In this document: positions 1 to 64,000 of the stretch, in pieces
Position numbering within the stretch: position 1 is the first letter of the stretch
Layout: each line of letters begins with the position of its first letter
Assembly: GCA_043798985.1 (NCBI GenBank)
Contig: JAZDOE010000002.1
Span: 22,500 to 86,499, forward strand
Direction: 5' to 3'
Origin: Candidatus Falkowbacteria bacterium
Lineage (GTDB): Bacteria > Patescibacteriota > Patescibacteriia > UBA11705 > JACRDX01
DNA: 64,000 nucleotides
Program-made: the position numbers and the translations under genes
The notes under the pieces: model-generated
Seen by the model: only the letters and a program-made list of their open reading frames with translations
The model's database searches: none
Told to the model about the DNA's origin: nothing

Positions 1-25
1 TTGGTCGGCGGTCACATCCACCGCA

Positions 26-190
26 CTGGCGCGGAATAAAGAGCGTGTCAAAAACCTATCTTGCGGGACTAGTCCTCCCGTCAGCAGAGAAACACTTTTC
101 ATCCAAATAGCGCCTGCAATCGCATGCCGTTTGCCTTATTGAACGGCATGTCCTGTCAAAATCCGCCAGTAATCGCTCTTTATTCCGCGC
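26..190 (+). ncRNA. candidate structured small RNA or rod-like element; 15-17 bp long-range helix (31-45 pairing 174-188) enclosing hairpins at 123-150 and 65-76; no ORF
   Basis: perfect inverted repeat GCGGAATAAAGAGCG / CGCTCTTTATTCCGC seen directly; followed by an intrinsic terminator on the + strand; stop codons in all + frames. Confidence 0.25.
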
Positions 191-202
191 GCCGCAACCA
201 CA

Positions 203-236
203 GCTTAGGACACAAACGCCCTAAGCTATTTTTTTC
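203..236 (+). terminator. Rho-independent terminator (stem GCTTAGG/CCTAAGC, loop 10 nt, T8 run) oriented for a + strand transcript convergent with miaB
   Basis: hairpin plus TATTTTTTT seen directly. Confidence 0.5.
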
Positions 237-1533
237 CATATAATCCCCAAGCAAGCGCTTTCGTTATTTCAATAACGACTTCTTGCCCTAATAAATTCTC
301 TTCCGCTACAACCGCAAATCGCACCTTTTTCTTCTCCCTGCTTTCCCCCTCCCAACAATCCCCCACTTTTTTCATTACTAAAACTTCAACATCTTTACCA
401 ACAAAACTTTCATTGCGCGCCTGAACAAAATTTTTGAACAACTCATGCAATTTATTCCATTGCCGCGACTTTTCTTCTTTTGAAACATCGTCGTCCAACA
501 ATGCTGCCGCTGAATTTGGTCGCGCGGAATATTTGGAAATATACGCATTATCAAACCCAACTTTTTCAAAAAATTTATATGTATTTTCAAATTGTTCAAT
601 GGTTTCGCCCGGAAATCCCACGATAATGTCCGTGCCAATGTGAACGCCCGGCTTTGCGGCACGAATTTTTTCAATCAACTTAAAATAATCTTCCGCAGTA
701 TATTTACGATTCATCGCCTTTAATATTTCATTATCACCGGCCTGCAAAGCAAGGTGCAAATAATTCATCATTTTCGGCAAAGCCAACAACGCAATAACTT
801 CGTCATGCAAGTCTTTGGGGTGAGCTGAAGAAAATTCCAAACGCGTGATGCCCTCAATTTTATTGACCTCCCACAACAACTTCGCAAAATCATGCGTGTA
901 TTTGTTATCCCTTGAACAAAAATTTTGTTCAGGCGCGCAATATGAATTAACATTTTGACCCAACAAAATGACATGCTTCCTGCCTTCGCGAACCAACTTT
1001 TCAATTTCAGCCAATATGTCTTGCGCTGGCCTGCTTCTTTCTCGTCCGCGAACATATGGAACAGCGCAATACGCGCAAAAATTATTACAGCCAGTCATAA
1101 TCGGAACTGACGCGATATACGGAGAACTGCCAATAGGCGCGCCGCTTAGCGGTTGAACATTAAAATAATCAGAATATTCCAAATCCGCGCCCAAAAACTT
1201 TGCAAATTTATCTAATTCCTTAATATTGAAAATAAAGTCAAAACGCTTGTTAAACGCTTCCATGTCAGCTGGCAAAACACAGCCGGTTAGAACAACTTTC
1301 AATGGTCGTTTCTTTTTCCACTTGTTCCAAAGTTTTAATTTGCCCCAAATTCTATCAATCGCAGTCTGCCGCACCGAACAAGCATTAACCACAATCAAAT
1401 CAGCGTCTTTTTCGTCGCCAGCATTCCAACCGACCCCGCCGATATCGGTGCAAGCCATATCCAAAACCGCGGCAATGCGTTCGCTGTCGCTTTTATTCAT
1501 CTGACACCCCAATGTAAAAATAAAATACCGCAT
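226..1533 (-). CDS. miaB: tRNA methylthiotransferase MiaB-like (radical SAM, TRAM domain)
   Basis: N-terminal MTTase motif FTLGCQMN, radical SAM CNNFCAYC, C-terminal TRAM; start set to first ATG (M7 of track ORF, whose M1 is GTG). Confidence 0.85.
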   Translation of the reverse strand: MRYFIFTLGCQMNKSDSERIAAVLDMACTDIGGVGWNAGDEKDADLIVVNACSVRQTAIDRIWGKLKLWNKWKKKRPLKVVLTGCVLPADMEAFNKRFDFIFNIKELDKFAKFLGADLEYSDYFNVQPLSGAPIGSSPYIASVPIMTGCNNFCAYCAVPYVRGRERSRPAQDILAEIEKLVREGRKHVILLGQNVNSYCAPEQNFCSRDNKYTHDFAKLLWEVNKIEGITRLEFSSAHPKDLHDEVIALLALPKMMNYLHLALQAGDNEILKAMNRKYTAEDYFKLIEKIRAAKPGVHIGTDIIVGFPGETIEQFENTYKFFEKVGFDNAYISKYSARPNSAAALLDDDVSKEEKSRQWNKLHELFKNFVQARNESFVGKDVEVLVMKKVGDCWEGESREKKKVRFAVVAEENLLGQEVVIEITKALAWGLYGKK

Positions 1534-1603
1534 AATTCGCAAGAATATCACAAAAACAGCATTTTTACAATCCTTTGATAATCCAATTTTTTATGCTACA
1601 ATC

Positions 1604-2029
1604 ATGAACAATAAACATCTCGCAAACGCTATGCCAACTATATTTTTACACAACTTCGTACAATCAATCAAAAACAGCCCGGCGCGAAAAAACAAAACAA
1701 TACTTGCGCTAAACATTTCAGCACTTATCTTCAATCTGGTCAGTTGGTTATTTTTATATTTCAAATTTAAACAAATTCTCGTGGACAAAAACAGTGACAT
1801 TGTGCCATTGCATTATAACATTTACCTTGGCATTGATCTTCAAGACAAATGGTGGAAAGCGTTTATCATGCCATTTTGGGGCGCGATTTTTTTCGTGTTC
1901 AATTATTTATTGACGCTTGCGATATTTCATAAAAAATCCCTAATCAGTTATTTTTTAAGCGCAACGAATTTATTTTTACAACTTATAATTTTGGCCGCGT
2001 GCATATTCACTTTACTTTTAAACATTTAA
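1604..2029 (+). CDS. hypothetical small membrane protein (about 4 predicted TM helices)
   Basis: ORF between divergent miaB and mraY, hydrophobic segments; no recognisable family. Confidence 0.4.
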   Translation: MNNKHLANAMPTIFLHNFVQSIKNSPARKNKTILALNISALIFNLVSWLFLYFKFKQILVDKNSDIVPLHYNIYLGIDLQDKWWKAFIMPFWGAIFFVFNYLLTLAIFHKKSLISYFLSATNLFLQLIILAACIFTLLLNI

Positions 2030-2036
2030 AATACCT

Positions 2037-3089
2037 ATGGAGACCGCGATTGTTTTTAAAATAGGATTGCTCACCATTTGTTCATTCGGACTGGCGCTCG
2101 CACTCACCCCGCTTTTGCTGTATTTTTTACGAAAGTATAAACTTGGCAAACAAATCCGTGACGCGAAATCAGCGCCGATTTTTGCCGGACTGCATGCCAA
2201 CAAAGCTGGCACGCCAACAATGGGCGGAATAATTATCTGGCTGTCAGTGACGCTCTTGGCGCTTGGAATTTTTGCGTTAAATTTACTGGCCGATGACGCA
2301 AATATATTCACGCGGTTAAATTTTTTAACACGTAGCCAAACGCTCTTGCCCTTCGGCGCCCTGCTTCTCGCGGCAGCTATCGGCTTTTTTGACGACCTGC
2401 TTGGCATCAAAAAACTTGGTTCCAAGGGCGGAGGTTTGGATATGAAAATTAAAATCGTGTCCTATTCGTTAATTGCCATAATTTGCGCGGCATGGTTTTA
2501 TTTTAAATTGGATTGGGACACTGTTTACGTTCCGTTCGTCGGCAATTTCGCGATTGGCTGGTGGTTTTTACCAGCGGCGTTTTTAGTAATTGTCGCGACA
2601 GCGTTCTCGGTCAATGAAACGGACGGATTGGACGGACTGGTTGGCGGAACATTGATTTGCGCGTACGCGGCAGTCGGCGCCATTGCCTTTACTCAAGGCA
2701 AATTTGATTTGGCAGCTTTTTGCGGAGCAATAATCGGAGCATCAATTGCTTTTTTGTGGTTCAATATTTTCCCGGCAAAATTTTTCATGGGCGACACAGG
2801 CGCAATGAGTTTGGGAATCGTGCTGGCTCTTATCGCACTTTATACCAACACAATTTTGCTTTTACCGATAATCGGATTTGTTTTCGTCGTTGAAGCGCTA
2901 AGTGTTTTGGTTCAAATTTTGTCAAAAAAAATACGCAAGAAAAAAATATTTTTATCCACGCCAATCCATCACCACTTACAAGCAATCGGCTGGGCAGAAC
3001 CAAAAATTGTGATGCGTTTCTGGCTAATATCTGGCATCGCGGCAGTCGCTGGCGTTATTATTTTCTTGATTGATAAAGGATGGTATTAA
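2037..3089 (+). CDS. mraY: phospho-N-acetylmuramoyl-pentapeptide transferase
   Basis: MraY motifs NETDGLDGL, multi-TM, followed by murD. Confidence 0.9.
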   Translation: METAIVFKIGLLTICSFGLALALTPLLLYFLRKYKLGKQIRDAKSAPIFAGLHANKAGTPTMGGIIIWLSVTLLALGIFALNLLADDANIFTRLNFLTRSQTLLPFGALLLAAAIGFFDDLLGIKKLGSKGGGLDMKIKIVSYSLIAIICAAWFYFKLDWDTVYVPFVGNFAIGWWFLPAAFLVIVATAFSVNETDGLDGLVGGTLICAYAAVGAIAFTQGKFDLAAFCGAIIGASIAFLWFNIFPAKFFMGDTGAMSLGIVLALIALYTNTILLLPIIGFVFVVEALSVLVQILSKKIRKKKIFLSTPIHHHLQAIGWAEPKIVMRFWLISGIAAVAGVIIFLIDKGWY

Positions 3090-3136
3090 AGCAGCTTGTA
3101 GCAAAGTAGCTTGTAGCAGGAATTTTAAAAATCCAA

Positions 3137-4477
3137 ATGATAAATTATACAAATAAAAAAATATTGATTTTGGGGCTTGGAATACTGGGCAAGGGCGTCG
3201 GAGATGCTATTTTTTTCGCAAAAAAGGGCGCGAAAGTTTTGGTGACTGATTTAAAAACGAAAAAACAACTCGCCTCATCCTTAAAAAAATTAGCAAAGTA
3301 CAACAATATAAAATATATTTTGGGAAAACATCGCGAACAAGATGTTTTGAACGCTGATTTGATAATTCGCAATCCTGATGTTCCGCTGAATTCCCCGTTT
3401 TTACAGCTCGCTTTCAAAAAAAATATTCCGGTTGAAATGGATGACTCGCTTTTTGCCAAACATTGTCCTTGCACTTTGATCGGTGTCACAGGAACGCGCG
3501 GTAAAACGACAACAACAACATTGATTGGCGAACTCGCGAAACTTACTGGCCGCAAAGTTTTTGTGGCAGGAAATATCAAGGGCACCGCAACATTGCCGCT
3601 GATTGATAAAGTAAAACCAAATGACATTGTCGTGTTGGAACTTTCAAGTTGGCAATTGCAAGGATTTAAATGGGACAAAATCAGTCCGCACATTTCGGTT
3701 TTTACAAATATTTATCCGGACCATTTGAATCGTTATGATTCAATGAAAAAATATATTGATGACAAAAAAAATATCTTTAAATTTCAAAAACCGACTGACT
3801 TTGTTATTTTGAACAAAGAAAATAGCTTTACCCGTGAAGCAAAAAAAGAATGCGGGGCGCAAGCCCTTTGGTTTGAAAAATCGCAAGTGCCAAAAACGTG
3901 GAAACTTAAAATGCTTGGCGCGCATAATTTGGAAAATGCTGCCGCGGCCATGCAAGTTGGAAAAATTCTTGGCTTAACAATGGAGCAAATGAAAAAAACA
4001 ATTTGCGATTTTCCGGGCGTTGAACATCGTTTGGAGCACGTGGCAACAATCAAAGGCGTGAACTTTATTAATGACACAACATCAACAACGCCGATCTCCG
4101 GACAAATCGCTTTAAAAACAGTGCGGAAACCAATAATTTTAATTGCCGGCGGCGCGACCAAAAAATTGAACCTTTCCAGTTTTGGTCGCGCCATTTCCAA
4201 AACAGTAAAAGCCGTAGCACTTTTAAATGGAACGGCCACCGCTGAATTGGAAAAAGCAATTATTAAAAGCGGTGGCCGCAAATTAATATTGGGAAAATTT
4301 GATAATCTCCTCCCTGCGGTCCGCGCTTGTATCAGCACAAGCAAAAAAGGCGACACAATTTTACTATCGCCCGGCTGCGCAAGTTTTGGCATTTTTAAAA
4401 ATGAATTTGACCGCGGCGAAAAATTTAAAAAAATAGTAAAAAAATATGCAAAAGCTGCGATCAGAATCCAAAATTGA
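3137..4477 (+). CDS. murD: UDP-N-acetylmuramoylalanine--D-glutamate ligase
   Basis: Mur ligase P-loop GVTGTRGKTTTTT, position after mraY. Confidence 0.9.
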   Translation: MINYTNKKILILGLGILGKGVGDAIFFAKKGAKVLVTDLKTKKQLASSLKKLAKYNNIKYILGKHREQDVLNADLIIRNPDVPLNSPFLQLAFKKNIPVEMDDSLFAKHCPCTLIGVTGTRGKTTTTTLIGELAKLTGRKVFVAGNIKGTATLPLIDKVKPNDIVVLELSSWQLQGFKWDKISPHISVFTNIYPDHLNRYDSMKKYIDDKKNIFKFQKPTDFVILNKENSFTREAKKECGAQALWFEKSQVPKTWKLKMLGAHNLENAAAAMQVGKILGLTMEQMKKTICDFPGVEHRLEHVATIKGVNFINDTTSTTPISGQIALKTVRKPIILIAGGATKKLNLSSFGRAISKTVKAVALLNGTATAELEKAIIKSGGRKLILGKFDNLLPAVRACISTSKKGDTILLSPGCASFGIFKNEFDRGEKFKKIVKKYAKAAIRIQN

Positions 4478-5552
4478 TTTTTGGCTGATTGCCAGTTTCG
4501 CGATGCTTTTGCTCATCGGCATATTTACTCTTGCGTCTGCTGGCACTGCCACTGGATTCCAAACGTTTGGCGACAGTTTTTACTTTTTAAAACACCAACT
4601 GCTCTTTGGACTTTTGCCCGGCATTGTTCTCTGCGTCGCGTTGTCAATAATCAACTATCAAATTTGGCAAAAAATTTCACCGATTTTTTTATTCATTTCA
4701 ATCGGATTATTGATCTTGGTATTTATTCCCGGGCTTGGCATGACGTTGAACAACGCCAAAAGCTGGGTGGACATTGGACCAATCCATTTTCAACCCGCGG
4801 AAATTGTTAAATTGCTTTTCATACTTTATTTAAGCGGCTGGCTGGCACGCCAATCTGACGCAAAAGTCAAAAGTTTTTCCTACGGTTTCTTGCCATTCAT
4901 TTTGTTAATAGGAATAATCGCCGCGCTTGTGATCGCGCAACCAGACATCGGAACTTTATCAATAATTCTTTTTGCCTCTTGCGCGATATATTTTGCGCGC
5001 GGCGCAAATTTAAAACACATTGGATTTTTATCTGCAATCGGCGCCGCGCTATTTTTCGCGCTCGTAAAACTCGCGCCATACAGAGCAGACCGTCTCATGA
5101 CATTTTTGCATCCAGAACTTGACCCGCAAGGCATTGGCTACCACATTAACCAAGCATTTTTGGCAATAGGCACTGGCGGATTTTTCGGTCTCGGAATCGG
5201 CAATTCCAGACAAAAATTTCAATATTTGCCAGAAGCAACCGGCGATTCAATTTTCGCGATATTCGCGGAAGAAATGGGATTTATTTGTTGCATCATACTT
5301 TTAGGGCTGTTCATTTTTCTGGCGCTACGAATCTACCGCCTGATACAAAAAACTGATGACCCTTTTGCAAAACTGGCCGCAACCGGCATTTTGAGCTGGT
5401 TTTTGTTCCAATCTTTTTACAACATCGCATCCATGATCGGACTTTTGCCAATGACCGGCGTCCCCTTGTTATTCATAAGTTTTGGCGGAACCGCGCTAAT
5501 AACGGCAATGGCAGCAATGGGTATTTTAATAAATATTTCCAAAAAAAATTAG
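4446..5552 (+). CDS. ftsW: peptidoglycan glycosyltransferase FtsW/RodA/SpoVE family
   Basis: SEDS family multi-TM protein; overlaps murD 3' end by 32 nt as in dcw clusters. Confidence 0.85.
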   Translation: MQKLRSESKIDFWLIASFAMLLLIGIFTLASAGTATGFQTFGDSFYFLKHQLLFGLLPGIVLCVALSIINYQIWQKISPIFLFISIGLLILVFIPGLGMTLNNAKSWVDIGPIHFQPAEIVKLLFILYLSGWLARQSDAKVKSFSYGFLPFILLIGIIAALVIAQPDIGTLSIILFASCAIYFARGANLKHIGFLSAIGAALFFALVKLAPYRADRLMTFLHPELDPQGIGYHINQAFLAIGTGGFFGLGIGNSRQKFQYLPEATGDSIFAIFAEEMGFICCIILLGLFIFLALRIYRLIQKTDDPFAKLAATGILSWFLFQSFYNIASMIGLLPMTGVPLLFISFGGTALITAMAAMGILINISKKN

Positions 5553-5578
5553 CCCCGCATCACGTGGAATACAGGGCA

Positions 5579-5986
5579 TTACCTTAAGTTCATATCTTTC
5601 AACTTCTTCCGCAGAAGTTGTTTTTCTTTTGCGCGCGCATCACGGCTGCGCAGACGTGACGTTTTGTGCCTCCTCTGCCAGCAGGTAATTACCACCAGCC
5701 TGTCCCGTATTTGACGATCCATCGCCACGATAAAGTCAAAGCATCCGCTCCTAAATCTCCATACGTTGTTTTGTTTATCTTGCGGGGTTCGACCAATGAT
5801 TTTTGCGGCACGCAATAATTTCTCTATCACTGCCGCAGGATTTTTTGGCAAAGTATTCACGTCTTTAATGAACTCCTGAATTGCGTGGGGTGTCACGAAT
5901 ATGGCAACATTGCCAAAAATATCTTGCCTGCGCTTTTTGGGCGGCGCTTGGCTACGCTCAAGCACCTCTTTTTCATGTTCATCCAT
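5579..5986 (-). CDS. RelE/ParE-family type II toxin (orphan; N-terminal extension of about 25 aa)
   Basis: C-terminal pattern VWRFRSGCFDFIVAMD...DRLVVITCWQRRHK resembles RelE/ParE fold signature; elevated GC; no antitoxin ORF upstream. Confidence 0.55.
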   Translation of the reverse strand: MDEHEKEVLERSQAPPKKRRQDIFGNVAIFVTPHAIQEFIKDVNTLPKNPAAVIEKLLRAAKIIGRTPQDKQNNVWRFRSGCFDFIVAMDRQIRDRLVVITCWQRRHKTSRLRSRDARAKEKQLLRKKLKDMNLR

Positions 5987-6120
5987 TGCAACCCTCCTAA
6001 AAAATCAAGAAAAGACCAACAATCCACCTTATTATAAGCGGAAATTGAATTTTAACAAACCATTTCAATTTGTCAATACTTGACTTATGCTTGTCAATAA
6101 AGTAGAATAAGGCATAGATA

Positions 6121-6232
6121 ATCAATAAATGACAAATATCAAATTTCAAATCAAATCCAAAGGTCAAATAACAAAAACATTTGACATTCAGATTTTGACA
6201 TTGAATTGACATTTGAAATTTGTAATTTGATA
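6121..6232 (+). repeat. AT-rich repeat element with three direct TTGACAT repeats (spacing 14 and 11 bp) and AAATGACAAATATCAAAT module; second copy at 62125-62217
   Basis: shared string TTTGACATTGAATTGACATTTGA at both loci. Confidence 0.6.
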
Positions 6233-6244
6233 TTTTCTATTAAT

Positions 6245-6529
6245 ATGGCCCATAAAAAAGCAGGCGGCAGTACAGTCCTTGGTAGAGATTCAAAAGCGCA
6301 ACGACTTGGAACAAAGCTCTATGGCGGGCAAATAGCAAAACCCGGCGATATTATTGTTCGCCAACGCGGCACAAAAATCAATCCGGGATTGAACGTAATG
6401 CGCGCGACAGACGACACTCTTTTCTCTACGGCAAACGGCATTGTCACTTTCACTGACAAGCGAAAAACCCGCTTTACCGGCAAAACTGAAAAAAGAAAAT
6501 TCGTGAGTGTCCTTCCATCAACAAAATAA
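6245..6529 (+). CDS. rpmA: 50S ribosomal protein L27
   Basis: [16 protein letters not shown]...IIVRQRGTK matches L27 signature; start moved to internal ATG. Confidence 0.9.
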
Positions 6530-6580
6530 TTTAATCGCTCTATAAAAAGTCCCCTGCTAATTTTTAGCAGGGGTGTTTTG

Positions 6581-8209
6581 TTACAATGACAGCGAAATGT
6601 CGTTGCCAAAATATGCGAGCTCCCCGTTCATTGTTGAGTACTGCACATGATATTGCCCCGCGGGAATATCACCAATCTCCACATGGTAATATTCATCCGC
6701 TGAAATTTCAACTTTTTGCGCGTTGGAAAAGTCATTGCCAACGCTATCCTGCTCAATATCAACCAGCGCAAAATCTGCCCTATACAAATAATACGCTGAC
6801 AACGCGATGCACTTGTTGCCGCACGATTTTGCAACAGCCGGCTTCCACTCGTAGCACACAAAATCTGTAAAAAACAGCTCGCCTTCACCGTTGAAATCAA
6901 TCACTCCGTTGTGATTCACAAACGAATGATCGCACTGAATCTGCGCCAACGTTGGATCAAATCCTGACCAATTTGGCGTCGCGCAATTGTAATCCACCCA
7001 CGGAAATCCGCGCTCGCATATCTGCTCCTTTGTCAGCGCGAATTTCAACGTTTCCAGCGCAGTCAATTCCCCGTTTGCGCCATACCACAACCATGCGTTC
7101 ATACCGCTTGGGCACACAATCTCGCATTTTACCCCACCATCGGCACGGTCAACATTATCAACCGCCTGCGCCAGCGTTATTTCATCAGCCTGCGACAACG
7201 ACTCAACATCTTCCTGCGTTTGCTTATCCGCCAACTTGTCCGCCGAAGCGTCAGCGAAGGCAGGATCAACCGTCGCATCCGGTTCAACACTGCCATACGC
7301 ATCATCGCCGACAACATCTGCTGGCTCATCCTGAAAAATTGACACATCAGGCGCGACAAACGGCTCTTCGTTTTCCTCGGGATCAATGCCTTGCGGCACT
7401 GCGCACATTGTCGCTGTTTCAAGCGAAATGGCTGTCCCGAATTTTACGAATGACGCGTAAAATTCATCATCATCTCCGCACGTATTCATCGGCGCGCTCG
7501 CATAGCCCATGGCCTGAAATACTTCGTAATTCAGGAATGGCCGCAAAACGCCATTGCCATCGGCAACAAAAATCACTCCCGCGCCAAAACCTTCAACGCT
7601 GAAAAGCGGTTTGACGAGCGCGCCGGCTCTCACAAACAACGGGTTGCTAAACTCACATTTGTGAAAATACTTTTGCTCTGCATCATAGCCTGACAAAACT
7701 TCTGCTTGCCCTGCCTCACATCCCCATGTTTTCAGCGCGAGCAGAGTTGGAATAGGATAGATCATACATCCGCTTTCTTCAGATTCTTTTTCAAGCATGT
7801 AAAAAGAATCATCGCCAAGCACTTGAAACAACTTCCGTTTTGGCTGCCAGTCAACGACCCAGCTTTCTTCGTAGCATGCCATTTCTTCTGGCGTAGCAGT
7901 GATCACCTGCTCCCATTTCCAGCCATGCGCATTGAAAACCGCCTCGTCCGCGATCCAATGCTTTTTCTCGCCATCAACAACATAGACATTTGCAGAAACA
8001 GAATCTTTCAACAAAGTTCCTGCCGGATGCCACGTGACGATTACGCTTGAACCATCGTCAATCCATTGCGCAACATCGCTGTTGTTTGCAGGCAAAAGCG
8101 CCTGCTCCTTTTCCGTGCCATACGGCTCATCCACCTGCATGCTACGAGTACAATTCAACACGCAGCACACAATAAACGCCCCAACAGTCACCAGCGCCAG
8201 CGTTTTCAT
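6581..8209 (-). CDS. secreted cysteine-rich acidic hypothetical protein (signal peptide), GC-elevated (about 55%)
   Basis: N-terminal signal peptide MKTLALVTVGAFIVCC, many Cys, acidic stretch; no recognisable domain. Confidence 0.6.
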   Translation of the reverse strand: MKTLALVTVGAFIVCCVLNCTRSMQVDEPYGTEKEQALLPANNSDVAQWIDDGSSVIVTWHPAGTLLKDSVSANVYVVDGEKKHWIADEAVFNAHGWKWEQVITATPEEMACYEESWVVDWQPKRKLFQVLGDDSFYMLEKESEESGCMIYPIPTLLALKTWGCEAGQAEVLSGYDAEQKYFHKCEFSNPLFVRAGALVKPLFSVEGFGAGVIFVADGNGVLRPFLNYEVFQAMGYASAPMNTCGDDDEFYASFVKFGTAISLETATMCAVPQGIDPEENEEPFVAPDVSIFQDEPADVVGDDAYGSVEPDATVDPAFADASADKLADKQTQEDVESLSQADEITLAQAVDNVDRADGGVKCEIVCPSGMNAWLWYGANGELTALETLKFALTKEQICERGFPWVDYNCATPNWSGFDPTLAQIQCDHSFVNHNGVIDFNGEGELFFTDFVCYEWKPAVAKSCGNKCIALSAYYLYRADFALVDIEQDSVGNDFSNAQKVEISADEYYHVEIGDIPAGQYHVQYSTMNGELAYFGNDISLSL

Positions 8210-8339
8210 GACAAACCTCCAACCAAGTTGTTAATGAACATTCCTTGTTTTTATCGTATCCAATTTGTGGCAACAACCCAATAAAAATGTTATGCACTTC
8301 TGACGCGTTAATAAAACTTTTAAAATTTAATCTATTTTT

Positions 8340-8860
8340 GCAACAAAAAACGCCCCAGCTTTGTTAGCCGAGGCTGACGGAAAAGAAAAAAGGAGCGTCA
8401 GGTGTAGACCGCTCCATTCATGTTCGCTCTTGAGACTACGACGGCCCAATCCTCCCACTTGGTTTTACGATGTTCATCTCCCACGCACCAGAGGCTCCAC
8501 AACGCTGTGACTTAATTCTCTGCGTTGTCATGTCTGGATTTACCATGTTTGATTACTTACCGATATTCCAAATTTCGGAACCGGGTAGAAGTGACACTCG
8601 TCCCATTGCTGGGACACCCTAAACGTATCGTACTCATCCCTTTCAGGACTTTCCGCTCCACTTAGGGTTCACTTCCTGCATGATCCGCCGGATAGGCTTT
8701 TTTGTTATCCGCGTTACGGGGCCATATCATCCCGCTCGCTTCGTTCTATTGGTCCATTCTTCCACCTCCCTTGTCAAAAAATGACAGAACTCTTGCCAGC
8801 TGATGAGTAGAGCAAAATGTCTCTCTTTCGAAGAGACTCGCCCAAGAGGCGGCTCACCCA
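8340..8860. ncRNA. ORF-free GC-elevated segment, candidate large structured RNA or decayed gene; identity unknown
   Basis: stops in all six frames over about 650 bp, multiple stable hairpins, GGAAAGUCC-like motif on minus strand but no complementary P4 strand. Confidence 0.2.
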
Positions 8861-8954
8861 TCAATAGATCCTACACAGAACATATACATTATAGCACGCC
8901 AACAAAAATATGTCAATAGCCCAAGCTAAATCACATAAAATCGCTCTAAATTTA

Positions 8955-8980
8955 CCACCACACCAGCAATGGTGTGGTGG
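8955..8980. terminator. perfect 11 bp stem hairpin with GCAA tetraloop (CCACCACACCA-GCAA-TGGTGTGGTGG), weak T-tract both sides
   Basis: seen directly. Confidence 0.3.
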
Positions 8981-9075
8981 TTTACGCGCACGCTTGACAT
9001 AAAAATCGAGATTTGCTAACGTAGAGACGTGATAGTATCGCGTCTCTACAACCAATCCAACCAAAGGAGGCGGCA

Positions 9076-9681
9076 ATGCGCAAATTCATGCTATTGTCCG
9101 CCCTGATCTTGGGCGGATGTTCATTTGTGGTGAATTGGGGCACAATAACAGATTCAAATGATGACGCGGCTGATTTTGCAGTCATTGCAGACATTGACGT
9201 TATTGAAGCCAATGATTTAATCAGCACGGACTGGGCAGTTGACACTGAAGAGTTAACAACTGAAGAAGTTGAATATACGGATGCGCAAAACTGCGCGGAA
9301 AACGAGTACTGGGAGCCGCACTTCAACAAATGCGCGTTTTACCCGTGTTGTGAAATCAAAGGCAATTGGACGTTTGTGTTCAATGACATGACGACTTTTC
9401 CGTGGAAACCAATCACCTACTCTGCCAAACTCACGCAGAACAAGGCGTATGTAAAGTTGGAAATCACCAGCGATGGTACCTTGCCATTGCCTGAAACCAT
9501 GAGCGGCACTTTGGAAAAAAGCGTCCTGCACTTGGACGGAGAAAATGACAGCGGCTTTTTGACACTTGATGCTGTGGATGTCAAAAAGCAACTTGAATCT
9601 GACAAAGTTGAAGGAGACTATGTCTGGCTCAAGGCTGACGGCGCGCAGATGGCAGGAACCTTCTACTTGCAACGTTTGTAA
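9076..9681 (+). CDS. hypothetical lipoprotein (lipobox LILGGC)
   Basis: signal peptide plus lipobox Cys; flanked by related palindromes ending CGTCTCTAC. Confidence 0.6.
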   Translation: MRKFMLLSALILGGCSFVVNWGTITDSNDDAADFAVIADIDVIEANDLISTDWAVDTEELTTEEVEYTDAQNCAENEYWEPHFNKCAFYPCCEIKGNWTFVFNDMTTFPWKPITYSAKLTQNKAYVKLEITSDGTLPLPETMSGTLEKSVLHLDGENDSGFLTLDAVDVKKQLESDKVEGDYVWLKADGAQMAGTFYLQRL

Positions 9682-9837
9682 AGACGAGATATATCTCGTC
9701 TCTACCTTAAACACCCACCCCCTGCCAAAACTTGGCAGGGGTATTTTTATTCAATTTACAACGAATAAAAAATATGAGACAATTAACATAAATCCGAAAC
9801 AATAGTTTAGGATTTCGCATTTCGGATTTATCTAATT

Positions 9838-11118
9838 ATGTCCAAACTCATAATCCAAGGCAATGCAAAATTAAGCGGAACATATTTGCCTCAAGGCAAT
9901 AAAAACGCTGCGCTCCCAATCATTAGCGCAACACTTTTAATTAAAGGCAAGGTTATTTTAAACAATGTCCCGGAGATTGAAGATGTTTTAACGTTAATAG
10001 AAATAATCAAAAAACTTGGCGTTAAAGTAGAAAAGCTTGGCGCTAATCGTTTTTCTTTTGATGCCAGCGAAGTGCCGAACAATATTCCAGATCCAGAACT
10101 TTCCAGAAAAATTCGCGGCATATTATTGCTAATCCCGGGCTTGATTTATCGCGCGGGCAAAACACAACTTTCGTTTTTTGGCGGTGATCCTATTGGCATC
10201 CGCCAAATAGATACGTTCGCGCAGGCAATCAAATCGCTCGGCGCAGACATTGAAAACAAAAACGATTCGCTGGTATTTCACGCTAAAAAAATCATTGGCA
10301 ATCAACTTTATCTGGACGAAGCCAGCGTTGTGGCGACTGAAAGCGCGATTATTTTGGCGAGCGTTGCCAATGGTATCACGGAAATTTTTAACGCGGCATG
10401 CGAACCGCACGTGGCTGACCTTTGCATTTTTTTGAACCAATGCGGCGCGAAAATCACTGGCATTGGCTCAAACCATCTCAAAATCCACGAGACAACAGAA
10501 CTGCGACCAGCCGAATATTCAATTTGCCCTGATCACATTGAAATCGGCAGCATCGCGGTTTTGGCAGCTGTGACTGGCAGTGAAATAACAATAAACAATG
10601 TAAATCCAACAACTTTTTATTGGATAAATCACGGCTTTGCCAAACTGGGCGTGAATTTAACATTTGAAAACAATCAACTGATAATCAAGAAAAAACAACC
10701 ACTAAAAGTCGCTGAAAGTTTGAACCGCCAGATACAAAAATTGGATGATGGTCCATGGCCGGCTTTTCCAACGGATTTGCTAAGTTTAATGATTGTTTTG
10801 GCAACACAAATAAAAGGCGAAGTTTTATTTTTTGAAAAAATGTTTGACAGCCGTTTGTTTTTCACTGACTCTTTGCGGAAAATGGGCGCGAAAATCACGC
10901 TATATGACCCGCACCGCGTCGTGGTCAATGGCCCAACAAAATTGCGCGGACAAAAATTAACATCCTACGATATCCGCGCGGGCATGGCATTGTTGGTTGC
11001 GTCACTGTGCGCCGATGGACAGAGTGAAATAGACAATGCTTATCAAATTTATCGCGGATACGAACGGATTGATGAACGTTTGAACGCGCTTGGGGCAAAT
11101 ATAAAAAAGCTTGATTAA
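9838..11118 (+). CDS. murA: UDP-N-acetylglucosamine 1-carboxyvinyltransferase
   Basis: N-terminus MSKLIIQGNAKLSGTY and overall EPSP-synthase-like fold pattern typical of MurA. Confidence 0.9.
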   Translation: MSKLIIQGNAKLSGTYLPQGNKNAALPIISATLLIKGKVILNNVPEIEDVLTLIEIIKKLGVKVEKLGANRFSFDASEVPNNIPDPELSRKIRGILLLIPGLIYRAGKTQLSFFGGDPIGIRQIDTFAQAIKSLGADIENKNDSLVFHAKKIIGNQLYLDEASVVATESAIILASVANGITEIFNAACEPHVADLCIFLNQCGAKITGIGSNHLKIHETTELRPAEYSICPDHIEIGSIAVLAAVTGSEITINNVNPTTFYWINHGFAKLGVNLTFENNQLIIKKKQPLKVAESLNRQIQKLDDGPWPAFPTDLLSLMIVLATQIKGEVLFFEKMFDSRLFFTDSLRKMGAKITLYDPHRVVVNGPTKLRGQKLTSYDIRAGMALLVASLCADGQSEIDNAYQIYRGYERIDERLNALGANIKKLD

Positions 11119-11266
11119 AAAATTCGAAATCCGAAATTCTAAACTCGAAACAAATTCCAAGTCCGACCACGCCTGCCGGCGGGCAGGAATCCGAATGTTT
11201 CAAACATTGAAAAATTCGTGCTTCGTGCTTGTTTAGGATTTCGTGCTTCGTATTTCGTATTTATAT
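11119..11266 (+). repeat. AT-rich palindromic intergenic repeat (modules AATCCGAAAT, AATGTTTCAAACATTG, TTCGTGCTTCGTGCTT) with embedded GC palindrome CCTGCCGGCGGGCAGG
   Basis: same modules recur at 28164-28208, 41516-41645, 51293-51425, 62815-63060, 9775-9837. Confidence 0.7.
11167..11187. repeat. GC-rich palindrome module GCCTGCC-GGCGG-GCAGG
   Basis: related copies at 17852-17875 and 62964-62984. Confidence 0.6.
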
Positions 11267-12754
11267 ATGAAAGATTTAAAAGTTCGGCAAGACAGAATAA
11301 AAAAATTGGAAGCGCTTATTGCCAGCGGCGTAATTCCTTACGCGGACCGCTTTGACCGCACTCACTCATTGGCGCAAATCTCGGATTTGCCAGCCAACGA
11401 AAAAGTCCGCGTCGCAGGCCGCTTAATGTTGATTCGCGACATGGGCAAATTAACATTCGCGCATTTGCAGGATTTTTCAGGTCGCAGGCAAATTGTTTTG
11501 CATGATACTGATTTGGGCAAAGAAAATTACAAAAACTTTTTGCAATTGATAAACGTCGGCGACTTCATCGGCGTTGACGGCGAAGTGTTTACCACGAAAA
11601 AAGGCGAGATTTCTATATTGACTACAAGCTACAAGCTACTCAGCAAATCTCTACGGCCATTGCCTGAAAAATGGCATGGTTTAAAAGATCAGGAGCTTTG
11701 CTATCGCCAAAGATATTTGGATTTGACAATGAATTCTGAAACAATGGAACGGTTCAAATTCCGTAGCGAATTTATCCGCGAACTGCGTGAATTTTATCAC
11801 CAAAACGGATTTGTGGAATTGGAAACTCCGATTTTGTGCAATGCCGCGTCAGGCGCTTTGGCAAAACCGTTTACCACGCGCCACAATGCTTTGGACTTGG
11901 ATGTTTATCTGCGAATCGCGCCGGAAATTTATTTGAAAGAAGCAATTGCCGGCGGTTTTGAAAAAGTTTTTGAAATCGGCCGCGTGTTTCGCAATGAAGG
12001 AATTGACCCGTCGCATTTGCAAGAATTCACAATGGTTGAGCATTATTGCGCGTACTGGGATTACAAAGACAACATGGCTTTTACCGAAAAAATGCTGACA
12101 ACCTTGATAAAAAAATTAAAAGGCACGCTAAAATTACCAATAATCAATCGCGACAATAAAGAAATTGAAATTGATTTTAACGCGCCATGGAAAGTTGTGT
12201 CATTCCGCGAACTTTTGAAAAAAGACTGCGGCATTGATATTGATAAATTTTCTGACGCGGAAAGTTTGCGCAAAGAAATCAAAAAGAAAAAGATAAACAT
12301 TAAAGACGCGGAAAAATTAGGACGCGGAAATTTAATTGACAGCCTTTACAAAGAAGTTTCGCGTGCGAGTATTATCAATCCAACATTTTTAATCAATCAT
12401 CCGATAGATCTTTCACCGCTCGCGCGCAAGAATGATGAAAATCCGGAAATCGTTGATCGGTTCCAATTGGTTGTGAATGGTTGGGAAATTATAAACGCGT
12501 ACAGCGAATTGATCGATCCGATTGATCAAGCGCAAAGATTTGAACAACAAATGACAGCGCGACAAGCTGGCGACGAAGAAGCAATGTTAAAAGACGACGA
12601 ATATATTGAGGCAATGGAATATGGAATGCCACCGATTTCCGGCTGGGGCATGGGAATGGAGCGGCTGCTCACGCTTTTGACAAAACAGCCAAATTTGAAA
12701 GATATTGTTCTCTTTCCGCTGATGAAACCGTTAGATGAGCAAAACGTATCCTAA
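11267..12754 (+). CDS. lysS: lysine--tRNA ligase (class II)
   Basis: OB-fold N-terminus plus class II core with conserved motifs; start set to first ATG (track ORF starts at GTG 11243). Confidence 0.9.
   Translation: MKDLKVRQDRIKKLEALIASGVIPYADRFDRTHSLAQISDLPANEKVRVAGRLMLIRDMGKLTFAHLQDFSGRRQIVLHDTDLGKENYKNFLQLINVGDFIGVDGEVFTTKKGEISILTTSYKLLSKSLRPLPEKWHGLKDQELCYRQRYLDLTMNSETMERFKFRSEFIRELREFYHQNGFVELETPILCNAASGALAKPFTTRHNALDLDVYLRIAPEIYLKEAIAGGFEKVFEIGRVFRNEGIDPSHLQEFTMVEHYCAYWDYKDNMAFTEKMLTTLIKKLKGTLKLPIINRDNKEIEIDFNAPWKVVSFRELLKKDCGIDIDKFSDAESLRKEIKKKKINIKDAEKLGRGNLIDSLYKEVSRASIINPTFLINHPIDLSPLARKNDENPEIVDRFQLVVNGWEIINAYSELIDPIDQAQRFEQQMTARQAGDEEAMLKDDEYIEAMEYGMPPISGWGMGMERLLTLLTKQPNLKDIVLFPLMKPLDEQNVS
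12412..12729 (+). repeat. direct repeat copy 1 (318 bp, lysS 3' end inside the intact gene); copy 2 at 15283-15600, about 94% identical
   Basis: base-by-base comparison of the two segments; differences mostly synonymous or conservative. Confidence 0.85.
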
Positions 12755-12873
12755 TTTAGTAAATTTTTACTTTGTTTGACAAAATTTACCTTTTGATATA
12801 TGTTGAAATGTTCGGTTTAAACCATTCCGCATCCGAACAACCGCCCCTTAACAACTAACAAGAGGTAAACAAA

Positions 12874-13815
12874 ATGGACGCTATCTGGAATCTGACGAGA
12901 GCCTGCCCTTGGGATTGCGAGATTTGTTGCGTTTCTGGTCTGCACGTCTGCACCACAACCAAGCACCTTGTCCAGTCTAATGCAAAAGAGAAAGGCGAAG
13001 AACTCACTTTAGCCGAAAAACTAACAGTGTTAAAAATGCTAGCCGACAAAGATTGCGAAATTGATTTTTCCGGTGGCGACCCATTATATTACGACGAGGA
13101 TTTCCGAGTGGTAGAGCAAGCAACTCGTTGGCTGCCATCTAGAAAAATTGGCGTTAGTATGACCGGCAGTAAAATCACTGACGCCAAACTGGAACTTTTG
13201 CAGAGAGTTGGTGTAACAGAATTCACATTAGATAATCTGCCGGAAACAGAAAATCCTTTCCGTCCTCGCGGCTATAATCCCGCGTCAATGGTTGCAATGA
13301 AGAAATGCATTGCCGCGGGAATAAAGACAAGAGCGGTTACCGTTCTCTACCCGGTGACAATGACCGAGAACAACCTTGCAAGCATATATCGCTGGCTATG
13401 CGAGAACGGCATCGCCGAATGGGAACTTCTGAGATTCTATCCGGTAGGCCGTGCAACCAAACTTGCAAAAATAGCCCCATCTAACCAGGAATATCTCAAG
13501 GCAATGCAATTTTTGCGGGGACTGCATGGATTTACAAGAATCTTTTTCCAGCACTCACTCAGAATGCTGGAAGGAACCGTGAAATGTCCTGCTGTGATAG
13601 ACTCAATCGGGATTCTCCCCGACGGGCAAGTAACGGCGTGCGCATGGGCGCTTGATGAATACTGCAAACATTTTAAGGGATTTCGCCTTGGCAAATTGCC
13701 GGAAGAAACGCTAGATCAAATTCTGGAAAGGGCAAGAAAAACCCCATGCTATGCCGACAGAACAAAATACTGCCGAACAATTGCCTATGTACAGAAAGAC
13801 AATGAAGGGCGGTGA
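12874..13815 (+). CDS. radical SAM protein with C-terminal SPASM/twitch-like Cys cluster
   Basis: CPWDCEIC (CxxxCxxC), GGDP SAM motif, C-terminal Cys cluster CPAV...CAWALDEYC...CYADRTKYC; own promoter TTGACA-17-TATGTT and RBS AAGAGG. Confidence 0.7.
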   Translation: MDAIWNLTRACPWDCEICCVSGLHVCTTTKHLVQSNAKEKGEELTLAEKLTVLKMLADKDCEIDFSGGDPLYYDEDFRVVEQATRWLPSRKIGVSMTGSKITDAKLELLQRVGVTEFTLDNLPETENPFRPRGYNPASMVAMKKCIAAGIKTRAVTVLYPVTMTENNLASIYRWLCENGIAEWELLRFYPVGRATKLAKIAPSNQEYLKAMQFLRGLHGFTRIFFQHSLRMLEGTVKCPAVIDSIGILPDGQVTACAWALDEYCKHFKGFRLGKLPEETLDQILERARKTPCYADRTKYCRTIAYVQKDNEGR

Positions 13816-13821
13816 AATACT

Positions 13822-14622
13822 ATGATAATCAATACGATACAATGCAAAACCGTCTTAACAAAAAGCAAACTACCAGAAGTAGCATATTGTATCAATCCGT
13901 ATGTTGGCTGTTTGCACGCGTGTGCATATTGTTACGCCCGCTTTATGCGCCGATTTACCGGCCACTTGGAGCCGTGGGGTTGTTTTCTTGATGTCAAACT
14001 AAATGCACCGGAAATCTTAGCAAAAGAATTGGCCAAAGAGCCAAAAAGAGGCGCGGTGCTTTTGGGCAGCGTCACGGATGCCTATCAACCAATTGAACAG
14101 AAATATCGTCTTACTAGAGCGATCCTGGAAATCTTGCTTCAGCACGATTTTCCGGTTTCTATTTTGACCAAGTCCGATCTTGTCGTCCGCGATATAGACC
14201 TCTTTAAACAATTCAATGAATGCGAAGTGGGTCTGACTCTGACGACAACGGACGCTGAAATTGCCAAAGACCTTGAGCCCGGGGCTGCTATTCCTCAAAA
14301 AAGAATAGCGGCGCTCGAAACTTTGCACAAAAACGGCATTAGCACGTACGCTTTCATCGGGCCAATTCTGCCAGGCCTTACCGATCTTGACGCCGTCTTT
14401 GGGAGCATTCGGGATAAGGTTAACTTTGTAATGGCAGAAAGCTTGAATACGAAATGTGGAAACTGGCAAAACATCCAAGCTGTTCTATCAAAAAGATACC
14501 CCCACCTCTTGCCGCTCTATCAGGTCGGTCTTGATAAAGCGTACTGGGATAGCATTGAAAATCAGGTAAAAGCCTTAAGCAAAAGATTCAACATTCCGCT
14601 GAAAGGCTTCTACCGGCACTAA
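13822..14622 (+). CDS. SplB-like radical SAM protein (COG1533 DNA repair photolyase family)
   Basis: motif NPYVGCLHACAYCYA typical of the spore-photoproduct-lyase-like family. Confidence 0.7.
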   Translation: MIINTIQCKTVLTKSKLPEVAYCINPYVGCLHACAYCYARFMRRFTGHLEPWGCFLDVKLNAPEILAKELAKEPKRGAVLLGSVTDAYQPIEQKYRLTRAILEILLQHDFPVSILTKSDLVVRDIDLFKQFNECEVGLTLTTTDAEIAKDLEPGAAIPQKRIAALETLHKNGISTYAFIGPILPGLTDLDAVFGSIRDKVNFVMAESLNTKCGNWQNIQAVLSKRYPHLLPLYQVGLDKAYWDSIENQVKALSKRFNIPLKGFYRH

Positions 14623-14642
14623 GAGTCGCGAAGTATACTTGC

Positions 14643-14677
14643 GCCGCTAACATCCAACGGGATAGCGGCTTTTTTCT
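14643..14677 (+). terminator. Rho-independent terminator (GCCGCTA...TAGCGGC plus T7)
   Basis: seen directly after the SplB-like gene. Confidence 0.55.
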
Positions 14678-14729
14678 TTACAATGTTGCCAATATTTTGT
14701 ATCCTTAAAACAAAACTAACTATATTATT

Positions 14730-15194
14730 ATGAACATGAAACAATTATGCAAATTTTTAATTAAAGCCAAGATAAACACATATGCGTCGCAGGGGGAAAA
14801 TGGAAAAATGATTTTGTCTGACGGAAGCAACGAGTTTAAATTTCAAGAAAAAACGTTTAGCTACCGAGACAGACATTTTGGATTCAATCCTTTTATTGGC
14901 GAAGAAATTGTTTGGCAAAGCAAAAAAGCAGCTTGGGGCATGAATTATTATGGGAAAATTATTGCAAAAATTATTCCCGCAAAAAATATTTACTCATTCC
15001 TTCAAGAAGCATTAAAGAAGCCGAATGCGGACAAGCCATTCCGCGGACCTGCTAATTTCAGAAATGGCGACCTTAGATATATTAACAAAATGCAAGGAAC
15101 AGTTAAAAACTTCACCGGGGCAGAAACAATTTTTTATAAAAAACAACAAATATACCAACTAATTTATCATGGCGGCTTGATAATAATAAAATAA
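14730..15194 (+). CDS. hypothetical protein (154 aa, AT-rich)
   Basis: clean ORF within the lysS-repeat-bounded islet; no recognisable family. Confidence 0.5.
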   Translation: MNMKQLCKFLIKAKINTYASQGENGKMILSDGSNEFKFQEKTFSYRDRHFGFNPFIGEEIVWQSKKAAWGMNYYGKIIAKIIPAKNIYSFLQEALKKPNADKPFRGPANFRNGDLRYINKMQGTVKNFTGAETIFYKKQQIYQLIYHGGLIIIK

Positions 15195-15283
15195 AAAAAC
15201 GACGAGAAACATTGTTCTCGCCAACATCCAAAAATCAACGCCCTCCCGCTAATCCTCCGACTTTCCGCGCAACCTGCGCTGCT

Positions 15284-15622
15284 TCACCGCTCGCGCGCAA
15301 GAATGATGAAAATCCGGAAATCGTTGTTCGGTTGCAATTGGTTGTGAATGGTTGGGAAATTATAAACGCGTACAGCGAATTGATCGATCCGATTGATCAA
15401 GCGCAAAGATTTGATCAACAAATGACTGCCCGCAAAGCCGGCGACGAAGAAGCGATGTTAAAAGATGACGAATATGTTGAGGCAATGGAATATGGAATGC
15501 CGCCGATTTCCGGCTGGGGCATGGGAATGGAGCGGCTACTCACGCTTTTGACAAAACAGCCGAATTTGAAAGATGTTGTGCTGTTCCCGCTGATGAAACC
15601 AACAGAACCGACAGATGAATAA
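15284..15622 (+). pseudogene. lysS 3' fragment (last about 110 codons, no 5' part), direct repeat copy 2
   Basis: protein-level match SPLARKNDENPEIV...LFPLMKP to LysS C-terminus; followed by terminator. Confidence 0.75.
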
Positions 15623-15634
15623 TATAAAAAAATC

Positions 15635-15675
15635 ACCCCTCACTAAGTTTTAGTGGGGGTTTTGTTTGCTTTTTT
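15635..15675. terminator. bidirectional hairpin plus T-tracts (likely native lysS terminator and terminator of the convergent minus-strand gene)
   Basis: ACCCCTCACTAA / TTAGTGGGGG stem followed by TTTGTTTGCTTTTTT. Confidence 0.45.
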
Positions 15676-16867
15676 AACCCGCGCCTGCGCAACGCAGGCG
15701 CTTTGCTTCCGCAAATACCAGCATCATCCATTCTGGCAGTTTCACGCCAAGCCGCAATCCCATTGGAGCCAATTTTTCCTTGACTTCTTTCAATGACTTG
15801 CGACCAAAGCCCCTTGTTTTCAGCAATTCAGCTTCTTCTTTAACAATCAAATCTCCAATGTACATGAGTCCTGCCTTTTTCAGGCAATTGGATGACCGCA
15901 CAGACAAACCCTCAAACGCAGAACGCGCATCGCGCAACATCAGCGTCAATGAAACCGAAACGCCATCAGGTGCAACGAATTTGTATTCGTCTAATGCTGT
16001 TTCGCCTTGCTTTTCCGCAACGGCTTTCAACCCTGCTTGCGTCTTCCAATCGGCAATCATGTCGCGCACTTCTTCATCGCTTCCGCGCAACAGCTTCTGG
16101 AATGTCTGTAGCGCACACTGCCGCAGCCTCTCCTTTGCCAAATATTCCAAACTGCGTACACGCGACTTGGTCATTTTCATCAACGTTGCTGCTTCGGCTT
16201 TCTTTACTTTGAGTCCTCTCAAGCCAAAGTGCAATTCCAACGCAGTTTTCCAATTTGGCAGTAGATGCTTTCGCAACAATGCGTCAATGAACTTTGCCGC
16301 GTCATCTGGCCACACAGACGACAATGTTAGCCGCGCCTTTTCGTCGCATAACTTTCGCACAATCAATTCCTGAAATTCCTGCTTTGACGCTGGCAAAGGC
16401 ACGCCCTGTTTGAACGTTGCCAAAACATCGTCAAATGAATCAGCTGACGCAGAGCTCTTGCCCAACACTGCAAAACACAGATCACGATATGGCTCGCACT
16501 CTGCTGAACAGAGCGGTTTGCTCAATGCGCGCATTGTTGCCTGCACTCCAGCGTAAAACTGCCGAAGCCCTTCAATGTCCAAGTAGCGGCCAAGAAGCAC
16601 AAACATCGCGGTCCGATGCTTTTTTATAATCAGCTCATGGGCATCGTGCGGCTCCATGTATCGTCGCAATGCCGCGCGATATTTTTCCTTTTGATCAACT
16701 GGTCCAAACAGCAATTGCCGCTTTTTCAGCCAAACAATATCATTTCTGACATTGTATTTGCTTGTTTTCAACAGTTCCGCGATTTCTTTTTCTCCCAAAC
16801 CAAGTAGCTTGAGCTCTTGAACAAAATCCAGCCGCTTTCGCCTTTCCGGTGTCGTTTTCAAAGACAT
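15674..16867 (-). CDS. hypothetical DNA-binding protein with C-terminal RNA polymerase alpha-subunit CTD-like domain; GC-rich
   Basis: C-terminus [21 protein letters not shown]...[19 protein letters not shown] matches the alphaCTD helix-hairpin-helix signature; start at ATG with SD GGAGG (track M15). Confidence 0.65.
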
Positions 16868-16968
16868 GGCATCCTCCTTCATCAAATTGCCAAAGATCAA
16901 AACTTTCAACTCCTTATCTTAATCTTTTCAATTTATTTTGTCAATAAACTCTTAAAATTACACGAAAT

Positions 16969-16996
16969 TTGACTTTTTATAAAAATGTAGTATGAT
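16969..16996 (+). promoter_or_regulatory. sigma70-like promoter TTGACT-16-TATGAT upstream of 17020 gene
   Basis: seen directly; RBS GGAGGTG before ATG. Confidence 0.45.
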
Positions 16997-17019
16997 GAAA
17001 ATAGAAATGGAGGTGCGCC

Positions 17020-17760
17020 ATGAAAAATGCGGAGTGGATGATTTTTGCCATCGCGTGCGCGATGGTCATTGGTTGCGACTCAACAGACGTTGACGCGACG
17101 GATACGGACACTTCTGATCCGTGCGCTCTGAAAGGTGACAGACCAACCTACTGCGACGAAGACGTCGCCACTGATGACGACAGCGAAGCGCCGCCAATCC
17201 ACTACTGCGGGGACAACGTGTGCCATACATGGGACATTCTGCATGCTGACCCGTATGTGTGGGAAAGCGGAACTGCCGAGGACTGCGGCAATTGCGCGGA
17301 AGACTGTCCGTGCAACACGTGGGGCTGGACGTGCAAGGCGATCGGAGCGTATCCTGACTCGTGGGAAGGCGAAAAATCCGAATGTCTGGACGACCCGTGG
17401 TATGAGTTCAAACTCGCGATCACGGGGACGTACGAGGACGAGTGGGGTGCGCAATTCATCTTCACCTACGATCAATTTGGCTACATCCCGGGCTGTTCTT
17501 GCGCATTCACAGCTGGCGATGGACCAGGCGGAGTATGCTTCACAGAACCAGAAGTGACTCCGTGCAGCCAGCCAACAACGCCGCCTTTTAGCACTTGGTT
17601 CACCTGCGACATTCTTGCCAATAGCATTGGCACACAAATGAGCCAATGGTGCGACAACCTTCCGCAAGACAACCACTGCGCTGACGACTGCGGAACGCTC
17701 GGCGTCAAAGTCAACATCTGCGGTAGCCAGCTTTGGAAGGTTTCGCACAAGGTTGAGTGA
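17020..17760 (+). CDS. acidic cysteine-rich lipoprotein, GC-rich (about 58%)
   Basis: signal peptide plus lipobox VIGC, many Cys and Asp; no recognisable domain. Confidence 0.65.
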   Translation: MKNAEWMIFAIACAMVIGCDSTDVDATDTDTSDPCALKGDRPTYCDEDVATDDDSEAPPIHYCGDNVCHTWDILHADPYVWESGTAEDCGNCAEDCPCNTWGWTCKAIGAYPDSWEGEKSECLDDPWYEFKLAITGTYEDEWGAQFIFTYDQFGYIPGCSCAFTAGDGPGGVCFTEPEVTPCSQPTTPPFSTWFTCDILANSIGTQMSQWCDNLPQDNHCADDCGTLGVKVNICGSQLWKVSHKVE

Positions 17761-17791
17761 GATCGCTGTCGCAACCCCTGTTTGCGACAAA

Positions 17792-17823
17792 CCCCCGAAC
17801 AAACTGTTCGGGGGAATTTTTTA
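17792..17823 (+). terminator. Rho-independent terminator (CCCCCGAAC...GTTCGGGGG plus T run)
   Basis: seen directly. Confidence 0.6.
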
Positions 17824-17829
17824 TCTGTC

Positions 17830-17935
17830 ATTCCGACCCCTTGTAAAGGGGGAGCCTGCCTGCCGGCAGGCAGGGAATCCCTTGCAGAGATTTTGCGAAG
17901 GGATTTCTCACCCGCCAAGGCAGGTTCGAAATGAC
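17830..17935. repeat. palindromic repeat (arms TGTCATTCCGA / TCGAAATGACA) with inserted GC palindrome CCTGCCTGCCGGCAGGCAGG; compact copy at 32268-32330
   Basis: shared strings GCGAAGGGATTTCTCACCC and GGTTCGAAATGACA. Confidence 0.6.
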
Positions 17936-18011
17936 AACAAAAGACGCCCTAACTTTATGTCAAAGCGCCTTCTTGTCCACTCCCTAGTTACCAGTTACCA
18001 GCCCCTGCTTT

Positions 18012-21000
18012 TCACGGCTTCACAATAATCTTTCCATTAAAATATGTCCAAGCTTTCGCAATAGAATCTTTACAATTCGCCGCTGAGTCATTCTTGACAG
18101 AGCCATAGCACCCTTTACCCGCGCCCTCACAACTTCCATTGCACCAATCCCAATTATCCAAAACCTGCACGCGCGGGAAATACACGCACGCGCCCTCTTC
18201 TCCAAAATCATGAATGTATGCCGGATCATAACACCCTTTCGCATAATCAGGATGAGCAACAACATAATCAGATGAAGCAGTCGTAGTTGTCGCTCCGTCA
18301 ACGCACGTTGGCAAAGTATCTATTTGCTTTTTCTTGCATTGATATAATCCAAAATAGCTAAAATATCCTTCCATGCACGCGCCAGAACTGTTTCCAAAAC
18401 TGCTTTCAACTACTTCGCACGCGGCCGCTGCTCCAGCCAGCTCGCAATCGCCCGCGTCCTTACACATCAATCCTTCGTAATCCTTACACTCTAACGTTCC
18501 GGCGCCAGCCTCATCACCGCACCATGGTTTGTGATTCTTATATCGCTGATTACTATTACCCGCGCCAATCACATCCGCGCCATTTCCAAAATCAACCATA
18601 ACCCTGCGCAAAGGCATGTGATCTCTGTCTGCCCACGCGTAAAACTCCAATTGCGCGGCCAGCACCTTATTCGCGCCCTTTTCCGGCACTGTGCCACTTA
18701 AGTATAAACCAACGTCAGTCTTAATGGCCAATGTATTCAAAATCGCTCGGTCAGTTCCATCTTCTGCTTTTATGTGCCCAGCCACCATCGGCGCAAATGT
18801 ATCAGTTCCTACCAAATCATCCGTTAAATTTGCGAATCCGACTGGTTCGTATGAAATATCCAAACCAAGCAAAGCATCGGTGATAGTCAAATTGCCTTGA
18901 ATTCCCGCACTATCCACAGTCTGCACAAATTGCTTTGCTCGTGGGGTATTATCTATTTTGACAGTATATTTATACGCCTGAAAAATATTCCTAAACAAAT
19001 TTCCCAATCTTAGTGTCACCGAATCTTTATTCAACAATCCTTTACCAACAAAACTAAAATCCGGCGCATCTTTTATTTTTATAGTATTTGCCGTCTCACC
19101 ACCTTTTACCACGCATTGATTCGCCGTTTTATCGCATTCAAACTGCTGACAATTAGAATCCGCATTGCACATCAAATTAAAATCCTTACACTCACCTAAT
19201 GAATACTCTTCCTCTAAAACTCCCGTTTGTGTGCAATAAGGAGTCAAAACCGAGCCACCCAAAGAATCATCAAACCAACTAGAGATAGTTTGGCTGGGAT
19301 AATATGGTTTACTATCAATCTCCTTTCCGTCTATATCCAGAATACTACCCTGCATTTTGTAACCCAAATCAACTTTTGCGGTATCTGCGTCAGCACAAAG
19401 AATAAAATGAAAACCCATGTTGCATTGATTTCCGGTATCATTTGGGGTTTTATTTTTCTTACACCCCAACGCAGGCTCAAACTCTATATACTCCGGATGA
19501 TCTAAGCTCTTTCCCTCTGGATACCCAATCTTTATCCATTGTTCCGGAGTCTCACAAAATATAAGCTTTGCGCCTTGAACCTGCACCTTATCACCTTGGT
19601 GCGCTCCACCGATCCGACACAGCACAATATTATCACATTGCCCGCCAAAAGGTTCTGCTTCTTCAAATATTGGTTTCTCACCTGGCATTCCATAATTTTC
19701 TGTTTTAGTATGTTTCCAATATTTGAATTCGTTATTAATAAACCCAAGATAGGAAACACTTTGTCCTCTCTCAGACTGCTGATAGTCTGAAATTGCTTTT
19801 GCTTGCTGTATAGTCGGACAAACTGATGTTATGTCACCTGCCAAGTCAGCGCATCCATCGCGCCATAACCAGTAAGCTTTGACGTCTGCTTCAATTAACG
19901 CGCCTGCGTCGTTTGTGGGGCACGCCTGACTTTTTATGTCTGTCCTATCACAAATCGGCTTTACGTCATTAAGATAACAATGGCTGTCCTCGGTACATGA
20001 ACTTGGTTTTGGCGCGATCGCTTCAAATTCAGCATAGCTCTTACCCCTACCCTCAGCGCCTTCTATGGCATCGCCCTCTTCGTCTGACACAGCAACACCA
20101 TAAAGCTGACCAGCACATTCCGCTGTCCCTGTAGCCGTATAAGAAGTTGGCAAGGTCAATGTATTGCCAGCCACGCAATAAGTTAATTCAATCAAATCCA
20201 TGACATCACTTTCTATTGTTGCTTTCTGCTTTGCATCCACCAACGCGTCAAGTTTCAGATTCATGCTTCCAAAATCTGATACCTGTGTTGCCTTATAAAA
20301 ACCAAATTGATCGCCGCCAATTACTACTGGCGCAACAATGTCTGTCAATTTCTTTTCGCTTTGAATCCTGTCTGTCCACGCCACCACCTGCGTCAATGGG
20401 TCATTGCCTTTGCCGCCCTCTGTCACTTGCGCCACTTCATAGCATCCCAAACCATAATCAAATTGGTTTACGTCCTCTAATTTCTTCATGACCTCGCTAA
20501 ACGGATAACCAGTATATTCAAATCCCGTTGACTGCACCGGATAACCCGGTCCTTCGCAATATCTATATGGAATGTATAAGGTGCTGAAAAACTTATCCGC
20601 GTCTGCTGTGCTGTCATTGTCAATCTGCACGCTCGACAAATCCCAAAGACTTGTCACACTGACTGGCGAATTATAATACATTCCCGGAAAACAAGTTTTG
20701 CCATTATGCTCTGCTATCTTATATGTCTCAAATTGTTCCCACATCTCGTCCGCATGTTCAGGATTTTCCAAGTCTTGAACCCGTTGTTGTGTAATATTCA
20801 ACTTTGACCCATACGGAACGCAGAACATTCCGCATTCAAATTTTGCTTCCTTATCCTGACCCTTTTTGCTTGATTTTTCATTCTGCTGTTCACATTTATA
20901 CTCCAACGAATCAGATTGCTTTGGGTCGGACGAATCCAATGTCGGTTCACCAGGTGGACCAAAAACAGGAAAATACCCGTTTGGACATTTCTCTTCATTA

Positions 21001-24000
21001 GGTGCTTTCACATACGCGTCAACACAACGCGTGCGCTCTGCTGTCGCTTCGTCTGGCTCACAATCATTACCCGCAAAATCTGTAAAATTATCTGGTATAT
21101 CTTTTTCTCCTTCTCCGTGTTTTTCTTCTCCCATCAATTGCCACAAACAATCTTCAAACTTTGGCTTAAATAATGCAATATCCTTGCACTCGTCTGTCCA
21201 GTCATCCTGCAAATGTGCCGCATAAGTCACTGACTCCTGTAATGCTCCAATCATCTTGAAATAGGTCTGTTGTCCACAAGCAGCCTCAACGTCTTTTACG
21301 ACTGGGCTGCACTCCTGCTTCGTTGCCATTGGATATTGAAACAACGCTGGCTCAATACAATAATAATTGCCAGAATCTGCTGGCGGAACATAGCCGGCAT
21401 CCGCAGAATAATTATTCAAATCCAATGTCCCTGACGGGACATCAACAGGATACCATGACAAACACGGATGCTGGTCTTTTTTGCCATAAACAATATTCGT
21501 AGAATCTTTTTCCAGACAATAACCATCCCAGCCCTTATAAACGCTTACAGTATCTTTGTCCTTCTTTAGACACTGCCCACAAGTTTCTGCTATGCCCGCA
21601 GTCGGTGGTTTTTCTGTAAGCTTATCAACATAAAAATACGGACCTTGTGGATCGCACATTTTTAAATTTTCAAGTCCTTTCATGCAGTTTTTCGTGCAAG
21701 TCATTGCTCTGCCATCATGATCATTTTCGCAAATCCATTCGGGCTTGCTTTCATTGCCCATCGCAAAATAAAGCTCGCGCGCCTTATTGCCATAAGTCAC
21801 TTTCTGATAGCCACACCCGCAATCAGCAGGATTAACGCAGATAAGAGCGCCGCCATAATCCTCTTTGTTTCCTTCACCTGATGATCCGCCCGTTAACTTC
21901 AAAACTGAACCCGGGAATGGTGAATTTTCCTCTGGATACGCGCGGCAACTCCCATAAGCCTTTGGTACTGGAGTATTCAATTTTGTGCCATCAACATTTT
22001 TCACACACACCTTATCTTTTTCAGCGCAAATAAAATCATTGGATGCAATATTATCATTATCAGCCGGGCACACCTTGCCAGCGCCGCACGATGGCCCGAC
22101 AAAAACCAATCCATAGCCATAGTTCTCTGCTCTTTCCGCGGCTTTCAACGTGTGCAAAGGATATTGTCCGGGCACAGTATAGCCCGCGTATTCTATTCCA
22201 TCAAAACCAGTATTGCGCTTTGTATATTGAGGGGGTGAAAATGCTGAAACATTTTTATAATCGTCTTCTGAAATGTACACCTCAATCTCTGAACAAGTTT
22301 CAGTTCCATCTGCCAGTTTTGTGCACAAACCCAAAACATCGCATTTCTTTTCATACTGATTCCTCTGCGAAATCCATTCCCAATGTCCGCCAACGCATGT
22401 GTACCATTCTTTGCACTGTCTTTCTCGTATAACTTTCAAAATCGTATTTGAATCATAGGCGTTTCTATATTGCAATGGCGCGCATAGCGTGTTATAAGCT
22501 CCAGTTGCATCTGGGGGCGTGGGTGTACATTTTGGTTCTTTCTGTATTTTCGACGTGCATAAGCATTCTTTTATTTCAAACGGATTAACAAATGTCGTCA
22601 AGCAATAACCGCTATTCGCTATAGTTTGCCCTTGCAAATCTGCTAAATCTTCAAGCATACATTGCTTGAATTCCGGGCACGCTGGCACTGGGCATTGGGT
22701 CAAAGCTGTGTCTATGTCTGCCTTGCCAACTGGCGCAATGACCGCGTAATTCTTTGCCGCGCTATTCAAATACGTTTGCGCTGACGCAAAACCAAGTTGA
22801 GGATTGCTTGTGTCATTAAACAGCACACAACCTTTAAGCTGGCTCACACCATTGCCGCAGGATTTTTTATCCAAAACTTCATCATTCAAATAATAATATG
22901 GCCGCCCAACAGGATTCTGCGACTTGTCACTCGGGTCAACGAATGCTGTGCATTTGTCATATTTATTTTGGCAAATACCGGCCCAGCCCGTAAAATCCGC
23001 GTCAGTGACACGCAACAAATTATTCACGCCATCTTGATAATATTGCTTGGCCTCGCATGAAATAGGCTTGCCCTTCACGTCTTTGTCGTATTTTGCAAAC
23101 CAACCAGTAACCGTGCTTACAGAACCATCGTCTGCTGTTTGCTCAACCTTTTTCCATTCGCAAACTTGCTCACCCGGGTCAAACAAGTACAGTGTTTTGT
23201 TGTCAGTTGTCGCAAAGCTTTCACACCCCAAACCGCTGTATTGGCACAAAGTTTCTACAAATTCGTCAGGATCAACTTTAAAATAAACTTCGTTCCAGCT
23301 TGTTTCCGGCGTCTGGTTGCCGCCATTAGTGTAACAAATGCCATCTGCTTCGCTCCAAATGCCATTAATCTTCGTGCATTTGGCTTTATCGGTAAGTGGC
23401 TTTAATTTGCCTTCTGAATTTAAACTCGGAGTTCCAAGCGCCGTGCAACCTTCGTTATCTTTTGAGCATTGCACGCTTTTGTCATTGACTAAATAAATCA
23501 ACTGGTCAGCTTTTATTGTTAAATAATTTCCTTCCCAACATTTATTGGTTTTCATATCCCAGACATCGCCGGCGAGTAAACAAAGCTCCTTGCTCGTCTT
23601 GCCAATGCCAGAACCTCCCGCGCACGGAAACGTCTGACAGTTACCCAAAACCCCAGCCGTACACCAATATAAGTTAGTCGCACTCGGAAGATCTTTTTTA
23701 AACGCATTAAAAATCAAAGGATTATTCTTGTCGCACAACGCTTGAAGGTTAGCTTGCGTGATTTCTTGCTGTTGCGGCGTTCCCTGCAAAAATTTTTCCG
23801 AGAACGGATTGTCAGAATTATGCTTGTCAATAAACGCCTCACAACCAACCGCGACAATCGGGCAAAGTTTTGTAAAACTCTTTAAGAAATGAGTGCCGCC
23901 AACGCGATCCTTGTATTCAGCACAGCCAATCATTGCCTGCGGCAAAATCTTATTGTCCAAAGTCTGATTGCAAATCGCTGGCACAGTGTTAATCGCTGTT

Positions 24001-27000
24001 TGTTTCAACAAATAATATGTATCAACGGTAGTGTAAAGTTTAATATCATCAAGCCACAACTTGGCGTCCGCGCCAAATTGCTTTTCTAATTTCAAAGTCA
24101 ATTTTTTAATATCCGCTAAAATATCAGCGCCCACAAAAAAGTCTTTTGTATTATAATAATGCCATTCATTGTTATTTTGCAAAGTGACAGCTGTATTATT
24201 CTGGAACGATTTGCCCGCATCGCCCAAAACCTTTACACCGACTATTGCCTGCGCGTCTTTTGCCAAAGTATGCTTCGCCCAAAAACTCAAGCGATAATGT
24301 GTGCCAGCGAAAATCTTGCCTGTCAAATCATTTTCAGTTGATTGAACGTTAATGTCCAGCAACAAAGAATGCCCGCCAGAATAAAGCGACTCTGAACTAA
24401 CAACACCCGGCTTCCAAGCTTGATAGGTTGCGCCAATTGGCTCAAATTCCAAACACTTTTTTGTGCTATTCTGCCAATAATATCCAGCGTAACTGCACAT
24501 CTCTGCTTTTGTTTTTTCTTGCGGAATATTGTGTTCAAGGAACTTACAAATTCCTTTCGCTGCGTCCCACGAGATTGGGTTCACAATAACAGAGTCAGCG
24601 TCAACATAATATGTTTTTGCTGGATTACATAAAGCATCTTGAACATTGATTTCTACTGGAACTTTAATGGCTTCTTGCTCAAACGTCGCGTTTAACACTG
24701 ACTCAACATTGCCGGCCTGCGAACCTTGATATTCGCGGCAACCCGCGTTCGTTTTGCTACACACCCTTCCTTCTTTTGGAATTGCCATATAGACGCAAGC
24801 TTCATCTTCCCAGCTTCCGCCAAAAGATTCGCAATCTGTTTTATTCCCAATTGTACGACGATATGGATGGCAATCTACTGAACAAGTGATTGTTTTTGTA
24901 TATAAATGGTATGATTTTTTACCAGTGTCAGAATAAAATTCACGGCAATCTGAAACTTTTTTGTTTGCCAAATTTTGATTATAAATTGTTTGGTTGCAGA
25001 ACGTGGAATCATCGTTCGTAGTAATATCTGGCTGACCATTTTTGTCCTCATCCCGCAAAGCATAGGTAAGCAACTGATAACCGCTTACATCAGACCCTGT
25101 CCATGTGTAAAATGGGCTGCACTTTGGATCGCTTTTTTCATCAGGAACTTCCGGGTTATTGTCCGGCACTGGCCTATAGCACAACCGCAATTCAGAATAA
25201 TATTCCTTGCCCTCGCCGCCTTTTTCCACAACCTCCAAATTCGTAAATTCGTCGCATCCTGCCTGTTCAGCCGAACAAGTCTGCGCTGTTTGCGGAATCA
25301 TGTAAAAAGGAAAAATATTAGCTTCAAAGTTTGACGCCATTTGCTCAAAAACATCATAGCCCGCGCAGGTTGACGGACAATAATCATAATAACTTGGCAC
25401 GCCAACAACTGACACGTTGGTTTGCTTATTTGTAAATTGCTCGCAACCAACCTCGTCAGCGCTGCACATTTTCGCGAATTTTCCGCAAGCATTCGCGTCA
25501 TCATCAATCTTAATATTTTTTCTCAAATACGGCGTTCCAACTACTCCCGCAATATCTTTGCCAGCGTCATCTATCATGTTATAGCATTGATAATAATCTG
25601 GCGCGCGTTTCAAAAACGCTGCGCCGCCTTCGCCATATGGTTTAAACTTTGACGCAGTATATCCGTACAAAAACGGATCTATTTCCTCAATCATTGCCGC
25701 GTCAACATTAATAGTGCCTGTGCCATCAGAAGTCGAGAACGCCAAACGCAAACTATTTACATAGGGCTTTGTTTCAATAACAATATATTTTCTAATCCAC
25801 TGATTTTTAGGAGTCGCATTATTCCAAACATTGTCGCTATCTTTCACCATTCCATCAAAAACCGTGCCATTATCCTTACTGCAACGCGCGTCCAATTTCC
25901 ACGTGCCTGTCAACTCTCCCGGAATAAGAACATACCCAGAAAAAGCAAAAAACCGCGGAATCGGCTGTGGCGCGATCTTTATTGTATCTACTGGGTTGTT
26001 TCCAACCTGCAACCCTGCCCCGTTTGGGTTTATGCTCAAAACCTGAACTTTTATTGCTTGCGAGCCAGAAAAGACCGTATCTTTTATTATTGTCAAAGTT
26101 GCTTTGTTTTGAACAGAATTCCAACCCGGCGTTACGGAACCAGCGCTCGTGTCTTCAAAATCAGCATTTGGCAAAATATTTAAACCAATGCCCGGCTTTT
26201 CTTCAATAAAATTGGAACAACCCTCGGCGCTTGGCGCGCAAGTTTTTTCCGTAAGCTTTGCGTTGGCTAACAATTTGTATTGCTCATCCTGCGACCAATT
26301 GTTTGCGTTTTTCCACGCGCTATACCATTTACAACCAACATTTTGTTCATTGCAAGTTAAACTGTCCTCAATCAAAGTATTTTTTAAATAATCAAAAGCT
26401 TTGTTGTCGCGCCTGACTAAACTCAAACAACTGTCATACTGGCCCAAACATTTCTCACCATCCAATTTCCAAACGTTTTCCTCGGCGCGGCAATAACCCC
26501 AGCCGCCAACGCATTTTCCATTTTCATCAACGCGCACGCAATCCTGCGTATCAACACAAACCTCTTGCCTCGAATCACCGCCTTTGGCGTACAACATATC
26601 ATTATATCCTTGCACGCGGCAGCGCTGAAGCGGGGCCATTAACAGCCAGTTCGGGTCAACCAAATGATACCAAGAACTATTTTGATCATAAAAACCTTTT
26701 ATTGCCTCGCCCAAAGTGACTGGCGTGCCTTTTTGCTCTGCTATTTTTGCTGCCATTTCCCAACCAACCGGCAAAATGCGAGCTTTGCGCAATTTCACCA
26801 AATTACCATAGCAATACCCCTGCATGTAGCACTCGCTATTGGTGTTTTTTTCAACATCCGCAGTAAGCGGCCAATCTGGATTCAAATCTTTTTGGTCAAT
26901 CGCTTGTTGAACTGTCAATGCCTTGCCAGAAGACGATTCTGCGACAGCATCATAAAAATTCTCATCTAACACGCAATTATTTATGCTCCGAATATTGTTT

Positions 27001-28163
27001 CCAGCTGCGCTGGCATTCGGACAAAACATGAATTCTTCAAGCAAATTGATTTCTTTATAAGAATACGCGACATTAACGGTCTTGAGCGCCAGAATCGCTT
27101 TTTCCGTGCCTTTTTCTATATCATAAACTTTTTCTTTTGGATTATACGACTCGCTTGCGCTGGCAAATCCGCGCATAATCGCTTTGCGGATCGCTTCCAT
27201 AATTCCTCTGGACATCAAAGTGTTCACAAAAGTTGAAAGCATTTGTTCAGGAATATCTTCTATCACACTTGTCGCAACATCATACGAACTTTCCGTAACT
27301 GATTCTGATCGCACAATATCTCTCTCTGCCATGCCACTTGTGACGCTTGCCGGAGCTACAACCTTGGTTCCGATCTGATTCTTTTGCACTTTCCATCCAC
27401 GCGCCTCCTGCCGTTCTTTTTCTTTCGCATCCTGCTCTTCCGCGGCTTGCGCCAAAATCTGGTCATTAAAAGTCAAATAAAGACCAAACGGATTTTTCGT
27501 TGGCGCGAATGCCAAAGCAACCGTATCAAGCGCTGTAAGCGAAGCCGCTTCTGGACTCTTAAATTTCTCCTTCCATTCATCAGCAAAATTTTCCCAATTA
27601 TCAAGTACATTGGTTGGAGTACAATATGGCTGCGGTCGCGGCATCAAATCGTGCATTTGTCCCAAATTGGTTGTAAGCCAAATTTTAAAATCAAGTTTTG
27701 GCGCGCAAATGTCAAAGCCAGTCGCGGCATAAATTCCTTCCGCGATATATTCAATCACATTGCCGGCGGCGTATTCATATTCGCTTTTCAACATTTCTTT
27801 CCATCCTTGCGTTTCAAACAATGGTCCCTTGCCCCAATCACCGGTCGCGATCATATCAACCGCTGACTCTGCCGCGCTCTTTGCTAAATACAACGCGACA
27901 TTGCGCAACGTCACAGACGCGGTCAAAACCATTGTTTTCCAAAGTTCATCTTCAACTCTTGTCTCAACTTTATCTTTTATTTTTTCAGCCTGATCGCCAG
28001 TATGATAAATCTGCCGCTGCGTAAAAGCGAATTGATCAAAAACAACTCCCCCAACCTGCGCCTTTGCCGGCATAACGGAAACAAAAATAGAAAGCAAAAA
28101 TATTGCCAAAACTCCAGTGATTATAACTTTGTATCTTGAACCCAATATCATATATTGAAACAT
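18012..28163 (-). CDS. giant secreted cysteine-rich protein (3383 aa)
   Basis: single uninterrupted ORF, N-terminal signal peptide, Cys-rich throughout; plus-strand ORFs inside are spurious. Confidence 0.8.
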   Translation of the reverse strand: MFQYMILGSRYKVIITGVLAIFLLSIFVSVMPAKAQVGGVVFDQFAFTQRQIYHTGDQAEKIKDKVETRVEDELWKTMVLTASVTLRNVALYLAKSAAESAVDMIATGDWGKGPLFETQGWKEMLKSEYEYAAGNVIEYIAEGIYAATGFDICAPKLDFKIWLTTNLGQMHDLMPRPQPYCTPTNVLDNWENFADEWKEKFKSPEAASLTALDTVALAFAPTKNPFGLYLTFNDQILAQAAEEQDAKEKERQEARGWKVQKNQIGTKVVAPASVTSGMAERDIVRSESVTESSYDVATSVIEDIPEQMLSTFVNTLMSRGIMEAIRKAIMRGFASASESYNPKEKVYDIEKGTEKAILALKTVNVAYSYKEINLLEEFMFCPNASAAGNNIRSINNCVLDENFYDAVAESSSGKALTVQQAIDQKDLNPDWPLTADVEKNTNSECYMQGYCYGNLVKLRKARILPVGWEMAAKIAEQKGTPVTLGEAIKGFYDQNSSWYHLVDPNWLLMAPLQRCRVQGYNDMLYAKGGDSRQEVCVDTQDCVRVDENGKCVGGWGYCRAEENVWKLDGEKCLGQYDSCLSLVRRDNKAFDYLKNTLIEDSLTCNEQNVGCKWYSAWKNANNWSQDEQYKLLANAKLTEKTCAPSAEGCSNFIEEKPGIGLNILPNADFEDTSAGSVTPGWNSVQNKATLTIIKDTVFSGSQAIKVQVLSINPNGAGLQVGNNPVDTIKIAPQPIPRFFAFSGYVLIPGELTGTWKLDARCSKDNGTVFDGMVKDSDNVWNNATPKNQWIRKYIVIETKPYVNSLRLAFSTSDGTGTINVDAAMIEEIDPFLYGYTASKFKPYGEGGAAFLKRAPDYYQCYNMIDDAGKDIAGVVGTPYLRKNIKIDDDANACGKFAKMCSADEVGCEQFTNKQTNVSVVGVPSYYDYCPSTCAGYDVFEQMASNFEANIFPFYMIPQTAQTCSAEQAGCDEFTNLEVVEKGGEGKEYYSELRLCYRPVPDNNPEVPDEKSDPKCSPFYTWTGSDVSGYQLLTYALRDEDKNGQPDITTNDDSTFCNQTIYNQNLANKKVSDCREFYSDTGKKSYHLYTKTITCSVDCHPYRRTIGNKTDCESFGGSWEDEACVYMAIPKEGRVCSKTNAGCREYQGSQAGNVESVLNATFEQEAIKVPVEINVQDALCNPAKTYYVDADSVIVNPISWDAAKGICKFLEHNIPQEKTKAEMCSYAGYYWQNSTKKCLEFEPIGATYQAWKPGVVSSESLYSGGHSLLLDINVQSTENDLTGKIFAGTHYRLSFWAKHTLAKDAQAIVGVKVLGDAGKSFQNNTAVTLQNNNEWHYYNTKDFFVGADILADIKKLTLKLEKQFGADAKLWLDDIKLYTTVDTYYLLKQTAINTVPAICNQTLDNKILPQAMIGCAEYKDRVGGTHFLKSFTKLCPIVAVGCEAFIDKHNSDNPFSEKFLQGTPQQQEITQANLQALCDKNNPLIFNAFKKDLPSATNLYWCTAGVLGNCQTFPCAGGSGIGKTSKELCLLAGDVWDMKTNKCWEGNYLTIKADQLIYLVNDKSVQCSKDNEGCTALGTPSLNSEGKLKPLTDKAKCTKINGIWSEADGICYTNGGNQTPETSWNEVYFKVDPDEFVETLCQYSGLGCESFATTDNKTLYLFDPGEQVCEWKKVEQTADDGSVSTVTGWFAKYDKDVKGKPISCEAKQYYQDGVNNLLRVTDADFTGWAGICQNKYDKCTAFVDPSDKSQNPVGRPYYYLNDEVLDKKSCGNGVSQLKGCVLFNDTSNPQLGFASAQTYLNSAAKNYAVIAPVGKADIDTALTQCPVPACPEFKQCMLEDLADLQGQTIANSGYCLTTFVNPFEIKECLCTSKIQKEPKCTPTPPDATGAYNTLCAPLQYRNAYDSNTILKVIRERQCKEWYTCVGGHWEWISQRNQYEKKCDVLGLCTKLADGTETCSEIEVYISEDDYKNVSAFSPPQYTKRNTGFDGIEYAGYTVPGQYPLHTLKAAERAENYGYGLVFVGPSCGAGKVCPADNDNIASNDFICAEKDKVCVKNVDGTKLNTPVPKAYGSCRAYPEENSPFPGSVLKLTGGSSGEGNKEDYGGALICVNPADCGCGYQKVTYGNKARELYFAMGNESKPEWICENDHDGRAMTCTKNCMKGLENLKMCDPQGPYFYVDKLTEKPPTAGIAETCGQCLKKDKDTVSVYKGWDGYCLEKDSTNIVYGKKDQHPCLSWYPVDVPSGTLDLNNYSADAGYVPPADSGNYYCIEPALFQYPMATKQECSPVVKDVEAACGQQTYFKMIGALQESVTYAAHLQDDWTDECKDIALFKPKFEDCLWQLMGEEKHGEGEKDIPDNFTDFAGNDCEPDEATAERTRCVDAYVKAPNEEKCPNGYFPVFGPPGEPTLDSSDPKQSDSLEYKCEQQNEKSSKKGQDKEAKFECGMFCVPYGSKLNITQQRVQDLENPEHADEMWEQFETYKIAEHNGKTCFPGMYYNSPVSVTSLWDLSSVQIDNDSTADADKFFSTLYIPYRYCEGPGYPVQSTGFEYTGYPFSEVMKKLEDVNQFDYGLGCYEVAQVTEGGKGNDPLTQVVAWTDRIQSEKKLTDIVAPVVIGGDQFGFYKATQVSDFGSMNLKLDALVDAKQKATIESDVMDLIELTYCVAGNTLTLPTSYTATGTAECAGQLYGVAVSDEEGDAIEGAEGRGKSYAEFEAIAPKPSSCTEDSHCYLNDVKPICDRTDIKSQACPTNDAGALIEADVKAYWLWRDGCADLAGDITSVCPTIQQAKAISDYQQSERGQSVSYLGFINNEFKYWKHTKTENYGMPGEKPIFEEAEPFGGQCDNIVLCRIGGAHQGDKVQVQGAKLIFCETPEQWIKIGYPEGKSLDHPEYIEFEPALGCKKNKTPNDTGNQCNMGFHFILCADADTAKVDLGYKMQGSILDIDGKEIDSKPYYPSQTISSWFDDSLGGSVLTPYCTQTGVLEEEYSLGECKDFNLMCNADSNCQQFECDKTANQCVVKGGETANTIKIKDAPDFSFVGKGLLNKDSVTLRLGNLFRNIFQAYKYTVKIDNTPRAKQFVQTVDSAGIQGNLTITDALLGLDISYEPVGFANLTDDLVGTDTFAPMVAGHIKAEDGTDRAILNTLAIKTDVGLYLSGTVPEKGANKVLAAQLEFYAWADRDHMPLRRVMVDFGNGADVIGAGNSNQRYKNHKPWCGDEAGAGTLECKDYEGLMCKDAGDCELAGAAAACEVVESSFGNSSGACMEGYFSYFGLYQCKKKQIDTLPTCVDGATTTTASSDYVVAHPDYAKGCYDPAYIHDFGEEGACVYFPRVQVLDNWDWCNGSCEGAGKGCYGSVKNDSAANCKDSIAKAWTYFNGKIIVKP

Positions 28164-28208
28164 TGTGATTTCGTGCTTCGTGCTTGTTTCGGATTTAGTG
28201 CTTCGTGC
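28164..28208. repeat. AT-rich repeat module (AATGTT.. / TTCGTGCTTCGTGCTT) between TSP3 protein gene and giant gene
   Basis: same motifs as 11119-11266. Confidence 0.6.
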
Positions 28209-28985
28209 TTATTTTCCTGCTGTTTGTTTCAACGCATCCTGATAAAGTTGCTGTAATGTCGCGTCATCAATTCCATTCAGCATTTCATCGCTCACTCCTT
28301 GCTGTTTTAACAATGCTTTTAATTCTGCTGTTGAATATTGCTTGCCCGCCGACGAGGCGGGCGTCGTTCCAGTTACCTGCCCCGCCAGCGGCGCAGTTTC
28401 GCCAGATCCAATGTTCAGCGCGTCCTGATAAACTTTCAACAATTCAGAATCGCTGATTTTTTGCAAATCAGCTTCTGTGAACGCGCCTGTCGCGACCAAT
28501 GCTTGGCGGATCTGGTCAGGCGTCGCGTTTGCCAAGTCAGTCAAGTCTGTCGCGCTAGAACCGGCCGTATTGGTTGTTGCCAACACTTCTGACGTAAAAC
28601 AATTTTGACCTTTTGGACAATTTGGATCATTGCCAGAATCTATTTCAGTTTTATCGTCAAAACTATCGCTGTCGCTATCTGCCAAATATGGGCTTGTGCC
28701 GTAAATACTCAATTCGTCATAATCGCTGATTTTGTCCTGATCAGTATCCATTGTTTTCAAATCCGCGTCAGAAGTTATCGCAGTATTGCTCGTGGTTTGC
28801 TGTGCTGTTTTTCCGGAGTTTGGCAACTCTAAACCAATAATGCTGCGAAATTCCCAGACGCTCAAACCAATCACCGCAATACCAATCACGCAGACAAAAA
28901 TCAACGAAAAAATTTGATGCCGCTCTAATCGCCGCGTCTGTGGTTGAAACGATTCCTGCCCCTCGGGAAGCGCCATGTCTTCCAT
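28209..28985 (-). CDS. membrane-anchored protein with thrombospondin type-3-like Ca-binding repeats (DxDxD)
   Basis: one TM helix, DSDSDSFDDKTEIDSGNDPNCP motif; immediately upstream of giant gene, same strand. Confidence 0.6.
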   Translation of the reverse strand: MEDMALPEGQESFQPQTRRLERHQIFSLIFVCVIGIAVIGLSVWEFRSIIGLELPNSGKTAQQTTSNTAITSDADLKTMDTDQDKISDYDELSIYGTSPYLADSDSDSFDDKTEIDSGNDPNCPKGQNCFTSEVLATTNTAGSSATDLTDLANATPDQIRQALVATGAFTEADLQKISDSELLKVYQDALNIGSGETAPLAGQVTGTTPASSAGKQYSTAELKALLKQQGVSDEMLNGIDDATLQQLYQDALKQTAGK

Positions 28986-29063
28986 ATAATGTGATTATAT
29001 TATAACACAAACATGGATAATAAAAAAACCACAATTTTGTGGATAAATACATACTTCGTAATT

Positions 29064-29910
29064 TTAAATTTTGAATTTCGAAATTCTTATCCAATTTTCC
29101 ACGCTTAAATCTTCAGCTCTCGCGGTTTCTTTCAAACCAGCGGTCAACAACATTTTTTTCGCTTCGTCTTTTGTAATTCCCAGTCCTGCGGACAAATTAT
29201 TTTGCAGTTGTTTTCTTTTTGCCGCGAATCCCATTCGCGCGAGTCTGAATAAATTCTTGGCCTTCAACTGTTCAGCGTTGTCCAATCGTTTAATGCCTGC
29301 TAATTTTATAATTGCTGAATCAACTTCTGGCGTTGGCAGGAAATTTCCAGCCGCGACATCAGCGACAATTTCTGGTCGCGAATAATACTGACAAGAAAGC
29401 CCTAGCAAATTCATGTCCCCGGGTTTTGCGACGATTCTTTGCGCAACTTCTTTTTGAACCAGCAAAACCATTGCGGTCAACGGTGTTTCAACTTCCAAAA
29501 ATCTGCGCAAAAAATGGCTGGTAATTTGATATGGAATGTTCGCGACAATTTTATATGGTTCACCCTGAAAAAAATCTTCAATGTCCTGTATCGGTAATTT
29601 TAAAATATCCGCCTCAACAAGTTTATATTCAACATTTTTGCGACCAACCAACAAAGATCTCATTTCCTGTTTCAAAACAAAAACCAGCGTCCGATCAATC
29701 TCAACTGCCAAAACTCGTTTCGCGCGTTGAATCAACTCTTTTGTCAAAACTCCCAGCCCCGCGCCAACTTCCAAAACATTGTCTGTCTTTTTCAAATCCG
29801 CGGCATCAACAATTTTTTCCAAAATCGCAGGATTAACCAAAAAATTCTGCCCCAAATTATGTTTTGGCTTTATTCCGTATTTTTTCATTATCAACCCGAT
29901 ATTTTGCATA
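29064..29910 (-). CDS. ksgA: 16S rRNA (adenine1518/1519-N6)-dimethyltransferase
   Basis: GQNFL motif, SAM-binding VLEVGAGLGVLT; start placed at M9 of track ORF, which coincides with the end of the duplicated segment and avoids overlap with hicA. Confidence 0.85.
29807..29910. repeat. direct repeat copy 1 (104 bp, ksgA 5' end); copy 2 at 32155-32256 with 1 mismatch
   Basis: direct comparison. Confidence 0.9.
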
Positions 29911-29913
29911 TAC

Positions 29914-30132
29914 TTAATCCTCAAAAAAATCACTTTCTCCCAGCCCCGATTGAAGCAAAATTGATTGAAATGTCCCGTACGGAATTTCCTTTTTTGTCAT
30001 TTTAAGGGTTACGTTTTTCGTCGGGTTTCCTATTTTACGAAATCGCGCATGCGATCCCTTTTGACGCACAAAAAAGAAGCCCTTTTCATTAAGGACTCTC
30101 AATATCAAACTGAGTAGAACTGGCTTAGGCAT
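29914..30132 (-). CDS. hicA: HicA-family toxin (mRNA interferase)
   Basis: FVRQKGSHARF...VTL...IPYGTFQSILLQSGL matches HicA pattern. Confidence 0.7.
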   Translation of the reverse strand: MPKPVLLSLILRVLNEKGFFFVRQKGSHARFRKIGNPTKNVTLKMTKKEIPYGTFQSILLQSGLGESDFFED

Positions 30133-30343
30133 ACTTTACTGCAAGCGACACCAAATCAGGTCTCTCCACCTTATTAATTTTGGAAACAGGAATATCTTCC
30201 AAATGTAATTCCAACGCTTCTTGCAAGCTATCCAGCGCTTCTTTCTTCGTATCACCAAAACTGGAAATTGCAGTATTCAGATTCCACGCAACGTAATTTT
30301 TCCCCTCTTTCCAAACAACATTTTTTAGCTCTATTTTATGCAT
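30125..30343 (-). CDS. hicB: HicB/UPF0150-family antitoxin
   Basis: SSFGDTKKEALDSLQEALELHLED pattern; 8 nt overlap with hicA. Confidence 0.6.
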   Translation of the reverse strand: MHKIELKNVVWKEGKNYVAWNLNTAISSFGDTKKEALDSLQEALELHLEDIPVSKINKVERPDLVSLAVKYA

Positions 30344-30531
30344 ATATTTTTCAATGCTTATATTTTAATGTTACCAAAACAGAAGAAACAAGTCAAATGA
30401 TTACTTAAACGCGATAATTTGATACCCAAATTTTTCATGTCAGAACAACGGCCGCGCCGGAAAAAGGCAAAGCCAACAAAGTGCTGATTAACTTGCTAAG
30501 CGAATATTTAGATGTGCCGAAATCATTGAAA

Positions 30532-31038
30532 TTATTTTAGCAAATCGCTATACGATCCATTAATTCTTTTATACTTTCCAAAATTCAATAAACCAATCGC
30601 TCCTTGATGCTCTTTTTGCGCTTGCTCTAAAGAAATATTTTTCACGACTGTTTCAAGCTCAAGAAAATTGCCCAATTTATTCACCCTGTCTAAATGGATC
30701 CTGGTGTTTTTATAAATCCACAACTCTCTTTTCTTTTTTACAACAACTTTCACTCCATAAGCTCGACCAAAAATCCGCTTCATAGTGTTAAGCTGGCACG
30801 GTTTAAGCCGAAACATTTCATAATCTGAAATCTTAGATCGCTTTTTATCAGAACGCTGATAAAAGAGTATTTCAAATTCTTTGTTATTTATTTCCCTGAT
30901 CTTCAATCTCCCTTTTTGACAAGTATAATATGTATCAATTTGCCGTAAAACACCAATGGGTTTTGCGCTATTTTTTTTTAACAATTTTTTTATTTCATTA
31001 AAATTTTTTACTGCAACTTTTAGTTCAATGTTTTTCAT
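30532..31038 (-). CDS. CYTH-domain protein (class IV adenylate cyclase / triphosphate tunnel metalloenzyme-like)
   Basis: IELKVAV...RLKIREI...ELETVV beta-strand pattern typical of CYTH. Confidence 0.55.
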   Translation of the reverse strand: MKNIELKVAVKNFNEIKKLLKKNSAKPIGVLRQIDTYYTCQKGRLKIREINNKEFEILFYQRSDKKRSKISDYEMFRLKPCQLNTMKRIFGRAYGVKVVVKKKRELWIYKNTRIHLDRVNKLGNFLELETVVKNISLEQAQKEHQGAIGLLNFGKYKRINGSYSDLLK

Positions 31039-31856
31039 ATGGTTTTAAGATATTTAATGCCTTCTGCGGCGCCCTCAAATAAGGGTTTATTATACCTTTG
31101 TAGAATTTGTTTTAATAACTCCATTTGGCCAGATTTTTCAATCCTATAGAAAATATTTCCTTGCGGCATCCAGTGTGGTTGCAATTTTTCAATTTTCAGC
31201 CCCGACAAATCAGTTAGCAAAGGATGCTCTAAACTTTTTAAATATAAAGGGCCAGAATAAAAGCCGAAACAGCAATCCTTAGTTTTGGCAACGACCTCTT
31301 CCAGCTCCTCATCTGACAATGTTGGCAAAAGAGGTCTTAAGGCAACAAGTGTCTTTATTCCGGCATCAAAAGCTCGCCTCAAGGTTTCAATCCTTTTTTC
31401 AGGATTAGGAACTTTTGGCTCCCATTTTCCCGCAGAATCAGTACATAAAATTGACACGGAAAAAGCTAATATATTTCCTTGCTCGCTTACTCTTTCTGCA
31501 ATCTCTTTCAGTCTCCTAATATACTCTTTTGATAAAGTCAATTTTGTAATTACTGAGATATCCCTTTTCTTTTGCGCTAATCTCTCAAGAATTGCCAATG
31601 CTTCTTTTTTATATTGTAAAAATTCCGTATCGCAACCAAGCATTATTAATTTTATTTCATCGGGTAGCCGATCAATTAGTTCAAACTGTTTTTCCGACAG
31701 ATATGCCACTCCCCTTTGCTGATTAAAATTAAGATCGTCAACAAAACAATATCGACAGTTTAGCGGACAACTTAGCTGGGAATAAGTTAAAACTCTATCT
31801 TTATCAAATTTTAAACCATGTTCTTCAAATTCACTTTTTTCAAATTTCATAATCAA
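31035..31856 (-). CDS. radical SAM protein, SplB-like family (paralog of 13822-14622)
   Basis: CPLNCRYCF motif; shared C-terminal pattern with 13822 protein (ETL..G......RP.LP.L.D). Confidence 0.7.
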   Translation of the reverse strand: MIMKFEKSEFEEHGLKFDKDRVLTYSQLSCPLNCRYCFVDDLNFNQQRGVAYLSEKQFELIDRLPDEIKLIMLGCDTEFLQYKKEALAILERLAQKKRDISVITKLTLSKEYIRRLKEIAERVSEQGNILAFSVSILCTDSAGKWEPKVPNPEKRIETLRRAFDAGIKTLVALRPLLPTLSDEELEEVVAKTKDCCFGFYSGPLYLKSLEHPLLTDLSGLKIEKLQPHWMPQGNIFYRIEKSGQMELLKQILQRYNKPLFEGAAEGIKYLKTI

Positions 31857-31958
31857 TAAAATTCAATTACTCTCCACTATACAGAATAACCTATTTTGAT
31901 TAATACGTAAAATCCTCTTAGCGCGAGAAACTTGAGGGTTAGACAATAAAACAAAAAA

Positions 31959-31985
31959 CCCGCTCAACAATGTGAGCGGGTTTTG
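31959..31985. terminator. bidirectional Rho-independent terminator (CCCGCTCA...TGAGCGGG flanked by A/T tracts)
   Basis: seen directly. Confidence 0.55.
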
Positions 31986-32154
31986 ATTATCAAACCGGAT
32001 AAACCGGCCACACGGAATTTAGCAATGTTTCTTTGCCCGGAAGCTCCGGCAAATACCTGACACTCATAAACTCTGAACGCGTCAGTCCCGACACTGAACC
32101 CTAATCAAGATTGCGAATGGCCGGAACCATTCCTTCTGCAGTAACAGTGTCTCA

Positions 32155-32256
32155 ACAATTTTTTCCAAAATCGCAGGATTAACCAAAAAATTCTGCCCCA
32201 AATTATGTTTTGGCTTTATTCCGTATTTTTTCATTATCAACCCGATATTCTGCATA
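32155..32256. repeat. direct repeat copy 2 of ksgA 5' end (encodes MQNIGLIMKKYGIKPKHNLGQNFLVNPAILEKIV then diverges)
   Basis: direct comparison with 29807-29910. Confidence 0.9.
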
Positions 32257-32267
32257 ATTACATAGCG

Positions 32268-32330
32268 CGCGAAGGAATGTCATTTCGAACCCTTAAAAAG
32301 GGTGAGAAATCCCTTCGCATAATTGCCTTA
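32268..32330. repeat. compact palindromic element GCGAAGGAATGTCATTTCGAACCC...GGGTGAGAAATCCCTTCGC
   Basis: related to 17830-17935. Confidence 0.55.
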
Positions 32331-32588
32331 CTTAAACGCGATGATCTGATATCCGTATTTTTCAACATCCTCCCTTGACCAAAATTTCATGTCTTTTGTC
32401 TTTGCGACATAAGTCACTTCTTTTTCAAGCGTCCTGCCGGTAAATTCTTTTGTTTCAGGATTCCACTCCTGCAAAACCAAAATGTCGCCCTCGTTGCATT
32501 CCCAATCTGCAAGTCGTAATTCGTAAGTTTTTTTGCCTTCCAGAATCTTTTGAAAATACTCTGGCCAAACCTTTTTTTCGTGTCGCAT
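32328..32588 (-). CDS. ASCH/DUF3850-like PUA-fold protein
   Basis: small beta-rich ORF with ASCH-like pattern; a degraded copy of its 3' end lies at 30403-30440. Confidence 0.55.
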   Translation of the reverse strand: MRHEKKVWPEYFQKILEGKKTYELRLADWECNEGDILVLQEWNPETKEFTGRTLEKEVTYVAKTKDMKFWSREDVEKYGYQIIAFK

Positions 32589-32648
32589 ATTGATCGCGCG
32601 CCATTCAGATAAAATCTGGATGGCATTTTTTATTCCATCTTCAAACTA

Positions 32649-32882
32649 TCAATAAACACATGTCGCAAACATTCCATTTCCAATCGGCAACTCAAACTTT
32701 CCAATACCTATCACGATTCTTTTGCTCTTGCATACCATCAAATTATTACCACTCGCGTCAGAAGTCACTGTTTCCAGTCTAAGTATTCCCAACAAACAAA
32801 GAAGAACGACAATCCCAATAATAATCAAGGCCACAATGCCTACTGTTTTTATTACTGAAAATTTTGAATTTTTCTTAATCAT
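32649..32882 (-). CDS. small hypothetical membrane protein
   Basis: one TM helix; low information. Confidence 0.35.
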   Translation of the reverse strand: MIKKNSKFSVIKTVGIVALIIIGIVVLLCLLGILRLETVTSDASGNNLMVCKSKRIVIGIGKFELPIGNGMFATCVY

Positions 32883-32884
32883 AT

Positions 32885-33730
32885 TTATTTTTTCTTTTTC
32901 CGTGGCTTACTCAATAATAAAAAATTCCGTCCCGTCACTACTCGCTTCCCTGTTTTTTGTTCAAGCGCGACTCGCGCGTCTTTTGCTATGTTCCCGCCCT
33001 TTTGCGCGGGAATTTTATTTTCTTCAAGCCCCTTTGTCTTCATTGTCTCGGCAATTTGTCTTGTGGAAAGTTCCGCCAACGCAGTGAATATCAATTCCGC
33101 GTCTGTCATGTGATCGCGCAAATTCTGCGTTTTAAGATTTTTAAAATTTTTATGTTCCTTAATTGATAAGCCGCTCCATTCTTCATGAATAATGTTTGTC
33201 AGGATTGCATATTCCGCTTGTCTCTTAACATCATGGTTTTGCCAATAATCAGTCAATTTATTCCGAACCTCTTGCCCCATCATCCGCTGTTGAATCCATT
33301 TTTTGTCTCGTCCTTGTTTTTGCCAATATTCTCGCGACCGATTCAGCGCTTTTTCCGGATCAGCCATTTCTTGCATTCGCTCGTAGCCAACCTTCGCGAG
33401 CCAAAGTTTAATCCGCTCCGCCTTTTTACTCGGAACAGACTGAACTAATCTCAGAATTGTCTCTACGTTGGCAATGTCTGTTTCGCGCATTTTCCCGTCT
33501 TGCGCTACCATTTTCAACCGGTGACATTTTGTCACCACTTCACTTCCCTCGTTTTTCAACCGTTCTGCCAGCTTGTTCCAATACTTTCTCGCCATCTGAA
33601 AATCTGTTTGTCCTATCAACGCCGCGACAATATCAATCACCGAAAAATACCACGTCTCGGTTTTTTCATCATAATGTCGACGAATTTTAAAATTCTCAAA
33701 AATCGCCAATGAACTTAAATTATCGCGCAT
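32885..33730 (-). CDS. Bro-N domain plus DinD-like (DNA-damage-inducible protein D) protein, phage-associated
   Basis: N-terminus FENFKIRRHYDEKTETWYFSVIDIVAAL (Bro-N pattern); C-terminal half similar to E. coli DinD. Confidence 0.7.
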   Translation of the reverse strand: MRDNLSSLAIFENFKIRRHYDEKTETWYFSVIDIVAALIGQTDFQMARKYWNKLAERLKNEGSEVVTKCHRLKMVAQDGKMRETDIANVETILRLVQSVPSKKAERIKLWLAKVGYERMQEMADPEKALNRSREYWQKQGRDKKWIQQRMMGQEVRNKLTDYWQNHDVKRQAEYAILTNIIHEEWSGLSIKEHKNFKNLKTQNLRDHMTDAELIFTALAELSTRQIAETMKTKGLEENKIPAQKGGNIAKDARVALEQKTGKRVVTGRNFLLLSKPRKKKK

Positions 33731-33741
33731 ATCCTAATTTT

Positions 33742-33948
33742 TTATTTTGTGCCAATTTTCTTGCGACATTTTTTACTGCCGCACATGCATTCAAACGGCA
33801 CATCTGATTCAGGCAATGCCTCGGCCTGTTCTCTCGTTAAAATCTTTTTGGGTCTCCATTTGATTACAATGTCGCCCTTTTTAAAATCCCGCGCAGCAAA
33901 AACTCCCTTGCCCTGAATTTTTGATTTTTTGATAATAATAGCTTGCAT
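33742..33948 (-). CDS. mini SET-domain protein or fragment (N-SET GKGVFA plus post-SET CxCxxxxC only)
   Basis: IQGKGVFAARDFKKGDIV and FECMCGSKKCRKK motifs; lacks NHSC core. Confidence 0.5.
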   Translation of the reverse strand: MQAIIIKKSKIQGKGVFAARDFKKGDIVIKWRPKKILTREQAEALPESDVPFECMCGSKKCRKKIGTK

Positions 33949-33969
33949 AATCAGCGTTTGAAAATAAAA

Positions 33970-34413
33970 TTATTCCGCCAGTATCCCCCCGCAAACAAGA
34001 TATTCTCTGCCATCTATAGAATCCCGACCTTCAAATATCTTCAATCTATCTTGTTTTATCCCTAAAGATTCCTCAATTAAAACCGCCTCAATATCCCCTG
34101 CAAATGCTCCATCTATACTATCTATCCCCAACATTGGCATCGATCTAAATGTACAAATAGATTTAGCAAATTGGTCGGGTTTATCATCAAAGACAACCTG
34201 CACAATATATGCTTTTGCAGATTCTGAATACCAAACAATCGTTTCTTTGTGACCGACGCACGAAGATTCAACTCTTTCAAACTCAACCTTATCCAAAGCA
34301 ATAAAATCATCCTTAGACAAACGCTCTGCCTTGGTAGGATTTAATACTTTATCTGGGATCGCACGATATCCAATTGGGCTCATATTTGAATACTTAAAGA
34401 GCCATTTTATCAT
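33970..34413 (-). CDS. hypothetical protein, paralogous domain with next gene
   Basis: shared segment IV.YSE..KAYIVQVVFDDKPDQF vs EIVRVIFRDKPDHIFEAWIYE. Confidence 0.5.
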   Translation of the reverse strand: MIKWLFKYSNMSPIGYRAIPDKVLNPTKAERLSKDDFIALDKVEFERVESSCVGHKETIVWYSESAKAYIVQVVFDDKPDQFAKSICTFRSMPMLGIDSIDGAFAGDIEAVLIEESLGIKQDRLKIFEGRDSIDGREYLVCGGILAE

Positions 34414-34996
34414 TTTTTAACAATTTACCAAAAGCTTTAATTATTGCCTTCTCCTCACTTTCTGGCATTATCGAGCTGCAAAAACTTCTTAAATCAAGCG
34501 TTCCGTCAGCTAATTCATAAATCCACGCCTCAAAAATGTGATCGGGCTTGTCTCTAAAAATAACGCGAACGATTTCCCCTCCATATTTTGCCAGTTCCAT
34601 TTGAAAAGCAACATATTTGCCTGATAAATATTCTTCAAATTTGGAAAAACCGCAATTCGGCAAACCTTCTGTCTGCGTATCTGTCCCGCTATTATTCAGA
34701 TAATTTTTTATTCCCTGCCGAATGTATTTAACAGAGGGTTCCAAGTTGATCCCGTCCAAATAGCTCAACTCCTGTTCCGTAAATTCTTCAACATCATCGA
34801 GATTAAACGCGCTCGAATTCGCGTCGGGCATAGGCGCAACAACAACCTCGGCAATTTTTTCGATTTCAGGCGATATTGTCGGCTTTTTTATTGAAACGCA
34901 CACGAAAACAGCGAGCGCAGCGATGAATATTAACAAAAAATAAAATCCGCGCGTTTTATAAAATTCTTTTTTAAAATATCGTGAGATGTTAGACAT
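34394..34996 (-). CDS. membrane-anchored hypothetical protein (N-terminal TM) sharing a C-terminal domain with 33970-34413
   Basis: TM helix FYFLLIFIAALAVFV; paralogy seen directly. Confidence 0.5.
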   Translation of the reverse strand: MSNISRYFKKEFYKTRGFYFLLIFIAALAVFVCVSIKKPTISPEIEKIAEVVVAPMPDANSSAFNLDDVEEFTEQELSYLDGINLEPSVKYIRQGIKNYLNNSGTDTQTEGLPNCGFSKFEEYLSGKYVAFQMELAKYGGEIVRVIFRDKPDHIFEAWIYELADGTLDLRSFCSSIMPESEEKAIIKAFGKLLKNDKMAL

Positions 34997-35069
34997 ATTG
35001 CGCGCAAGCGCCCTTTTTACAACCAGCTAATTGTCCCTCAATAAATTGTTCTTTTTCCATAGATCAAGT

Positions 35070-35912
35070 TTATTTATCCGCATTAAACATCTGTTTCGCC
35101 CAATTCTCCACCTTGTCATTATCCTCAATTACAAATTCCTGCCCGATAGCTGCCGACTGAAAATACCCACGCCTTGTCCAAGATTGTGCCGAATGATAAC
35201 TTATTTCTACTTTTTTAAATAAAGCTGGCAAATCCCATCTTGACTTTGACATCCCATCTTTTGTAAGAACTAAACTATTGTCAAAGCTAAATACGCCGGC
35301 GCCGGACTTATTTTCATCCCAACTCAACTTATCCCTTGCAATATATATGGTATTAGTAGGATTTTTCTTTCTATCCTCATTTTTCGCATGAGGATGCGGG
35401 CGCATCCATGCAGGAATTTTCGTTGTAGTATTCACTTGTAATGTTTGGCCAATTTGAAGGTAGCCCCAAATAATATGCAAATCTGGTGCAGATCTATCAA
35501 ATTGCAGAATCCCATTTTTAACGACCGTTTGCTTGAACCAACCAAAAAATAAAAACAAATCACCTTTTTTCACTCCCTCATTTTGCAAATGCACTTGCGC
35601 CTGATTAATTTGTCCGAAACAGGGTTTCCAATTTTTACTTCTTTTGATGCTCCCTCTGTATATATCTGGATCAAAGTGGCATTTCGTGTTTTTAGTCAGC
35701 CCACAGACACTTCCATTATGCCTTATTTTAATTTCCAGCTGCTTCATTAAATCAAAATAGGTTTGTCCATCATCTATTTTTAAATCAGAATACTTATCAC
35801 AATCTTGGTCAGACGGAATTGGCAGAGAAATCATTTTGCCATTCGGCAGAATTGGGCTTGGGTATCCGCCCCAGGCCGAATCAAATCCTTTGCGACTTAA
35901 TATGACTTTCAT
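35070..35912 (-). CDS. hypothetical protein (280 aa), conserved-looking N-terminus SRKGFDSAWGGYPSPI
   Basis: clean ORF; family not recognised. Confidence 0.55.
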   Translation of the reverse strand: MKVILSRKGFDSAWGGYPSPILPNGKMISLPIPSDQDCDKYSDLKIDDGQTYFDLMKQLEIKIRHNGSVCGLTKNTKCHFDPDIYRGSIKRSKNWKPCFGQINQAQVHLQNEGVKKGDLFLFFGWFKQTVVKNGILQFDRSAPDLHIIWGYLQIGQTLQVNTTTKIPAWMRPHPHAKNEDRKKNPTNTIYIARDKLSWDENKSGAGVFSFDNSLVLTKDGMSKSRWDLPALFKKVEISYHSAQSWTRRGYFQSAAIGQEFVIEDNDKVENWAKQMFNADK

Positions 35913-36044
35913 TTTATTAGTAATCTAATTTTTCAACCTCGCTTCAATGAACGCGGCAATGTCGCCACCGCAAAATTATCCACAATCCATTGACGTTAAA
36001 CCTTTTTATATGCTATACTTCTCTTGTAGGAGTAATCCTATTAA

Positions 36045-36749
36045 TCACGCGGTCCCGCCCAAAGCGGGATTTTCGCTTTTCAGATAAACCCTCTTACCAG
36101 TATACAATCTCCCAAAATCAATATATTTGTCCTTAATAACGTGCAATTCTTCTGCAACTTTTCCGCGAACGCCAACAACCCCAATTTTCTTTTCCTTAAT
36201 CTTCAAGCGCGCCAACGGCGCGCACATATCAGAATCACCAGAAAACAGCATAATCGCGGTAAATTTTTCCGCATCATCCAACATGTCTATGGCCATTTCA
36301 ACATCAAAATTACATTTGGGATTCTCTATAATGACGCCCGCTTTATGTAGCGCATTAATTAACTCTTGAATCTTATTTCTAATTGCTCCATCAAATAATG
36401 TTATTGTTTTGCGCTGGAAAAACAATCCCTCATTAATTTCTTTGGAAATGAATTTCATTGGTTTACACTTTAAAATTGCGCCGGTTCTTTTTATCCTATC
36501 ATGAAAGGCCTCGGAATTCTTTAAATCTCTGCCATTTTTTCCATAATAAACCTTGACCTCTTTAATGCTCGGAAATGCAAAAAGTTGTTCAATGACATCT
36601 TCTATTCTAAATCTCCAACCCAAAACATTTTGCCAATGAAACATATTCGTCAAGTCCAAATATGCAAAAATAGCGGTTTTCTCGTTTATCCAATCTAAAT
36701 AATCGTTTCTAACAATAAACTTATTTTTAATATCTTGCGGGATTTCCAT
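36045..36749 (-). CDS. NYN/LabA-like (PIN-like RNase fold) domain protein
   Basis: NFDVEMAIDMLDDAEKFTAIMLFSGDSDM pattern typical of NYN domains. Confidence 0.65.
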   Translation of the reverse strand: MEIPQDIKNKFIVRNDYLDWINEKTAIFAYLDLTNMFHWQNVLGWRFRIEDVIEQLFAFPSIKEVKVYYGKNGRDLKNSEAFHDRIKRTGAILKCKPMKFISKEINEGLFFQRKTITLFDGAIRNKIQELINALHKAGVIIENPKCNFDVEMAIDMLDDAEKFTAIMLFSGDSDMCAPLARLKIKEKKIGVVGVRGKVAEELHVIKDKYIDFGRLYTGKRVYLKSENPALGGTA

Positions 36750-36753
36750 AAAA

Positions 36754-37914
36754 TTATTTCACGGTATTTTTCAACCTCGCCTCAATGAAATTCTCAATAT
36801 CGCCATCCAATACGGAGTCAACATCTGAAGTTTCAATTTCTGTGCGATGATCTTTGACCATTTTGTACGGTTGCAAAACATACGAACGAATCTGATTACC
36901 CCAACTGGCCTCGGTATACTCGCCACGCAAAGCTTTTTTCTCCTCCTCTTTTTTTGCCTCATTATATTGCCGCACTTTTGATTGCAAAACCCGCATGGCA
37001 ATTTTTTTGTTTTGCGCCTGCGAACGCTCGTTTTGGCAAGTGACAACAATCCCAGTCGCCAAATGAGTAATGCGAACAGCCGAATCGGTTGTGTTCACGC
37101 TTTGCCCGCCATGCCCGCCAGAACGAAAAACATCAACCTTGATTTCATCGTCTTTAATCGCCAACTCCGCGGTTTCCGGAAAAATCGGCAAAACCTGCGC
37201 CAATGCAAACGATGTGTGCCGCATTTTTTCCGCGTCAAAAGGAGAAATACGCACCAACCGATGCACACCAGCCTCGCATTTCAAATAACCATAAGCAAAA
37301 TCACCATCAACTTCAACTTCAACGCTTTTGATTCCAGCTTCAGCGCCGCTGGATATCCACAAAATTTTTGTCTTCCAGCGGCGCTTTTCACAAAATCGCA
37401 AATACATTCGCAAAAGCATTTCCGCCCAATCCTGCGCGTCAGTGCCTCCGGCGCCGGAGTTAATTGAAAAAATCGCGCCATAAGAATCATATGGCGCAGA
37501 AAGCAACAATGATGTTTCCATCTTTTTAAAATCCGCTTCAATCTTTTGCGCCTCAATCACCCAATCTTCCGGCAGCTCGTCCTTATCACCAGCCCGCTTC
37601 GCAGGAGCTCCCGCTTCGACCGCGAAGCGAGGCGAGTCAGCCTGCCTCGCCGAGTCAAGGCGGGCGAGGCGAGCCAGTTCCAAAAACGCGGCCGTGCGTT
37701 CGCGCAATTCCAGCCACGCGCTAATTTCTTTTTCCAGCCGCGCCAGCTCTTGGTTCAGCGCGGCTGCTTTTTGCGCGTCTTTCCAAAAATCCGGCCGCGT
37801 CATTTTTTCATGTAATTCAACAATCCGCTTTTGCTTTTCATCCAATTTCAAAATCCCAATCGCTTGTTTGATTTTTTCAGCTATCTGCTCAATTGTTTTA
37901 TATAATTCAGTCAT
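36754..37914 (-). CDS. prfB: peptide chain release factor 2, single continuous frame (no programmed frameshift), with 26-aa in-frame GC-rich repeat insertion
   Basis: SPF and GGQ motifs; ORF continuous from ATG. Confidence 0.9.
   Translation of the reverse strand: MTELYKTIEQIAEKIKQAIGILKLDEKQKRIVELHEKMTRPDFWKDAQKAAALNQELARLEKEISAWLELRERTAAFLELARLARLDSARQADSPRFAVEAGAPAKRAGDKDELPEDWVIEAQKIEADFKKMETSLLLSAPYDSYGAIFSINSGAGGTDAQDWAEMLLRMYLRFCEKRRWKTKILWISSGAEAGIKSVEVEVDGDFAYGYLKCEAGVHRLVRISPFDAEKMRHTSFALAQVLPIFPETAELAIKDDEIKVDVFRSGGHGGQSVNTTDSAVRITHLATGIVVTCQNERSQAQNKKIAMRVLQSKVRQYNEAKKEEEKKALRGEYTEASWGNQIRSYVLQPYKMVKDHRTEIETSDVDSVLDGDIENFIEARLKNTVK
37591..37680. repeat. GC-rich (about 70%) repeat module inserted in-frame in prfB (encodes ARLARLDSARQADSPRFAVEAGAPAKRAGD)
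   Basis: 38-nt exact match GTCAGCCTGCCTCGCCGAGTCAAGGCGGGCGAGGCGAG to reverse complement at 41929-42007; related modules at 62861-63010. Confidence 0.8.
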
Positions 37915-37917
37915 AAA

Positions 37918-38979
37918 TTAACGCGACAATGCCAGCTCAATCAATTTTGTAATTAAATTTTGATATTTCAACCCGCTTGCTTCCCACATTTTAGGATACA
38001 TTGAAATTTGGGTAAATCCCGGGATAGTATTGATTTCATTCAAAAAAATGTTGCCCTGCGGATCAACTAAAAAATCTACGCGCGCGAAACCATGGCAACA
38101 AACCAAATCATAGGTTTCGCGCGCCAATTTCTGAATTCTCAAAATTACTTCTTCTGAAAGATCTGCCGGAGCAACCGTTTTTGATTTATCGCTTTTATAC
38201 TTGTCATCATAATCATAAAATTCCGCTCCCGGAATAATTTCGCCGGGCAATGAAACCCGCGTATCATCATATTTGTTTCCCAAAACAGAAACTTCAATTT
38301 CCCTCGCGCCCTCAATAGATTCTTCAATGATAATTCTATTATCAAAGGTTCTAGCATGCTCAACCGCAGCACCCAATTGTCTGGCGTCTTTAACCTTAAC
38401 AATACCGACTGATGAACCCAAATTACATGGCTTCACAAAAATAGGAAAACAAAAAGCGTTTTTGACGTTTGATAATTGTTCATTTATAACCTCCGCAGAC
38501 ATTTTATTAAAATCCAAAATTTCAAATTTAGTTTGCGGAATATTCTTTGCCCTTAGCAACGACTTGAAAATTCCCTTGTCCAAACAAACTGCTGACGCCA
38601 AAATATCTGCCCCAACAAATTTTTTATTGACCGAACGAATCAATCCCTGAATTTCGCCATCCTCGCCGCCAGCGCCATGCAATATCGGAAAAAACACATC
38701 CACATTCTTGCCATCAACAAAAAAATCAAATTGTTTCGCTCCCACTTGCTCCACGGTTACAGCATCAACAACTCCTTGCGAAATTTGCTTTAGAAAATTT
38801 TCCGCTGTCCAAAAATTTCCATGTTTATCTATCCCAATTTCAACGACGGCAAACTTTTTACGATCAATATTGTCAATAATTCCTTTTGCCGACATTATTG
38901 AAACCTCATGTTCCGGCGACTTTCCGCCGAAAATCAAACCAACAATTATTTTTTTACTTTTTGGTCCCATAAAGTTCAT
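37918..38979 (-). CDS. ddl: D-alanine--D-alanine ligase
   Basis: ATP-grasp Ddl pattern from MNFMGPKSKKIIVGLIFGGKSPEHEVS; first 78 aa of track ORF judged spurious (overlap real upstream gene). Confidence 0.85.
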   Translation of the reverse strand: MNFMGPKSKKIIVGLIFGGKSPEHEVSIMSAKGIIDNIDRKKFAVVEIGIDKHGNFWTAENFLKQISQGVVDAVTVEQVGAKQFDFFVDGKNVDVFFPILHGAGGEDGEIQGLIRSVNKKFVGADILASAVCLDKGIFKSLLRAKNIPQTKFEILDFNKMSAEVINEQLSNVKNAFCFPIFVKPCNLGSSVGIVKVKDARQLGAAVEHARTFDNRIIIEESIEGAREIEVSVLGNKYDDTRVSLPGEIIPGAEFYDYDDKYKSDKSKTVAPADLSEEVILRIQKLARETYDLVCCHGFARVDFLVDPQGNIFLNEINTIPGFTQISMYPKMWEASGLKYQNLITKLIELALSR

Positions 38980-39298
38980 AAAATTCCTCTTTTTGGTTTG
39001 CCAGCAAACGCTTACGTTCTTCCTCGTCCTTACAATCAAACAAACGGCATCTGGTATTCTTACAAATATCTGGTCTATTTTCATAATCTTTACATTTACC
39101 ACGTTGCTCGTCAAATTCCTTGCAAGAATAAAAATCCAACTTGTATCCGTCCGGGCAACTTTCACGCGCATATCGTCCCATGTGTGTAAATTTTTCTTTT
39201 GCTTTTTTATCAAGCTGCGTAAATGCCGGCACTTTTACAGGATTACAACAAAAACTACCGCACTTATTTTCAAAACAAGGATTTTCTTTTTTATTCAT
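38954..39298 (-). CDS. YkgJ/UPF0153-like Cys-rich metal-binding protein
   Basis: CFENKCGSFCCNP motif (CxxCxxCC). Confidence 0.45.
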   Translation of the reverse strand: MNKKENPCFENKCGSFCCNPVKVPAFTQLDKKAKEKFTHMGRYARESCPDGYKLDFYSCKEFDEQRGKCKDYENRPDICKNTRCRLFDCKDEEERKRLLANQKEEFYELYGTKK

Positions 39299-39302
39299 AA
39301 TC

Positions 39303-40496
39303 TTACTCTTTCCTTTCCTCCAACGTCACCTTGATTATTTTCGTCTCGCCATTTCGCAAAACTTTCAATATGACGACATCATTCGGAGCATATTTAGAAA
39401 TTTCTGTTGCCAAAGTTTTTTCATTCAGTTTAACACCATTGATTTCCAAAATTATGTCATCAACTTTCAGACCGGCTTTGGCCGCCGGACTATTTGGAAC
39501 GATTGCTTGCTCACCTGCTGTTTGTCCGGCGGCAATCAATGCTCCGTAATTCACCGGCAGTTTATTCGCGTCCGCGATTTTTTGATTCAAAACAACATAG
39601 CGAACGCCCAGCCACGGTCGAACAATCCTGCCATATTTTTTCACGCTGTCCAATGCTTTTTTGGCAACATTTATCGGAATGGCAAAACCAACTGACTCGC
39701 CCGAAAGATTCACCGCAGTATTAATGCCAATCGCCTTCCCACCCAAATCCAGCAATGGCCCACCGGAATTGCCCGGGTTTATCGCGGCGTCAGTCTGAAT
39801 CGCCTCATCAATCGTTGAAAAGGTGTTAGCCGCATAATCGCTGGCAGTCACCTTGCGATTTATTCCAGAAATCACGCCCTTTGTCACTGTGTTTTTGTAT
39901 TCAGCCAAACTAAAACCAATAGCAATCGCAGTCTGGCCGATTTGAATTTTGTCAGAATTGCCAAGATCAAGTACTGCCAAATTTTTTGCTTCAATTTTAA
40001 GAATGGCAATATCATTTGCCGGATCTTTACCAAAAATTTTCGCTTTAAACTCGCGGCCGTCATTCAAACTTACCGTGTATTCAGCCGCGTCGTCAAAAAC
40101 AACGTGTTTGTTAGTTAAAATCAATCCGTCAGGCGACACAATAAAACCAGAACCATTGCCGATTGTCTGCTTGATTTTACTAAATCCATCAAGCGGACCG
40201 GTCAAATTATAATATTGGTCAAGCTCTTTTGTGATGACAATGCTGACAACTGCTGGACTGGCTTTTTTCACAACATCAATTGTGTTTGATTCTTCTTCAA
40301 CTTTTACAACTTTCGGAGAAGTTGAATCAGAGGCGGGCGCGTTTGGCGTCGCGTCTCCCAAAAATGATTTGCCCCAATTTTTTTTTTGCATTTTGGTCAA
40401 AAGAAAAAAAGAACCCATTGCGCCGCCAAACGCGCCCGCGACAAAGCTGGTAATAATTACCGCGCACAAAATTGTTTTAAATTGCCCCTTTGACAT
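39303..40496 (-). CDS. htrA: HtrA/DegP-family serine protease with PDZ domain
   Basis: GNSGGPLL, catalytic His/Asp context, C-terminal PDZ. Confidence 0.85.
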   Translation of the reverse strand: MSKGQFKTILCAVIITSFVAGAFGGAMGSFFLLTKMQKKNWGKSFLGDATPNAPASDSTSPKVVKVEEESNTIDVVKKASPAVVSIVITKELDQYYNLTGPLDGFSKIKQTIGNGSGFIVSPDGLILTNKHVVFDDAAEYTVSLNDGREFKAKIFGKDPANDIAILKIEAKNLAVLDLGNSDKIQIGQTAIAIGFSLAEYKNTVTKGVISGINRKVTASDYAANTFSTIDEAIQTDAAINPGNSGGPLLDLGGKAIGINTAVNLSGESVGFAIPINVAKKALDSVKKYGRIVRPWLGVRYVVLNQKIADANKLPVNYGALIAAGQTAGEQAIVPNSPAAKAGLKVDDIILEINGVKLNEKTLATEISKYAPNDVVILKVLRNGETKIIKVTLEERKE

Positions 40497-40500
40497 ATAA

Positions 40501-40773
40501 TTATTTTCCTAACATATTCAACAAACCGCTCGGCATTGCGCCGGATTTTACGCCGCCGATCAAACCAGAATACTGCCCCAGCGCATTTTTAATCATCGGC
40601 GGCAAATAAATAAGCGCCAATGCGAGAGGAATTACCACTATCAGAATTTTTATAACACCCGCGACTTTTTGCCAAAATAAATAATTTTTTATTTTGCGCA
40701 CATCAACTTCCAAATCATGCAAAAGCTCCAAATTCTGCTTCATTAAATTTTTCAATTGTTCTAAGTCCTCCAT
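40501..40773 (-). CDS. small hypothetical membrane protein
   Basis: one TM helix. Confidence 0.4.
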   Translation of the reverse strand: MEDLEQLKNLMKQNLELLHDLEVDVRKIKNYLFWQKVAGVIKILIVVIPLALALIYLPPMIKNALGQYSGLIGGVKSGAMPSGLLNMLGK

Positions 40774-40822
40774 ATAATTGTGAAATTATCAATTACCAAT
40801 TTCTAATTTTCAATTTTTGTAG

Positions 40823-41515
40823 TTATCTGATCCCACATGTTTTAAACCACCCCTTAATCTGCGCCTTAATATCATTTAACTCTTTTAACGTTAATCGCGG
40901 CGTGTTCAACAACGAAGGGTCAATAATTCTATCAGTCGGTTTAAACCGCTGAATAAAAAATTTATTCGCGCCTTTCACCTGTTTGGCCATTTCAACAATA
41001 TCATTTGAACTGTGCAGTTCTGATAAAACGGTCGCGCGAAATTCATGTTCAACGCCACTATTTAATATTATTATAGCACTTTTTTTAACCGCAGACATAT
41101 CAACCGTTGCGCCAATGATCTTTGAATATTTTTGCCACGGCGCCTTTATATCCATTGCAAAATAATCAACCGCTTTTTCAGCCAGCAACTGTTCAAGTAC
41201 ACCCGGATTTGTTCCGTTTGTGTCCAACTTGACCAACAAACCGCGCTCTTTTATTTTTTTTATAAATTTCAACAAATCTTTTTGCAAAGTTGGCTCGCCG
41301 CCGGTAATGCAAACCGCATCAATCAAATGCTGACGCGCTTTGATCAAATCCCAAATGTCGCTTTCACTGATTGTTTTAACGTATTGCGCTGGAATAACTA
41401 ACTCTGGATTATAACAAAAACGGCAACGAAATCCGCATCCCTTGGTAAAAATAGTCATTGCCACTTTTCCAGGATAATCCAGCAATGTAAGCGGTTGTAC
41501 GCCACCAATCAACAT
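40823..41515 (-). CDS. nrdG: anaerobic ribonucleoside-triphosphate reductase activating protein (radical SAM)
   Basis: CGFRCRFCYN motif, size, position downstream of nrdD. Confidence 0.85.
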   Translation of the reverse strand: MLIGGVQPLTLLDYPGKVAMTIFTKGCGFRCRFCYNPELVIPAQYVKTISESDIWDLIKARQHLIDAVCITGGEPTLQKDLLKFIKKIKERGLLVKLDTNGTNPGVLEQLLAEKAVDYFAMDIKAPWQKYSKIIGATVDMSAVKKSAIIILNSGVEHEFRATVLSELHSSNDIVEMAKQVKGANKFFIQRFKPTDRIIDPSLLNTPRLTLKELNDIKAQIKGWFKTCGIR

Positions 41516-41645
41516 AAAATAAAAAACACGAAATCCGAAGCACTAAATCCTAAACAAATTCGAAATCTGAATGTTTCAAAATTGGAAAATTCAAGTTTCG
41601 TGCTTGTTTCGTATTTCGATATTCTAATTTCGTGCTTTCTTTTTG
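41516..41645. repeat. AT-rich palindromic repeat (CACGAAATCCGAAGCAC ... GTGCTTGTTTCGTATTTCG arms, AATGTTTCAAAATTGG core)
   Basis: family member, see 11119-11266. Confidence 0.65.
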
Positions 41646-41846
41646 TTATTGTAAAAGCGCATCACTTTTATGCATTACCTGATCATATGTCCTGCGATCT
41701 CCAAACTCCGAGCGCTTTCCCTCATTCCACCGGTTCACTGGACTCAAATATCCCACAACTCGAGAATAAATCTCGCATTTTTGTCTTGGTTTTTGTATTG
41801 GTGTCATAACTGCTACGGCTAACATATTTGTTTTTATATTATACAA
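41646..41846 (-). CDS. small ORF carrying the NrdD-type glycyl-radical motif (SRVVGYLSPVNRWNEGKRSEFGDRR), separated from the nrdD frame
   Basis: matches C-terminus of E. coli NrdD (RRVCGYLGSPDARPFNAGKQEEVKRR); track start is TTG, first ATG at 41825; different frame from nrdD with stops between. Confidence 0.5.
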   Translation of the reverse strand: MYNIKTNMLAVAVMTPIQKPRQKCEIYSRVVGYLSPVNRWNEGKRSEFGDRRTYDQVMHKSDALLQ

Positions 41847-41875
41847 CTAAACTAACAATCAACCAAGTGTCTAAA

Positions 41876-44800
41876 TTAACCATTTTTCGGAGCTTGCGCT
41901 GTGTTATCCACAGCATTGGAATTTGGGACTTGCCCGCCTGCTCGCCTCGCCCGCCTTGACTCGGCGAGGCAGGCTGACGCTTCGTCGAAGCGGGCCGACG
42001 AGGCAGGGTCATTAAGTTTCAACGCTTCCCGCCCTTGATCAACATACCCAGACTGCTCGTCGCACAAAGGGCAATATTCTTGCTCACCGGATAAATAGCC
42101 GTGAATCGGACAAATGCTGAATGTCGGCGTAATTGTAAAATATGGCAACCGAAAATTGTTGGCAATTTTCTTAACAAGTTCTTTCGTGGCTTCTGGCGAA
42201 GGCATTTTTTCGCCGAGAAAGCCGTGGAACACGGTGCCGCCAGTGTAGCGAATCTGCAAATCATCCTGCAATCGCAAGGCCGTGAAAATATCGTCAGTAT
42301 AGCCAACGGGCAAATGCGTGGAATTTGTATAATATGGAGCGGCATTGCGCGCGCGGCAGGCAACTTCATTGGCGACAATAATATCGGGAAATTTCTTTTT
42401 ATCAATTTTGGCAAAACGGTATGACGCGCCTTCTGCCGGAGTCGCTTCCAAATTGTACAAATGGTTGGTCGCGTTTTGGTAATCCATAATCCGTTCTCTC
42501 ATAAAATCCAAAACCTGCCGCGCGAATTTATGGCCTTCAACTGTCGTAATATCTTGCCCCAACAAATTCAACGCTGATTCATTAACACCATTCAAACCGA
42601 TTGTATTAAAATGATTTTGCCAATATCCGCCAAACCGTTCTTTTATTAAGCCAAGAAAATGCTTTGAATATGGATAAAGTCCGCCGTCCGTGAGATTTTC
42701 TAGAACGGTTCGCTTAACTTCCAAACTTTCTTTTGCCAAATCCATCAATTTTCCAAGCTTGTCAAAAAATTCTTCTTTGCTATTAGACAAATATCCCAAA
42801 CGCGACATGTGGATCGTCACCACGCCAATACTGCCAGTTAGCGGGTTAGCGCCAAATAAACCGCCCCCGCGCTTGCGCAATTCTCTATTGTCCAAACGCA
42901 AACGGCAACACATGCTCCGCGCGTCCTCTGGCTTCATATCGGAAAATATGAAATTCGCAAAATATGGAATGCCGTACTTTGATGTCATTTCCATGATTTT
43001 TTGAATAATCGGCGCGTCCCAATTCCAGTCTTTTGTCACATTATACGTTGGAATGGGCCAGCTCAAAACCCTGCCTTTTCTATCACCCTCTGTCATCACC
43101 TCAATAAATGCCTGATTAAACATGTCCATTTCTTTTTGGAACTCGCCGTAGGTTTCTTTTTGCGGCTGACCTCCGATTATTATTGACTCTTTCGCCAAAA
43201 TTCCGGCTGGAAACAAATCAAATGTCACGTTTGTAAATGGCGTGTTGCCTGTTATAAATATTTTGCCATTGCGCCGCGCAATAACGGTTTCATTATCCGT
43301 ATTTGGACACCAAATAATCCCCTCATAATCAACTTTTGTCACCTTATTAATATATGTATCTACATGCTTAATCAACCTAATAATATACCGATCTTTTTTA
43401 GACAATTTGTTGTCTGGCTTTCGCGTCAGCACAGTGGCGCCATATCCGGCATTTACCGCCACCTGCAAAAGTCCATCTGCGATCTTTTTTGATGTCGTCG
43501 TAATTTTGCATCCATCGTGACCATCTCCTTTTATATACGTCTCTAAAAACAATCTGGACGTTTCAACGTCAGCTTGCAAAATACTCTGTGGAATCAATTT
43601 AATACCCTGCTGCTTATCGGACTTAAAATAATTCAATATTTTTCTGGTGCTAAACGCGTCAAAACGCAAAACATTACAATCCTGACCCAATCCGCACTGC
43701 ATTCTTTCTGTATATTTCAATCCCAAATTATCGCAAATTGAAACTATCTCATCATAATTGTCAGCAGACACTGCACGCGATTGATAAATGCTTATGCGGC
43801 CAGTACCCCGTTCGCCCTTATCTATGGTTCCTTCTGCCACTATCCACGCAATCAACTTTACAATTTCTTCATTCAACGAACCATTGCCACGCGTATTTCC
43901 ATCGCTACCGACTGGCACGATAAATGGCGATTTCAATGCTATAACATCTTCTATTTTTTCCAAAACATATTCACTGCCATTGAACTTTTTCCGCACGACA
44001 CGATGTTCTGGCGAAATAAGCTGGTCGCTAATTCTGTTTTTCAAATTATACATTTTACCGGAATATTTTCGCGCAAAAACTTTATTAACCGGCAGATACT
44101 CAATATACCCCCCTTCAACATTAAACGTTGCAATTATATCGCCACTTTTTATTTGATTATATTGAGCCCAGCCATTTTTACCCAAAATTTCCGTGTCCTC
44201 TGACATGCATTGAAACCCTACTCGCGTAGGCACGTTCATATTAAACAAAAAAATCTGCATCTGTTGTTTAACCTGATCCTGCGTCAGACTGTCGTATCTG
44301 ATAAATGGCGCCAAATACGTGTCCAAACTGGAAACCGCTTGCGCGCCAGCTGAATTTCCACACCAGCAAGCCCGACCCTTTCTTCTTACATATAAAGTAT
44401 GATTTGGCACTTCCAAACAATAAACCGTTCCATAATAATGCACCTTTTTTATATTTTGTTCTTTGCTCCTGAATTTAAAATGTCTTGACCGAGAAACGCA
44501 AACTTTATACCATTTAAAATTCTTTTTGTGTTTTTCGTAAATATTAGCGCTAAATCCTAATTTTAATATTATCTCCTGAACATCGTCTGCCAATTTTTTG
44601 CTTTTTGTATAATATTCAATATTACCACCACCAATATACCCATCACCAGCCATCATCCAGTGCAATAAAATATCCAATTCTGCTTTTGCCAAGTTCTTAA
44701 TTTCTTTAGGAATAAACTTACTGTCCGCTTTTCCAAACTGTTTCAGATATAAAAATAATTGCTTATTGCCAATATAAAATTCCAGTTTTTTATTATTAAC

Positions 44801-46099
44801 TTTTTTATTATATTTAAATGGAAGTTTTCTCAAAATTTGTTCAAATTCATCGGCAATTTTTCCTTGATTTTGACTGATGCGCACTAAATACTCATAATAT
44901 GCTTTCTTGCGACCTTTTCTTTTTCTTTCCCGCAAAGAAACACAACCTTCTGCTATCCAAAAACCAAAAAATGCCAACCAATCTTTCATCATTATTTTTT
45001 TCGCTAAGCATTTTTTAATTACATATTTTTTACCATAATGCTGGTACTGCCTAATGTCTATTTCCGGCAAAATAAATTCTTTTTTTGATACGCCGTTCCA
45101 TGCTCCATTCTTAGGAATAAAATGCTCACTAGGATTAAACGCCGCTGCTTTGACAAACTTTCGACGATATGGTCCGCCCTTACAGTTCGGGCAATATTGG
45201 TCAACAACCATGTTATGATTTGGAGTGACTAAAATATCTATTTTTTTGGATTTAAAATTATATAATTCTCCGTTGTAAATATATTTGTAAAACTTAATCG
45301 GCTTTTTCAATTCAATTCTATTCGTTTGATTATTTAGTGTAAAAACTTTATTTTGCTTATCTACTTCATAAAAATATTTCCACCCTGAATCAGTTAAAAC
45401 TTCGGTATCCTCTGAATAACATTCTCCCTGCAAAGTATAAAAAAAATTCACCAGCTGTCCCAATGCCGTGGCAAAATGTTTCGGCGGCTTGCTTTCCACC
45501 TTGCCGGAAATTCCGCCAAAGCCGCGCGAAATTAAGTCGTGCAAATCCCAGCCGCAACAATAGGTAGATAAAATTTGTAAATCATGAATGTGAAAATCAC
45601 CATTCACGTGCGCGTCTTTTACTTTTGGCGGATAAATTTTATTCAGCCAATAGTTCGCGCTAATAGTTGAAGAAACGTAATTATTCAAACCTTGCAACGA
45701 AAAATCCATGTTGCTATTTTCTTTGACGCGCCAATCCAGCTTTTGCAAATATCCTTCAATCAGATCATTTGGATCAATCAAATTACTCATTTCACGAATT
45801 TTCGCGTGCTGATCGCGATAAATCACGTACGCTTTGACGGTTTTACGAAGTTTATTATCAATTAAAACATCCTCAACAATATCCTGAATTTCTTCAATCG
45901 CGGGAATTGTCCTTTCGTGAAATTTTTTGTTAAGCCGCTCAACAACTTCATCGGATGCTTTTTCAGCCTGCTCTTTTGCGCCTTCTTCCGCGGCTTGCAT
46001 TGCTTTAAAAATCGCAGTCGTGATTTTATTTTGGTCAAAATCAACAATCCTGCCATCGCGCTTGCAAATCTGAATAATCTTATTGCCAGAATAAGACAT
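41876..46099 (-). CDS. nrdD: anaerobic ribonucleoside-triphosphate reductase (class III) with ATP-cone and two inteins; C-terminus altered by repeat insertion
   Basis: ATP-cone N-terminus, HIHDL motif, PYFTITP...CPIH...CPLC Zn ribbon; extein about 729 aa. Confidence 0.9.
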   Translation of the reverse strand: MSYSGNKIIQICKRDGRIVDFDQNKITTAIFKAMQAAEEGAKEQAEKASDEVVERLNKKFHERTIPAIEEIQDIVEDVLIDNKLRKTVKAYVIYRDQHAKIREMSNLIDPNDLIEGYLQKLDWRVKENSNMDFSLQGLNNYVSSTISANYWLNKIYPPKVKDAHVNGDFHIHDLQILSTYCCGWDLHDLISRGFGGISGKVESKPPKHFATALGQLVNFFYTLQGECYSEDTEVLTDSGWKYFYEVDKQNKVFTLNNQTNRIELKKPIKFYKYIYNGELYNFKSKKIDILVTPNHNMVVDQYCPNCKGGPYRRKFVKAAAFNPSEHFIPKNGAWNGVSKKEFILPEIDIRQYQHYGKKYVIKKCLAKKIMMKDWLAFFGFWIAEGCVSLRERKRKGRKKAYYEYLVRISQNQGKIADEFEQILRKLPFKYNKKVNNKKLEFYIGNKQLFLYLKQFGKADSKFIPKEIKNLAKAELDILLHWMMAGDGYIGGGNIEYYTKSKKLADDVQEIILKLGFSANIYEKHKKNFKWYKVCVSRSRHFKFRSKEQNIKKVHYYGTVYCLEVPNHTLYVRRKGRACWCGNSAGAQAVSSLDTYLAPFIRYDSLTQDQVKQQMQIFLFNMNVPTRVGFQCMSEDTEILGKNGWAQYNQIKSGDIIATFNVEGGYIEYLPVNKVFARKYSGKMYNLKNRISDQLISPEHRVVRKKFNGSEYVLEKIEDVIALKSPFIVPVGSDGNTRGNGSLNEEIVKLIAWIVAEGTIDKGERGTGRISIYQSRAVSADNYDEIVSICDNLGLKYTERMQCGLGQDCNVLRFDAFSTRKILNYFKSDKQQGIKLIPQSILQADVETSRLFLETYIKGDGHDGCKITTTSKKIADGLLQVAVNAGYGATVLTRKPDNKLSKKDRYIIRLIKHVDTYINKVTKVDYEGIIWCPNTDNETVIARRNGKIFITGNTPFTNVTFDLFPAGILAKESIIIGGQPQKETYGEFQKEMDMFNQAFIEVMTEGDRKGRVLSWPIPTYNVTKDWNWDAPIIQKIMEMTSKYGIPYFANFIFSDMKPEDARSMCCRLRLDNRELRKRGGGLFGANPLTGSIGVVTIHMSRLGYLSNSKEEFFDKLGKLMDLAKESLEVKRTVLENLTDGGLYPYSKHFLGLIKERFGGYWQNHFNTIGLNGVNESALNLLGQDITTVEGHKFARQVLDFMRERIMDYQNATNHLYNLEATPAEGASYRFAKIDKKKFPDIIVANEVACRARNAAPYYTNSTHLPVGYTDDIFTALRLQDDLQIRYTGGTVFHGFLGEKMPSPEATKELVKKIANNFRLPYFTITPTFSICPIHGYLSGEQEYCPLCDEQSGYVDQGREALKLNDPASSARFDEASACLAESRRARRAGGQVPNSNAVDNTAQAPKNG
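41929..42007. repeat. GC-rich repeat module inside nrdD 3' end (opposite orientation to prfB copy)
   Basis: exact 38-nt match with prfB copy. Confidence 0.8.
43244..44209 (-). mobile_element. intein 2 in nrdD (322 aa) with LAGLIDADG homing endonuclease motifs
   Basis: starts CMSEDTEILGKNG after extein VGFQ, ends KIFITGN before Thr; LIAWIVAEGT and FLETYIKGDGH motifs; flanking extein aligns with NrdD (GQTPFVTFGF region). Confidence 0.75.
44354..45421 (-). mobile_element. intein 1 in nrdD (356 aa) with LAGLIDADG homing endonuclease motifs
   Basis: starts CYSEDTEVLTDSG after extein TLQGE, block F VYCLEVPNHTLYV, ends ACWCGN before Ser; FFGFWIAEGC and LLHWMMAGDGYIG motifs. Confidence 0.75.
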
Positions 46100-46135
46100 A
46101 AATAAAAAATCAAAATTAAAAATTCCGAAGGACCG

Positions 46136-47335
46136 TCACATCATCTTTTTACGGATGAACGCCGGAATTTCAAAATCGTCATTATCGTCATCTGTTTCTT
46201 TTACTTTTTCTCGCGCAGACTCTTTTGTTTTTTCGCGAGTCAAGGTTGATGCCTCTTCTTTATTGTCAAAATTCGGAGTTGAACCGGCGGTGAACAAATG
46301 ACTTGGCTTTGATTCAGTTTTTTTGACCTGCTGACCAAAGTACGTCACAGATGACGCTTGCGGCAAGCGCATTAAATTATCTTTTTTCTCAAAACCGGTC
46401 GCGACAACGGTCACCTTCAAAGTATCTTTGATTTTTTCATCCACAACAGCGCCGAAAATAATACGCGCGTCAGAATCAACTTTTTCGGTGATTATTTTTG
46501 CAACATCATTAACCTCGTGCATGGACAAATTTGAACCTGAAATAACCGTAAACAAGACGCCTTTCGCGCCCTCAATGGATGTTTCAAGCAATGGGCTGGA
46601 AATCGCGGCTTTTGCCGCCTCAATGGCGCGGTTGTCGCCAGTTGCCTCGCCAACGCCCATAAGCGCAGAGCCAGCATTAAACATAATTGTTTTCACATCC
46701 GCGAAATCAACATTAATCAAGCCGGGCAAAGTAATCAGCTCTGAAATCCCTTGCACACCTTGCCGCAAAACCTCATCAACCATGGCAAACGCCTCAACGA
46801 TCGGTGTTTTTTTATCAATAATCTGCCAAATTTTATCGTTTGGAATAACAATCAATGTATCAACTTTATTTTCAATTTGCCGCAAAGCTTCGTCAGCGAT
46901 TTTTTTACGCGGCCCGCCTTCAAAAGCAAACGGCTTCGTCACGACGGCGATTGTCAATGCCCCAAGTTCCTTTGCCAATTCAGCGATCACCGGGGCCGCG
47001 CCAGATCCGGTCCCGCCTCCAAGCCCGCAAGTAATAAAAACCATGTCCGAACCTTTGAGCATTTCTCTAATTTCATTTTGCGATTCTTCAGCGGCTTTTC
47101 GACCCAAGTCAGGATTCATTCCCGCGCCAAGTCCGCGCGTTGTCGCTTTTCCGATGTGCAATTTATTACCCGCACAGCTTACTTGCAGTGCCTGCAAATC
47201 CGTGTTCACGGCAATGAATTCCACTCCCTGAACTTTTGACGCAATCATTCTGTTCACCGCTGACCCTCCGCTACCCCCTACTCCTATTACCTTGATTTTG
47301 GCTATTGTCTCAATTGGTGGTTTGACTTCTGGCAT
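46136..47335 (-). CDS. ftsZ: cell division protein FtsZ
   Basis: GGGTGSGAAPVIAE tubulin signature. Confidence 0.95.
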   Translation of the reverse strand: MPEVKPPIETIAKIKVIGVGGSGGSAVNRMIASKVQGVEFIAVNTDLQALQVSCAGNKLHIGKATTRGLGAGMNPDLGRKAAEESQNEIREMLKGSDMVFITCGLGGGTGSGAAPVIAELAKELGALTIAVVTKPFAFEGGPRKKIADEALRQIENKVDTLIVIPNDKIWQIIDKKTPIVEAFAMVDEVLRQGVQGISELITLPGLINVDFADVKTIMFNAGSALMGVGEATGDNRAIEAAKAAISSPLLETSIEGAKGVLFTVISGSNLSMHEVNDVAKIITEKVDSDARIIFGAVVDEKIKDTLKVTVVATGFEKKDNLMRLPQASSVTYFGQQVKKTESKPSHLFTAGSTPNFDNKEEASTLTREKTKESAREKVKETDDDNDDFEIPAFIRKKMM

Positions 47336-47418
47336 AAAATTTAAATTTTATTCAATTATCTTATCTCATTGTAAATAAAAAAGCAAAAATCCCCCTGATT
47401 TTTGTTTTTGTTTTTTGT

Positions 47419-48669
47419 TTACGACATCAATGCCTTAATCCAATCCTTCACTTTTGCGGCGGCATCTTTTATTCTTTGAACTTTATTTCCAAATCCGTAA
47501 CGCTTATTCAGCTTTTGATTATGCGACTGATAACCCCACATCACCAAACCAAGCGCCGTGGCAAAAGATACGTCGCCAACGCGGTCAACCGCTGTATTGA
47601 ACTTTGGCAATGTGCCAATGCTCACTGGCAACATTGTCTTTCGTTTGCCAACCTCAACAATACCGGGCAGTTTCGCGCCGCCACCAACAAGCATAATACC
47701 GGCTGGCAACAATCCGCTTCTGTGTATTTTTTGCAATTCTTCATCAACTTTTTGAAAAATTTCCTCTGTGCGCGCTTCAACGATTTCCGCGACAAACTTT
47801 TTGGAAAACGCTTGATCGTCGCCGCCAAAATCCTGCAAATTTATTTCTTCCTTCTTCTCAAAGTTCTTAGACAAACAATGGCCAGCGTCAATTTTCACGC
47901 GTTCAGCCACTTCCAGCGCCGTGCGCAACCCAATGGCAAGATCAGACGTAATGTGATTTGAACCAATCGCTAAAATACTAGCGTAATAAAGCTCCCCATC
48001 TTCAAAAACCACTAAGTTTGTTGTGGTGGCGCCAATATCAATCACCGCGACGCCAACTTCTTTTTGCCTGTCAGTCAAAACAGCTTCCGCGGCGGCCAGA
48101 TTGGAAAGTATCAAATCATTTATGTCAACGCCGACGCGGTGGATGCATCTGGTTAAATTTTTAATCTGCGGCGAAAGCCCGCGAATTACCTGCGTTGAAA
48201 CTTCCAATTTAATGCCCGACATACCAACCGGGTCCTTGATATCCGTCTGATTATCAACTGAAAATGAACGCGGGATTATGTGAATTATTTCGTAATTAAC
48301 CGGCACAGCAGTTGACCGCGCCTGATCTATTACTCTTTCAACATCACCATCCTGAATTTCACCTGTTGCGCGAGAAATCGCGACAACGCCCAAACTTTCC
48401 TGCGATTTTATATGTGTTCCGGAAATCGCGACCCACAAATCTTTTATTGGCAAACCAATCATTCTCTCTGCTTTTTCAATCGCGGCTGATAAACTTGAAA
48501 CAGCGTCTTCAATGCTGACAACCGAACCTTTGCTCACGCCTTGCGATGGCACCTCAACAACTCCAATAATATTCAACTGCGAAACATTGTCCTTTTGCAC
48601 GGCTTGCCCAACAACAAGACGGATCATGCTAGAACCAATATCCAATCCAGTTAAAATCACTTCGTTCAT
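47419..48669 (-). CDS. ftsA: cell division protein FtsA
   Basis: actin-like ATPase pattern, upstream of ftsZ; start at first ATG (track M1 is GTG). Confidence 0.9.
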   Translation of the reverse strand: MNEVILTGLDIGSSMIRLVVGQAVQKDNVSQLNIIGVVEVPSQGVSKGSVVSIEDAVSSLSAAIEKAERMIGLPIKDLWVAISGTHIKSQESLGVVAISRATGEIQDGDVERVIDQARSTAVPVNYEIIHIIPRSFSVDNQTDIKDPVGMSGIKLEVSTQVIRGLSPQIKNLTRCIHRVGVDINDLILSNLAAAEAVLTDRQKEVGVAVIDIGATTTNLVVFEDGELYYASILAIGSNHITSDLAIGLRTALEVAERVKIDAGHCLSKNFEKKEEINLQDFGGDDQAFSKKFVAEIVEARTEEIFQKVDEELQKIHRSGLLPAGIMLVGGGAKLPGIVEVGKRKTMLPVSIGTLPKFNTAVDRVGDVSFATALGLVMWGYQSHNQKLNKRYGFGNKVQRIKDAAAKVKDWIKALMS

Positions 48670-48741
48670 AGTATAAAAATATCTTTGTCCCGCCACAGCA
48701 GAACCGTTCTACCTTTAATTATACAATAAATAAAAGGCTTT

Positions 48742-49119
48742 TCAAAATTTGCCTGCGAAAAACGCAATCAAATGCGGTCCAAATATTAACCACGCGATGA
48801 TTACCGAACCAATTGCCGCTATCAGCACCATTGCTGACATCATGTTTTTAATTTCTCCTGCGTACAAATGCACGCGCGGCTGCAACATATCCACCATTCG
48901 CTCAAACGCAGTGTTCACGATTTCCAGCAAAAAAATCAGCAATATCATTGAAATCAGCAAACACCATTGCCAAATCGCGACTTTAAAAAAAATTCCAGCG
49001 GCAATTACAACAATGCTTGCCAAAATATGAATTCTAAAATTTTGTTCGTCCTTAAAAACCAATCCCAGCCCTTTAATCGCGAATCCAAAACTCCTGATTA
49101 ATTTTTTAATGCTAAACAT
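48742..49119 (-). CDS. dgkA: diacylglycerol kinase / undecaprenol kinase family
   Basis: EIVNTAFE motif, 3 TM, about 125 aa. Confidence 0.8.
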   Translation of the reverse strand: MFSIKKLIRSFGFAIKGLGLVFKDEQNFRIHILASIVVIAAGIFFKVAIWQWCLLISMILLIFLLEIVNTAFERMVDMLQPRVHLYAGEIKNMMSAMVLIAAIGSVIIAWLIFGPHLIAFFAGKF

Positions 49120-49154
49120 AGCGTATAAAATTTTGAATTTTGAATTTCAAATTT

Positions 49155-49613
49155 TTAATGAATTTTTAAATCTGAATTTTGAAACATTATGCGACGTTCA
49201 AGTTGCTCCATGGTCCGTGCGTCTGACAATGTCTTGTGATCATGCCCAAGCAAATGCAAATATCCATGGATCAACAATTTCGCTACTTCGCTTTTCATTG
49301 CCCGGTCGGATTGTTTAGCCTGCCCGCGGACGCGGGACGCGGCCAGGGCCTGTTGCTTCGCGCGAGCAAGACAAATTATAATTTCACCCAACGTGCTGTT
49401 GTTTTCCCCGGCAAAAGACAGCACATCAGTCACTTCGTTTTTGCCGCGATACGCCAGATTCATTTTTTTAATAACCGCTGGTGTCACAAAAGCCAGGGAT
49501 ATTTCCTGGTTTTTGCGAATTTTCAAAACTTTTTGACAAATCTGAATAATGCCCTCCAACAATTTTTTATCCACCTTTATCTGCGTTTGATTATTAACTT
49601 CTAGAACGAACAT
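49155..49613 (-). CDS. ybeY: rRNA maturation endoribonuclease YbeY
   Basis: HGYLHLLGHDH metal-binding motif. Confidence 0.85.
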   Translation of the reverse strand: MFVLEVNNQTQIKVDKKLLEGIIQICQKVLKIRKNQEISLAFVTPAVIKKMNLAYRGKNEVTDVLSFAGENNSTLGEIIICLARAKQQALAASRVRGQAKQSDRAMKSEVAKLLIHGYLHLLGHDHKTLSDARTMEQLERRIMFQNSDLKIH

Positions 49614-49616
49614 GTC

Positions 49617-50594
49617 TTAAAATCCCAAATTAAAACTATTTACAATCAATCTCAAAACGGTTGGATAATTAACGATCAAGTCTTTGCCAACATTATAATG
49701 AACGATATATACCAAATCATTCTGCGCAAAGTAGTAAGTATAACCATCAGGGCTCATGATTCCCTCAAGTTTGTTTTTGTTGCTGCTAATTTTTTCAATT
49801 TTATCCGCTGTCAACGTCGGCACCATTGCCAAATACCAATCTTGCAAATTTTGAGTCACGTCTTTTTTAACGGTAAAAACATTTATAAACTCATCATTAC
49901 CAGAGCTCAAAATCACCTCATTTTCATTAACCATGCTTGGCTCTATTATCCATTCTTCGGGATAAAAGAAAGAATATTTTGCAGAATCATTTGTATAAAC
50001 CTTAACAAAATTAGTAAATTCCAATTTTACCGGCGCAGTTCCTTGCGGATTGTATAAATTCAATACTTCCGTACCATCAATATATCCATCTTTGTCAGAG
50101 TCTTCTTTATTTTTGTTTGTGCCAAACAATGCTTCTTCTCCGTCTGTTAATCCATCTTTATCACTATCAGCGCCAGCAATATCTGCCAAAACCGTGTCAG
50201 CCAGTTTTTCCGGCTTAAATAACTCAACAACCGGTTTTTCTTCAGGTTTAACTTCTGGAGTTGGCGCAACGGTTGGCTCAACCGCTGGTCCCGCCGTTGG
50301 CCCCGCCACCGGCGGGGGCGCGGGTTGTTCAACTACTGGCAACAATGTTGGCGCAGGGGCAACAGGCTGGGTACTTAAATAAAGCAAATAAACCGAACCG
50401 CCCAGCATACCAACCAAAAGGACGGCAATCACAACATAAACCGGCTTTATTTTCCTCCCAGCCTTCGTCCCGCCGACTGGCGGGACTGCGGCGGGCAAGC
50501 TCGATATTTTTTTAACATTCCTAAAAAATTCAGGCATTACATGGATCTTGCCCTCACTGGTTATTTCGTGCGGCTTATTTTTTTCTTCAGCCAT
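49617..50594 (-). CDS. Pro-rich membrane-anchored protein with TSP3-like Ca-binding repeats
   Basis: TM helix, DSDKDGLTDGEE and DSDKDGYIDGTE motifs. Confidence 0.55.
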   Translation of the reverse strand: MAEEKNKPHEITSEGKIHVMPEFFRNVKKISSLPAAVPPVGGTKAGRKIKPVYVVIAVLLVGMLGGSVYLLYLSTQPVAPAPTLLPVVEQPAPPPVAGPTAGPAVEPTVAPTPEVKPEEKPVVELFKPEKLADTVLADIAGADSDKDGLTDGEEALFGTNKNKEDSDKDGYIDGTEVLNLYNPQGTAPVKLEFTNFVKVYTNDSAKYSFFYPEEWIIEPSMVNENEVILSSGNDEFINVFTVKKDVTQNLQDWYLAMVPTLTADKIEKISSNKNKLEGIMSPDGYTYYFAQNDLVYIVHYNVGKDLIVNYPTVLRLIVNSFNLGF

Positions 50595-50599
50595 AAAAT

Positions 50600-51292
50600 T
50601 TATTCAACGCCCTGCAATGCTTTTTTCGCTTTTTCAAAATCTAATAATTTACCGGCGCCGTTTGGATTATATCCATTTTTCACTTCTTCTCCATCAGGAT
50701 ATTTATCGCCATCAGTATCCGCATTCAATGGATCTGTCTGGTAAATTTTTACTTCTTCTTTGTCAGTCAGACCATCATCATCAGAATCAGCTTTTTGCGG
50801 ATTTGTGCCATATGTAAGTTCTTCGCTATCAACCAATCCATCTGCGTCGCTATCTACAACTGTCGGTTCCGGCTCAACAACAGGAAGCACCGCTGGCACT
50901 GGAGTAGGAACTGCTTGCTTGGGCGTTTCTGTTGGAATTTGTTTCAATGTTTCAATTCCTTTGTTAATAGATTTGCCAGTGATAATCATGTCATATACAA
51001 ACCAGCCGGCCGCGCCCAAAATCGCCATAATAACAATGATTGCCAGCGCGATAAAAATTCCTTTTTTGCTTGCAACTGGCGCTGGCAATGGCGCTTTTGT
51101 CATTGCCGATGGCGCAGCCATCGGCAATGCAGCAGCCTTTGGCTGCTGCGCGGCCGGCTGCGCGCTTGAAGTCGCTCGCCCCGCCAACGGCGGGGCAAAA
51201 ATATCTTCTACGTTTGGAACATTTGCCGAAGGTCCCACGAGTTTAGCTGGCCCCGCCGCTGGTTGTTTTTGTAATTTTGGATCATCAAACAT
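50600..51292 (-). CDS. membrane-anchored protein with TSP3-like Ca-binding repeats (paralog of previous)
   Basis: DSDADGLVDSEE, DSDDDGLTDKEE, DTDGDKYPDGEE motifs. Confidence 0.55.
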   Translation of the reverse strand: MFDDPKLQKQPAAGPAKLVGPSANVPNVEDIFAPPLAGRATSSAQPAAQQPKAAALPMAAPSAMTKAPLPAPVASKKGIFIALAIIVIMAILGAAGWFVYDMIITGKSINKGIETLKQIPTETPKQAVPTPVPAVLPVVEPEPTVVDSDADGLVDSEELTYGTNPQKADSDDDGLTDKEEVKIYQTDPLNADTDGDKYPDGEEVKNGYNPNGAGKLLDFEKAKKALQGVE

Positions 51293-51425
51293 AATATTAA
51301 ATATTAAATTCGAAACACGAAATCCTAAATTCTAAACAAATTCCAAATACGAAATTCAAATGTTTCAAACATTGGAAAATTGTAATTTCGAGCTTGTTTC
51401 GGATTTCGATATTCGTGCTTCGTGC
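51293..51425. repeat. AT-rich palindromic repeat (CACGAAATCC ... GGATTTCG arms, AATGTTTCAAACATTGG core, TTCGTGCTTCGTGCTT tail)
   Basis: family member. Confidence 0.65.
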
Positions 51426-54400
51426 TTATTCACAAACGTTTGGTTTAAAATTAAATTGATAGCCAGTCAACAATGCGTCTATTTCCAGATAATAACTGAA
51501 TTTGCACGTTTGGCTCGCTGGAAAATATTGATATGAATAAATCGGCTGATACTTTTGAGTTTGCGCGCTGAACTTTTTGTTTAATGAATCATAGCATGTA
51601 TTCATGTCATAACCAATCGGACATAATCTGCAAAAACTTCCGGCCGGCGAACATTGTGAAGTTGTTTTTTCACAATAACCTTGATCCTTGCCGCACGATT
51701 CATATTTATTTGTATCAACAACTCCATTCACCTTTACAGCGTTTTCGCCAAGCTGCGCAACATCAGCAAAATGGTTCAATGGATCTTCTGGCACAGAATT
51801 CTGCAAATCCGCGCTAAATTCTTCTTGCCACGATGGCCACACACTATAAGTGACATTTTTCACGTATGAGCCAGCATCCAAATGCGGATAATCCTCATAA
51901 ATCTTAAAATACGAACCAGAATTTTTTGGATCATTTAACAAATATTTTACAAATGCCGCGTCATTCACACGTTTGGTATCGCGTTGAATCATTTGCTTTT
52001 TCAAAACTTCAACATTAGTATTAAATTTCCAATGACTTAATAATTGGTTAACAATTGACAGTGTGTTTGCGTTTGCTTTGTCAGTATAGCTAAAAATATA
52101 AACATTATTAAAAATCTTTTTGTCATCAGAAACATTGGCTCCGGAAACATAAACGGTCCTGCCATCTTTTATCGCGTGATAACCATCAATGTCTGCTGAT
52201 TGCGGCCCGCCCGGATTTGGCACGTATTGTTTGTACCAAAGTTCCAGCGGCCAAGAGCCCGGATTTTCAGCCACGCGCAATGAAATCGCGTCAGAAACAT
52301 AATCATAATCTGTCAGCGGCGCGCCATATGGACCTGTTTCGCGCACAAAAAACACTTCGTAAAAAATCTCTGGCGGCTGCGATGCATTCGCGCTGCCTAG
52401 CACATCTTTAATCAATGGCAAATCATCTATTAAACTTCCTCTATCCTTTCCGTCTCTGCAATAAAATGTCTTCAAATTAAATTTATCAACGTTCCATATC
52501 CATGGTTTGTCACAAAATATTACATCAATATCTGCCGCGGCTTCAAACATTTTGCCAGCTTCTGTCCCGCCAAACAATGTGTCTGCTGTGACATTCAAAA
52601 TCGCGAAAAGCAAATTATTTAATCCTTCTTTATCTTTTGCAAAAGCTATTTCAACATTTTCGCTGGGAGTTTTTGAAGATGCTTTAATTCCCACTATATC
52701 AACTGAATTGTCTGCCAATTTCCACGTCACTGTCCAATCATACTGGCCAACAACTTCGTGAATATAACCTTTTTCTGACTGCGCTATCGCAACAAATTCT
52801 TGCGCTTCTGCTGGTTTTGTGAAAAGTTTTGTGGCTGGCTCAATGGCCAAAGTGGAAATTTTGCACGCGCCACCAACGGTAAAACCAAAAATCAAACCGG
52901 TCTTCATTGGATTTCCGCAAGAATCAATAACTCCATTTTCTACATTCACTAAATATGTCTTGTTACTGCTTAACAACCCAATCGGCTCAACTAGCACCAT
53001 TTTTGTGTTTCCATTGCCAGCATCATCCAAACTTGTAATTACCATGTTGACCGGCGGCATTTGCACTCCAATTATGCCGATTGATATGTGCTTTTTCAAA
53101 CTCTCCAAATTTAAAGGCTGATTAAATTCCAATAAAATGCTTACATTTTGGCACACGTTCGTTTCATTCGCGGCAGGCAAGGTTTTTACAAACGCCACTG
53201 CGCCATAGCCTTTACAACCTGTTGGGTCATCACCGTTGTCACCGTTTGGCCCATCAATCGGACCATTTTCATAATTTAGTGTTGTATAAACTAATTCTGC
53301 CGCATTTATATCTTTTTCCTGCAAAATCTTGGCGATTGCTTTCATGTCCCATGGATACGCCAAAATATTTGTTTTATCAACAAAAACTTTTTCAGGTAAA
53401 TCGCCAATCACGGTTGCCAGCTGATAAAAATTTCCGGGCGCGCTGCCAACGATTGCTGGCTCGCATTTCTCGTCTTCGCCCGGCTCAACTTTTCCATTTC
53501 CACAAACCGCGCCCCACGAATAATCCGCGCCTTTTTTCAAACAATTTAGCGCGCACCAAGCAGAAGAAACTTCGCATTCTTCGCCAGCGTCAATTTTCGC
53601 GTTTCCACAGCAGTTCAGCTCGCCGGCTTTTGAACATTTTAATGTTCCTTGCCACAGACAGTTTTTCGCGCAACCAGCATCCGTTGATTCACATTCCTCG
53701 CCCTGCTCTAATTTTCCATTTCCGCAAATAGCCGGCTCGCTACCAAAAACATATTGCGCGCCCTCAAACAAACATTGGCTATTACAACCGTCTTTTGCCA
53801 CAACATTTCCATCATCGCAATCTTCGCCATATTCAACTTTTGCGTTGCCGCAAACAAATCCGGCAATTGCAGAGCCTTCATTTAAACACTTTGAACTGCA
53901 ACCATCAGCGCCTTTCGCGTTTTTATCGTCGCAATCTTCTGCTTTATCTTTTGCGCCATTGCCGCAGCAATTCGCATCGCCAACCTGCAAACAAGCAACC
54001 ATACCCTCGTTCAAACATTGCGCGCCGCATCCATCGCCTTCCAATTTATTGCTGTCATCGCACTCTTCGCCATATTCAATTTTTCCATTTCCGCAAACCG
54101 CGGCTTTGTCTTTTGGCACACTGCCGCTTAGCTGGCATTTTGCGTTGCAATATTTTGGCAAATTCAAATTGCGCTGATCATTTGAAATGGTCGCGACTGA
54201 CGGCTTTGTTGAATCCCAGCTCCATGAATAGAGGTTTGGCGCTAAAATTTCGCCAATGCCATCGCAACCCAATGGATCGCCAATTGGATTTGCTTGATAT
54301 AGAATTTTTTGATCTTTATCATAACTTATCATTTCTTGCGGAACAACATCAACTTTTTGCGGCTTGCAAATAGCAGAATCATTTTTTATTTTAAAAATCC

Positions 54401-57400
54401 ACGAATAAGAATCTAATTTAGCATCATCATTTTTATCGTAGTTTAATTCTGTAAGCGCTTTGTTAGCCGCGCTTTTTGTGTTACCGTCAATTATTACGCG
54501 ATAATATGTGTTTGACACAAAAAGCGCGCCCGGTTGCAACATAAAGTTCACGGTCTTTGTTTCACTATTATAACTTGCGTTGCCAGCAATCTGGCCAGCC
54601 GCGATAAATGTTGTGCACGCCTGCGACAAACACGGCAAAACAATCACATTGTTTTGCCAATCGTTTTCAACCAGCATGCTGGTGTTAAATTTCGCGTACA
54701 CTAACGAGTTCGGACAAGCTGTAAAGCACGCAGGATAAGAATCAACAACCTGCGGCGCAGCGAATTTTATCTGCAAATCAGCCGTATCGCCATATTCGCC
54801 GGGTAGTTTTGGATCTAACGACGTGAACACCGAATATATTTCAATGTCTTTATCCAAATTAGTTTCTGCCAATGCCTTCGCGACACTAAAATTTTTCGCG
54901 GCATCCCAATCCAACTCTGCTCGCGGTCCTGCGTAAGCATCATCAGAAAATCCCCATTTCCACCCGCTTTCAGCTGGACAAGTAATTATATTGCAATTTT
55001 TTGCCACGCATTGCGCAGAATATTTTGTTTCTTTGCCAATGTCATCTATCAACGCGTTGCTTGGACTAACCAAAATGTGGTCAACACTGCAACTGGTGTC
55101 ACCTGTTGTGAACTCCCAAAAATACGGCGCCATCATTGCCAAACCGCTTTTTGCTTTTATGCCCTTTTCACCTGACAACAATGTCACTCTATATTTTAAA
55201 TTTGTTTGCAATTTTGTTTTTAATACTAATTGCGTTCTGTCATCGCCAAAATATTTTACAACGCGAAATTCAAATGGCGGATTGTCAAAGTCTTTAAACG
55301 CCAAATTATGACAGTTCGCGCCTGCTTTTGAACAATTGCTCAAATCGCAATCATCTTTTTGCGAATTGCATGCTGAAACAACAACATTGTTAACAAAACT
55401 GGTTGTATCCATCAACGTGTTAAAAACAGCGCTGGTTTCAGCATTTGGACATGCGTTCTTCAACCCGATAAATGGCGACGGGCTTTCCGGATAATCTTTT
55501 GAACAAACTGGAATTTCCAGAACTTCCGGATAAATCGGCAACAAACCAGTGCTAAATATCCACGCATATTCGCAAGATTGCAAACCAGCGGCCTTGCATT
55601 CGTCAGTTGGCAAACACAATCCATTACAGCAGGTTTCGCCAGCAGAACAACTATTAGCAGTACACAAACCAACCGAGAAATTTACCTCATTGCTTTTCAA
55701 CCCAGCAGAATTTAAAACATAAACAGGTCCGCTTTTTGCTGTTTGCGGGACAATAATATTTGAAATTTTTCCATTTGTCCAAGTTAATCCGTCCTTAACT
55801 TCTGCGGCGCTATAAAAAATAACCCTCCCTGTGTTTCCCTGTGATGCGCCAAATTCTTCACCGCCAATTTCAATTTTCGTGCCAGCTGGTCCGTTCGCTG
55901 GTTTAACATAACAAATTCCAGGTGTCACTGCTTTGCTGTTCGCCTCAAACATCACTTGATTACTTTTTACCTCACCCTTAACAATTTGAATTGTGTATTT
56001 GCCAATATTGGCAGTTGGAATTTTTGACGGAACTTTTACCACAACCTGCGCATTATTCCACGCGCCCTGACTGCAACCAAATTCTGCCACGTACATTTTA
56101 GTAGCGTCATCTTCTTTTACAAATTGCACCTGCCCAATGCTGTCTCCAAAATTTGAACCGGCAATCGTCACATACTGACCCTTGCCGCCGTTATTGGGAC
56201 TTATGCCAGTAATTATTGGCAATTCAGCAGCTTCCAAAACCACAAAAGCAACGGCATTGCTCAAAACATTGTTATTTGAAACTTTCACATTAACTTTCCC
56301 GGACTGCAAATTGGGAACTTTTATGCCTGATATTTTTTTATCAACCCAAGTTCCGCTGATGTCAGCGCTGAATTCGCCAAAGTAAACATTATCGCCATCG
56401 CCCCGCGAATCGCCAAAACCACTGCCCTCGGCAATTACCAAATCCAAGTATTTGCCAGTTGCCTGACCGAGCGCGTTCGCAACAGAACACAAACCCGGCC
56501 ATTTGACATTCGCGTCATAAATAAAGTCGCCCTTCCAACCGCGATCATCATCAGTCGCGTCAGTATATGCTTTTTTCGTAGTAAGTTTTATCGCACCGGT
56601 TGAAACAGTAGCTGGAACAACCACAACAACCTGATTATTTGTCCATGATTTTACAGCGCAACCTAACTCTGCTTTTATCCACGCGCCTTTGGCATCTTTA
56701 AACTCAACTTTGCTCGCTGGTCCAAAATCGTCAAAATATTTTCCGGAAATCGTGACAAAATTTCCTGCGGCGCCTTTTGACGGCGACACGCTGGAAATAA
56801 TCGGCACATCAACGCAAACGTTTTTTGTTTTATCGCACGTGCCTGTTGCGCATTGCGAATCATTATCGCACTTACCGCCATCGCACAAACCGCACTCTGG
56901 TTTTCCGCAAATTATTTCGTCTTTGGCATTAAAACAACTTTCGTCTTTAATATAAAAACCAATTTCCGCGGCATTGCCAAAATTCGCACCCAAATCAAAC
57001 GCTCTGGCGCTGACAAAATGTTTGCCTAAAGCGGCGCCGGTCAAATCAAAATCAAACGCAGCGTCAAATTCTTTTAGCGCCGCGATTTTTGGTTGGTCAG
57101 CGCCAATTTTTTTCTGGTCAAAGAAAAAATCAACGGACGAAACTCCAAAATTATCCGTTGCTTTTGCCTGCATCAATAAAATGCTATTTGCTTTTACGCT
57201 TTGTCCGCTTACAGGATAGCTAACAAAAACCACCGGCAAAGAACCATCAAAATTTTCTCCCGTTGAAAATTTTGCTGAACACGCGAACACTGCGCTGCAC
57301 GTAATCTTAGAATCAGTAATACTGCGCAATCCTTGTTTCACAACAATTTCGTATTGAGTATTTTTATTAAAACAAAACTGCGTTTCATAGTCCGCGCATT

Positions 57401-58046
57401 TTTGAGCTGGCGTAAAAATAATTTTCGCGCCATCAACTTCAATGTCACCATCAACTTCTTTCCCGTCTAGCGCCTGCCTCACGATAAAATTTCCGGATAC
57501 GGAATTTTCTTTTACTTCTTTATTGAATAAAACTCGGACTTTAACATTATATATTTCGGATTTTCCGTTTGGCATGAAAGATTTAGCGTAAAAATTCGCT
57601 CCGCCAGCGCCTCCGCCATCTCCGCCTACGCCACCGTCTCCATTGCCACTTGGCAACCCTCCGACAATCTCAACGCCAGTCGCCTCGCCCAACCGACTGA
57701 TTACAAACGTTGTTATCGCGTAAGCGCTTAATACAATAATCAAACCTATTACAGCTGACGTTAATGCTTTGCGCGCTTTGTCGTGCTTTGGATCGCTACC
57801 GCCGGCTATCATCCACAAAAATCCTCCGTAAAGAATCAAAGCAAGAAAAACGATTCCCAAAAAGCTCAAAATAATTTTTATGATTTTCGCAACAATCAAT
57901 CTGGGATCTTCCTGCGACAATCCAGTGCTTTCCAAAGGCTGTAAACCAACATCAACCTGCGCAAAAGCAATCTTCGCGACAAAAATACCCAGCGCCATTA
58001 TAATGATGCTGCCGACTAACAACCATTTTTTGCGTCGCAAAGACAT
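51426..58046 (-). CDS. giant surface protein (2206 aa): N-terminal double-TM pilin-like module, Gly-rich linker, Cys-rich EGF/Myxococcus-type repeats (CGNGKxExGEECDD...C)
   Basis: single ORF; six tandem CGNG...GEECD...C repeats seen directly; N-terminus shared with 58101-59942 protein. Confidence 0.8.
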   Translation of the reverse strand: MSLRRKKWLLVGSIIIMALGIFVAKIAFAQVDVGLQPLESTGLSQEDPRLIVAKIIKIILSFLGIVFLALILYGGFLWMIAGGSDPKHDKARKALTSAVIGLIIVLSAYAITTFVISRLGEATGVEIVGGLPSGNGDGGVGGDGGGAGGANFYAKSFMPNGKSEIYNVKVRVLFNKEVKENSVSGNFIVRQALDGKEVDGDIEVDGAKIIFTPAQKCADYETQFCFNKNTQYEIVVKQGLRSITDSKITCSAVFACSAKFSTGENFDGSLPVVFVSYPVSGQSVKANSILLMQAKATDNFGVSSVDFFFDQKKIGADQPKIAALKEFDAAFDFDLTGAALGKHFVSARAFDLGANFGNAAEIGFYIKDESCFNAKDEIICGKPECGLCDGGKCDNDSQCATGTCDKTKNVCVDVPIISSVSPSKGAAGNFVTISGKYFDDFGPASKVEFKDAKGAWIKAELGCAVKSWTNNQVVVVVPATVSTGAIKLTTKKAYTDATDDDRGWKGDFIYDANVKWPGLCSVANALGQATGKYLDLVIAEGSGFGDSRGDGDNVYFGEFSADISGTWVDKKISGIKVPNLQSGKVNVKVSNNNVLSNAVAFVVLEAAELPIITGISPNNGGKGQYVTIAGSNFGDSIGQVQFVKEDDATKMYVAEFGCSQGAWNNAQVVVKVPSKIPTANIGKYTIQIVKGEVKSNQVMFEANSKAVTPGICYVKPANGPAGTKIEIGGEEFGASQGNTGRVIFYSAAEVKDGLTWTNGKISNIIVPQTAKSGPVYVLNSAGLKSNEVNFSVGLCTANSCSAGETCCNGLCLPTDECKAAGLQSCEYAWIFSTGLLPIYPEVLEIPVCSKDYPESPSPFIGLKNACPNAETSAVFNTLMDTTSFVNNVVVSACNSQKDDCDLSNCSKAGANCHNLAFKDFDNPPFEFRVVKYFGDDRTQLVLKTKLQTNLKYRVTLLSGEKGIKAKSGLAMMAPYFWEFTTGDTSCSVDHILVSPSNALIDDIGKETKYSAQCVAKNCNIITCPAESGWKWGFSDDAYAGPRAELDWDAAKNFSVAKALAETNLDKDIEIYSVFTSLDPKLPGEYGDTADLQIKFAAPQVVDSYPACFTACPNSLVYAKFNTSMLVENDWQNNVIVLPCLSQACTTFIAAGQIAGNASYNSETKTVNFMLQPGALFVSNTYYRVIIDGNTKSAANKALTELNYDKNDDAKLDSYSWIFKIKNDSAICKPQKVDVVPQEMISYDKDQKILYQANPIGDPLGCDGIGEILAPNLYSWSWDSTKPSVATISNDQRNLNLPKYCNAKCQLSGSVPKDKAAVCGNGKIEYGEECDDSNKLEGDGCGAQCLNEGMVACLQVGDANCCGNGAKDKAEDCDDKNAKGADGCSSKCLNEGSAIAGFVCGNAKVEYGEDCDDGNVVAKDGCNSQCLFEGAQYVFGSEPAICGNGKLEQGEECESTDAGCAKNCLWQGTLKCSKAGELNCCGNAKIDAGEECEVSSAWCALNCLKKGADYSWGAVCGNGKVEPGEDEKCEPAIVGSAPGNFYQLATVIGDLPEKVFVDKTNILAYPWDMKAIAKILQEKDINAAELVYTTLNYENGPIDGPNGDNGDDPTGCKGYGAVAFVKTLPAANETNVCQNVSILLEFNQPLNLESLKKHISIGIIGVQMPPVNMVITSLDDAGNGNTKMVLVEPIGLLSSNKTYLVNVENGVIDSCGNPMKTGLIFGFTVGGACKISTLAIEPATKLFTKPAEAQEFVAIAQSEKGYIHEVVGQYDWTVTWKLADNSVDIVGIKASSKTPSENVEIAFAKDKEGLNNLLFAILNVTADTLFGGTEAGKMFEAAADIDVIFCDKPWIWNVDKFNLKTFYCRDGKDRGSLIDDLPLIKDVLGSANASQPPEIFYEVFFVRETGPYGAPLTDYDYVSDAISLRVAENPGSWPLELWYKQYVPNPGGPQSADIDGYHAIKDGRTVYVSGANVSDDKKIFNNVYIFSYTDKANANTLSIVNQLLSHWKFNTNVEVLKKQMIQRDTKRVNDAAFVKYLLNDPKNSGSYFKIYEDYPHLDAGSYVKNVTYSVWPSWQEEFSADLQNSVPEDPLNHFADVAQLGENAVKVNGVVDTNKYESCGKDQGYCEKTTSQCSPAGSFCRLCPIGYDMNTCYDSLNKKFSAQTQKYQPIYSYQYFPASQTCKFSYYLEIDALLTGYQFNFKPNVCE

Positions 58047-58059
58047 ATCTTACTATAAT

Positions 58060-58098
58060 TTCAAATATCAAATGACAAATGACAAATGACAAATTACA
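58060..58098. repeat. tandem heptamer repeat (ATGACAA x3, ATTACAA x2)
   Basis: seen directly between the two paralogous surface-protein genes. Confidence 0.7.
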
Positions 58099-58100
58099 AA

Positions 58101-59942
58101 TTACAAACCGCAACCAGCAACTAACTCTGGTTTGCAAATACCGGTTTTTGGATCAGGACAGCATGATGCCGTAGTGTTCAAGCAGTTCGGACCTTTACAC
58201 GGCCGATAACAATTTTGCAATAAATCGCGCACTCCACTTGTGACGATAGAATAATATTTAAATGCCGGCGTTTTTTCCGGAGCTTTATCAAAGTCTCCGT
58301 GCTGAATGTTAATCCTCGCGCTTGAAAGAACCTTATCTTGCTTTTCTCTATCTTCAATCTTCATTGAATACCACTTTTCCCACTTGTCACCTTTTAATAT
58401 TACATTGCCAAACAAACTGTCAGCGCTCATCGGTGAATCAAAGAAAATTGAAACAATGGCAGTCAAATCAACATTGCCCGCGTTAAGATTTGGAAAAACC
58501 TCGTCTATTATCGGCGGAAAGACATCAATTTCTCCGCTTGTGCTGAACAACCAATTATAATTATCAGCGGGCGGTCCTTCGCTCACGCCATTATGATTGC
58601 CATCCAAAGAATTTCCAGCGCCATCAACAATGCCCTTTGGTGGAAAAAGCGCCATTGGCGGCTCACTGGACAATTGGCCTGCCTTTATTGTCACGCCAAT
58701 TGTCGCGTCAGCTGGCAGACAATAAATTTTTTCGCCGCACGAATTTACTTTCACGCCCTCGCATTCTTTGTCCGTGATAAATTCAACGGTGCGAAATCCA
58801 TTTAACCCAACTTTAAAATTTCCAGAAATATATCCATTGTTGGTTTTCAAATAAATCTCATTATCAGCATCAGCGCCAGTGCCTCCGGCTGTCTGATGGA
58901 ACGGCGGAATAATCGCCTCGCTAAAATTCATCTGAATAATATGGTTGCGCGCCACTTTGTCCGGCCCAAGCGGGATAACGGATTTAACGTATGGCGGCGT
59001 CTGGTCAATGGTAGTTCCTGTTGTGAACATCCACGCGTAATCAGGCGATTTGCCCTCAAAAATTGTTTTTTTACTGCCATCTCTCAAAATGTTTTGCGTC
59101 AAATAAACAACATACGAAACATCTTCCGTAGAAGAACCAAGATATTTTTTCGGATCTTCCGGATTATATGGATTAAAAACAAAAATCTTGTGATCTTCGC
59201 TCACTGTCATAATACCGTCTTTTATCAATTTCTCATCGTCCTGCGGCCACTGATTTTTTTCCTGATCTTTAAGCAAATAAATCTTTATATTGTTGGAATT
59301 TAACCGACCGCAAATTGTTTTTTCCTCGCACTTTAAATTCGCGTCAGTTGTTAAAACAGAATTCGGATCAAATGCCGCGCCAAATCGCACCATAATATTC
59401 GTGTTCCGCGCAACGTCAGTCGCGTTGCGTCCGGGCCAATGATCAGCAACCACTTTTCCAAGCGCGCCGCCGCCCAATCCGCCGCCGCCAACATCCACCA
59501 CTGAACCTTCGATTGAAGAAACAATAGGAATGCCGTGCGTAATAGCCAGCAAACGACTCAAAATAAAACTCACGATTGAATACGAAAAGAAAATAATCAG
59601 TAAACCAATTACTCCGTTTGTCAGCCATTTTTTCGCCTTGCCAACTTTAGTCGGATCACCGCCAGATGTCATCCACAAATAGCCCGCGTACAAAACAATA
59701 CAAAGCGCGATCAGCCCGATAAAACCCAACGCAATGCGAATAAGTTTCGCGATAATCACACGAATGTCTCCGGTTGGCAAACCTGTTTGCTCCTGAATCG
59801 GCTGAATATCTGTTGTCATGTCAATTTGCGCGGCAGCAATGAAAGGTATTAAAAAAACAGCTGCCGCGCCAAAAACAAACAACGCTGAGACAGCTGTCTT
59901 TTTATTAAAAAACCTTTTGATTGTTTTTTGTTTGGGAAGCAT
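58101..59942 (-). CDS. surface protein (613 aa) with the same N-terminal double-TM pilin-like module and Gly-rich linker
   Basis: alignment of residues about 60-140 with the 2206-aa protein N-terminus (IIAKLIRIALGFIGL...LYAGYLWM..GGDP..K..KAKK.LT..VIGL). Confidence 0.7.
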   Translation of the reverse strand: MLPKQKTIKRFFNKKTAVSALFVFGAAAVFLIPFIAAAQIDMTTDIQPIQEQTGLPTGDIRVIIAKLIRIALGFIGLIALCIVLYAGYLWMTSGGDPTKVGKAKKWLTNGVIGLLIIFFSYSIVSFILSRLLAITHGIPIVSSIEGSVVDVGGGGLGGGALGKVVADHWPGRNATDVARNTNIMVRFGAAFDPNSVLTTDANLKCEEKTICGRLNSNNIKIYLLKDQEKNQWPQDDEKLIKDGIMTVSEDHKIFVFNPYNPEDPKKYLGSSTEDVSYVVYLTQNILRDGSKKTIFEGKSPDYAWMFTTGTTIDQTPPYVKSVIPLGPDKVARNHIIQMNFSEAIIPPFHQTAGGTGADADNEIYLKTNNGYISGNFKVGLNGFRTVEFITDKECEGVKVNSCGEKIYCLPADATIGVTIKAGQLSSEPPMALFPPKGIVDGAGNSLDGNHNGVSEGPPADNYNWLFSTSGEIDVFPPIIDEVFPNLNAGNVDLTAIVSIFFDSPMSADSLFGNVILKGDKWEKWYSMKIEDREKQDKVLSSARINIQHGDFDKAPEKTPAFKYYSIVTSGVRDLLQNCYRPCKGPNCLNTTASCCPDPKTGICKPELVAGCGL

Positions 59943-59986
59943 GGGAACCCAACTTAAAAACTACCCTCAACCTACCCTGCTACAAG

Positions 59987-60436
59987 CTACAAGCTTTCTT
60001 TTATAATACCGCCGGCAACTTTGCCGTCAATTTGCCCGGGATATTTTAGCATTACTGTTTTCATGATAGCGCCGAAATTTTTGCGATCTTTTTCAGGCAT
60101 TTTAGCAATTGTCTCTACAATCTTTGCTTTCAATTCTTCCGCGCTGATTTGGCGCGGCAAATATTTTTCAATGATTGTTAATTCTGCTTTTTCCTTATCC
60201 GCCAAATCAGCGCGGTTATTTTGTTCAAAAATCTCAATTGATTCTTTGCGCTTTTTTGATTCGGTTTTAAAAACGGCCACAACTTCTTCGTCGCTCAATT
60301 GTTCCAGCGGTTTGATCATTTCAACCGCTTTGTTTTTCAGAGATGTTTTTAACATTCGCAAAACGCCAAGTTTCATTTCATCTTTAGCAATCATCGCGGC
60401 TTTCAAATCAATGTCTATTTGTTGTATTAGAGACAT
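59987..60436 (-). CDS. yqeY: GatB/YqeY domain protein
   Basis: YqeY pattern; conserved rpsU-yqeY gene pair. Confidence 0.8.
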   Translation of the reverse strand: MSLIQQIDIDLKAAMIAKDEMKLGVLRMLKTSLKNKAVEMIKPLEQLSDEEVVAVFKTESKKRKESIEIFEQNNRADLADKEKAELTIIEKYLPRQISAEELKAKIVETIAKMPEKDRKNFGAIMKTVMLKYPGQIDGKVAGGIIKESL

Positions 60437-60440
60437 AAAA

Positions 60441-60689
60441 TTATCTGCGTCTCTTTTTCTTTTTATCGTCCTCTTTCAAAAGACCCATTTTTTGCAGATG
60501 TTCTCTTTGCCCGGTAATCTTCATGCGATAAAGCGCGCTGGCGCGCCGCGCGTTGCGATTTTCACCCTTGCGCAAAAAGCGCACTTTTTTAAACTGCAAC
60601 AAAACGCCGCTCTGCATTATTCTTTTATTAAACCTGCGCAATAAAGATTCAAAGGTTTCGCTCCTTTTTTTCTTAACTTCCACTGGCAT
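60441..60689 (-). CDS. rpsU: 30S ribosomal protein S21
   Basis: S21-like pattern SLLRRFNKR..., basic tail. Confidence 0.75.
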   Translation of the reverse strand: MPVEVKKKRSETFESLLRRFNKRIMQSGVLLQFKKVRFLRKGENRNARRASALYRMKITGQREHLQKMGLLKEDDKKKKRRR

Positions 60690-60751
60690 ATTTTCTATCC
60701 CCTTTCTATATTTAAATTATAGCGAAAGTATACAAGAATCGCAACTATAAA

Positions 60752-62122
60752 TCAATATCTGGATTTTGAGCGCCGCGTATTTATCTCATGCAACTTTTTT
60801 CTAATGTCTATTTTCACTTTATCAAAATTAACAACTTCCTGCGCTCCGCTTTCAGCGTCGCGCAAAATAATCGTGTTTTCCATCATTTCTTTATGCGCCA
60901 AAATCAGAATTAATTTTGCTTCAACTTTTTTCGCGTGTTCAAGCTGGCTCTTTAAACTATTTCGCGTAAAATTCGCTTTGACCGAATAACCTTCTTTTCG
61001 CAAATCTTCAAAAAACACCATTGCTTTGCGTTTTGCTGTTTCTGCCAATTGCGCCAGATAAACATCTGTTCCCGGACGTTCTGGCGCCACAATTTTATTT
61101 TCGCGTAGCAAACGGATTACTTTTTCCGCGACCAAACTGATGCCAACAGCTGGAATAGACTCGCCGCCAAGCATTTGCACCAAATTGTCATGCCGCGATC
61201 CTTTTGCAAGCAACAAACTTTTTTTTGCGCCAGTCGCGCCAACGGCGGGACCAGCTTCATTGAATCTCATTTCAAAAATCGTGCGATTTTGATAATCAAA
61301 ATCTCTGATCAGCCAAGGGTTCAGTTGATACGGCACTTTCAAATCATCAAGCGCTTCAACAACTTTAAAATAGTGATCCTTGCATTCTTGGCACAGCCAA
61401 TCAACAACCTGCGGCGCGTCTTCTCTGATTTTTTGGCAACGCACGTTTTCGCATTCCAAAACATCAAAAATTCTGCGACCCAAATTATTTTTGCATTTCA
61501 CGCACAAGCCGGCTTTTTTCGGCCGATAATACGCTTGTAGCGCTTTTTCATAATTTTCAATACAATTCAGACAACCGCAACTGTTCAAAATAACGGTTGG
61601 TTCAGCGTTAATCCGCTTGAACAAATTGTAAAAAATAAAAATCAATTCAGCTTCCGTTGACCCTGCTTTATTGCCAAAAACTTCCAACGTAAATTCGTTT
61701 GCCTGACGCAAATTTCCAATATACTCATCCTCAACTCCGCGAAAAATCTTGCCAAAAGAAAAAACTTTCAAAATTGAATTCTGGTTTCCCAAATTATGTT
61801 CAATAAACGCGCGCGCCAATGCCGGAATGGTGTCTGGCTTCAAAATGAATTTTTCATTTTTTTGCAAAAAACTGGCGATTCCATTTGGCACCAATTTGTT
61901 GCCGCGCCCTAAAGTGTGTCCAAAAAGTTCAGGCCGCTCCATCATTGGCGTGTCAATATATTGAAACGTGTAGTCTTGCGCGATATCAAAAATATTGCGC
62001 AACAAGCCCATCCAAAATTTGTCTTCTGTTGGTAGCGCGTCCTTTGTCCCCTGAAACAATGCGGGCGTTTTAATTTGTTTAACGTGTTTTATTTCCAGTT
62101 CACTTTTTTTACGTCGAGGCAT
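60752..62122 (-). CDS. hisS: histidine--tRNA ligase (class II) with Cys-rich insertion
   Basis: class II motifs, KIFRGVE..Y.GNLRQ, GSRHDNL (GGRYD-like), C-terminal anticodon-binding domain. Confidence 0.75.
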   Translation of the reverse strand: MPRRKKSELEIKHVKQIKTPALFQGTKDALPTEDKFWMGLLRNIFDIAQDYTFQYIDTPMMERPELFGHTLGRGNKLVPNGIASFLQKNEKFILKPDTIPALARAFIEHNLGNQNSILKVFSFGKIFRGVEDEYIGNLRQANEFTLEVFGNKAGSTEAELIFIFYNLFKRINAEPTVILNSCGCLNCIENYEKALQAYYRPKKAGLCVKCKNNLGRRIFDVLECENVRCQKIREDAPQVVDWLCQECKDHYFKVVEALDDLKVPYQLNPWLIRDFDYQNRTIFEMRFNEAGPAVGATGAKKSLLLAKGSRHDNLVQMLGGESIPAVGISLVAEKVIRLLRENKIVAPERPGTDVYLAQLAETAKRKAMVFFEDLRKEGYSVKANFTRNSLKSQLEHAKKVEAKLILILAHKEMMENTIILRDAESGAQEVVNFDKVKIDIRKKLHEINTRRSKSRY

Positions 62123-62124
62123 AG

Positions 62125-62217
62125 ATTTGAAATTTCAAATGACAAATATCAAATAACAAATTTTGGATTTTGAACTTTGACATTGAATTGACATTTGACC
62201 TTTGGTATTTGACATTC
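62125..62217 (+). repeat. second copy of the TTGACAT direct-repeat element (see 6121-6232)
   Basis: shared TTTGACATTGAATTGACATTTGA and AAATGACAAATATCAAAT. Confidence 0.6.
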
Positions 62218-62814
62218 TTAAAAATTGTAATCAATTGTCCCAAATGTTGCCACTCTGTTGAACGGCCATCCGCGCACCCACGCTTTGCCGATTATAAGTT
62301 TTTGGTCAACCGGGCCGAACGAGCGCGAATCCAGCGAAAACTCACGGTTATCGCCCAAAACATAATATTCGTTTTCAGCCAACTGCCAACCATAATCGCC
62401 GTTTGTCCTGACGTCCGTTGGCAAATATTGCGTTTCATCCAATAAATATTTTTTCTCATCTTTATAAATATAAACATGCCCGTCTTTCACTTCAATTTTT
62501 TCGCCGGGCAAACCAACAATTCTTTTTATAAAATATTGTGACTGGTCCTTTGGATATTTGAAAACAACAATGTCGCCTCTCTGCGGATCATCAATGCGAT
62601 AACCTATTTCATTAATAATAAGGTACTCGTGGTCAAAAAAATTCGGTTCCATTGACGCGCCCTTAACGTAAAATGGCTGTATTAAAAAATAACGGACAGG
62701 AATAATTATTGCCAGCGAAATGCAGACAACTTTTACCATGTCCCAAACATTTATCAATATTTTTTTACGAACGCTGACGCTATTGTTTTGCGGATTTCCT
62801 GTATTCAATAACAT
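62218..62814 (-). CDS. lepB: signal peptidase I
   Basis: GASMEPNF and GDNREFSLDSR motifs; start moved to M43 of track ORF because the upstream extension reads through the GC-rich repeat. Confidence 0.85.
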   Translation of the reverse strand: MLLNTGNPQNNSVSVRKKILINVWDMVKVVCISLAIIIPVRYFLIQPFYVKGASMEPNFFDHEYLIINEIGYRIDDPQRGDIVVFKYPKDQSQYFIKRIVGLPGEKIEVKDGHVYIYKDEKKYLLDETQYLPTDVRTNGDYGWQLAENEYYVLGDNREFSLDSRSFGPVDQKLIIGKAWVRGWPFNRVATFGTIDYNF

Positions 62815-63060
62815 AAAAAAGTAAATTCTAAATAAGAAATCCGAAATACTAAACCCTCCATAGGCGGGCAGGCAAGCGCGAAGCACCCCGGCCTCGCCTC
62901 GGCTCGGCCGAGGGCGGGCGAAATCACAATGTTTCAACATTGGGACATTCTGATTTCTAATTTGCCTGCCTGCCGGTAGGCAGGTTTCGGATTTCGACTC
63001 GCCTCGCTGAAGCTATGGCGAAGCGGGTATTCGGATTTCGAATTTTTATTATCATAACAA
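62815..63060. repeat. composite repeat: AT-rich palindromic element (AAATCCGAAAT, AATGTTTCAACATTGG, TTTCGGATTTCG) carrying GC-rich modules related to the prfB/nrdD inserts and the GCCTGCCTGCCGGTAGGCAGG palindrome
   Basis: module-by-module comparison. Confidence 0.7.
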
Positions 63061-63675
63061 AATTTTTCAGAACAATCAAACATTCAACCTGTGCGCTAAA
63101 AATAATTCCGCCCATTTGTAGTCTATGGACGGAATTATCCAAATGAAGAGAGACTTCGCCGCGAACCCCGAAACCGAGCCGTAGTTATCATTAGCATTAT
63201 CAATCTCATTAGCGTCAAAGTTGACCTTGTTATCATTGAAGTTGAAATACGGCGCGCACGACCAAACACCAGCGGATCCGCAATAAATTGTCTTTGTCCA
63301 TCTATAATCACCAAACCGCGAGAATTAATTTCATCAAAGATAAACTATGCGCTCTTGGTTTTGAATTTTATCCGGCGGCACGCCACTAAATGGCGACCCG
63401 CGCCAGACAAAGACAAGCAGTATCTCTTCAAGAACAGCACGCTCTTGAAAGCCTCGCCCACTGCTGTGGCAATCTTAGCCGTCAAGACTCTGGCTGCATT
63501 TCTCTTGAACGAGAAGCTTCGGCGATTCCAATCGCGTGGACGGGAATGCATTAGCCTAAGCGGTATAATTTTAACATGCCATAAAAAAAGAGGCAATTCG
63601 CGTTGCGAATTGCCTGAAAAAAAGCAAAGATCAAGGAGTCAAAAGCACCAAGGGTTCAAGATGTCAAGGTGCAAA

Positions 63676-63987
63676 TTACTGCGCCGCGAACCCCGAAACC
63701 GAGCCGTAGTAAACATTAGCAGCATCAAGCCCATCAGCGCCAAAGTCGACCTCGCGACCATGGAAGTAGAAAGCCGGCGCGCACGACCAAACACCAGCGG
63801 AATTCGGATCAAACTCGTCGCCCGCGCAATCAATCCACAAGTCATTGCAATCCTGCAATCTCTCTGGATGCGTCAGCAGCATGATTCCCGTTGCGAACGC
63901 TCCCAGCCCGAACTCGTTGCAAGAAAACACTTCTCTTGCTCTGCGGACAGATTTGCCCCGATGCTGAATTCCGAACTGTGCCGCCAC
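63676..63987 (-). CDS. partial GC-rich ORF (may continue beyond the window); a degenerate duplicate of its 3' coding end lies at 63150-63300
   Basis: shared coding string SAGVWSCAP...YGSVSGFAA in two copies about 520 bp apart; first copy lacks a start. Confidence 0.3.
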   Translation of the reverse strand: MAAQFGIQHRGKSVRRAREVFSCNEFGLGAFATGIMLLTHPERLQDCNDLWIDCAGDEFDPNSAGVWSCAPAFYFHGREVDFGADGLDAANVYYGSVSGFAAQ

Positions 63988-64000
63988 AATCAGGATATCC

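Follow-up and report, generated by a model that had tools for sequence, protein, structure and literature searches.

A radical SAM gene cassette bracketed by direct repeats of the lysS 3' end in Candidatus Falkowbacteria

The lysS locus and its insert

In the 64-kb window (the whole stretch of DNA analysed), an intact lysS gene is followed by an operon-like cassette and then by a second copy of the lysS 3' end, with the following features:

9838-11118, plus strand: murA (EPSP_synthase E 2e-59), the left synteny anchor, outside the insert
11243-12754, plus strand: intact lysS (class II lysyl-tRNA synthetase, 503 aa; TIGR00499, NF001756)
12412-12729, plus strand: direct repeat copy 1, in frame and covering the final 106 conserved codons of intact lysS
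12730-12754, plus strand: new lysS C-terminal tail LDEQNVS and stop, read from inserted DNA
12776-12804, plus strand: sigma-70-like cassette promoter TTGACA-17-TATGTT (promoter scan, 10/12 matches)
12809-12839, plus strand: leader (5'-UTR) hairpin with a 7-bp stem, predicted at -8.1 kcal/mol
12874-13815, plus strand: rSAM_A (313 aa), a radical SAM enzyme whose C-terminal domain is twitch/SPASM-like
13822-14622, plus strand: rSAM_B (266 aa), a COG1533/SplB-like radical SAM enzyme
14643-14675, plus strand: terminator-like hairpin and U-run in the gap between rSAM_B and DUF5680 (RNA fold of 14615-14735)
14730-15194, plus strand: DUF5680 protein (154 aa; PF18931 E 7e-36)
15195-15282, plus strand: 88-nt filler between the cassette and copy 2
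15283-15600, plus strand: direct repeat copy 2, a 5'-truncated lysS fragment
15601-15622, plus strand: ancestral lysS tail TEPTDE and stop on the fragment, homologous to TESTNE and stop in the relative L136
15637-15669, plus strand: ancestral lysS intrinsic terminator (10-bp stem and T-run), now downstream of the cassette
15674-16909, minus strand: rpoA-CTD-like gene (RNA_pol_A_CTD E 1e-18), the right synteny anchor, outside the insert

The intact gene scores 552 bits against TIGR00499 (cutoff 428) and 594 bits against NF001756, also above the cutoff of that model; translation could begin at the ATG at 11267 instead of 11243. The repeat is gap-free over 318 nt with 18 mismatches (94.3% identity by alignment and direct counting), in agreement with the original prediction of a 318-bp repeat at about 94%. 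An automated search recovered it as one long family (12412-12711 and 15283-15582), whose borders were lengthened by alignment and direct counting, and the BLAST E of 1e-146 for the pair shows that it did not arise by chance. Immediately upstream of 15283 the alignment reaches DNA without relation to lysS. Copy 2 had been described as a 3' fragment that retains its terminator, and this is what is found: it begins truncated at 15283 and is followed by the hairpin and T-tract (15637-15659), and no second intact lysS paralog is present. It also carries D to V and F to L changes at the conserved “DRF” residues of LysRS.

The nearest relative found, L136, whose lysS is 87.6% identical in nucleotides and whose LysS is 91% identical in amino acids, has the order 200-aa ORF, murA, lysS, terminator and minus-strand rpoA-CTD-like gene, the last encoding a 401-aa homologue directly after lysS, without the islet; no closer relative was found in the collections searched. 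Its sequence is collinear with 8275-12729 and 15283-15967 of the window, murA aligning with L136 positions 1609-2911 at 84.6% and lysS remaining collinear up to 12729. The check for an empty site in a related genome was hence positive: in L136 lysS runs directly into its terminator. The spacing between stop codon and terminator after copy 2 is the same as in this empty site, and the LysS tail of L136 (TESTNE) resembles that of copy 2 (TEPTDE), unlike that of the intact gene, whose LDEQNVS is unrelated both to the tail of copy 2 and to those of relatives (TESTNE, TTEDAEE, TTEDENN). The 2,553 bases from 12730 to 15282 are a lineage-specific insertion at a site left unoccupied in the closest relative. 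The intact lysS has gained a 7-codon tail from the insert, and copy 2 keeps the ancestral tail, terminator and downstream synteny.

The promoter scan and profile matches confirm that a promoter, an rSAM-SPASM protein, a SplB-like radical SAM protein and a 154-aa protein lie between the copies. DNA homologous to cassettes elsewhere begins at about 12763-12776 and ends at 15194-15197. The -35 and -10 boxes are kept in ~25 other loci, and the leader hairpin stands at the equivalent position in most of 25 folded loci, with differing stem sequences. A profile check of the enzyme pair, suggested along with the prediction, places rSAM_A just above the SPASM cutoff (21.9 bits against 21.5; Radical_SAM E 3e-10). 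It has a CX3CX2C motif and conserved C238, C256 and C300, and its structural model (pLDDT 94) has SkfB, SuiB, anSME, viperin and MoaA as the nearest solved folds. For rSAM_B the best match is TIGR04470, “radical SAM mobile pair protein B” (234 bits, under the cutoff of 410); it also matches the PA0069 (177 bits) and Rv2578c (144 bits) families, all under the family cutoffs, as well as phrog_13321 (E 1e-56) and the “DNA repair photolyase” phrog_9252 (E 1.5e-12). No fold match was obtained for the DUF5680 protein. The terminator predicted between the copies is recovered by folding as the hairpin and U-run at 14643-14675, but a consensus terminator scan missed it and its z-score is only -0.66, making it weak evidence. 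The filler has no similarity to lysS, L136 or any other cassette locus. One expectation failed: the islet is not richer in GC than its flanks, at 0.429 against 0.48-0.56 in the right flank (window 0.420; the two rSAM genes 0.45-0.47; DUF5680 0.338).

The cassette in other genomes

The unit of promoter, hairpin, rSAM_A, rSAM_B and DUF5680 is found at unrelated sites across many Patescibacteria. Bracketing direct repeats of at least 50 nt occur at 8 of 27 dereplicated loci, against 4 of 400 pseudo-cassette controls (p=4e-8). These are imperfect duplications of local host DNA (59-318 nt, 83-99% identity), and their length, identity and target, like the end points of the cassette, differ from locus to locus. 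At L053 a recJ-like gene has its 3' end duplicated, with seven coding differences, every one of them synonymous, and in L124 and L125 the cassettes are 100% identical, yet the flanking repeats are as divergent as 81-83%. Some other loci have inverted repeats at the cassette termini, and in L068, L091, L061, L056 and L122/L124 cassette relatives have large serine recombinases and tRNA-Ser genes as neighbours. Many related contigs end at the cassette borders, which is explained by perfect inverted repeats. With rSAM_A as a marker, no match was found in phage, plasmid or IMG/VR records. The cassette is a self-contained, horizontally mobile accessory unit, and its bracketing by repeats is not peculiar to lysS but is seen around different targets in other genomes.

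Origin of the duplication

The 18 differences between the copies comprise 12 synonymous and 6 nonsynonymous changes. They had been called mostly synonymous, and the bias is upheld statistically, as about 0.4 would be expected under neutral in-place decay of one copy (p=0.02). Polarised with L136 as the sole outgroup over 18 informative sites, the changes derived in copy 2 are synonymous in 5 of 7 cases (p=0.01-0.04). Six of the seven lie 5' of ~12590, and six of the seven derived in copy 1 are found 3' of it (Fisher p=0.029). This distribution suggests that both copies are reciprocal mosaics, as expected from a crossover, although with one outgroup and 18 sites neither the mosaic test nor the synonymous-bias test is strong by itself (p about 0.02-0.03). 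The earlier proposal that copy 2 came from a related genome is thus right in part: the synonymous bias supports it, but copy 2, with its ancestral tail, terminator and synteny, is not simply foreign.

The predominance of synonymous differences, the reciprocal mosaic and the L053 pattern together favor a recombinase-free insertion-duplication with DNA from a related strain. The cassette probably entered by homologous recombination and not through an integrase, and it is fairly likely that RecA-type recombination with related-strain DNA already in the lysS'-cassette arrangement accounts for the whole locus. The donor would be a related strain with the equivalent arrangement. In one route, recombination of repeat with repeat would excise a 2,871-bp circle (the cassette and one repeat copy), which would integrate Campbell-style through one crossover inside the 318-bp homology; in the other, a linear repeat-cassette-repeat fragment would enter by natural transformation. 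Either would yield a lysS with the 5' part of the recipient, the 3' part of the donor and the new tail, then the cassette, and downstream of it a donor/recipient mosaic fragment with the native tail and terminator; a dedicated integrase would be unnecessary. Competence and homologous-recombination genes are reported in Patescibacteria (PMC12455944), and transformation makes duplications through alternative pairing of repeats (PMC3784515). That the duplicated pieces are 3' ends could reflect, we propose, that in essential genes only fragments reaching the gene 3' end are tolerated. Against this model count its need for an earlier lysS'-cassette junction and the expectation that, under a clock, a 94%-identical donor should not hold almost all derived changes. 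A circular form was not found, nor was a donor whose LysS ends in LDEQNVS.

The prediction had left open whether insertion at the gene end was site-specific or homology-driven; the empty site bears out the insertion, and homology is favored because the repeats vary in length and target and the cassettes in where they end. Site-specific integration, by a tyrosine or serine recombinase located elsewhere or since lost, with an attP that held the lysS 3' end and the repeats as attL and attR, appears unlikely. An intact gene, an island and a displaced 3' fragment are its textbook outcome, and it predicts an equal reciprocal mosaic. The inverted repeats and serine recombinases of the cassette relatives show that enzymes do move members of the family, and one could have acted in trans here. 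However, as had been noted, the integrase is missing: the islet encodes no recombinase, the ORFs of at least 150 aa in the 64-kb window include no integrase, recombinase or transposase, and tblastn with a large serine recombinase found none there. The window also has no tRNA gene, and repeats of 59-318 nt on shifting targets with shifting cassette ends are unlike a fixed att site. Serine recombinases are not known to need or produce long identical att segments.

A duplication in place is also rather improbable. Here the cassette would have come in through an illegitimate or replication-linked process (by way of long staggered breaks, template switching or homology-facilitated illegitimate recombination, HFIR, with homology on one side) that copied a 318-bp piece of the recipient lysS, and the two copies, identical at first, then diverged. 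This reading does away with a donor of equal arrangement, would account for the filler of 88 nt and for repeats of variable length, and fits the DRF changes of copy 2, which resemble pseudogene decay; HFIR is documented in competent bacteria (PMC3240628). Opposed to it are the synonymous excess, both among all differences and among those specific to copy 2, the spatial separation of derived changes between the copies, the exclusively synonymous differences at L053, and the divergent repeats around identical cassettes in L124 and L125. A chimeric contig of two strains, with repeat-cassette-repeat never on one molecule, is very improbable: the source is a metagenome-assembled genome and the breaking of many related contigs at the borders marks the region as hard to assemble, but even a chimera requires reads that connect the filler with lysS at 15283, the same architecture occurs in at least eight independent assemblies from different projects, and the copies, differing at 18 positions, need not collapse into one another in assembly.

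Function of the cassette and comparison with known systems

Family resemblance, all of it distant, weakly suggests that the substrate of the module is a nucleotide or a nucleic acid (in modification, repair or a defence-like role) and that it does not form a RiPP pathway. It is doubtful that the cassette makes a RiPP or modifies a protein, rSAM_A serving as the SPASM maturase of a peptide or of the DUF5680 protein itself. SkfB and SuiB, both RiPP maturases, are the solved folds nearest to rSAM_A, and the DUF5680 protein is small and strictly linked to the cassette; yet viperin and MoaA come almost as near, rSAM_A has only three conserved C-terminal cysteines, and its partner belongs with the DNA-repair-lyase-like COG1533 group. 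Since the radical SAM core of rSAM_A begins at residue 5-11, there is no room for an N-terminal peptide-recognition domain. A conserved small ORF for a precursor peptide was not found in the islet. The sole intergenic candidate (12772-12858) was rejected; it overlaps the promoter and leader and shows non-triplet indels in the alignment of relatives.

The two enzymes recall the NCBIfam “radical SAM mobile pair” A and B (TIGR04469, TIGR04470), an uncharacterised two-gene pair of sporadic distribution. They share with it adjacent radical SAM genes, patchy mobile spread and, for rSAM_B, an end-to-end alignment (3-260 against 1-256 of 285), but differ in the sub-cutoff rSAM_B score and in having DUF5680 as a third gene; rSAM_A, which resembles SPASM/twitch enzymes, has no TIGR04469 match at E<=0.01. 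By its PA0069, Rv2578c and phrog scores rSAM_B has the core of the spore photoproduct lyase/COG1533 “DNA repair photolyase” group, whereas these scores fall under the family cutoffs, spore photoproduct lyase models gave no match, and the PA0069 and Rv2578c families are themselves without known substrates.

As an insertion, the locus has the plan of the genomic islands that tyrosine integrases make at the 3' ends of tRNA or protein-coding genes, where an attL/attR duplication restores the gene: an intact target, foreign DNA that supplies a functional end, a displaced 3' fragment and an empty site in a relative. It departs from them in lacking an integrase in cis or in the window, in its long, imperfect repeat, and in the varying targets, repeat lengths and cassette ends seen elsewhere. 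In the polymorphic toxin loci rhs and cdiA, incoming 3' ends displace the old ones, which stay downstream as orphan C-terminal modules. Here, similarly, a displaced, 5'-truncated gene end with homology remains downstream of new DNA, but a housekeeping synthetase has been targeted, and an unrelated operon has come in instead of an alternative end with an immunity gene. HFIR (PMC3240628), which combines one homologous anchor with an illegitimate joint, likewise places foreign DNA beside homology without a mobile-element enzyme, and the filler and variable ends would fit; it usually deletes or replaces recipient DNA, however, without duplicating the anchor, and foreign alleles in the 5' half of copy 2 are not among its predictions. 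Campbell-type insertion-duplication, familiar from insertion-duplication mutagenesis, and transformation-driven merodiploidy (Johnston et al. 2013, PMC3784515) differ in scale and setting, with duplications of 100-900 kb against 59-318 bp here, where a specific ~2.4-2.5-kb cassette inserts naturally and recurrently in uncultivated Patescibacteria and a circular intermediate or transformation is proposed. In both, a homologous segment is doubled around the insert, host recombination functions would suffice, and the copies appear as donor/recipient mosaics.

The lysS repeat and its empty site

A repeat scan of the window returns a single long family (12412-12711 and 15283-15582), which alignment extends to a gap-free direct repeat of 318 nt at 12412-12729 and 15283-15600, with 18 mismatches and 94.3% identity by both alignment and direct counting (BLAST E 1e-146). 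The repeat of the lysS 3' end in the original prediction, at about 94% identity, is therefore real and correctly placed. A full-length class II lysS (11243-12754; TIGR00499, 552 bits, above the cutoff) has copy 1 as its in-frame 3' end. Copy 2 had been described as a 3' fragment that keeps a terminator, and it is indeed truncated at its 5' end; on the other side, a short tail of its own and a stop codon precede a hairpin and T-tract terminator at 15637-15659. The truncation excludes the alternative of an intact second lysS paralog. The DNA upstream of 15283 is unrelated to lysS, and a degenerate leftward extension of copy 2 (15219-15282) is not convincing, as identity falls abruptly at 15283. 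The features between the copies are listed below, the 154-aa hypothetical protein being a member of the DUF5680 family.

Features of the islet between the two lysS repeat copies
12776-12804, plus strand: sigma-70-like promoter
12874-13815, plus strand: rSAM_A, Radical_SAM match, SPASM match borderline at 21.9 bits against a cutoff of 21.5
13822-14622, plus strand: rSAM_B, best NCBIfam match TIGR04470 (234 bits, cutoff 410), then the PA0069 and Rv2578c families
14643-14675, plus strand: terminator-like hairpin with U-run
14730-15194, plus strand: DUF5680 protein

The GC content expected to set the islet apart does not do so (islet 0.429, window 0.420, DUF5680 gene 0.338). The absence of an integrase is borne out across the 64-kb window: Pfam finds no integrase or recombinase in the islet ORFs or in window ORFs of at least 150 aa judged likely genes (neither nested nor overlapping), and tblastn with the serine recombinase of L068, a locus with a related cassette, finds none in the window. 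There are no Rfam matches in 12600-15800 and no tRNA genes in the window; no inverted repeats occur between the window flanks, and a search for terminal inverted repeats found none.

A scan of GTDB species with LysS yields relatives of at most 72% identity, all from Patescibacteria, none of which has the cassette or a second lysS fragment, and hence no empty site. The protein search, in turn, recovers a LysS 91% identical to that of the window (P0121) on contig L136, and this nearest relative has the empty site by which the original prediction proposed to test for an insertion. Its gene order is a 200-aa ORF, murA and lysS, followed directly by a minus-strand rpoA-CTD-like gene; it is collinear with window positions 8275-12729 and 15283-15967 and has no counterpart of 12730-15282. 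The 3' end of its lysS aligns to both copies, and the 318-nt segment is single-copy. After the conserved LFPLMKP, the LysS tail is TESTNE for L136, TEPTDE for copy 2 and LDEQNVS for the intact gene of the window; in nucleotide alignment, L136 matches the tail and downstream region of copy 2 and not those of copy 1. Hence it is the fragment that keeps the ancestral gene end and terminator. Judged from the sequence, the last seven codons of the working lysS are now supplied by inserted DNA. The gene may also have been left without a terminator of its own and read into the cassette, and transcripts reaching the end of the DUF5680 gene would stop at the old lysS terminator. The proposed insertion into the lysS 3' end with restoration of the gene is thus essentially right, with three details corrected.

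The rpoA-CTD-like gene 3' of lysS (15674-16909, minus strand; 4442-5647 in L136) codes for a protein of 401-411 aa that has an RNA polymerase alpha-CTD at its C-terminus and weak sigma-70 region-4-like matches, and lacks the alpha N-terminal domain. Such a stand-alone alpha-CTD protein is unusual and is kept in the relative.

The cassette and its boundaries in other genomes

Homologs of rSAM_A (196 with E<=1e-5, up to 84% identical) carry source names from several Patescibacteria lineages; IMG/VR, the INPHARED phage records and the PLSDB plasmids gave no rSAM_A match. The window's rSAM_A and DUF5680 proteins are 100% identical to NCBI proteins of a Candidatus Falkowbacteria MAG. Gene contexts show the two radical SAM genes to be tightly linked: in 71 of 80 metagenome loci rSAM_B follows rSAM_A at a distance of no more than 200 nt, and DUF5680 lies within 250 nt downstream in 48 of the 80, with neighbors that are unrelated between loci. 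DNA shared between the window and other loci is limited to about 12763-15197, starting a little upstream of the -35 box and ending with the DUF5680 stop codon. The upstream 100 nt of the cassette contain a conserved promoter and then a leader hairpin (12809-12839, with equivalents in about 20 other loci), which closely follows the -10 box and opens the transcript. Its stem of 6-11 bp varies in sequence by locus while pairing is kept (CAATCTCA/TGAGATTG, CAGTTCC/GGAACTG, GTTCGG/CCGAAC and others); it was scored by per-sequence folding, as RNAalifold missed stems that MAFFT had placed out of register. The hairpin could be an RNA stabilizer, a regulator or a palindromic operator. With its own promoter and leader, and homology confined to this segment, the cassette is a self-contained transcription unit.

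Bracketing direct repeats recur around the cassette elsewhere. At L053 the repeat (134-140 nt, 91%) is the 3' end and terminator of an adjacent minus-strand recJ-like gene, and at L054/L055 (84 nt, 95%) it spans a terminator, the intergenic DNA and the terminal part of a SWIB gene.

Bracketing repeats at further cassette loci
L059: 127 nt
L081: 68 nt
L082: 273 nt
L115: 62-70 nt
L123/L125: 102-113 nt
L126: 59 nt
L128: 97 nt, abutting tRNA-Ser

Of 27 dereplicated loci with flanks of 1 kb or more on either side, 8 have direct repeats of at least 50 nt, against 4 of 400 same-size pseudo-cassettes placed elsewhere in the fetched loci (Fisher p=4e-8); all four of these control positives come from one AT-rich endosymbiont locus. 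The repeats range over 59-318 nt and 83-99% identity; their targets include lysS, the recJ-like gene, SWIB-adjacent intergenic DNA and a tRNA-Ser flank, and the left limit of the cassette differs between loci, from -43 to -131 relative to rSAM_A. This variation in length, identity, target and cassette ends argues against a single site-specific enzyme.

Two of these regions have further peculiarities. The L082 repeat (2662-2933 and 4873-5134) holds a promoter, a small ORF (MSKKEVNFFKRNGNLQNKDLLKQNPTKHLIF) and a terminator, so that a small gene stands on both sides of the rSAM pair, at a locus lacking DUF5680. L124 (6246-10305) and L125 (5800-9859), from different metagenomes, are 100% identical over the cassette, 755 nt upstream and at least 1 kb downstream, with unrelated left flanks; an 81-83% repeat of the right flank occurs in L125/L123 and not in L124. 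The upstream 755 nt code for an HTH protein that by eye (ISRELKRN) resembles the N-terminus of IS30-type transposases.

In many relatives, terminal inverted repeats of 17-212 nt delimit the cassette and are homologous from locus to locus (L056, L060-62, L068, L071 and L140; 31 nt in L053), and in some the cassette adjoins a large serine recombinase gene that overlaps a tRNA-Ser gene (L068, L091, L061, L056, L122/L124).

Inverted repeats and large serine recombinases at cassette loci
L068 6692-6900 / 9333-9530: inverted repeat
L061 114-301 / 2750-2935: inverted repeat
L056 1-188 / 2604-2802: inverted repeat
L140, ends: inverted repeat
L053 7870-7897 / 10343-10372: inverted repeat
L068 4801-6447, minus strand: large serine recombinase
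L061 3230-4684: large serine recombinase
L122/L124 1935-3536: large serine recombinase

Two GC-rich hairpins lie within the inverted repeats, whose inner end (TTCAAAGATGGAAT or TTCAAAAATGAAAAAT) is shared by several loci. The perfect inverted repeats at the ends of short contigs account for the breaks that many assemblies show 100-300 nt upstream of rSAM_A. The orientation of the cassette relative to the recombinase gene is opposite in L061 and L068, and the arrangement suggests an invertible or excisable unit. L068 has, at 6597-6695, a second, inverted copy of 33 aa from the recombinase C-terminus.

Predicted functions of the cassette proteins and other accessory genes

The predicted model of rSAM_A (pLDDT 94) resembles SkfB, SuiB and anSME, and almost equally viperin and MoaA. 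The protein has a CX3CX2C motif and three conserved C-terminal cysteines (C238, C256 and C300) in a twitch-like arrangement. SPASM maturases have a seven-cysteine motif and two auxiliary clusters; rSAM_A passes the SPASM cutoff by a narrow margin and has only three conserved C-terminal cysteines. rSAM_B is of the COG1533/SplB-like group and stays below the curated TIGR04470 cutoff. Relative to the NCBIfam radical SAM mobile pair, rSAM_A likewise has no TIGR04469 match at E<=0.01, its best match being TIGR04053 (55 bits). rSAM_B also differs from spore photoproduct lyase, as it has no SPL equivalog match and its hits to TIGR04470, PA0069 and Rv2578c are all below cutoff; it does match phrog_13321 (E 1e-56), an uncharacterized phage protein family. 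The radical SAM core of rSAM_A begins at residue 5-11, leaving no room for an N-terminal peptide-recognition (RRE) domain. The suggested search for a short precursor-peptide ORF found no conserved candidate in the islet.

A PDB sequence search gives only SkfB for rSAM_A (E 1.5e-4), nothing for rSAM_B and E 0.5 at best for DUF5680. The PADLOC defense models make no assignment: rSAM_B and DUF5680 are without a match, and rSAM_A has a weak pVip match (23 bits, E 9e-6) attributable to generic radical SAM similarity. DUF5680, an alpha/beta protein for which no matching fold was found, comes from a large and mostly stand-alone family (2,010 representatives of clusters at 50% identity, E<=1e-3). Some NCBI names present it as a sensor domain of XRE regulators, which is ruled out, as the proteins so named are plain 155-aa DUF5680 proteins; longer family members have SH3, DUF1349 or unassigned extensions and no HTH. 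Literature searches on the radical SAM mobile pair, DUF5680, TIGR04469 and TIGR04470 returned nothing relevant. We tentatively rank nucleotide or nucleic-acid chemistry above a RiPP role.

The window has a second accessory-looking cluster (30532-36749, minus strand), which could be a prophage remnant or a nucleotide-modification or defense module.

Features of the 30532-36749 cluster
30532-31038, minus strand: CYTH / class IV adenylate-cyclase-like protein
31035-31856, minus strand: second COG1533-like radical SAM protein (PA0069 and Rv2578c matches; phrog_13321, E 5e-12)
32885-33730, minus strand: Bro-N protein (phrog_15286, E 8e-89)
Within the cluster, minus strand: unassigned 200-aa ORF
35070-35912, minus strand: Nmad3 "nucleotide modification associated" protein (E 9e-72)
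36045-36749, minus strand: NYN nuclease

Elsewhere in the window, the 1407-aa NrdD anaerobic ribonucleotide reductase (40823-46099 region, minus strand) contains an intein with a LAGLIDADG homing endonuclease at residues about 247-571 and adjoins the NrdG activase (40823-41515, minus strand). Two giant proteins of 3383 and 2206 aa and a 613-aa protein are encoded at 18012-28163, 51426-58046 and 58101-59942 (minus strand), the latter two having N-terminal T4SS_pilin-like segments with Big_5 and TIG domains; these two are probably surface or pilus-associated proteins of a type typical of Patescibacteria.

Proposed route of insertion and comparison with known systems

Most differences between the lysS copies, originally described as mainly synonymous or conservative, are synonymous (12 of 18, with 6 non-synonymous), against about 40% expected for duplication in place followed by decay of copy 2 (p=0.02); among copy-2-specific changes the count is 5 of 7 (p=0.01-0.04). 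With L136 as the outgroup, 6 of 7 copy-2-derived changes lie 5' of ~12590 and 6 of 7 copy-1-derived changes 3' of it (Fisher p=0.029, from one outgroup and 14 polarizable sites). This split would fit the reciprocal mosaic expected from a single crossover between donor and resident inside the homology: copy 1 would combine a resident 5' part with a donor 3' part, and copy 2 the converse. Two non-synonymous changes at conserved DRF residues in copy 2 look like later decay. At L053 all 7 coding differences between the repeat copies are synonymous, and the identical cassettes of L124 and L125 lie beside repeats only 81-83% alike. Together with the bias and the apparent mosaic, these lead us to favor, from comparative sequence evidence, copies that diverged as working genes in different lineages.

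Under our favored proposal, a related strain in which lysS' and the cassette were already arranged in this way would have supplied DNA, and this DNA would have recombined with the resident lysS through the recombination functions of the host alone. The incoming DNA could have been a 2,871-bp circle formed by repeat-by-repeat recombination or a linear repeat-cassette-repeat fragment; both routes would end in insertion-duplication and give the apparent mosaic. In essential genes, the homology would have to reach the 3' end for the gene to remain intact, which would explain the bias towards gene ends. Patescibacteria are reported to have comEC, pilus and homologous-recombination genes (PMC12455944), and duplications can arise in transformation via alternative pairing of repeats (PMC3784515). 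Among 94 cassette loci there are no circularly permuted contigs or terminal direct overlaps, and neither a circle nor a donor was seen. The proposal leaves the founding cassette-lysS junction, with its new tail and the 88-nt filler at 15195-15282, unaccounted for, and few sites are available for its tests.

A recombinase acting in trans could also have inserted the islet, given the cassette relatives with inverted repeats, some of which stand beside a large serine recombinase and tRNA-Ser; against this, the window has neither inverted repeats nor a recombinase. Duplication of the lysS end in place is less likely, since the synonymous excess makes the copies look diverged in different lineages, and so is an assembly artefact.

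Patescibacteria have tiny genomes, few recognizable mobile elements and no genetic system, and their gene gain is consequently poorly understood. The insertion-duplication favored here offers a concrete and repeatedly observed route: an operon with its own promoter is added within a housekeeping gene or beside one, 59-318 bp of the local DNA are duplicated in the process, and the alleles of donor and recipient can still be told apart; no integrase is found in the window or among the called genes beside the repeat-bracketed L053 and L054. Its strict linkage and its mobility recommend this widespread three-gene radical SAM module for biochemical study. It is conceivable, though on balance we doubt it, that rSAM_A-rSAM_B-DUF5680 is an undescribed mobile system of Patescibacteria with new biochemistry (e.g., nucleic-acid or nucleotide modification in defense or repair), which spreads without its own recombinase by using captured host gene ends as homology arms for insertion by duplication, a recombination-driven operon "homing", and which in other lineages has inverted repeats beside serine recombinases.

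Like integrase islands at gene 3' ends, the islet is flanked by direct repeats of a segment that is single in the empty site of L136; it differs from them in having no tyrosine or serine recombinase in or beside it, and in that the targets and ends of the cassette are not fixed between loci. It differs from a transposon in lacking terminal inverted repeats, which do occur in L053, L056, L061, L068 and L140. It resembles Campbell-type insertion-duplication in that the duplicated segment is ordinary chromosomal DNA, single-copy in L136, and in the synonymous bias between copies (12:6 in the window, 7/7 in L053). As an insertion architecture this is a known kind in a recombinase-free form, and a specialist would therefore be only moderately surprised; what stands out is that one radical SAM operon has spread across Patescibacteria repeatedly, bracketed by duplications.

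Follow-up and report, generated by a model that had tools for sequence, protein, structure and literature searches.

A near-identical repeat of the ksgA 5' end around a radical SAM-CYTH gene pair in Candidatus Falkowbacteria: a possible scar of homology-anchored recombination

In E. coli, single crossovers with partly homologous circles duplicate the homologous segment, over 109-950 bp (PMC3240628). Orphan 3' ends in the T6SS arrays of Vibrio are left behind as modules are displaced one after another through homology-facilitated illegitimate recombination (PMC5361080). The microcin H47 (MccH47) island is recombinase-less and is flanked by imperfect direct repeats (PMC3191183, PMC5426353).

The stretch of DNA described here (the window, 64,000 nucleotides) comes from a short-read metagenome-assembled genome (MAG) of Candidatus Falkowbacteria, an uncultivated ultra-small bacterium. 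In three places within these 64 kb, small cassettes separate an intact gene from a displaced duplicate of its own end. Patescibacteria account for much of bacterial diversity; their genomes are tiny, with few recognisable mobile elements, and their gain of accessory genes is poorly understood. The window suggests a simple, recombinase-free route for such gain. If this route is general, duplicates of gene ends could help to locate accessory cassettes and hot spots of insertion in CPR genomes. The same signature singles out a radical SAM (rSAM) and CYTH gene pair as an unstudied, strictly coupled pair of enzymes worth biochemical testing.

The ksgA repeat and the two copies of the junction

The repeat is direct and 105 nt long (29806-29910 and 32152-32256, start-to-start spacing 2346), with 104 of 105 positions identical (99%) in a repeat search. 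It lies on the minus strand, as do all features below unless stated otherwise. Each copy begins a single nucleotide before the ksgA ATG (29909-29907 in the left copy) and reaches codon 35, and the probability of such a repeat by chance is about 1e-60. The sole mismatch, 29905/32251, is in the third base of ksgA codon 2, which is CAA on the left and CAG on the right. Four derived bases are common to both copies and absent from all four relatives. Side-by-side comparison identifies the right copy as a truncated pseudo-ksgA 5' end, and position 32152 is a true breakpoint. The 104-bp repeat reported in the first-pass annotation is therefore real, its edges (29807-29910 and 32155-32256) having been drawn 1-3 nt short. 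The 57-aa "hypothetical protein" annotated at 32082-32255 is this ksgA stub.

The left copy of the junction consists of the last 12 ASCH codons, hicBA and intact ksgA. The ksgA (rsmA) gene encodes a 16S rRNA dimethyladenosine transferase of 281 aa (29064-29909; TIGR00755, 224.9 bits with a cut-off of 171; PF00398, 9e-54). The stop codon of the hicA toxin gene (29914-30132; PF07927, 4.9e-12, 46.2 bits with a cut-off of 27) is 4 nt ahead of the ksgA ATG, and hicA is overlapped by 8 nt by an upstream hicB-like gene encoding a 72-aa antitoxin (30125-30343; PF24113, 4e-8; HicB family antitoxin in the NCBI naming). A HicA domain and an adjoining small antitoxin thus form one operon, as in type II HicAB toxin-antitoxin (TA) systems. 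The relative L001 has the same hicA block and an orthologue of the hicB-like gene, and its homology stops at the promoter-like site of the hicBA cassette (30368-30396, TTGACT-17-TAACAT with a TG). Next to this site is the remnant of an ASCH/DUF3850 gene, its last 12 codons and stop (30401-30437), which is 86% identical (32/37) to 32328-32364; each of the two ends at a TAA stop. A degraded ASCH 3' end had been noticed before, at about 80% over 30403-30440. The remnant is 89% identical to L022 and 84-86% to L018 and L019, and a true breakpoint lies at its outer (5') edge. With 5 mismatches in 37 nt vs 1 in 105, it is more diverged than the ksgA repeat (Fisher p=0.005).

The right copy is composed of ASCH, spacer and ksgA codons 1-35. 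The ASCH/DUF3850 gene is intact here (86 aa, 32328-32588; PF12961, 4.5e-19; 93% nt identity to L022), and the spacer (32257-32327) is the ancestral ASCH-ksgA spacer in its hicBA-less allele, orthologous to that of L018.

The ASCH (DUF3850) gene is followed directly by ksgA in the outgroups L019, L020 and L021 and in L018, as had been anticipated for relatives. From these arrangements the adjacency is taken to be ancestral, in the order BRO, small TM, ASCH, 72-nt spacer, ksgA. Since the outgroups and L018 have ASCH directly before ksgA, the window holds two overlapping partial copies of the ASCH-3'/spacer/ksgA-5' junction with cargo between them, which is the geometry of insertion first proposed. 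Neither the CYTH nor the rSAM gene adjoins ksgA in L001, L018, L019-21 or L022, so that they are not core neighbours of ksgA. In L022 another TA module (RHH plus YafQ/RelE-like) occupies the slot between ASCH and ksgA. The spacer in these Falkowbacteria is a cassette slot, from the ASCH stop to the ksgA start, into which TA modules with their own promoters are swapped.

Both parental arrangements are represented in relatives at about 80% identity, not in conspecifics: hicBA-ksgA in L001 and ASCH-spacer-ksgA in L018 and L019-21. A conspecific strain carrying just one of the two alleles was not found; each islet protein is on one contig only in a collection of 15 billion proteins, with no second assembly of the strain.

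The radical SAM-CYTH pair and its surroundings

The 1.7 kb of cargo between the copies contains rSAM-CYTH and gene scraps. Pfam and NCBIfam models support the gene content listed in the first-pass annotation (hicA, hicB, CYTH, radical SAM, ksgA and ASCH). The first gene of the pair encodes a radical SAM protein of 271 aa (31035-31850; PF04055, 3.7e-15, 56.9 bits with a cut-off of 29.5; family alignment), with the CX3CX2C motif of the superfamily in the cluster sequence CPLNCRYC. C28, C32 and C35 are invariant in 24 homologues. The structure is predicted with an AF2 pLDDT of 91; on this model, spore photoproduct lyase (SPL) gives a TM of 0.60, no better than SkfB, SuiB or HydE. An identification as SplB is not supported, the best NCBIfam matches being PA0069 (48.7, cut-off 360) and Rv2578c (48.4, cut-off 430), and a sequence search of the PDB gave no match.

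The second gene overlaps the rSAM stop by 4 nt and encodes a CYTH (triphosphate tunnel) protein of 168 aa (30532-31038; PF01928, 2e-17, 64 bits with a cut-off of 23.2; PDB 2dc4, 4.8e-11). An N3-x-E5-x-K7 motif and the basic and acidic tunnel residues are invariant in 35 orthologues. Class IV adenylate cyclase (CyaB) was considered and rejected (TIGR00318, 37.4 bits vs a cut-off of 57.95; NxExK instead of ExExK). A fragment of a DUF167/YggU gene on the plus strand (about 30439-30540, profile positions 30-58 of 76; PF02594, E=3.7e-8, 33.8 bits with a cut-off of 30.9) is convergent with CYTH and overlaps its stop. At the other side of the pair, an intrinsic-terminator-like hairpin (31955-31984) has a 12 bp stem followed by a T run; described earlier as bidirectional, it passes the terminator scan on the minus strand only. 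The stretch of about 160 nt joined to ksgA codon 35 (31990-32151, no strand assigned; fold z=-1.36) has no Rfam match and no similarity in any fetched locus.

The two genes of the pair form a strict unit, both being present in 43/43 loci with downstream sequence, while their neighbours are unrelated from locus to locus. Judged by these contexts, rSAM-CYTH is an obligate module of two genes that is mobile among unrelated sites on the chromosomes of Patescibacteria, and the earlier view of a genuine functional unit behaving as a movable cassette is borne out. Its putative substrate is probably triphosphate-bearing, either a nucleotide or SAM-related. Among the papers of the library searched, none connects CYTH with a radical SAM partner. 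The pair may be an undescribed, self-contained conflict module of Patescibacteria, addiction- or defence-like and acting on an NTP or a SAM-derived substrate, carried as a recombinase-less cassette that duplicates gene ends, gathers with TA pairs in arrays and follows a general route of homology-addressed shuffling; this broad reading is tentative and rather doubtful.

Elsewhere, 8 of 29 rSAM-CYTH loci have duplicated ends of adjacent genes, different at each locus, close on both sides of the pair, and some of these loci are arrays that also contain TA modules (L029, L025). The bracketing repeats of these eight loci have no common sequence or att core. The window has two further islets of this architecture. 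In one, an aaRS 3' repeat of 318 nt at 94% surrounds a three-gene islet, and the 136-aa ORF at 15212-15622 is the displaced aaRS tail. In the other, a prfB 3' repeat of 40 nt surrounds an NYN gene. The sources of the repeats vary, including histidine-kinase 3' ends, ASCH, aaRS, prfB, and intergenic and promoter regions, with lengths between 26 and 318 nt when the rSAM-CYTH loci and this genome are taken together. Cassette edges are very tight in several other loci, with a leader of 12-50 nt and a tail of 0-30 nt; in the L029 and L025 arrays the repeat copies begin within about 20 nt of one another. In L033, a large serine recombinase adjoins the pair. The proposal of a recurring cassette with SplB-like rSAM genes in both islets of the window holds only loosely: the insertion signature recurs, but the gene family does not. 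The second rSAM (13822-14622) has 33% identity over 109 aa to the islet rSAM in a pairwise alignment, and its partners are rSAM-SPASM and DUF5680 with no CYTH.

Origin of the repeat

There is about an even chance that the 105-bp repeat is the scar of a homology-anchored recombination, by single crossover or one-sided homology, which stacked two alleles of one junction without a transposase or integrase. The hicBA-less allele is truncated at ksgA codon 35 (32152-32588) and the hicBA allele 37 nt before the ASCH stop (29064-30437), with the 160-nt scrap, terminator, rSAM-CYTH operon and DUF167 scrap as cargo between them. The inner repeat edges (the ASCH stop and ksgA ATG-1) are where the homology of the two alleles begins, and the outer edges (ASCH -37 and ksgA codon 35) the real breakpoints. 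By the most economical route, donor DNA from a conspecific strain with the hicBA allele, already carrying the cargo upstream of hicBA, would have been taken into a hicBA-less chromosome, either as a circularised fragment or via one-sided homology. One crossover within the first 105 nt of ksgA would then duplicate exactly the shared segment. As a consequence, ksgA would remain intact behind hicBA, while the old junction would read into a dead 35-codon stub and end at the terminator. Recombination between the repeats would delete 2,346 bp and bring back the ancestral junction. The repeat starts 1 nt before the ksgA ATG, exactly where the L001 hicBA and L018 spacer alleles become homologous, and both parental arrangements are present in relatives. 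Natural competence and genes for homologous recombination are documented in Patescibacteria (PMC10633639, PMC12455944). The donor is hypothetical, and the order of events is not unique, since duplication followed by allele replacement, or later gene conversion, fits the same end state.

The first-pass annotation had proposed that insertion of the cargo duplicated a 214-nt target (37 nt of ASCH 3' end, the 72-nt spacer and 105 nt of ksgA 5' end) and that hicBA later replaced the left spacer. Both duplicated pieces are in the right order and orientation for this, the ancestral junction is ASCH-spacer-ksgA, and TA cassettes do exchange in the slot. A single alignment of 1310 nt, however, covers the hicB-hicA-ksgA block of the window and of L001 in the same order, at 79.5% nt identity, while the ksgA-5' copies are 99% identical and share derived bases. 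The hicBA-ksgA junction, as old as the L001 split at about 80% identity, is therefore much older than the duplication or its last homogenisation, and late acquisition of HicAB is not favoured. A later swap would rest on only 37 nt of ASCH remnant at one side, and the 104/105 identity and shared derived bases would survive it only with a conspecific donor or a crossover no more than a few bases into ksgA. The right spacer is orthologous to the hicBA-less L018 spacer, so that the copies are different alleles rather than one duplicated target. No enzyme for staggered target duplications of about 200 nt is encoded here. A transposon-like event also finds little in the sequence: Pfam detected no transposase, integrase or recombinase in the islet or in 37 other larger ORFs of the window, no inverted repeats were found at 29911/32151 or 30438/32257, and the duplication is not of the fixed short length typical of transposons or IS (105 nt here vs 26-318 nt elsewhere). 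Target duplication is thus considered unlikely.

Accretion by an integrase acting in trans, placing recombinase-less cassettes into att sites at gene ends with one extra end copy per event, draws on the classical genomic-island signature of intact gene, cargo and displaced gene-end copy. The direct repeats of the ksgA 5' and ASCH 3' ends beside an intact ksgA conform to it, as do the closely spaced repeat starts of the L029/L025 arrays and the recombinase of L033. The tight edges around rSAM-CYTH are not predicted by random fragment capture and could reflect a site-specific process in trans. Nevertheless, the repeats are locus-specific, 26 to 318 nt long and share no motif, so that one small cassette would demand many integrase specificities. 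Neither 29064-33730 nor the other ORFs scanned in the window encode a recombinase, there is no shared att core, and no tRNA, tmRNA or Rfam element is present in the window; the repeat here lies at a gene 5' end, with its edge at the limit of allele homology. This mechanism is very unlikely. With a 105-bp repeat at 99% identity in a MAG built from short reads, an assembly error is always conceivable, and two co-occurring strains, one hicBA-less and one bearing hicBA and cargo, might have been merged through their shared ksgA 5' end. The two copies are the two alleles expected of different strains, the insert of a read pair is longer than the repeat, and the MAG has no second assembly of the strain beside it. 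A graph mis-join, though, yields a strain switch, not a tandem. The junction 32151/32152 has no more than about 8 nt in common with the genuine continuation of ksgA and therefore must exist in real DNA, and the copies differ by one base. Analogous repeats in the window (94%, 86%, 82%) and in other loci are diverged, not k-mer artefacts, and that of L014 is 91% identical on a 651-kb NCBI contig. An artefact is very unlikely, and homology-anchored stacking of two alleles is the preferred reading.

Comparison with known systems

The islet CYTH retains the tunnel basic and acidic residues of the small archaeal-type CYTH/TTM proteins (PH1819-like 2dc4, SaTTM 7ns8), but it has NxExK in place of ExExK, and its score with the CyaB model is below cut-off. 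The islet rSAM has the CX3CX2C motif of SPL/COG1533, JGI annotates its homologues as "DNA repair photolyase", and SPL is among its best structural matches (TM 0.60). SkfB, SuiB and HydE match equally well, however, and all NCBIfam rSAM matches are far below cut-off (48.7 vs 360).

As in integrase islands and cis-mobilisable elements at gene 3' ends (PMC3191183, PMC5426353), the cargo lies between direct repeats taken from the end of the target gene, that gene is intact, and tandem accretion is possible. Unlike those islands, no integrase was found here, and the repeats differ by locus and vary more than tenfold in length. In the T6SS effector-immunity arrays of Vibrio cholerae and the Rhs/CDI orphan arrays (PMC5361080), a conserved upstream gene likewise serves as the anchor. 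New modules there push older material downstream, with orphan 3' fragments between cassettes, and the L029/L025 arrays and the ASCH, prfB and aaRS remnants of the window resemble them. In contrast, the cassettes here are small modules with no relation to one another (TA pairs, rSAM-CYTH, an ATPase) rather than members of a single toxin-immunity family. They are anchored on ordinary genes with housekeeping or sensor functions, in one case in the window on a gene 5' end.

Campbell-type integration and homology-facilitated illegitimate recombination have been described in Acinetobacter, S. pneumoniae, P. stutzeri and E. coli (PMC3240628). Unlike those experiments, the present case is deduced from sequence only, in an uncultivated CPR bacterium. 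In both, one homologous segment anchors foreign DNA. In a Campbell-type single crossover, as proposed here, a circle duplicates exactly the anchor segment on either side of the insert, no dedicated recombinase is needed, and the product can revert via the repeats.

Gene order and repeats in the islet

The minus strand of the islet carries ASCH, a ksgA stub, a radical SAM (rSAM) gene, a CYTH gene, hicB, hicA and intact ksgA. ASCH (32588-32328), the first in transcription order, is followed by a 72-nt spacer and by the ksgA stub (32255-32152). An unassigned 160-nt stretch separates the stub from a minus-strand terminator (31984-31955), which lies upstream of the rSAM gene (31850-31035). The CYTH gene (31038-30532) comes next, and an ASCH remnant (30437-30401) sits between it and hicB (30343-30125), which is followed by hicA (30132-29914) and the intact ksgA (29909-29064; TIGR00755 above cut-off). 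The plus strand carries a DUF167/YggU fragment at ~30439-30540. The ASCH-ksgA spacer has a promoter-like match, discarded because it overlaps the start codon.

The near-identical repeat of the ksgA 5' end reported in the first-pass annotation is real. By repeat search and side-by-side comparison, 29806-29910 matches 32152-32256 over 105 nt with one mismatch, at a spacing of 2,346 nt; it covers the base before the ksgA ATG and the first 35 codons, and the probability of its arising by chance is about 1e-60. The 3' end of ASCH/DUF3850 (12 codons and the stop) is also repeated, 30401-30437 agreeing with 32328-32364 at 32 of 37 positions.

A role for the 160-nt stretch as riboswitch or rSAM operon leader was considered and rejected, since the stretch is not kept upstream of rSAM homologues. 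Nothing similar to it occurs across 106 fetched loci, and an exact match sought in viral contigs was not found. Its fold has z=-3.8 with the terminator and z=-1.36, which is not significant, without it. Rfam gave 0 matches at gathering score, with only sub-threshold terminator-like ones in 31800-32400.

The ASCH-ksgA junction and its two alleles

The KsgA proteins of four lineages, which are about equidistant from one another, are 82-83% identical to that of the window, and that of a further outgroup is 69% identical. In the outgroup loci L019, L020 and L021 the order is Ddl, HtrA, prfB, BRO, a small ORF, DUF3850, ksgA, a 254-aa protein and a giant protein. The related locus L018 has ASCH, spacer and ksgA, and its spacer aligns with the right-hand spacer of the window. 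By the gene orders in these and other relatives, the arrangement of ASCH before ksgA is ancestral; CYTH and rSAM are absent from the site in every relative, so that they are not core neighbours of ksgA. In locus L022, ASCH is followed by an RHH antitoxin with a YafQ/RelE-like toxin and then by ksgA, while the hicB-hicA-ksgA block of locus L001 is collinear with the left-hand block of the window in one 1310-nt alignment (79.5%), with homology stopping at the hicBA promoter. The spacer thus compared is a slot, in which different toxin-antitoxin (TA) cassettes, each with its own promoter, replace the whole stretch from the ASCH stop to the ksgA start.

Judged by these alignments, the window holds both alleles of the junction. 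On the right stands the hicBA-less allele, which is cut at ksgA codon 35 and beyond 'ATTGTTGA' is unlike every relative. On the left is the hicBA allele, with its cut 37 nt ahead of the ASCH stop. Homology between the alleles starts at the inner repeat edges, which are the ASCH stop and the base preceding the ksgA ATG; breakpoints lie at the outer repeat edges alone. Since four derived bases are common to both ksgA 5' copies and absent from all relatives, the stub comes from, or was converted by, the lineage's own ksgA. At the lone mismatch, 5 nt away from the homology edge, the stub has kept the ancestral CAG. Divergence is significantly greater in the ASCH remnant than in the ksgA repeat (5/37 versus 1/105, p=0.005), and the remnant stands at about the same distance from every ASCH gene. 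The intact ASCH and that of L022 are 93% identical, the ksgA genes of the same pair only 83.5%. The junction region is a recombination mosaic. The hicBA-ksgA junction goes back to the split from L001, which makes the earlier proposal that HicAB was acquired later the less economical reading.

At 37918-40786, ddl has moved, the window having a 91-aa gene, HtrA, Ddl and prfB where L001 and L019 have Ddl, the 91-aa gene, HtrA and prfB. A 38-nt element at 32597-32634, downstream of the BRO/TM genes and with a terminator-like hairpin on the plus strand, is 100% identical to L019 9357-9394, even though the flanking genes are merely 78-84% identical. A spacer stretch with a small hairpin (32278-32323, 46-49 nt) recurs inverted at 17890-17936 (82%), just downstream of the 3383-aa gene, and may be a small repeated palindromic element; at the corresponding point of its own spacer, L018 has a larger hairpin.

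The rSAM-CYTH pair

The islet rSAM is a member of a close-knit family, whose proteins (270-295 aa, 53-75% identity) are annotated solely from Patescibacteria lineages. Its earlier description as SplB-like holds at superfamily level and no further, NCBIfam matches all being far below cut-off and the structural neighbours of its confidently predicted model (pLDDT 91) being generic (SkfB, SuiB, SPL and HydE). No match was found among PDB sequences. The CYTH protein, which resembles small archaeal TTMs, keeps the invariant NxExK motif as well as the tunnel's basic and acidic residues, and it probably binds a triphosphate. A literature search for CYTH with a radical SAM partner gave nothing relevant. 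PADLOC has no match for rSAM or CYTH as a known defence system; a phage origin was likewise rejected, rSAMs in IMG/VR being merely 23-24% identical and the PHROG match weak.

A CYTH gene follows rSAM at a distance of 0-20 nt or overlaps it in every one of the 43 metagenome loci that have downstream sequence, and also in a 651-kb Nomurabacteria contig. No third conserved partner was found; the 110 neighbours of the pair match 135 Pfam families, mostly housekeeping, with few defence or TA families. In 8 of the 29 distinct loci of a survey that had no random gene pairs as matched controls, the pair stands tightly between locus-specific direct repeats of 26-211 nt. The repeat is usually the 3' end of the upstream gene through its stop codon, four times that of a histidine kinase, and otherwise intergenic or promoter sequence. 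Two loci are arrays, in which R denotes a copy of the locus-specific repeat: HK-R-AbiEii TA-R-rSAM-CYTH-R-AAA ATPase-R-MNT/HepT in L029 (2804-7772) and MNT/HEPN-R-rSAM-CYTH-R-HicBA-R in L025 (780-3168). All this makes the pair a mobile cassette that is often accompanied by TA modules.

In both arrays the cassettes are separated by copies of the histidine-kinase 3' end, with or without its terminator, and the ATPase cassette is AAA_14/DUF4143. In L029, the 7-nt TAAATAG is common to the junctions preceding two repeat copies. In the Nomurabacteria contig (L014), a 211-nt GC-rich repeat (5718-5928 and 7318-7523, 91%) brackets the pair and begins at the stop codons of the preceding genes.

Similar islets in the window and the origin of the duplication

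A second islet bearing the same signature lies at 11243-15622. The 3' 318 nt of an intact class II aaRS gene (11243-12754) are repeated, 12412-12729 matching 15283-15600 at 94%. Between the repeats are an rSAM-SPASM gene (12874-13815), a second rSAM (13822-14622) matching phrog_13321 and DUF5680 (14730-15194), while the displaced aaRS C-terminal fragment forms a 136-aa ORF (15212-15622). Both islets do carry rSAM genes, as the first-pass annotation held, but the two proteins share only 33% identity over 109 aa in pairwise comparison. A 40-nt remnant of the prfB 3' end (35928-35967; 82.5% to the real end at 36766-36805, 90% to that of L001) follows an NYN-domain gene (36045-36749) inserted after prfB. 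Between this remnant and BRO, which directly follows prfB in L019, lie Nmad3 (35070-35912), two ORFs with no assignment and a SET-domain fragment (33742-33948).

Near the right end of the window, 63153-63276 and 63678-63801 form a further direct repeat (124 nt, 85%). Several similarities of 50-145 nt link the intergenic regions at ~11120-11264, 28148-28213, 41511-41637 and 51293-51430. There are two giant ORFs, 18012-28163 (3383 aa), which stands beside ksgA in all relatives, and 51426-58046 (2206 aa).

If the chromosome crossed over once with a molecule that shares just the first 105 nt of ksgA, the outcome would be A-K-X-K-B, exactly the product observed, where K is the shared ksgA 5' segment and X the cargo. 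We infer the steps of this route, in which the donor is hypothetical, and other orders of events would also fit. If the two repeats recombined, a 2,346-bp circle would be released and the ancestral junction restored. The tight cassette edges at other rSAM-CYTH loci would be compatible with a site-specific enzyme that acts in trans, but the bracketing repeats of different loci have no common motif by blastn. The islet and the window ORFs scanned encode neither a transposase nor an integrase, and no inverted repeat stands at the boundaries. A tRNA, tmRNA or known RNA as an attachment site was rejected as well, ARAGORN giving 0 genes. Assembly error is possible, though unlikely, in this MAG. The islet proteins are residue-for-residue those of GenBank MFH0814573-587, from a Candidatus Falkowbacteria MAG, each confined to one 94,786-bp contig, and exact look-ups of KsgA and ASCH matched no other assembly of the strain.

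Patescibacteria are naturally competent and retain recombination genes (PMC10633639, PMC12455944), and experimental single-crossover events produce duplications of 109-950 bp (PMC3240628). For Vibrio T6SS arrays, the proposed model is insertion by one-sided homology, with displaced gene ends (PMC5361080).

Follow-up and report, generated by a model that had tools for sequence, protein, structure and literature searches.

REP/REPIN sequences occur in tens to thousands of copies per genome, mainly outside genes, and the gene for the cognate RAYT (a Y1 HUH transposase) is flanked by repeats. MITEs have terminal inverted repeats and a target-site duplication of fixed length. DNA uptake sequences, such as the DUS of Neisseria and the USS of the Pasteurellaceae, have cores of 9-12 nt, are found about once per kb and arise by point mutation; they are orientation-independent, conserved at the nucleotide level, placed within genes in permissive frames, enriched in genome-maintenance genes and often arranged as inverted-repeat terminators.

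As summarised from Ogata et al. (2000), Rickettsia palindromic elements (RPEs) are palindromic sequences of non-coding origin that stand in frame in unrelated housekeeping genes (PMC10969869, PMC3733652). These summaries describe them as translated into extra peptides at tolerated positions, with orthologs either filled or empty and with no known transposase, and give RPE-1 a length of about 100-150 bp and a distribution confined to Rickettsia (PMC10969869, PMC3733652). Short RPEs bear a CGTC tag (PMC3733652), and there are published cases of both REPs and RPEs within genes, many of which, like uvrA, serve replication and repair (PMC3733652, PMC10969869). The REPs and REPINs that accompany RAYT are GC-rich imperfect palindromes of 20-40 nt with bulges, often in mosaic clusters, which normally lie downstream of genes and occasionally within them, notably where the gene, like uvrA, has a part in replication or repair (PMC3733652, PMC3337134); their hallmark is a conserved unpaired tetranucleotide, GTAG or CGTC, at one end (PMC3733652). 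The GC clusters of yeast mitochondria (e.g., GC42) are short GC-rich hairpins in a genome of lower GC content, whose stems are more conserved than neutral change would allow; the clusters form mosaics by merging and shuffling, leave imperfect target-site footprints and move by a mechanism that is unsettled (PMC4478555).

Here we analyse a hairpin repeat in a 64-kb stretch of DNA, hereafter the window, from an ultra-small groundwater bacterium of the Patescibacteria (CPR), a group with tiny, gene-dense genomes that is thought to rely on scavenged and exchanged DNA. The feature is probably a palindromic repeat of the REP/RPE type that is small, dispersed and non-autonomous. A literature search found no prior description of the sequence or of intragenic palindromes in CPR.

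Two in-frame modules share a 26-nt hairpin unit

The prfB product matches the Pfam domains PCRF and RF-1 and the RF2 chains in the PDB (E=2e-96), and the NCBI name of an identical protein (P0001) is RF2, from a Candidatus Falkowbacteria MAG. The features of prfB and of the second host gene, nrdD (anaerobic ribonucleotide reductase), are as follows.

36754-37914, minus strand: prfB (release factor 2), a single ORF of 386 aa that hosts module 1 (Pfam, PDB and NCBI name)
37588-37668, plus strand: module 1 in prfB, 81 nt / 27 aa, 72% GC, in frame, read as LARLDSARQADSPRFAVEAGAPAKRAG (ortholog comparison)
37610-37636, plus strand: accessory hairpin piece of module 1, CCCGCTTCG-ACCGCGA-AGCGAGGCGAG, which recurs at 62998-63027 (minus)
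37641-37666, plus strand: 26-nt hairpin unit, copy 1, CCTGCCTCGCCGAGTCAAGGCGGGCG (sharp conservation edges and fold)
41646-41846, minus strand: small ORF with the NrdD glycyl-radical segment (..CEIYSRVVGYLSPVNRWNEGKRSEF..), outside the repeat (Pfam NRDD positions 531-562)
41876-46099, minus strand: large nrdD ORF with ATP-cone, NRDD catalytic core and two inteins (Pfam)
41920-42013, minus strand: module 2, 93 nt / 31 aa, 68% GC, in frame in the C-terminal tail of nrdD, read as NDPASSARFDEASACLAESRRARRAGGQVPN (ortholog comparison)
41948-41973, minus strand: 26-nt hairpin unit, copy 2, sense to nrdD (sequence match)

The prfB and nrdD segments have in common an exact core of 39 nt in opposite orientation (37636-37674, plus strand, antisense to prfB; 41940-41978, minus strand), a match that did not occur in 100 shuffles. 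Within this core lies a sharply bounded GC-rich hairpin unit (77% GC), which folds into a stem of 7 bp, from which one T bulges out, and a loop of 7 nt, GAGTCAA (-6.9 kcal/mol as DNA, z -2.3; -13.1 kcal/mol as RNA, z -2.6), and is a short imperfect palindrome within the 20-40 nt of REPs. The accessory piece is partly common to module 2 and to L004, a Patescibacteria locus. A preliminary description of this DNA had recognised the core and its opposite orientation, at a length of 38 nt. It had rightly placed the prfB module in frame, with 26 added residues rather than 27 and a quoted peptide that has 30 aa, and had located the reverse-oriented nrdD copy at 41929-42007, which comparison with the orthologs L048 and L002 extends to 41920-42013. 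It had also asked for a prediction of the RNA structure; the prfB module folds better than its shuffles (z about -2.8 to -2.9 on either strand).

Searched against Rfam at gathering scores, the whole window gave no match, and the module at a relaxed E-value gave chance-level matches alone (E >= 0.14). By eye, an origin of the unit from a tRNA D-arm or anticodon arm was ruled out, as it has neither G18G19 nor U33, and so was a CRISPR or TIGR repeat, as the copies are single and lie within genes. A terminator role was likewise rejected, since no T-run follows either window copy.

Altogether, the window contains 15 perfect GC-rich hairpins against 0.33 expected. Those related to the modules or comparable to them are listed below.

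28344-28362, unstranded: second hairpin that recurs, GCCCGCC-GACGA-GGCGGGC, within the CDS 28209-28985 (the 19-mer recurs)
49323-49352, minus strand: third in-frame GC-rich palindromic insertion, of different sequence, CAGGCCCTGGCCGCGTCCCGCGTCCGCGGG, 30 nt, 87% GC, in ybeY (not in ybeY of L048)
62892-62920, plus strand: diverged intergenic relative of the unit, CCTCGCC-TCGGCTCGGCCGAG-GGCGGGCG, with the same stem halves and another loop (3 window matches, 0 in shuffles)
62965-62984, unstranded: palindrome CCTGCCTGCCGGTAGGCAGG in the same intergenic composite, with a relative at 17854-17871
62998-63027, minus strand: intergenic copy of the accessory piece, CCCGCTTCG...AGCGAGGCGAG (zero shuffle expectation)

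The kinship with 62861-63010 that had been proposed earlier holds, as both the stem halves and the accessory piece found there have zero shuffle expectation. The 19-mer of the second hairpin is also part of an insertion in ksgA of L002.

The segments are recent insertions

In the closest relative, GCA_016212745.1 (loci L001 and L048 of the same assembly; 93-95% protein identity), prfB, the nrdD tail and ybeY are without exactly 81, 93 and 30 nt, respectively. The prfB segment is precisely what its two closest orthologs are without (L001, 93% aa identity; L002, 79%), and module 2 is missing from both L048 and L002, where the frame of the tail ...AVDN... is unchanged. Because the prfB and nrdD segments are absent from the closest and the second relative alike, they are recent, lineage-specific in-frame insertions rather than ancestral domains; conservation of the segment in the orthologs had been named beforehand as the observation that would overturn this reading. 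As judged by the ortholog comparison, the insertions in prfB (81 nt), the nrdD tail (93 nt) and ybeY (30 nt, a different hairpin) all postdate the split from the nearest sequenced relative. Apart from the two inteins of nrdD, which are also not in L048, these three are the only insertions of at least 10 aa in the conserved genes of the window.

The module had been expected to lie in a linker between N-terminal helices of RF2, and an AlphaFold2 model agrees: the insert prolongs helix 47-93 and continues into a low-confidence loop (residues 96-112, pLDDT 39-48), so that it is predicted to be disordered and to sit at the tip of the helical hairpin of domain 1. The same loop holds different inserts in other lineages.

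The split of nrdD is older than module 2

The large nrdD ORF stops at position 531 of the 562 in the Pfam NRDD profile, and the glycyl-radical segment is encoded by the small ORF. It had been proposed that the module created this C-terminal disruption. We ruled this out, since L048 and L002 have the same split without the module: their large ORF ends after ...GYVDQGRE..., next comes a spacer (about 70-130 nt) that contains a conserved TATAAT box, and after it the small glycyl-radical ORF. A separate ORF of this kind (roughly 55 aa) is conserved in L002, L048, L047 and L046, and stand-alone NrdD C-terminal peptides of 42-77 aa are found in 53 protein clusters, with a cultured Halanaerobium among them. 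These comparisons indicate that the split predates the module and is widespread, that the module has no role in it, and that module 2 was inserted in frame later, in the part of the large ORF's tail that is not conserved. Upstream of the small ORF, TTGGTT-17-TATAAT was not called by a consensus promoter scan (its -35 box matches at 3/6 positions), and a putative promoter is therefore suggested there by conservation only.

Occurrence of the unit in other Patescibacteria

Scanning metagenomes with a 20-mer of the unit yielded 30 loci, in about 23 distinct and unrelated contexts. Among 26 distinct sequences compared (23-26 per position), six additional bases outside the query are conserved in nearly all, and conservation drops abruptly at either end of the unit. 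The identical 26-mer is carried by Falkowbacteria, Levybacteria and other Patescibacteria. A 21-mer scan of species-representative genomes, a collection that does not include the source MAG, gave one match in Patescibacteria (L004) and five more in high-GC genomes that do not have the rest of the unit and apparently arose by chance. Viral contigs scanned with the 20-mer and with two gapped patterns of the stem gave no match, and neither did plasmids and phages when both modules were compared with them by BLAST.

Most of the well-defined contexts are intragenic, and the genes include those for uL18, UvrA, RecG, RNase HII, YqeY and RpoD. In uL18, YqeY and RNase HII the Pfam profiles run on across both sides of the unit; in UvrA and RecG it stands between two Pfam domains, in RpoD ahead of region 1.1, and in TsaC-TsaE after the last domain. 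The reading frame is kept in at least nine independent coding contexts, for which the chance expectation is (1/3)^9, about 5e-5. Only one of the six frames of the unit contains stops, and the other five are all used, in both orientations. In some contexts the unit is nested in the loops of other palindromes (CCTGCC^GGCAGG, CGCTTCG^CGAAGCG, ATTCCCGCC..GGCGGGAAT), and the modules are mosaic.

The strictness of conservation is best seen in yqeY. Across four orthologs with flanks 63-76% identical, 28 of the 29 positions of the unit are invariant, and so are all nine of its third-codon positions, as compared with 14 of 79 in the flanks (P about 2e-7). A unit that is low-copy and yet invariant at synonymous sites is too strictly kept for neutral junk, and is not accounted for by simple selfish decay. 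Thus the term 'selfish' used in the preliminary description suits a dispersed repeat without covering its nucleotide-level conservation; likewise, the repeat is indeed GC-rich, but the window, at 42% GC, is of moderate rather than low GC content. The yqeY site is also taken by variants of the unit and by different hairpins. In the cleanest pair of empty and filled alleles (L049 and L017), the net gain is 24 nt with a junction overlap of 2-4 nt, which is inconsistent with cut-and-paste of a fixed 26-nt element.

Comparison with described repeats

The likeness to RPEs that had been suggested earlier stands as an analogy. In-frame insertion of a dispersed, lineage-specific GC-rich palindrome into unrelated genes, with empty sites in orthologs, is found here in prfB, the nrdD tail and ybeY; further coding contexts are uL18, UvrA, RecG, RNase HII and YqeY. 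However, the conserved unit is 26 nt long, 77% GC, untagged, low-copy and common to class-level lineages of Patescibacteria, which sets it apart from RPEs as these are described; given this difference in length and composition, and the Patescibacteria hosts, we do not claim RPE membership. With REPs, it has in common the GC-rich imperfect palindrome with a bulge, the mosaic arrangement and a place within replication and repair genes, its own hosts being UvrA, RecG, RNase HII and NrdD. Unlike REPs, it has no terminal GTAG or CGTC tag, these motifs being near an end in 5 of 26 contexts and at inconsistent positions; a Pfam scan of the 24 window ORFs found no Y1/HUH, RAYT or other transposase domain; and the same unit is conserved across distant lineages, whereas REPs are species-specific. 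Its copy number also appears tens of times lower, as judged from the 64-kb window and 396 kb of related loci. The window holds two units and two related pieces, or about one unit per 30 kb, and Hamming and nhmmer scans of the about 396 kb of related loci found no second or diverged copy. No target-site duplication is common to the flanks of the 26 contexts, which does not fit a MITE.

The GC clusters of yeast mitochondria resemble the repeat in being short GC-rich hairpins with conserved stems, mosaic arrangement and imperfect target-site footprints, but they are organellar, eukaryotic, mostly intergenic, high-copy per genome and inserted at an AG dinucleotide. Uptake sequences are similar in their independence of orientation, nucleotide-level conservation and permissive frames within genes, whereas here an insertion of 26 nt is seen at about one per 30 kb or less (2 per 64 kb), a density below that of uptake sequences. 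Overall, the pattern resembles the RPE and intragenic-REP phenomenon, which it extends to a new lineage, and its sequence is conserved with unusual strictness.

Origin and maintenance of the repeat

In the reading that we consider probable, a repeat of the REP/RPE type, the larger mosaic modules of this genome would be built from a few GC-rich hairpin 'words', the 26-nt unit among them. Insertions by a multiple of three at permissive places (surface loops, linkers and termini) would survive as Arg/Ala-rich disordered loops, and all others would be purged by selection. Copying would take place in trans, the module itself presumably encoding no protein, either by an enzyme that recognises single-strand hairpins (HUH/RAYT-like) or by copying or recombination that microhomology guides into sites rich in GC or forming hairpins, and spread between genomes may occur by DNA exchange among co-occurring Patescibacteria.

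The strongest competing explanation, which we regard as unlikely, is that the hairpin is a functional signal, either a protein-binding DNA or RNA hairpin or a signal for DNA uptake or recombination that reaches orthologous sites in related Patescibacteria by transformation and homologous recombination, kept by selection or transmission drive and with the coding insertions as its price. The synonymous-site invariance in diverged yqeY orthologs, the identical 26-mer in Falkowbacteria, Levybacteria and other Patescibacteria, the sharp boundaries of the unit and its presence in both orientations would be in line with this, as would conserved housekeeping hosts, whose flanks could support interspecies recombination. 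So would the filled yqeY allele of L017 among empty close relatives, as more distant orthologs hold the same unit at the same site. Arguing against a signal are the density, which at about one per 30 kb here and rarer elsewhere is far under that of known uptake sequences, the variants and different hairpins at the same yqeY site, the closest relative, which manages without the segments in prfB, nrdD and ybeY, and the lack of a match to any Rfam family; moreover, no binding protein or uptake bias is known. A Patescibacteria-wide nucleic-acid signal under selection or transmission drive, e.g., one whose preferential uptake or recombination makes it 'home' into one and the same site in housekeeping-gene orthologs across species, seems somewhat less likely still; it would explain the identical Falkowbacteria and Levybacteria sequence, the synonymous invariance and the patchy filled or empty state at one yqeY codon.

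Local de novo formation of the palindromes, by template switching (quasipalindrome correction), slippage or break repair with filler synthesis and with no copying of a family, is very improbable as a general account. In its favour, the hairpin at 28344-28362 stands in place of an equal-length non-palindromic sequence of L001 and L002 with no net insertion; the yqeY junction overlaps suggest microhomology, and L040 has a local tandem duplication of 38 nt in the RF2 loop. However, the same 26-mer and 39-nt core are at non-homologous loci and the 26-mer is in different genomes, and inserts of 68-87% GC in a genome of 42% GC cannot have had local sequence as their template. No local template was seen for the modules of prfB and nrdD, and for these two a local origin is refuted.

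Even less credible is a reading of the segment as an ancestral linker that the relatives have lost, or as an artefact of MAG assembly. This reading has no direct evidence in its favour, beyond the general points that MAG contigs can be chimeric and that RF2 domain 1 varies in length, whereas the about 120 Patescibacteria RF2 homologs are mostly of 355-370 aa, the two nearest are precisely without the segment, and the composition of the segment is foreign to prfB. Furthermore, the unit is at orthologous yqeY positions in independent JGI, ENA, Logan and NCBI assemblies, with identical contexts in several samples. Finally, an intervening sequence that never reaches the protein (a mini-intron, a processed hairpin or a segment bypassed by the ribosome) can practically be discarded in spite of the stable hairpin (RNA -13 to -23 kcal/mol) and of nrdD being a known host of introns and inteins, the latter seen here, since removal before translation would make it unnecessary to keep the frame, as is done in every well-supported coding context (at least nine), the sole stop-bearing frame is never used, the unit stands in either orientation to its host gene, and no ribozyme or Rfam match was found.

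Returning to the repeat of the REP/RPE type, its very low copy number together with strict nucleotide conservation is unlike a decaying selfish repeat and points to some maintenance mechanism. Essential genes (those for RF2, uL18, sigma-70, UvrA, RecG and NrdD) are repeatedly colonised in frame by a common hairpin repeat, from which proteins that are conserved elsewhere along their length may gain disordered loops specific to a lineage, and the unit could be used as a sequence marker of DNA movement between co-occurring ultra-small bacteria.

The insertions predict specific peptides, namely junction peptides (e.g., ELARLARLDSAR and QADSPRFAVEAGAPAK) and an insert-spanning peptide in RF2 (e.g., LDSARQADSPR). 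The modules also inflate protein lengths and create spurious antisense ORFs, such as that at 37546-37815 on the plus strand.

GC-rich in-frame insertions in prfB and nrdD

The window has a GC content of 42%, and a GC-rich island of 115 nt was found at 37585-37699 within prfB, which encodes the release factor RF2. A 39-nt sequence from this island, GTCAGCCTGCCTCGCCGAGTCAAGGCGGGCGAGGCGAGC (37636-37674), has an exact, reverse-oriented second copy at 41940-41978, at the 3' end of the large nrdD ORF. Such a match did not occur in any of 100 shuffles, which bears out the shared core noted in the preliminary description, and local de novo formation of the palindromes is considered unlikely. The inserts carrying these copies and the related features of the window are as follows.

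GC-rich inserts, intergenic relatives and inteins in the window
36754-37914, minus strand: prfB, a single ORF of 386 aa
37588-37668: prfB insert (module 1), 81 nt, 72% GC, absent from the two closest RF2 orthologs
41920-42013, minus strand: nrdD insert (module 2), 93 nt, 68% GC, missing in L048 (closest relative) and L002 (second relative)
49323-49352, minus strand: ybeY insert, 30 nt, 87% GC, palindromic, in frame (QALAASRVRG), absent from the closest relative
62892-62920: intergenic stem-half relative, with both hairpin stem halves kept and a different loop
62998-63027: intergenic copy of a flanking piece, repeating CCCGCTTCG...AGCGAGGCGAG of the prfB module
44353-45421, minus strand: nrdD intein 1, 356 aa, with a LAGLIDADG domain, 31% GC
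43243-44209, minus strand: nrdD intein 2, 322 aa, 39% GC

Among about 120 Patescibacteria homologs, RF2 is mostly 355-370 aa long. In the nearest two, P0002 from GCA_016212745.1 (93% identity in the alignment) and P0003 from a JGI metagenome (79%), exactly 27 residues (81 nt of DNA) are missing, so that the extra segment described earlier is indeed in frame but has 27 residues rather than 26. Likewise, the nrdD tails of L048 and L002 share the sequence ...GRE(A/P)L(K/Q)V..AVDN... in the same frame as the window, minus the 93 nt. Since the nearest orthologs of both genes lack the segment, its reading as an insertion rather than an ancestral domain stands, and an ancestral linker is unlikely; the ortholog alignments show recent in-frame insertions. 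Apart from the two inteins, the prfB, nrdD and ybeY inserts are the only insertions of at least 10 aa in the conserved genes of the window relative to the closest relative. The ybeY insert, located directly upstream of the HGxLHLxGxDH motif, is unrelated in sequence to the 26-nt hairpin unit present within both modules.

In an AlphaFold2 model of RF2, the insert lengthens helix 47-93 and is followed by a low-confidence loop (residues 96-112, pLDDT 39-48), which lies at the tip of the helical hairpin of domain 1. Unrelated, independent inserts occupy the same loop in two other Patescibacteria RF2s (L040:3210-3420 and L041:3210-3420). In one of them, a 38-nt unit that contains GACTCAAGGCAGGG, a sequence similar to the loop and 3' arm of the 26-nt unit, is duplicated in tandem; the second consists of the GC-rich palindrome GGGGCGGGCCCGCCTTCGCG. 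An antisense ORF of 89 aa (37546-37815, plus strand; ..RRVSLPRRVKAGEASQF..) spans the prfB module; this ORF owes its existence solely to the absence of stops in the GC-rich insert and is likely to give rise to spurious gene calls.

A two-piece NrdD that predates the module

The Pfam NRDD profile matches the 1407-aa nrdD ORF up to profile position 531, and positions 531-562, including the glycyl-radical motif, fall in a separate ORF at 41646-41846 in a different frame. This small ORF of about 53-66 aa (..C-E-I-Y-S-R-V-V-G-Y..) was found in the window (41646-42030, minus strand), L002:6215-6600, L048:5790-6165 and two further loci, L046 and L047. The preliminary description proposed that the module had created this C-terminal disruption. 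This is refuted by L002 and L048, where the two-ORF nrdD is present without the GC-rich module; the split predates the module, which was thus inserted later, in frame, into the large subunit's non-conserved tail. In both relatives, a conserved TATAAT box lies in the spacer of about 70-130 nt between the ORFs, and TTGGTT or TTGGCC is located 17 nt upstream of the box; the site was not called by a simple promoter scan because its -35 element is weak.

With the small ORF as query, a search retrieved 53 clusters of proteins 42-77 aa in length. Each has the NRDD C-terminal domain; most are unnamed metagenome proteins, and the few named ones belong to Patescibacteria and Halanaerobium. In the cultured Halanaerobium saccharolyticum, the small ORF is located after nrdG, and a metagenome contig with nrdR-nrdD-nrdG-...-prfB synteny has it between nrdD and nrdG. 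NrdD is intact in the more distant relative L040. The two-piece NrdD is widespread. It may be a class III reductase split in two or, alternatively, a 'spare-part' radical peptide resembling GrcA/YfiD for pyruvate formate-lyase; no account of it turned up in our paper search. Neither intein is present in L048, where NrdD has 698 aa, and L002 nrdD lacks intein 1.

A dispersed hairpin family

A metagenome collection was scanned with a 20-mer taken from the core, yielding 30 loci in about 23 distinct contexts, and an assembly artefact is considered unlikely. Six further bases on the left that were absent from the query, CCTGCC, are present in 23-26 of 26 distinct sequences, and conservation in the aligned copies drops at once beyond (G)CCTGCCTCGCCGAGTCAAGGCGGGCG, defining a sharply bounded unit. 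This 26-nt unit forms a hairpin whose 7-bp stem has a single bulged T and whose loop reads GAGTCAA. Although modest, the stability of this fold exceeds that of shuffled sequence, in agreement with the palindromic character ascribed to the module. The unit is often nested in the middle of another palindrome (CCTGCC^GGCAGG, CGCTTCG^CGAAGCG or ATTCCCGCC..GGCGGGAAT), and other copies adjoin GGGGATGACAA or CTCGCAATGACA words. A scan of species-representative genomes added one Patescibacteria copy (L004), which has 35 nt and CCCGCTTCG in common with the window copies; five partial matches in high-GC genomes look like chance. The suggested relation of the module to 62861-63010 also held, as the patterns at 62892-62920 and 62998-63027 have zero expectation in shuffles. 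Together, these copies constitute a dispersed hairpin family with mosaic modules that reaches across Patescibacteria classes.

Gene contexts were assigned by stop-to-stop ORF analysis and Pfam scans.

Gene contexts of the 26-nt unit
Ribosomal protein uL18, YqeY and RNase HII: inside the Pfam profile
UvrA and RecG: between domains
RpoD: N-terminal part
TsaC-TsaE fusion: C-terminal end
A protein that also has a DsbD-like membrane domain
Several large unannotated proteins
Remaining copies: intergenic or with uncertain N-termini

Only one of the six frames of the unit contains a stop codon, and all five open frames (PASPSQGG, LPRRVKAG, CLAESRRA, ARLDSARQ and PALTRRGR) are used in real genes. The frame is preserved in at least nine independent contexts (RF2, NrdD tail, YbeY, KsgA of L002, uL18, YqeY, UvrA, RecG and RNase HII; chance about 5e-5), so the inserts are translated, or at least under selection to remain readable, and their removal at the RNA level is unlikely. 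Carriers survive where the inserts sit in loops, linkers or termini, in any stop-free frame.

Strict conservation at the yqeY site

A clade of YqeY orthologs, whose few named members are Levybacteria or unclassified Patescibacteria, has the unit at a single codon position, EIQK^GGAGY, a hot spot for inserts; the site is empty in 103 of 120 homologs. Variants at this position are LPRRVKAG; LPRRTQVKAG, with 6 nt inserted in the loop; AVPAGRQG, which is a different hairpin; and an unrelated insert of greater length. In the site survey (L017, L019, L042-L045 and L049), the different hairpin was of the CCTGCCGGCAG type. Around the L017 copy, the closest relatives (80-88% amino acid identity) are empty and relatives at 70-75% are filled. 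Comparison with the empty allele L049 revealed a net gain of 24 nt and no target duplication, 2-4 nt of the 3' end of the unit coinciding with the native GGCG. In four orthologs with flanking DNA 63-76% identical, 28 of 29 nt of the unit region are invariant, including 9/9 third-codon positions versus 14/79 in the flanks (P about 2e-7).

This conservation and the apparently low copy number of the unit sit poorly with a plain selfish repeat, as do the negative searches for a transposase and a tag. Pfam detected no transposase domain among 24 window ORFs, no consistent GTAG or CGTC tag and no target duplication were detected at unit insertions, and about 396 kb of fetched loci contained no additional or decayed copies. 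Nucleotide-level conservation implies an additional force, namely hairpin selection, repeated site-specific re-insertion, or recombination or uptake drive. As the main explanation, a functional signal or a drive that maintains the hairpin appears rather improbable. The copies are probably made in trans, either by an enzyme that recognises hairpins in single-strand DNA or through copying guided by microhomology into GC-rich or hairpin sites; selection would retain insert lengths in multiples of three, and DNA exchange would move the unit between genomes.

The likeness to Rickettsia palindromic elements proposed earlier holds for the in-frame insertions and the dispersed palindromic family, but not for the causation of the nrdD split, and the strict conservation exceeds that of a simple selfish repeat; the resemblance claimed is one of behaviour, not of family membership (PMC10969869, PMC3733652). 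The repeat also behaves like the intragenic REPs (palindromic repeats) of Di Nocera et al., although it has no consistent GTAG or CGTC tag. These authors noted REPs within replication and repair genes, e.g., uvrA, and CGTC-type REPs without a dedicated transposase (PMC3733652). Its behaviour further recalls yeast mitochondrial GC clusters, which have conserved stems and merge into mosaics (PMC4478555). The repeat was not found in viral contigs, plasmids or phages, no Rfam family matched it, and no earlier description of such a repeat in Patescibacteria was found within a limited paper set.

Other hairpins and elements

The ksgA gene of L002 has its own GC-rich insertion of about 19-22 aa (L002:12880-12910), absent from the window and from L001 of the closest relative. 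Both this insertion and the left end of the window nrdD module carry AATGACCC(T)GCCTCGTCGGC. The ksgA insertion also contains a 19-mer hairpin, CCCGCCTCGTCGGCGGGCA, that recurs inside a window gene at 28344-28362, where it stands in place of an equal-length non-palindromic sequence in a 258-aa protein. Overall, the window contains 15 perfect GC-rich hairpins (perfect stem of at least 7 bp with at least 6 G:C pairs) versus 0.33 expected from block shuffles. About half of them are within ORFs, and several are of the CCCGCC-loop-GGCGGG type in low-complexity N-terminal regions of proteins anchored in the membrane (50301, 50467 and 51178).

AT-rich intergenic hairpin composites were observed at 11107-11264, 28143-28232, 41511-41639, 51293-51449 and 62830-63060, with the heptamer words ATTTCGT, GCTTCGT and ATTTCGG arranged symmetrically about a TGTTTCAAACATTG-like centre; in the composite at 62.8-63.0 kb, both arms contain embedded GC-rich pieces. 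Finally, radical-SAM/SPASM and DUF5680 genes lie behind lysS (11243-12754), and after them comes a 136-aa copy of the lysS 3' end (15212-15622). The block (11243-15622) is bracketed by a 300-nt repeat with 95% identity (12412-12711 and 15283-15582) and, from this arrangement, looks like an element integrated into the lysS 3' end.
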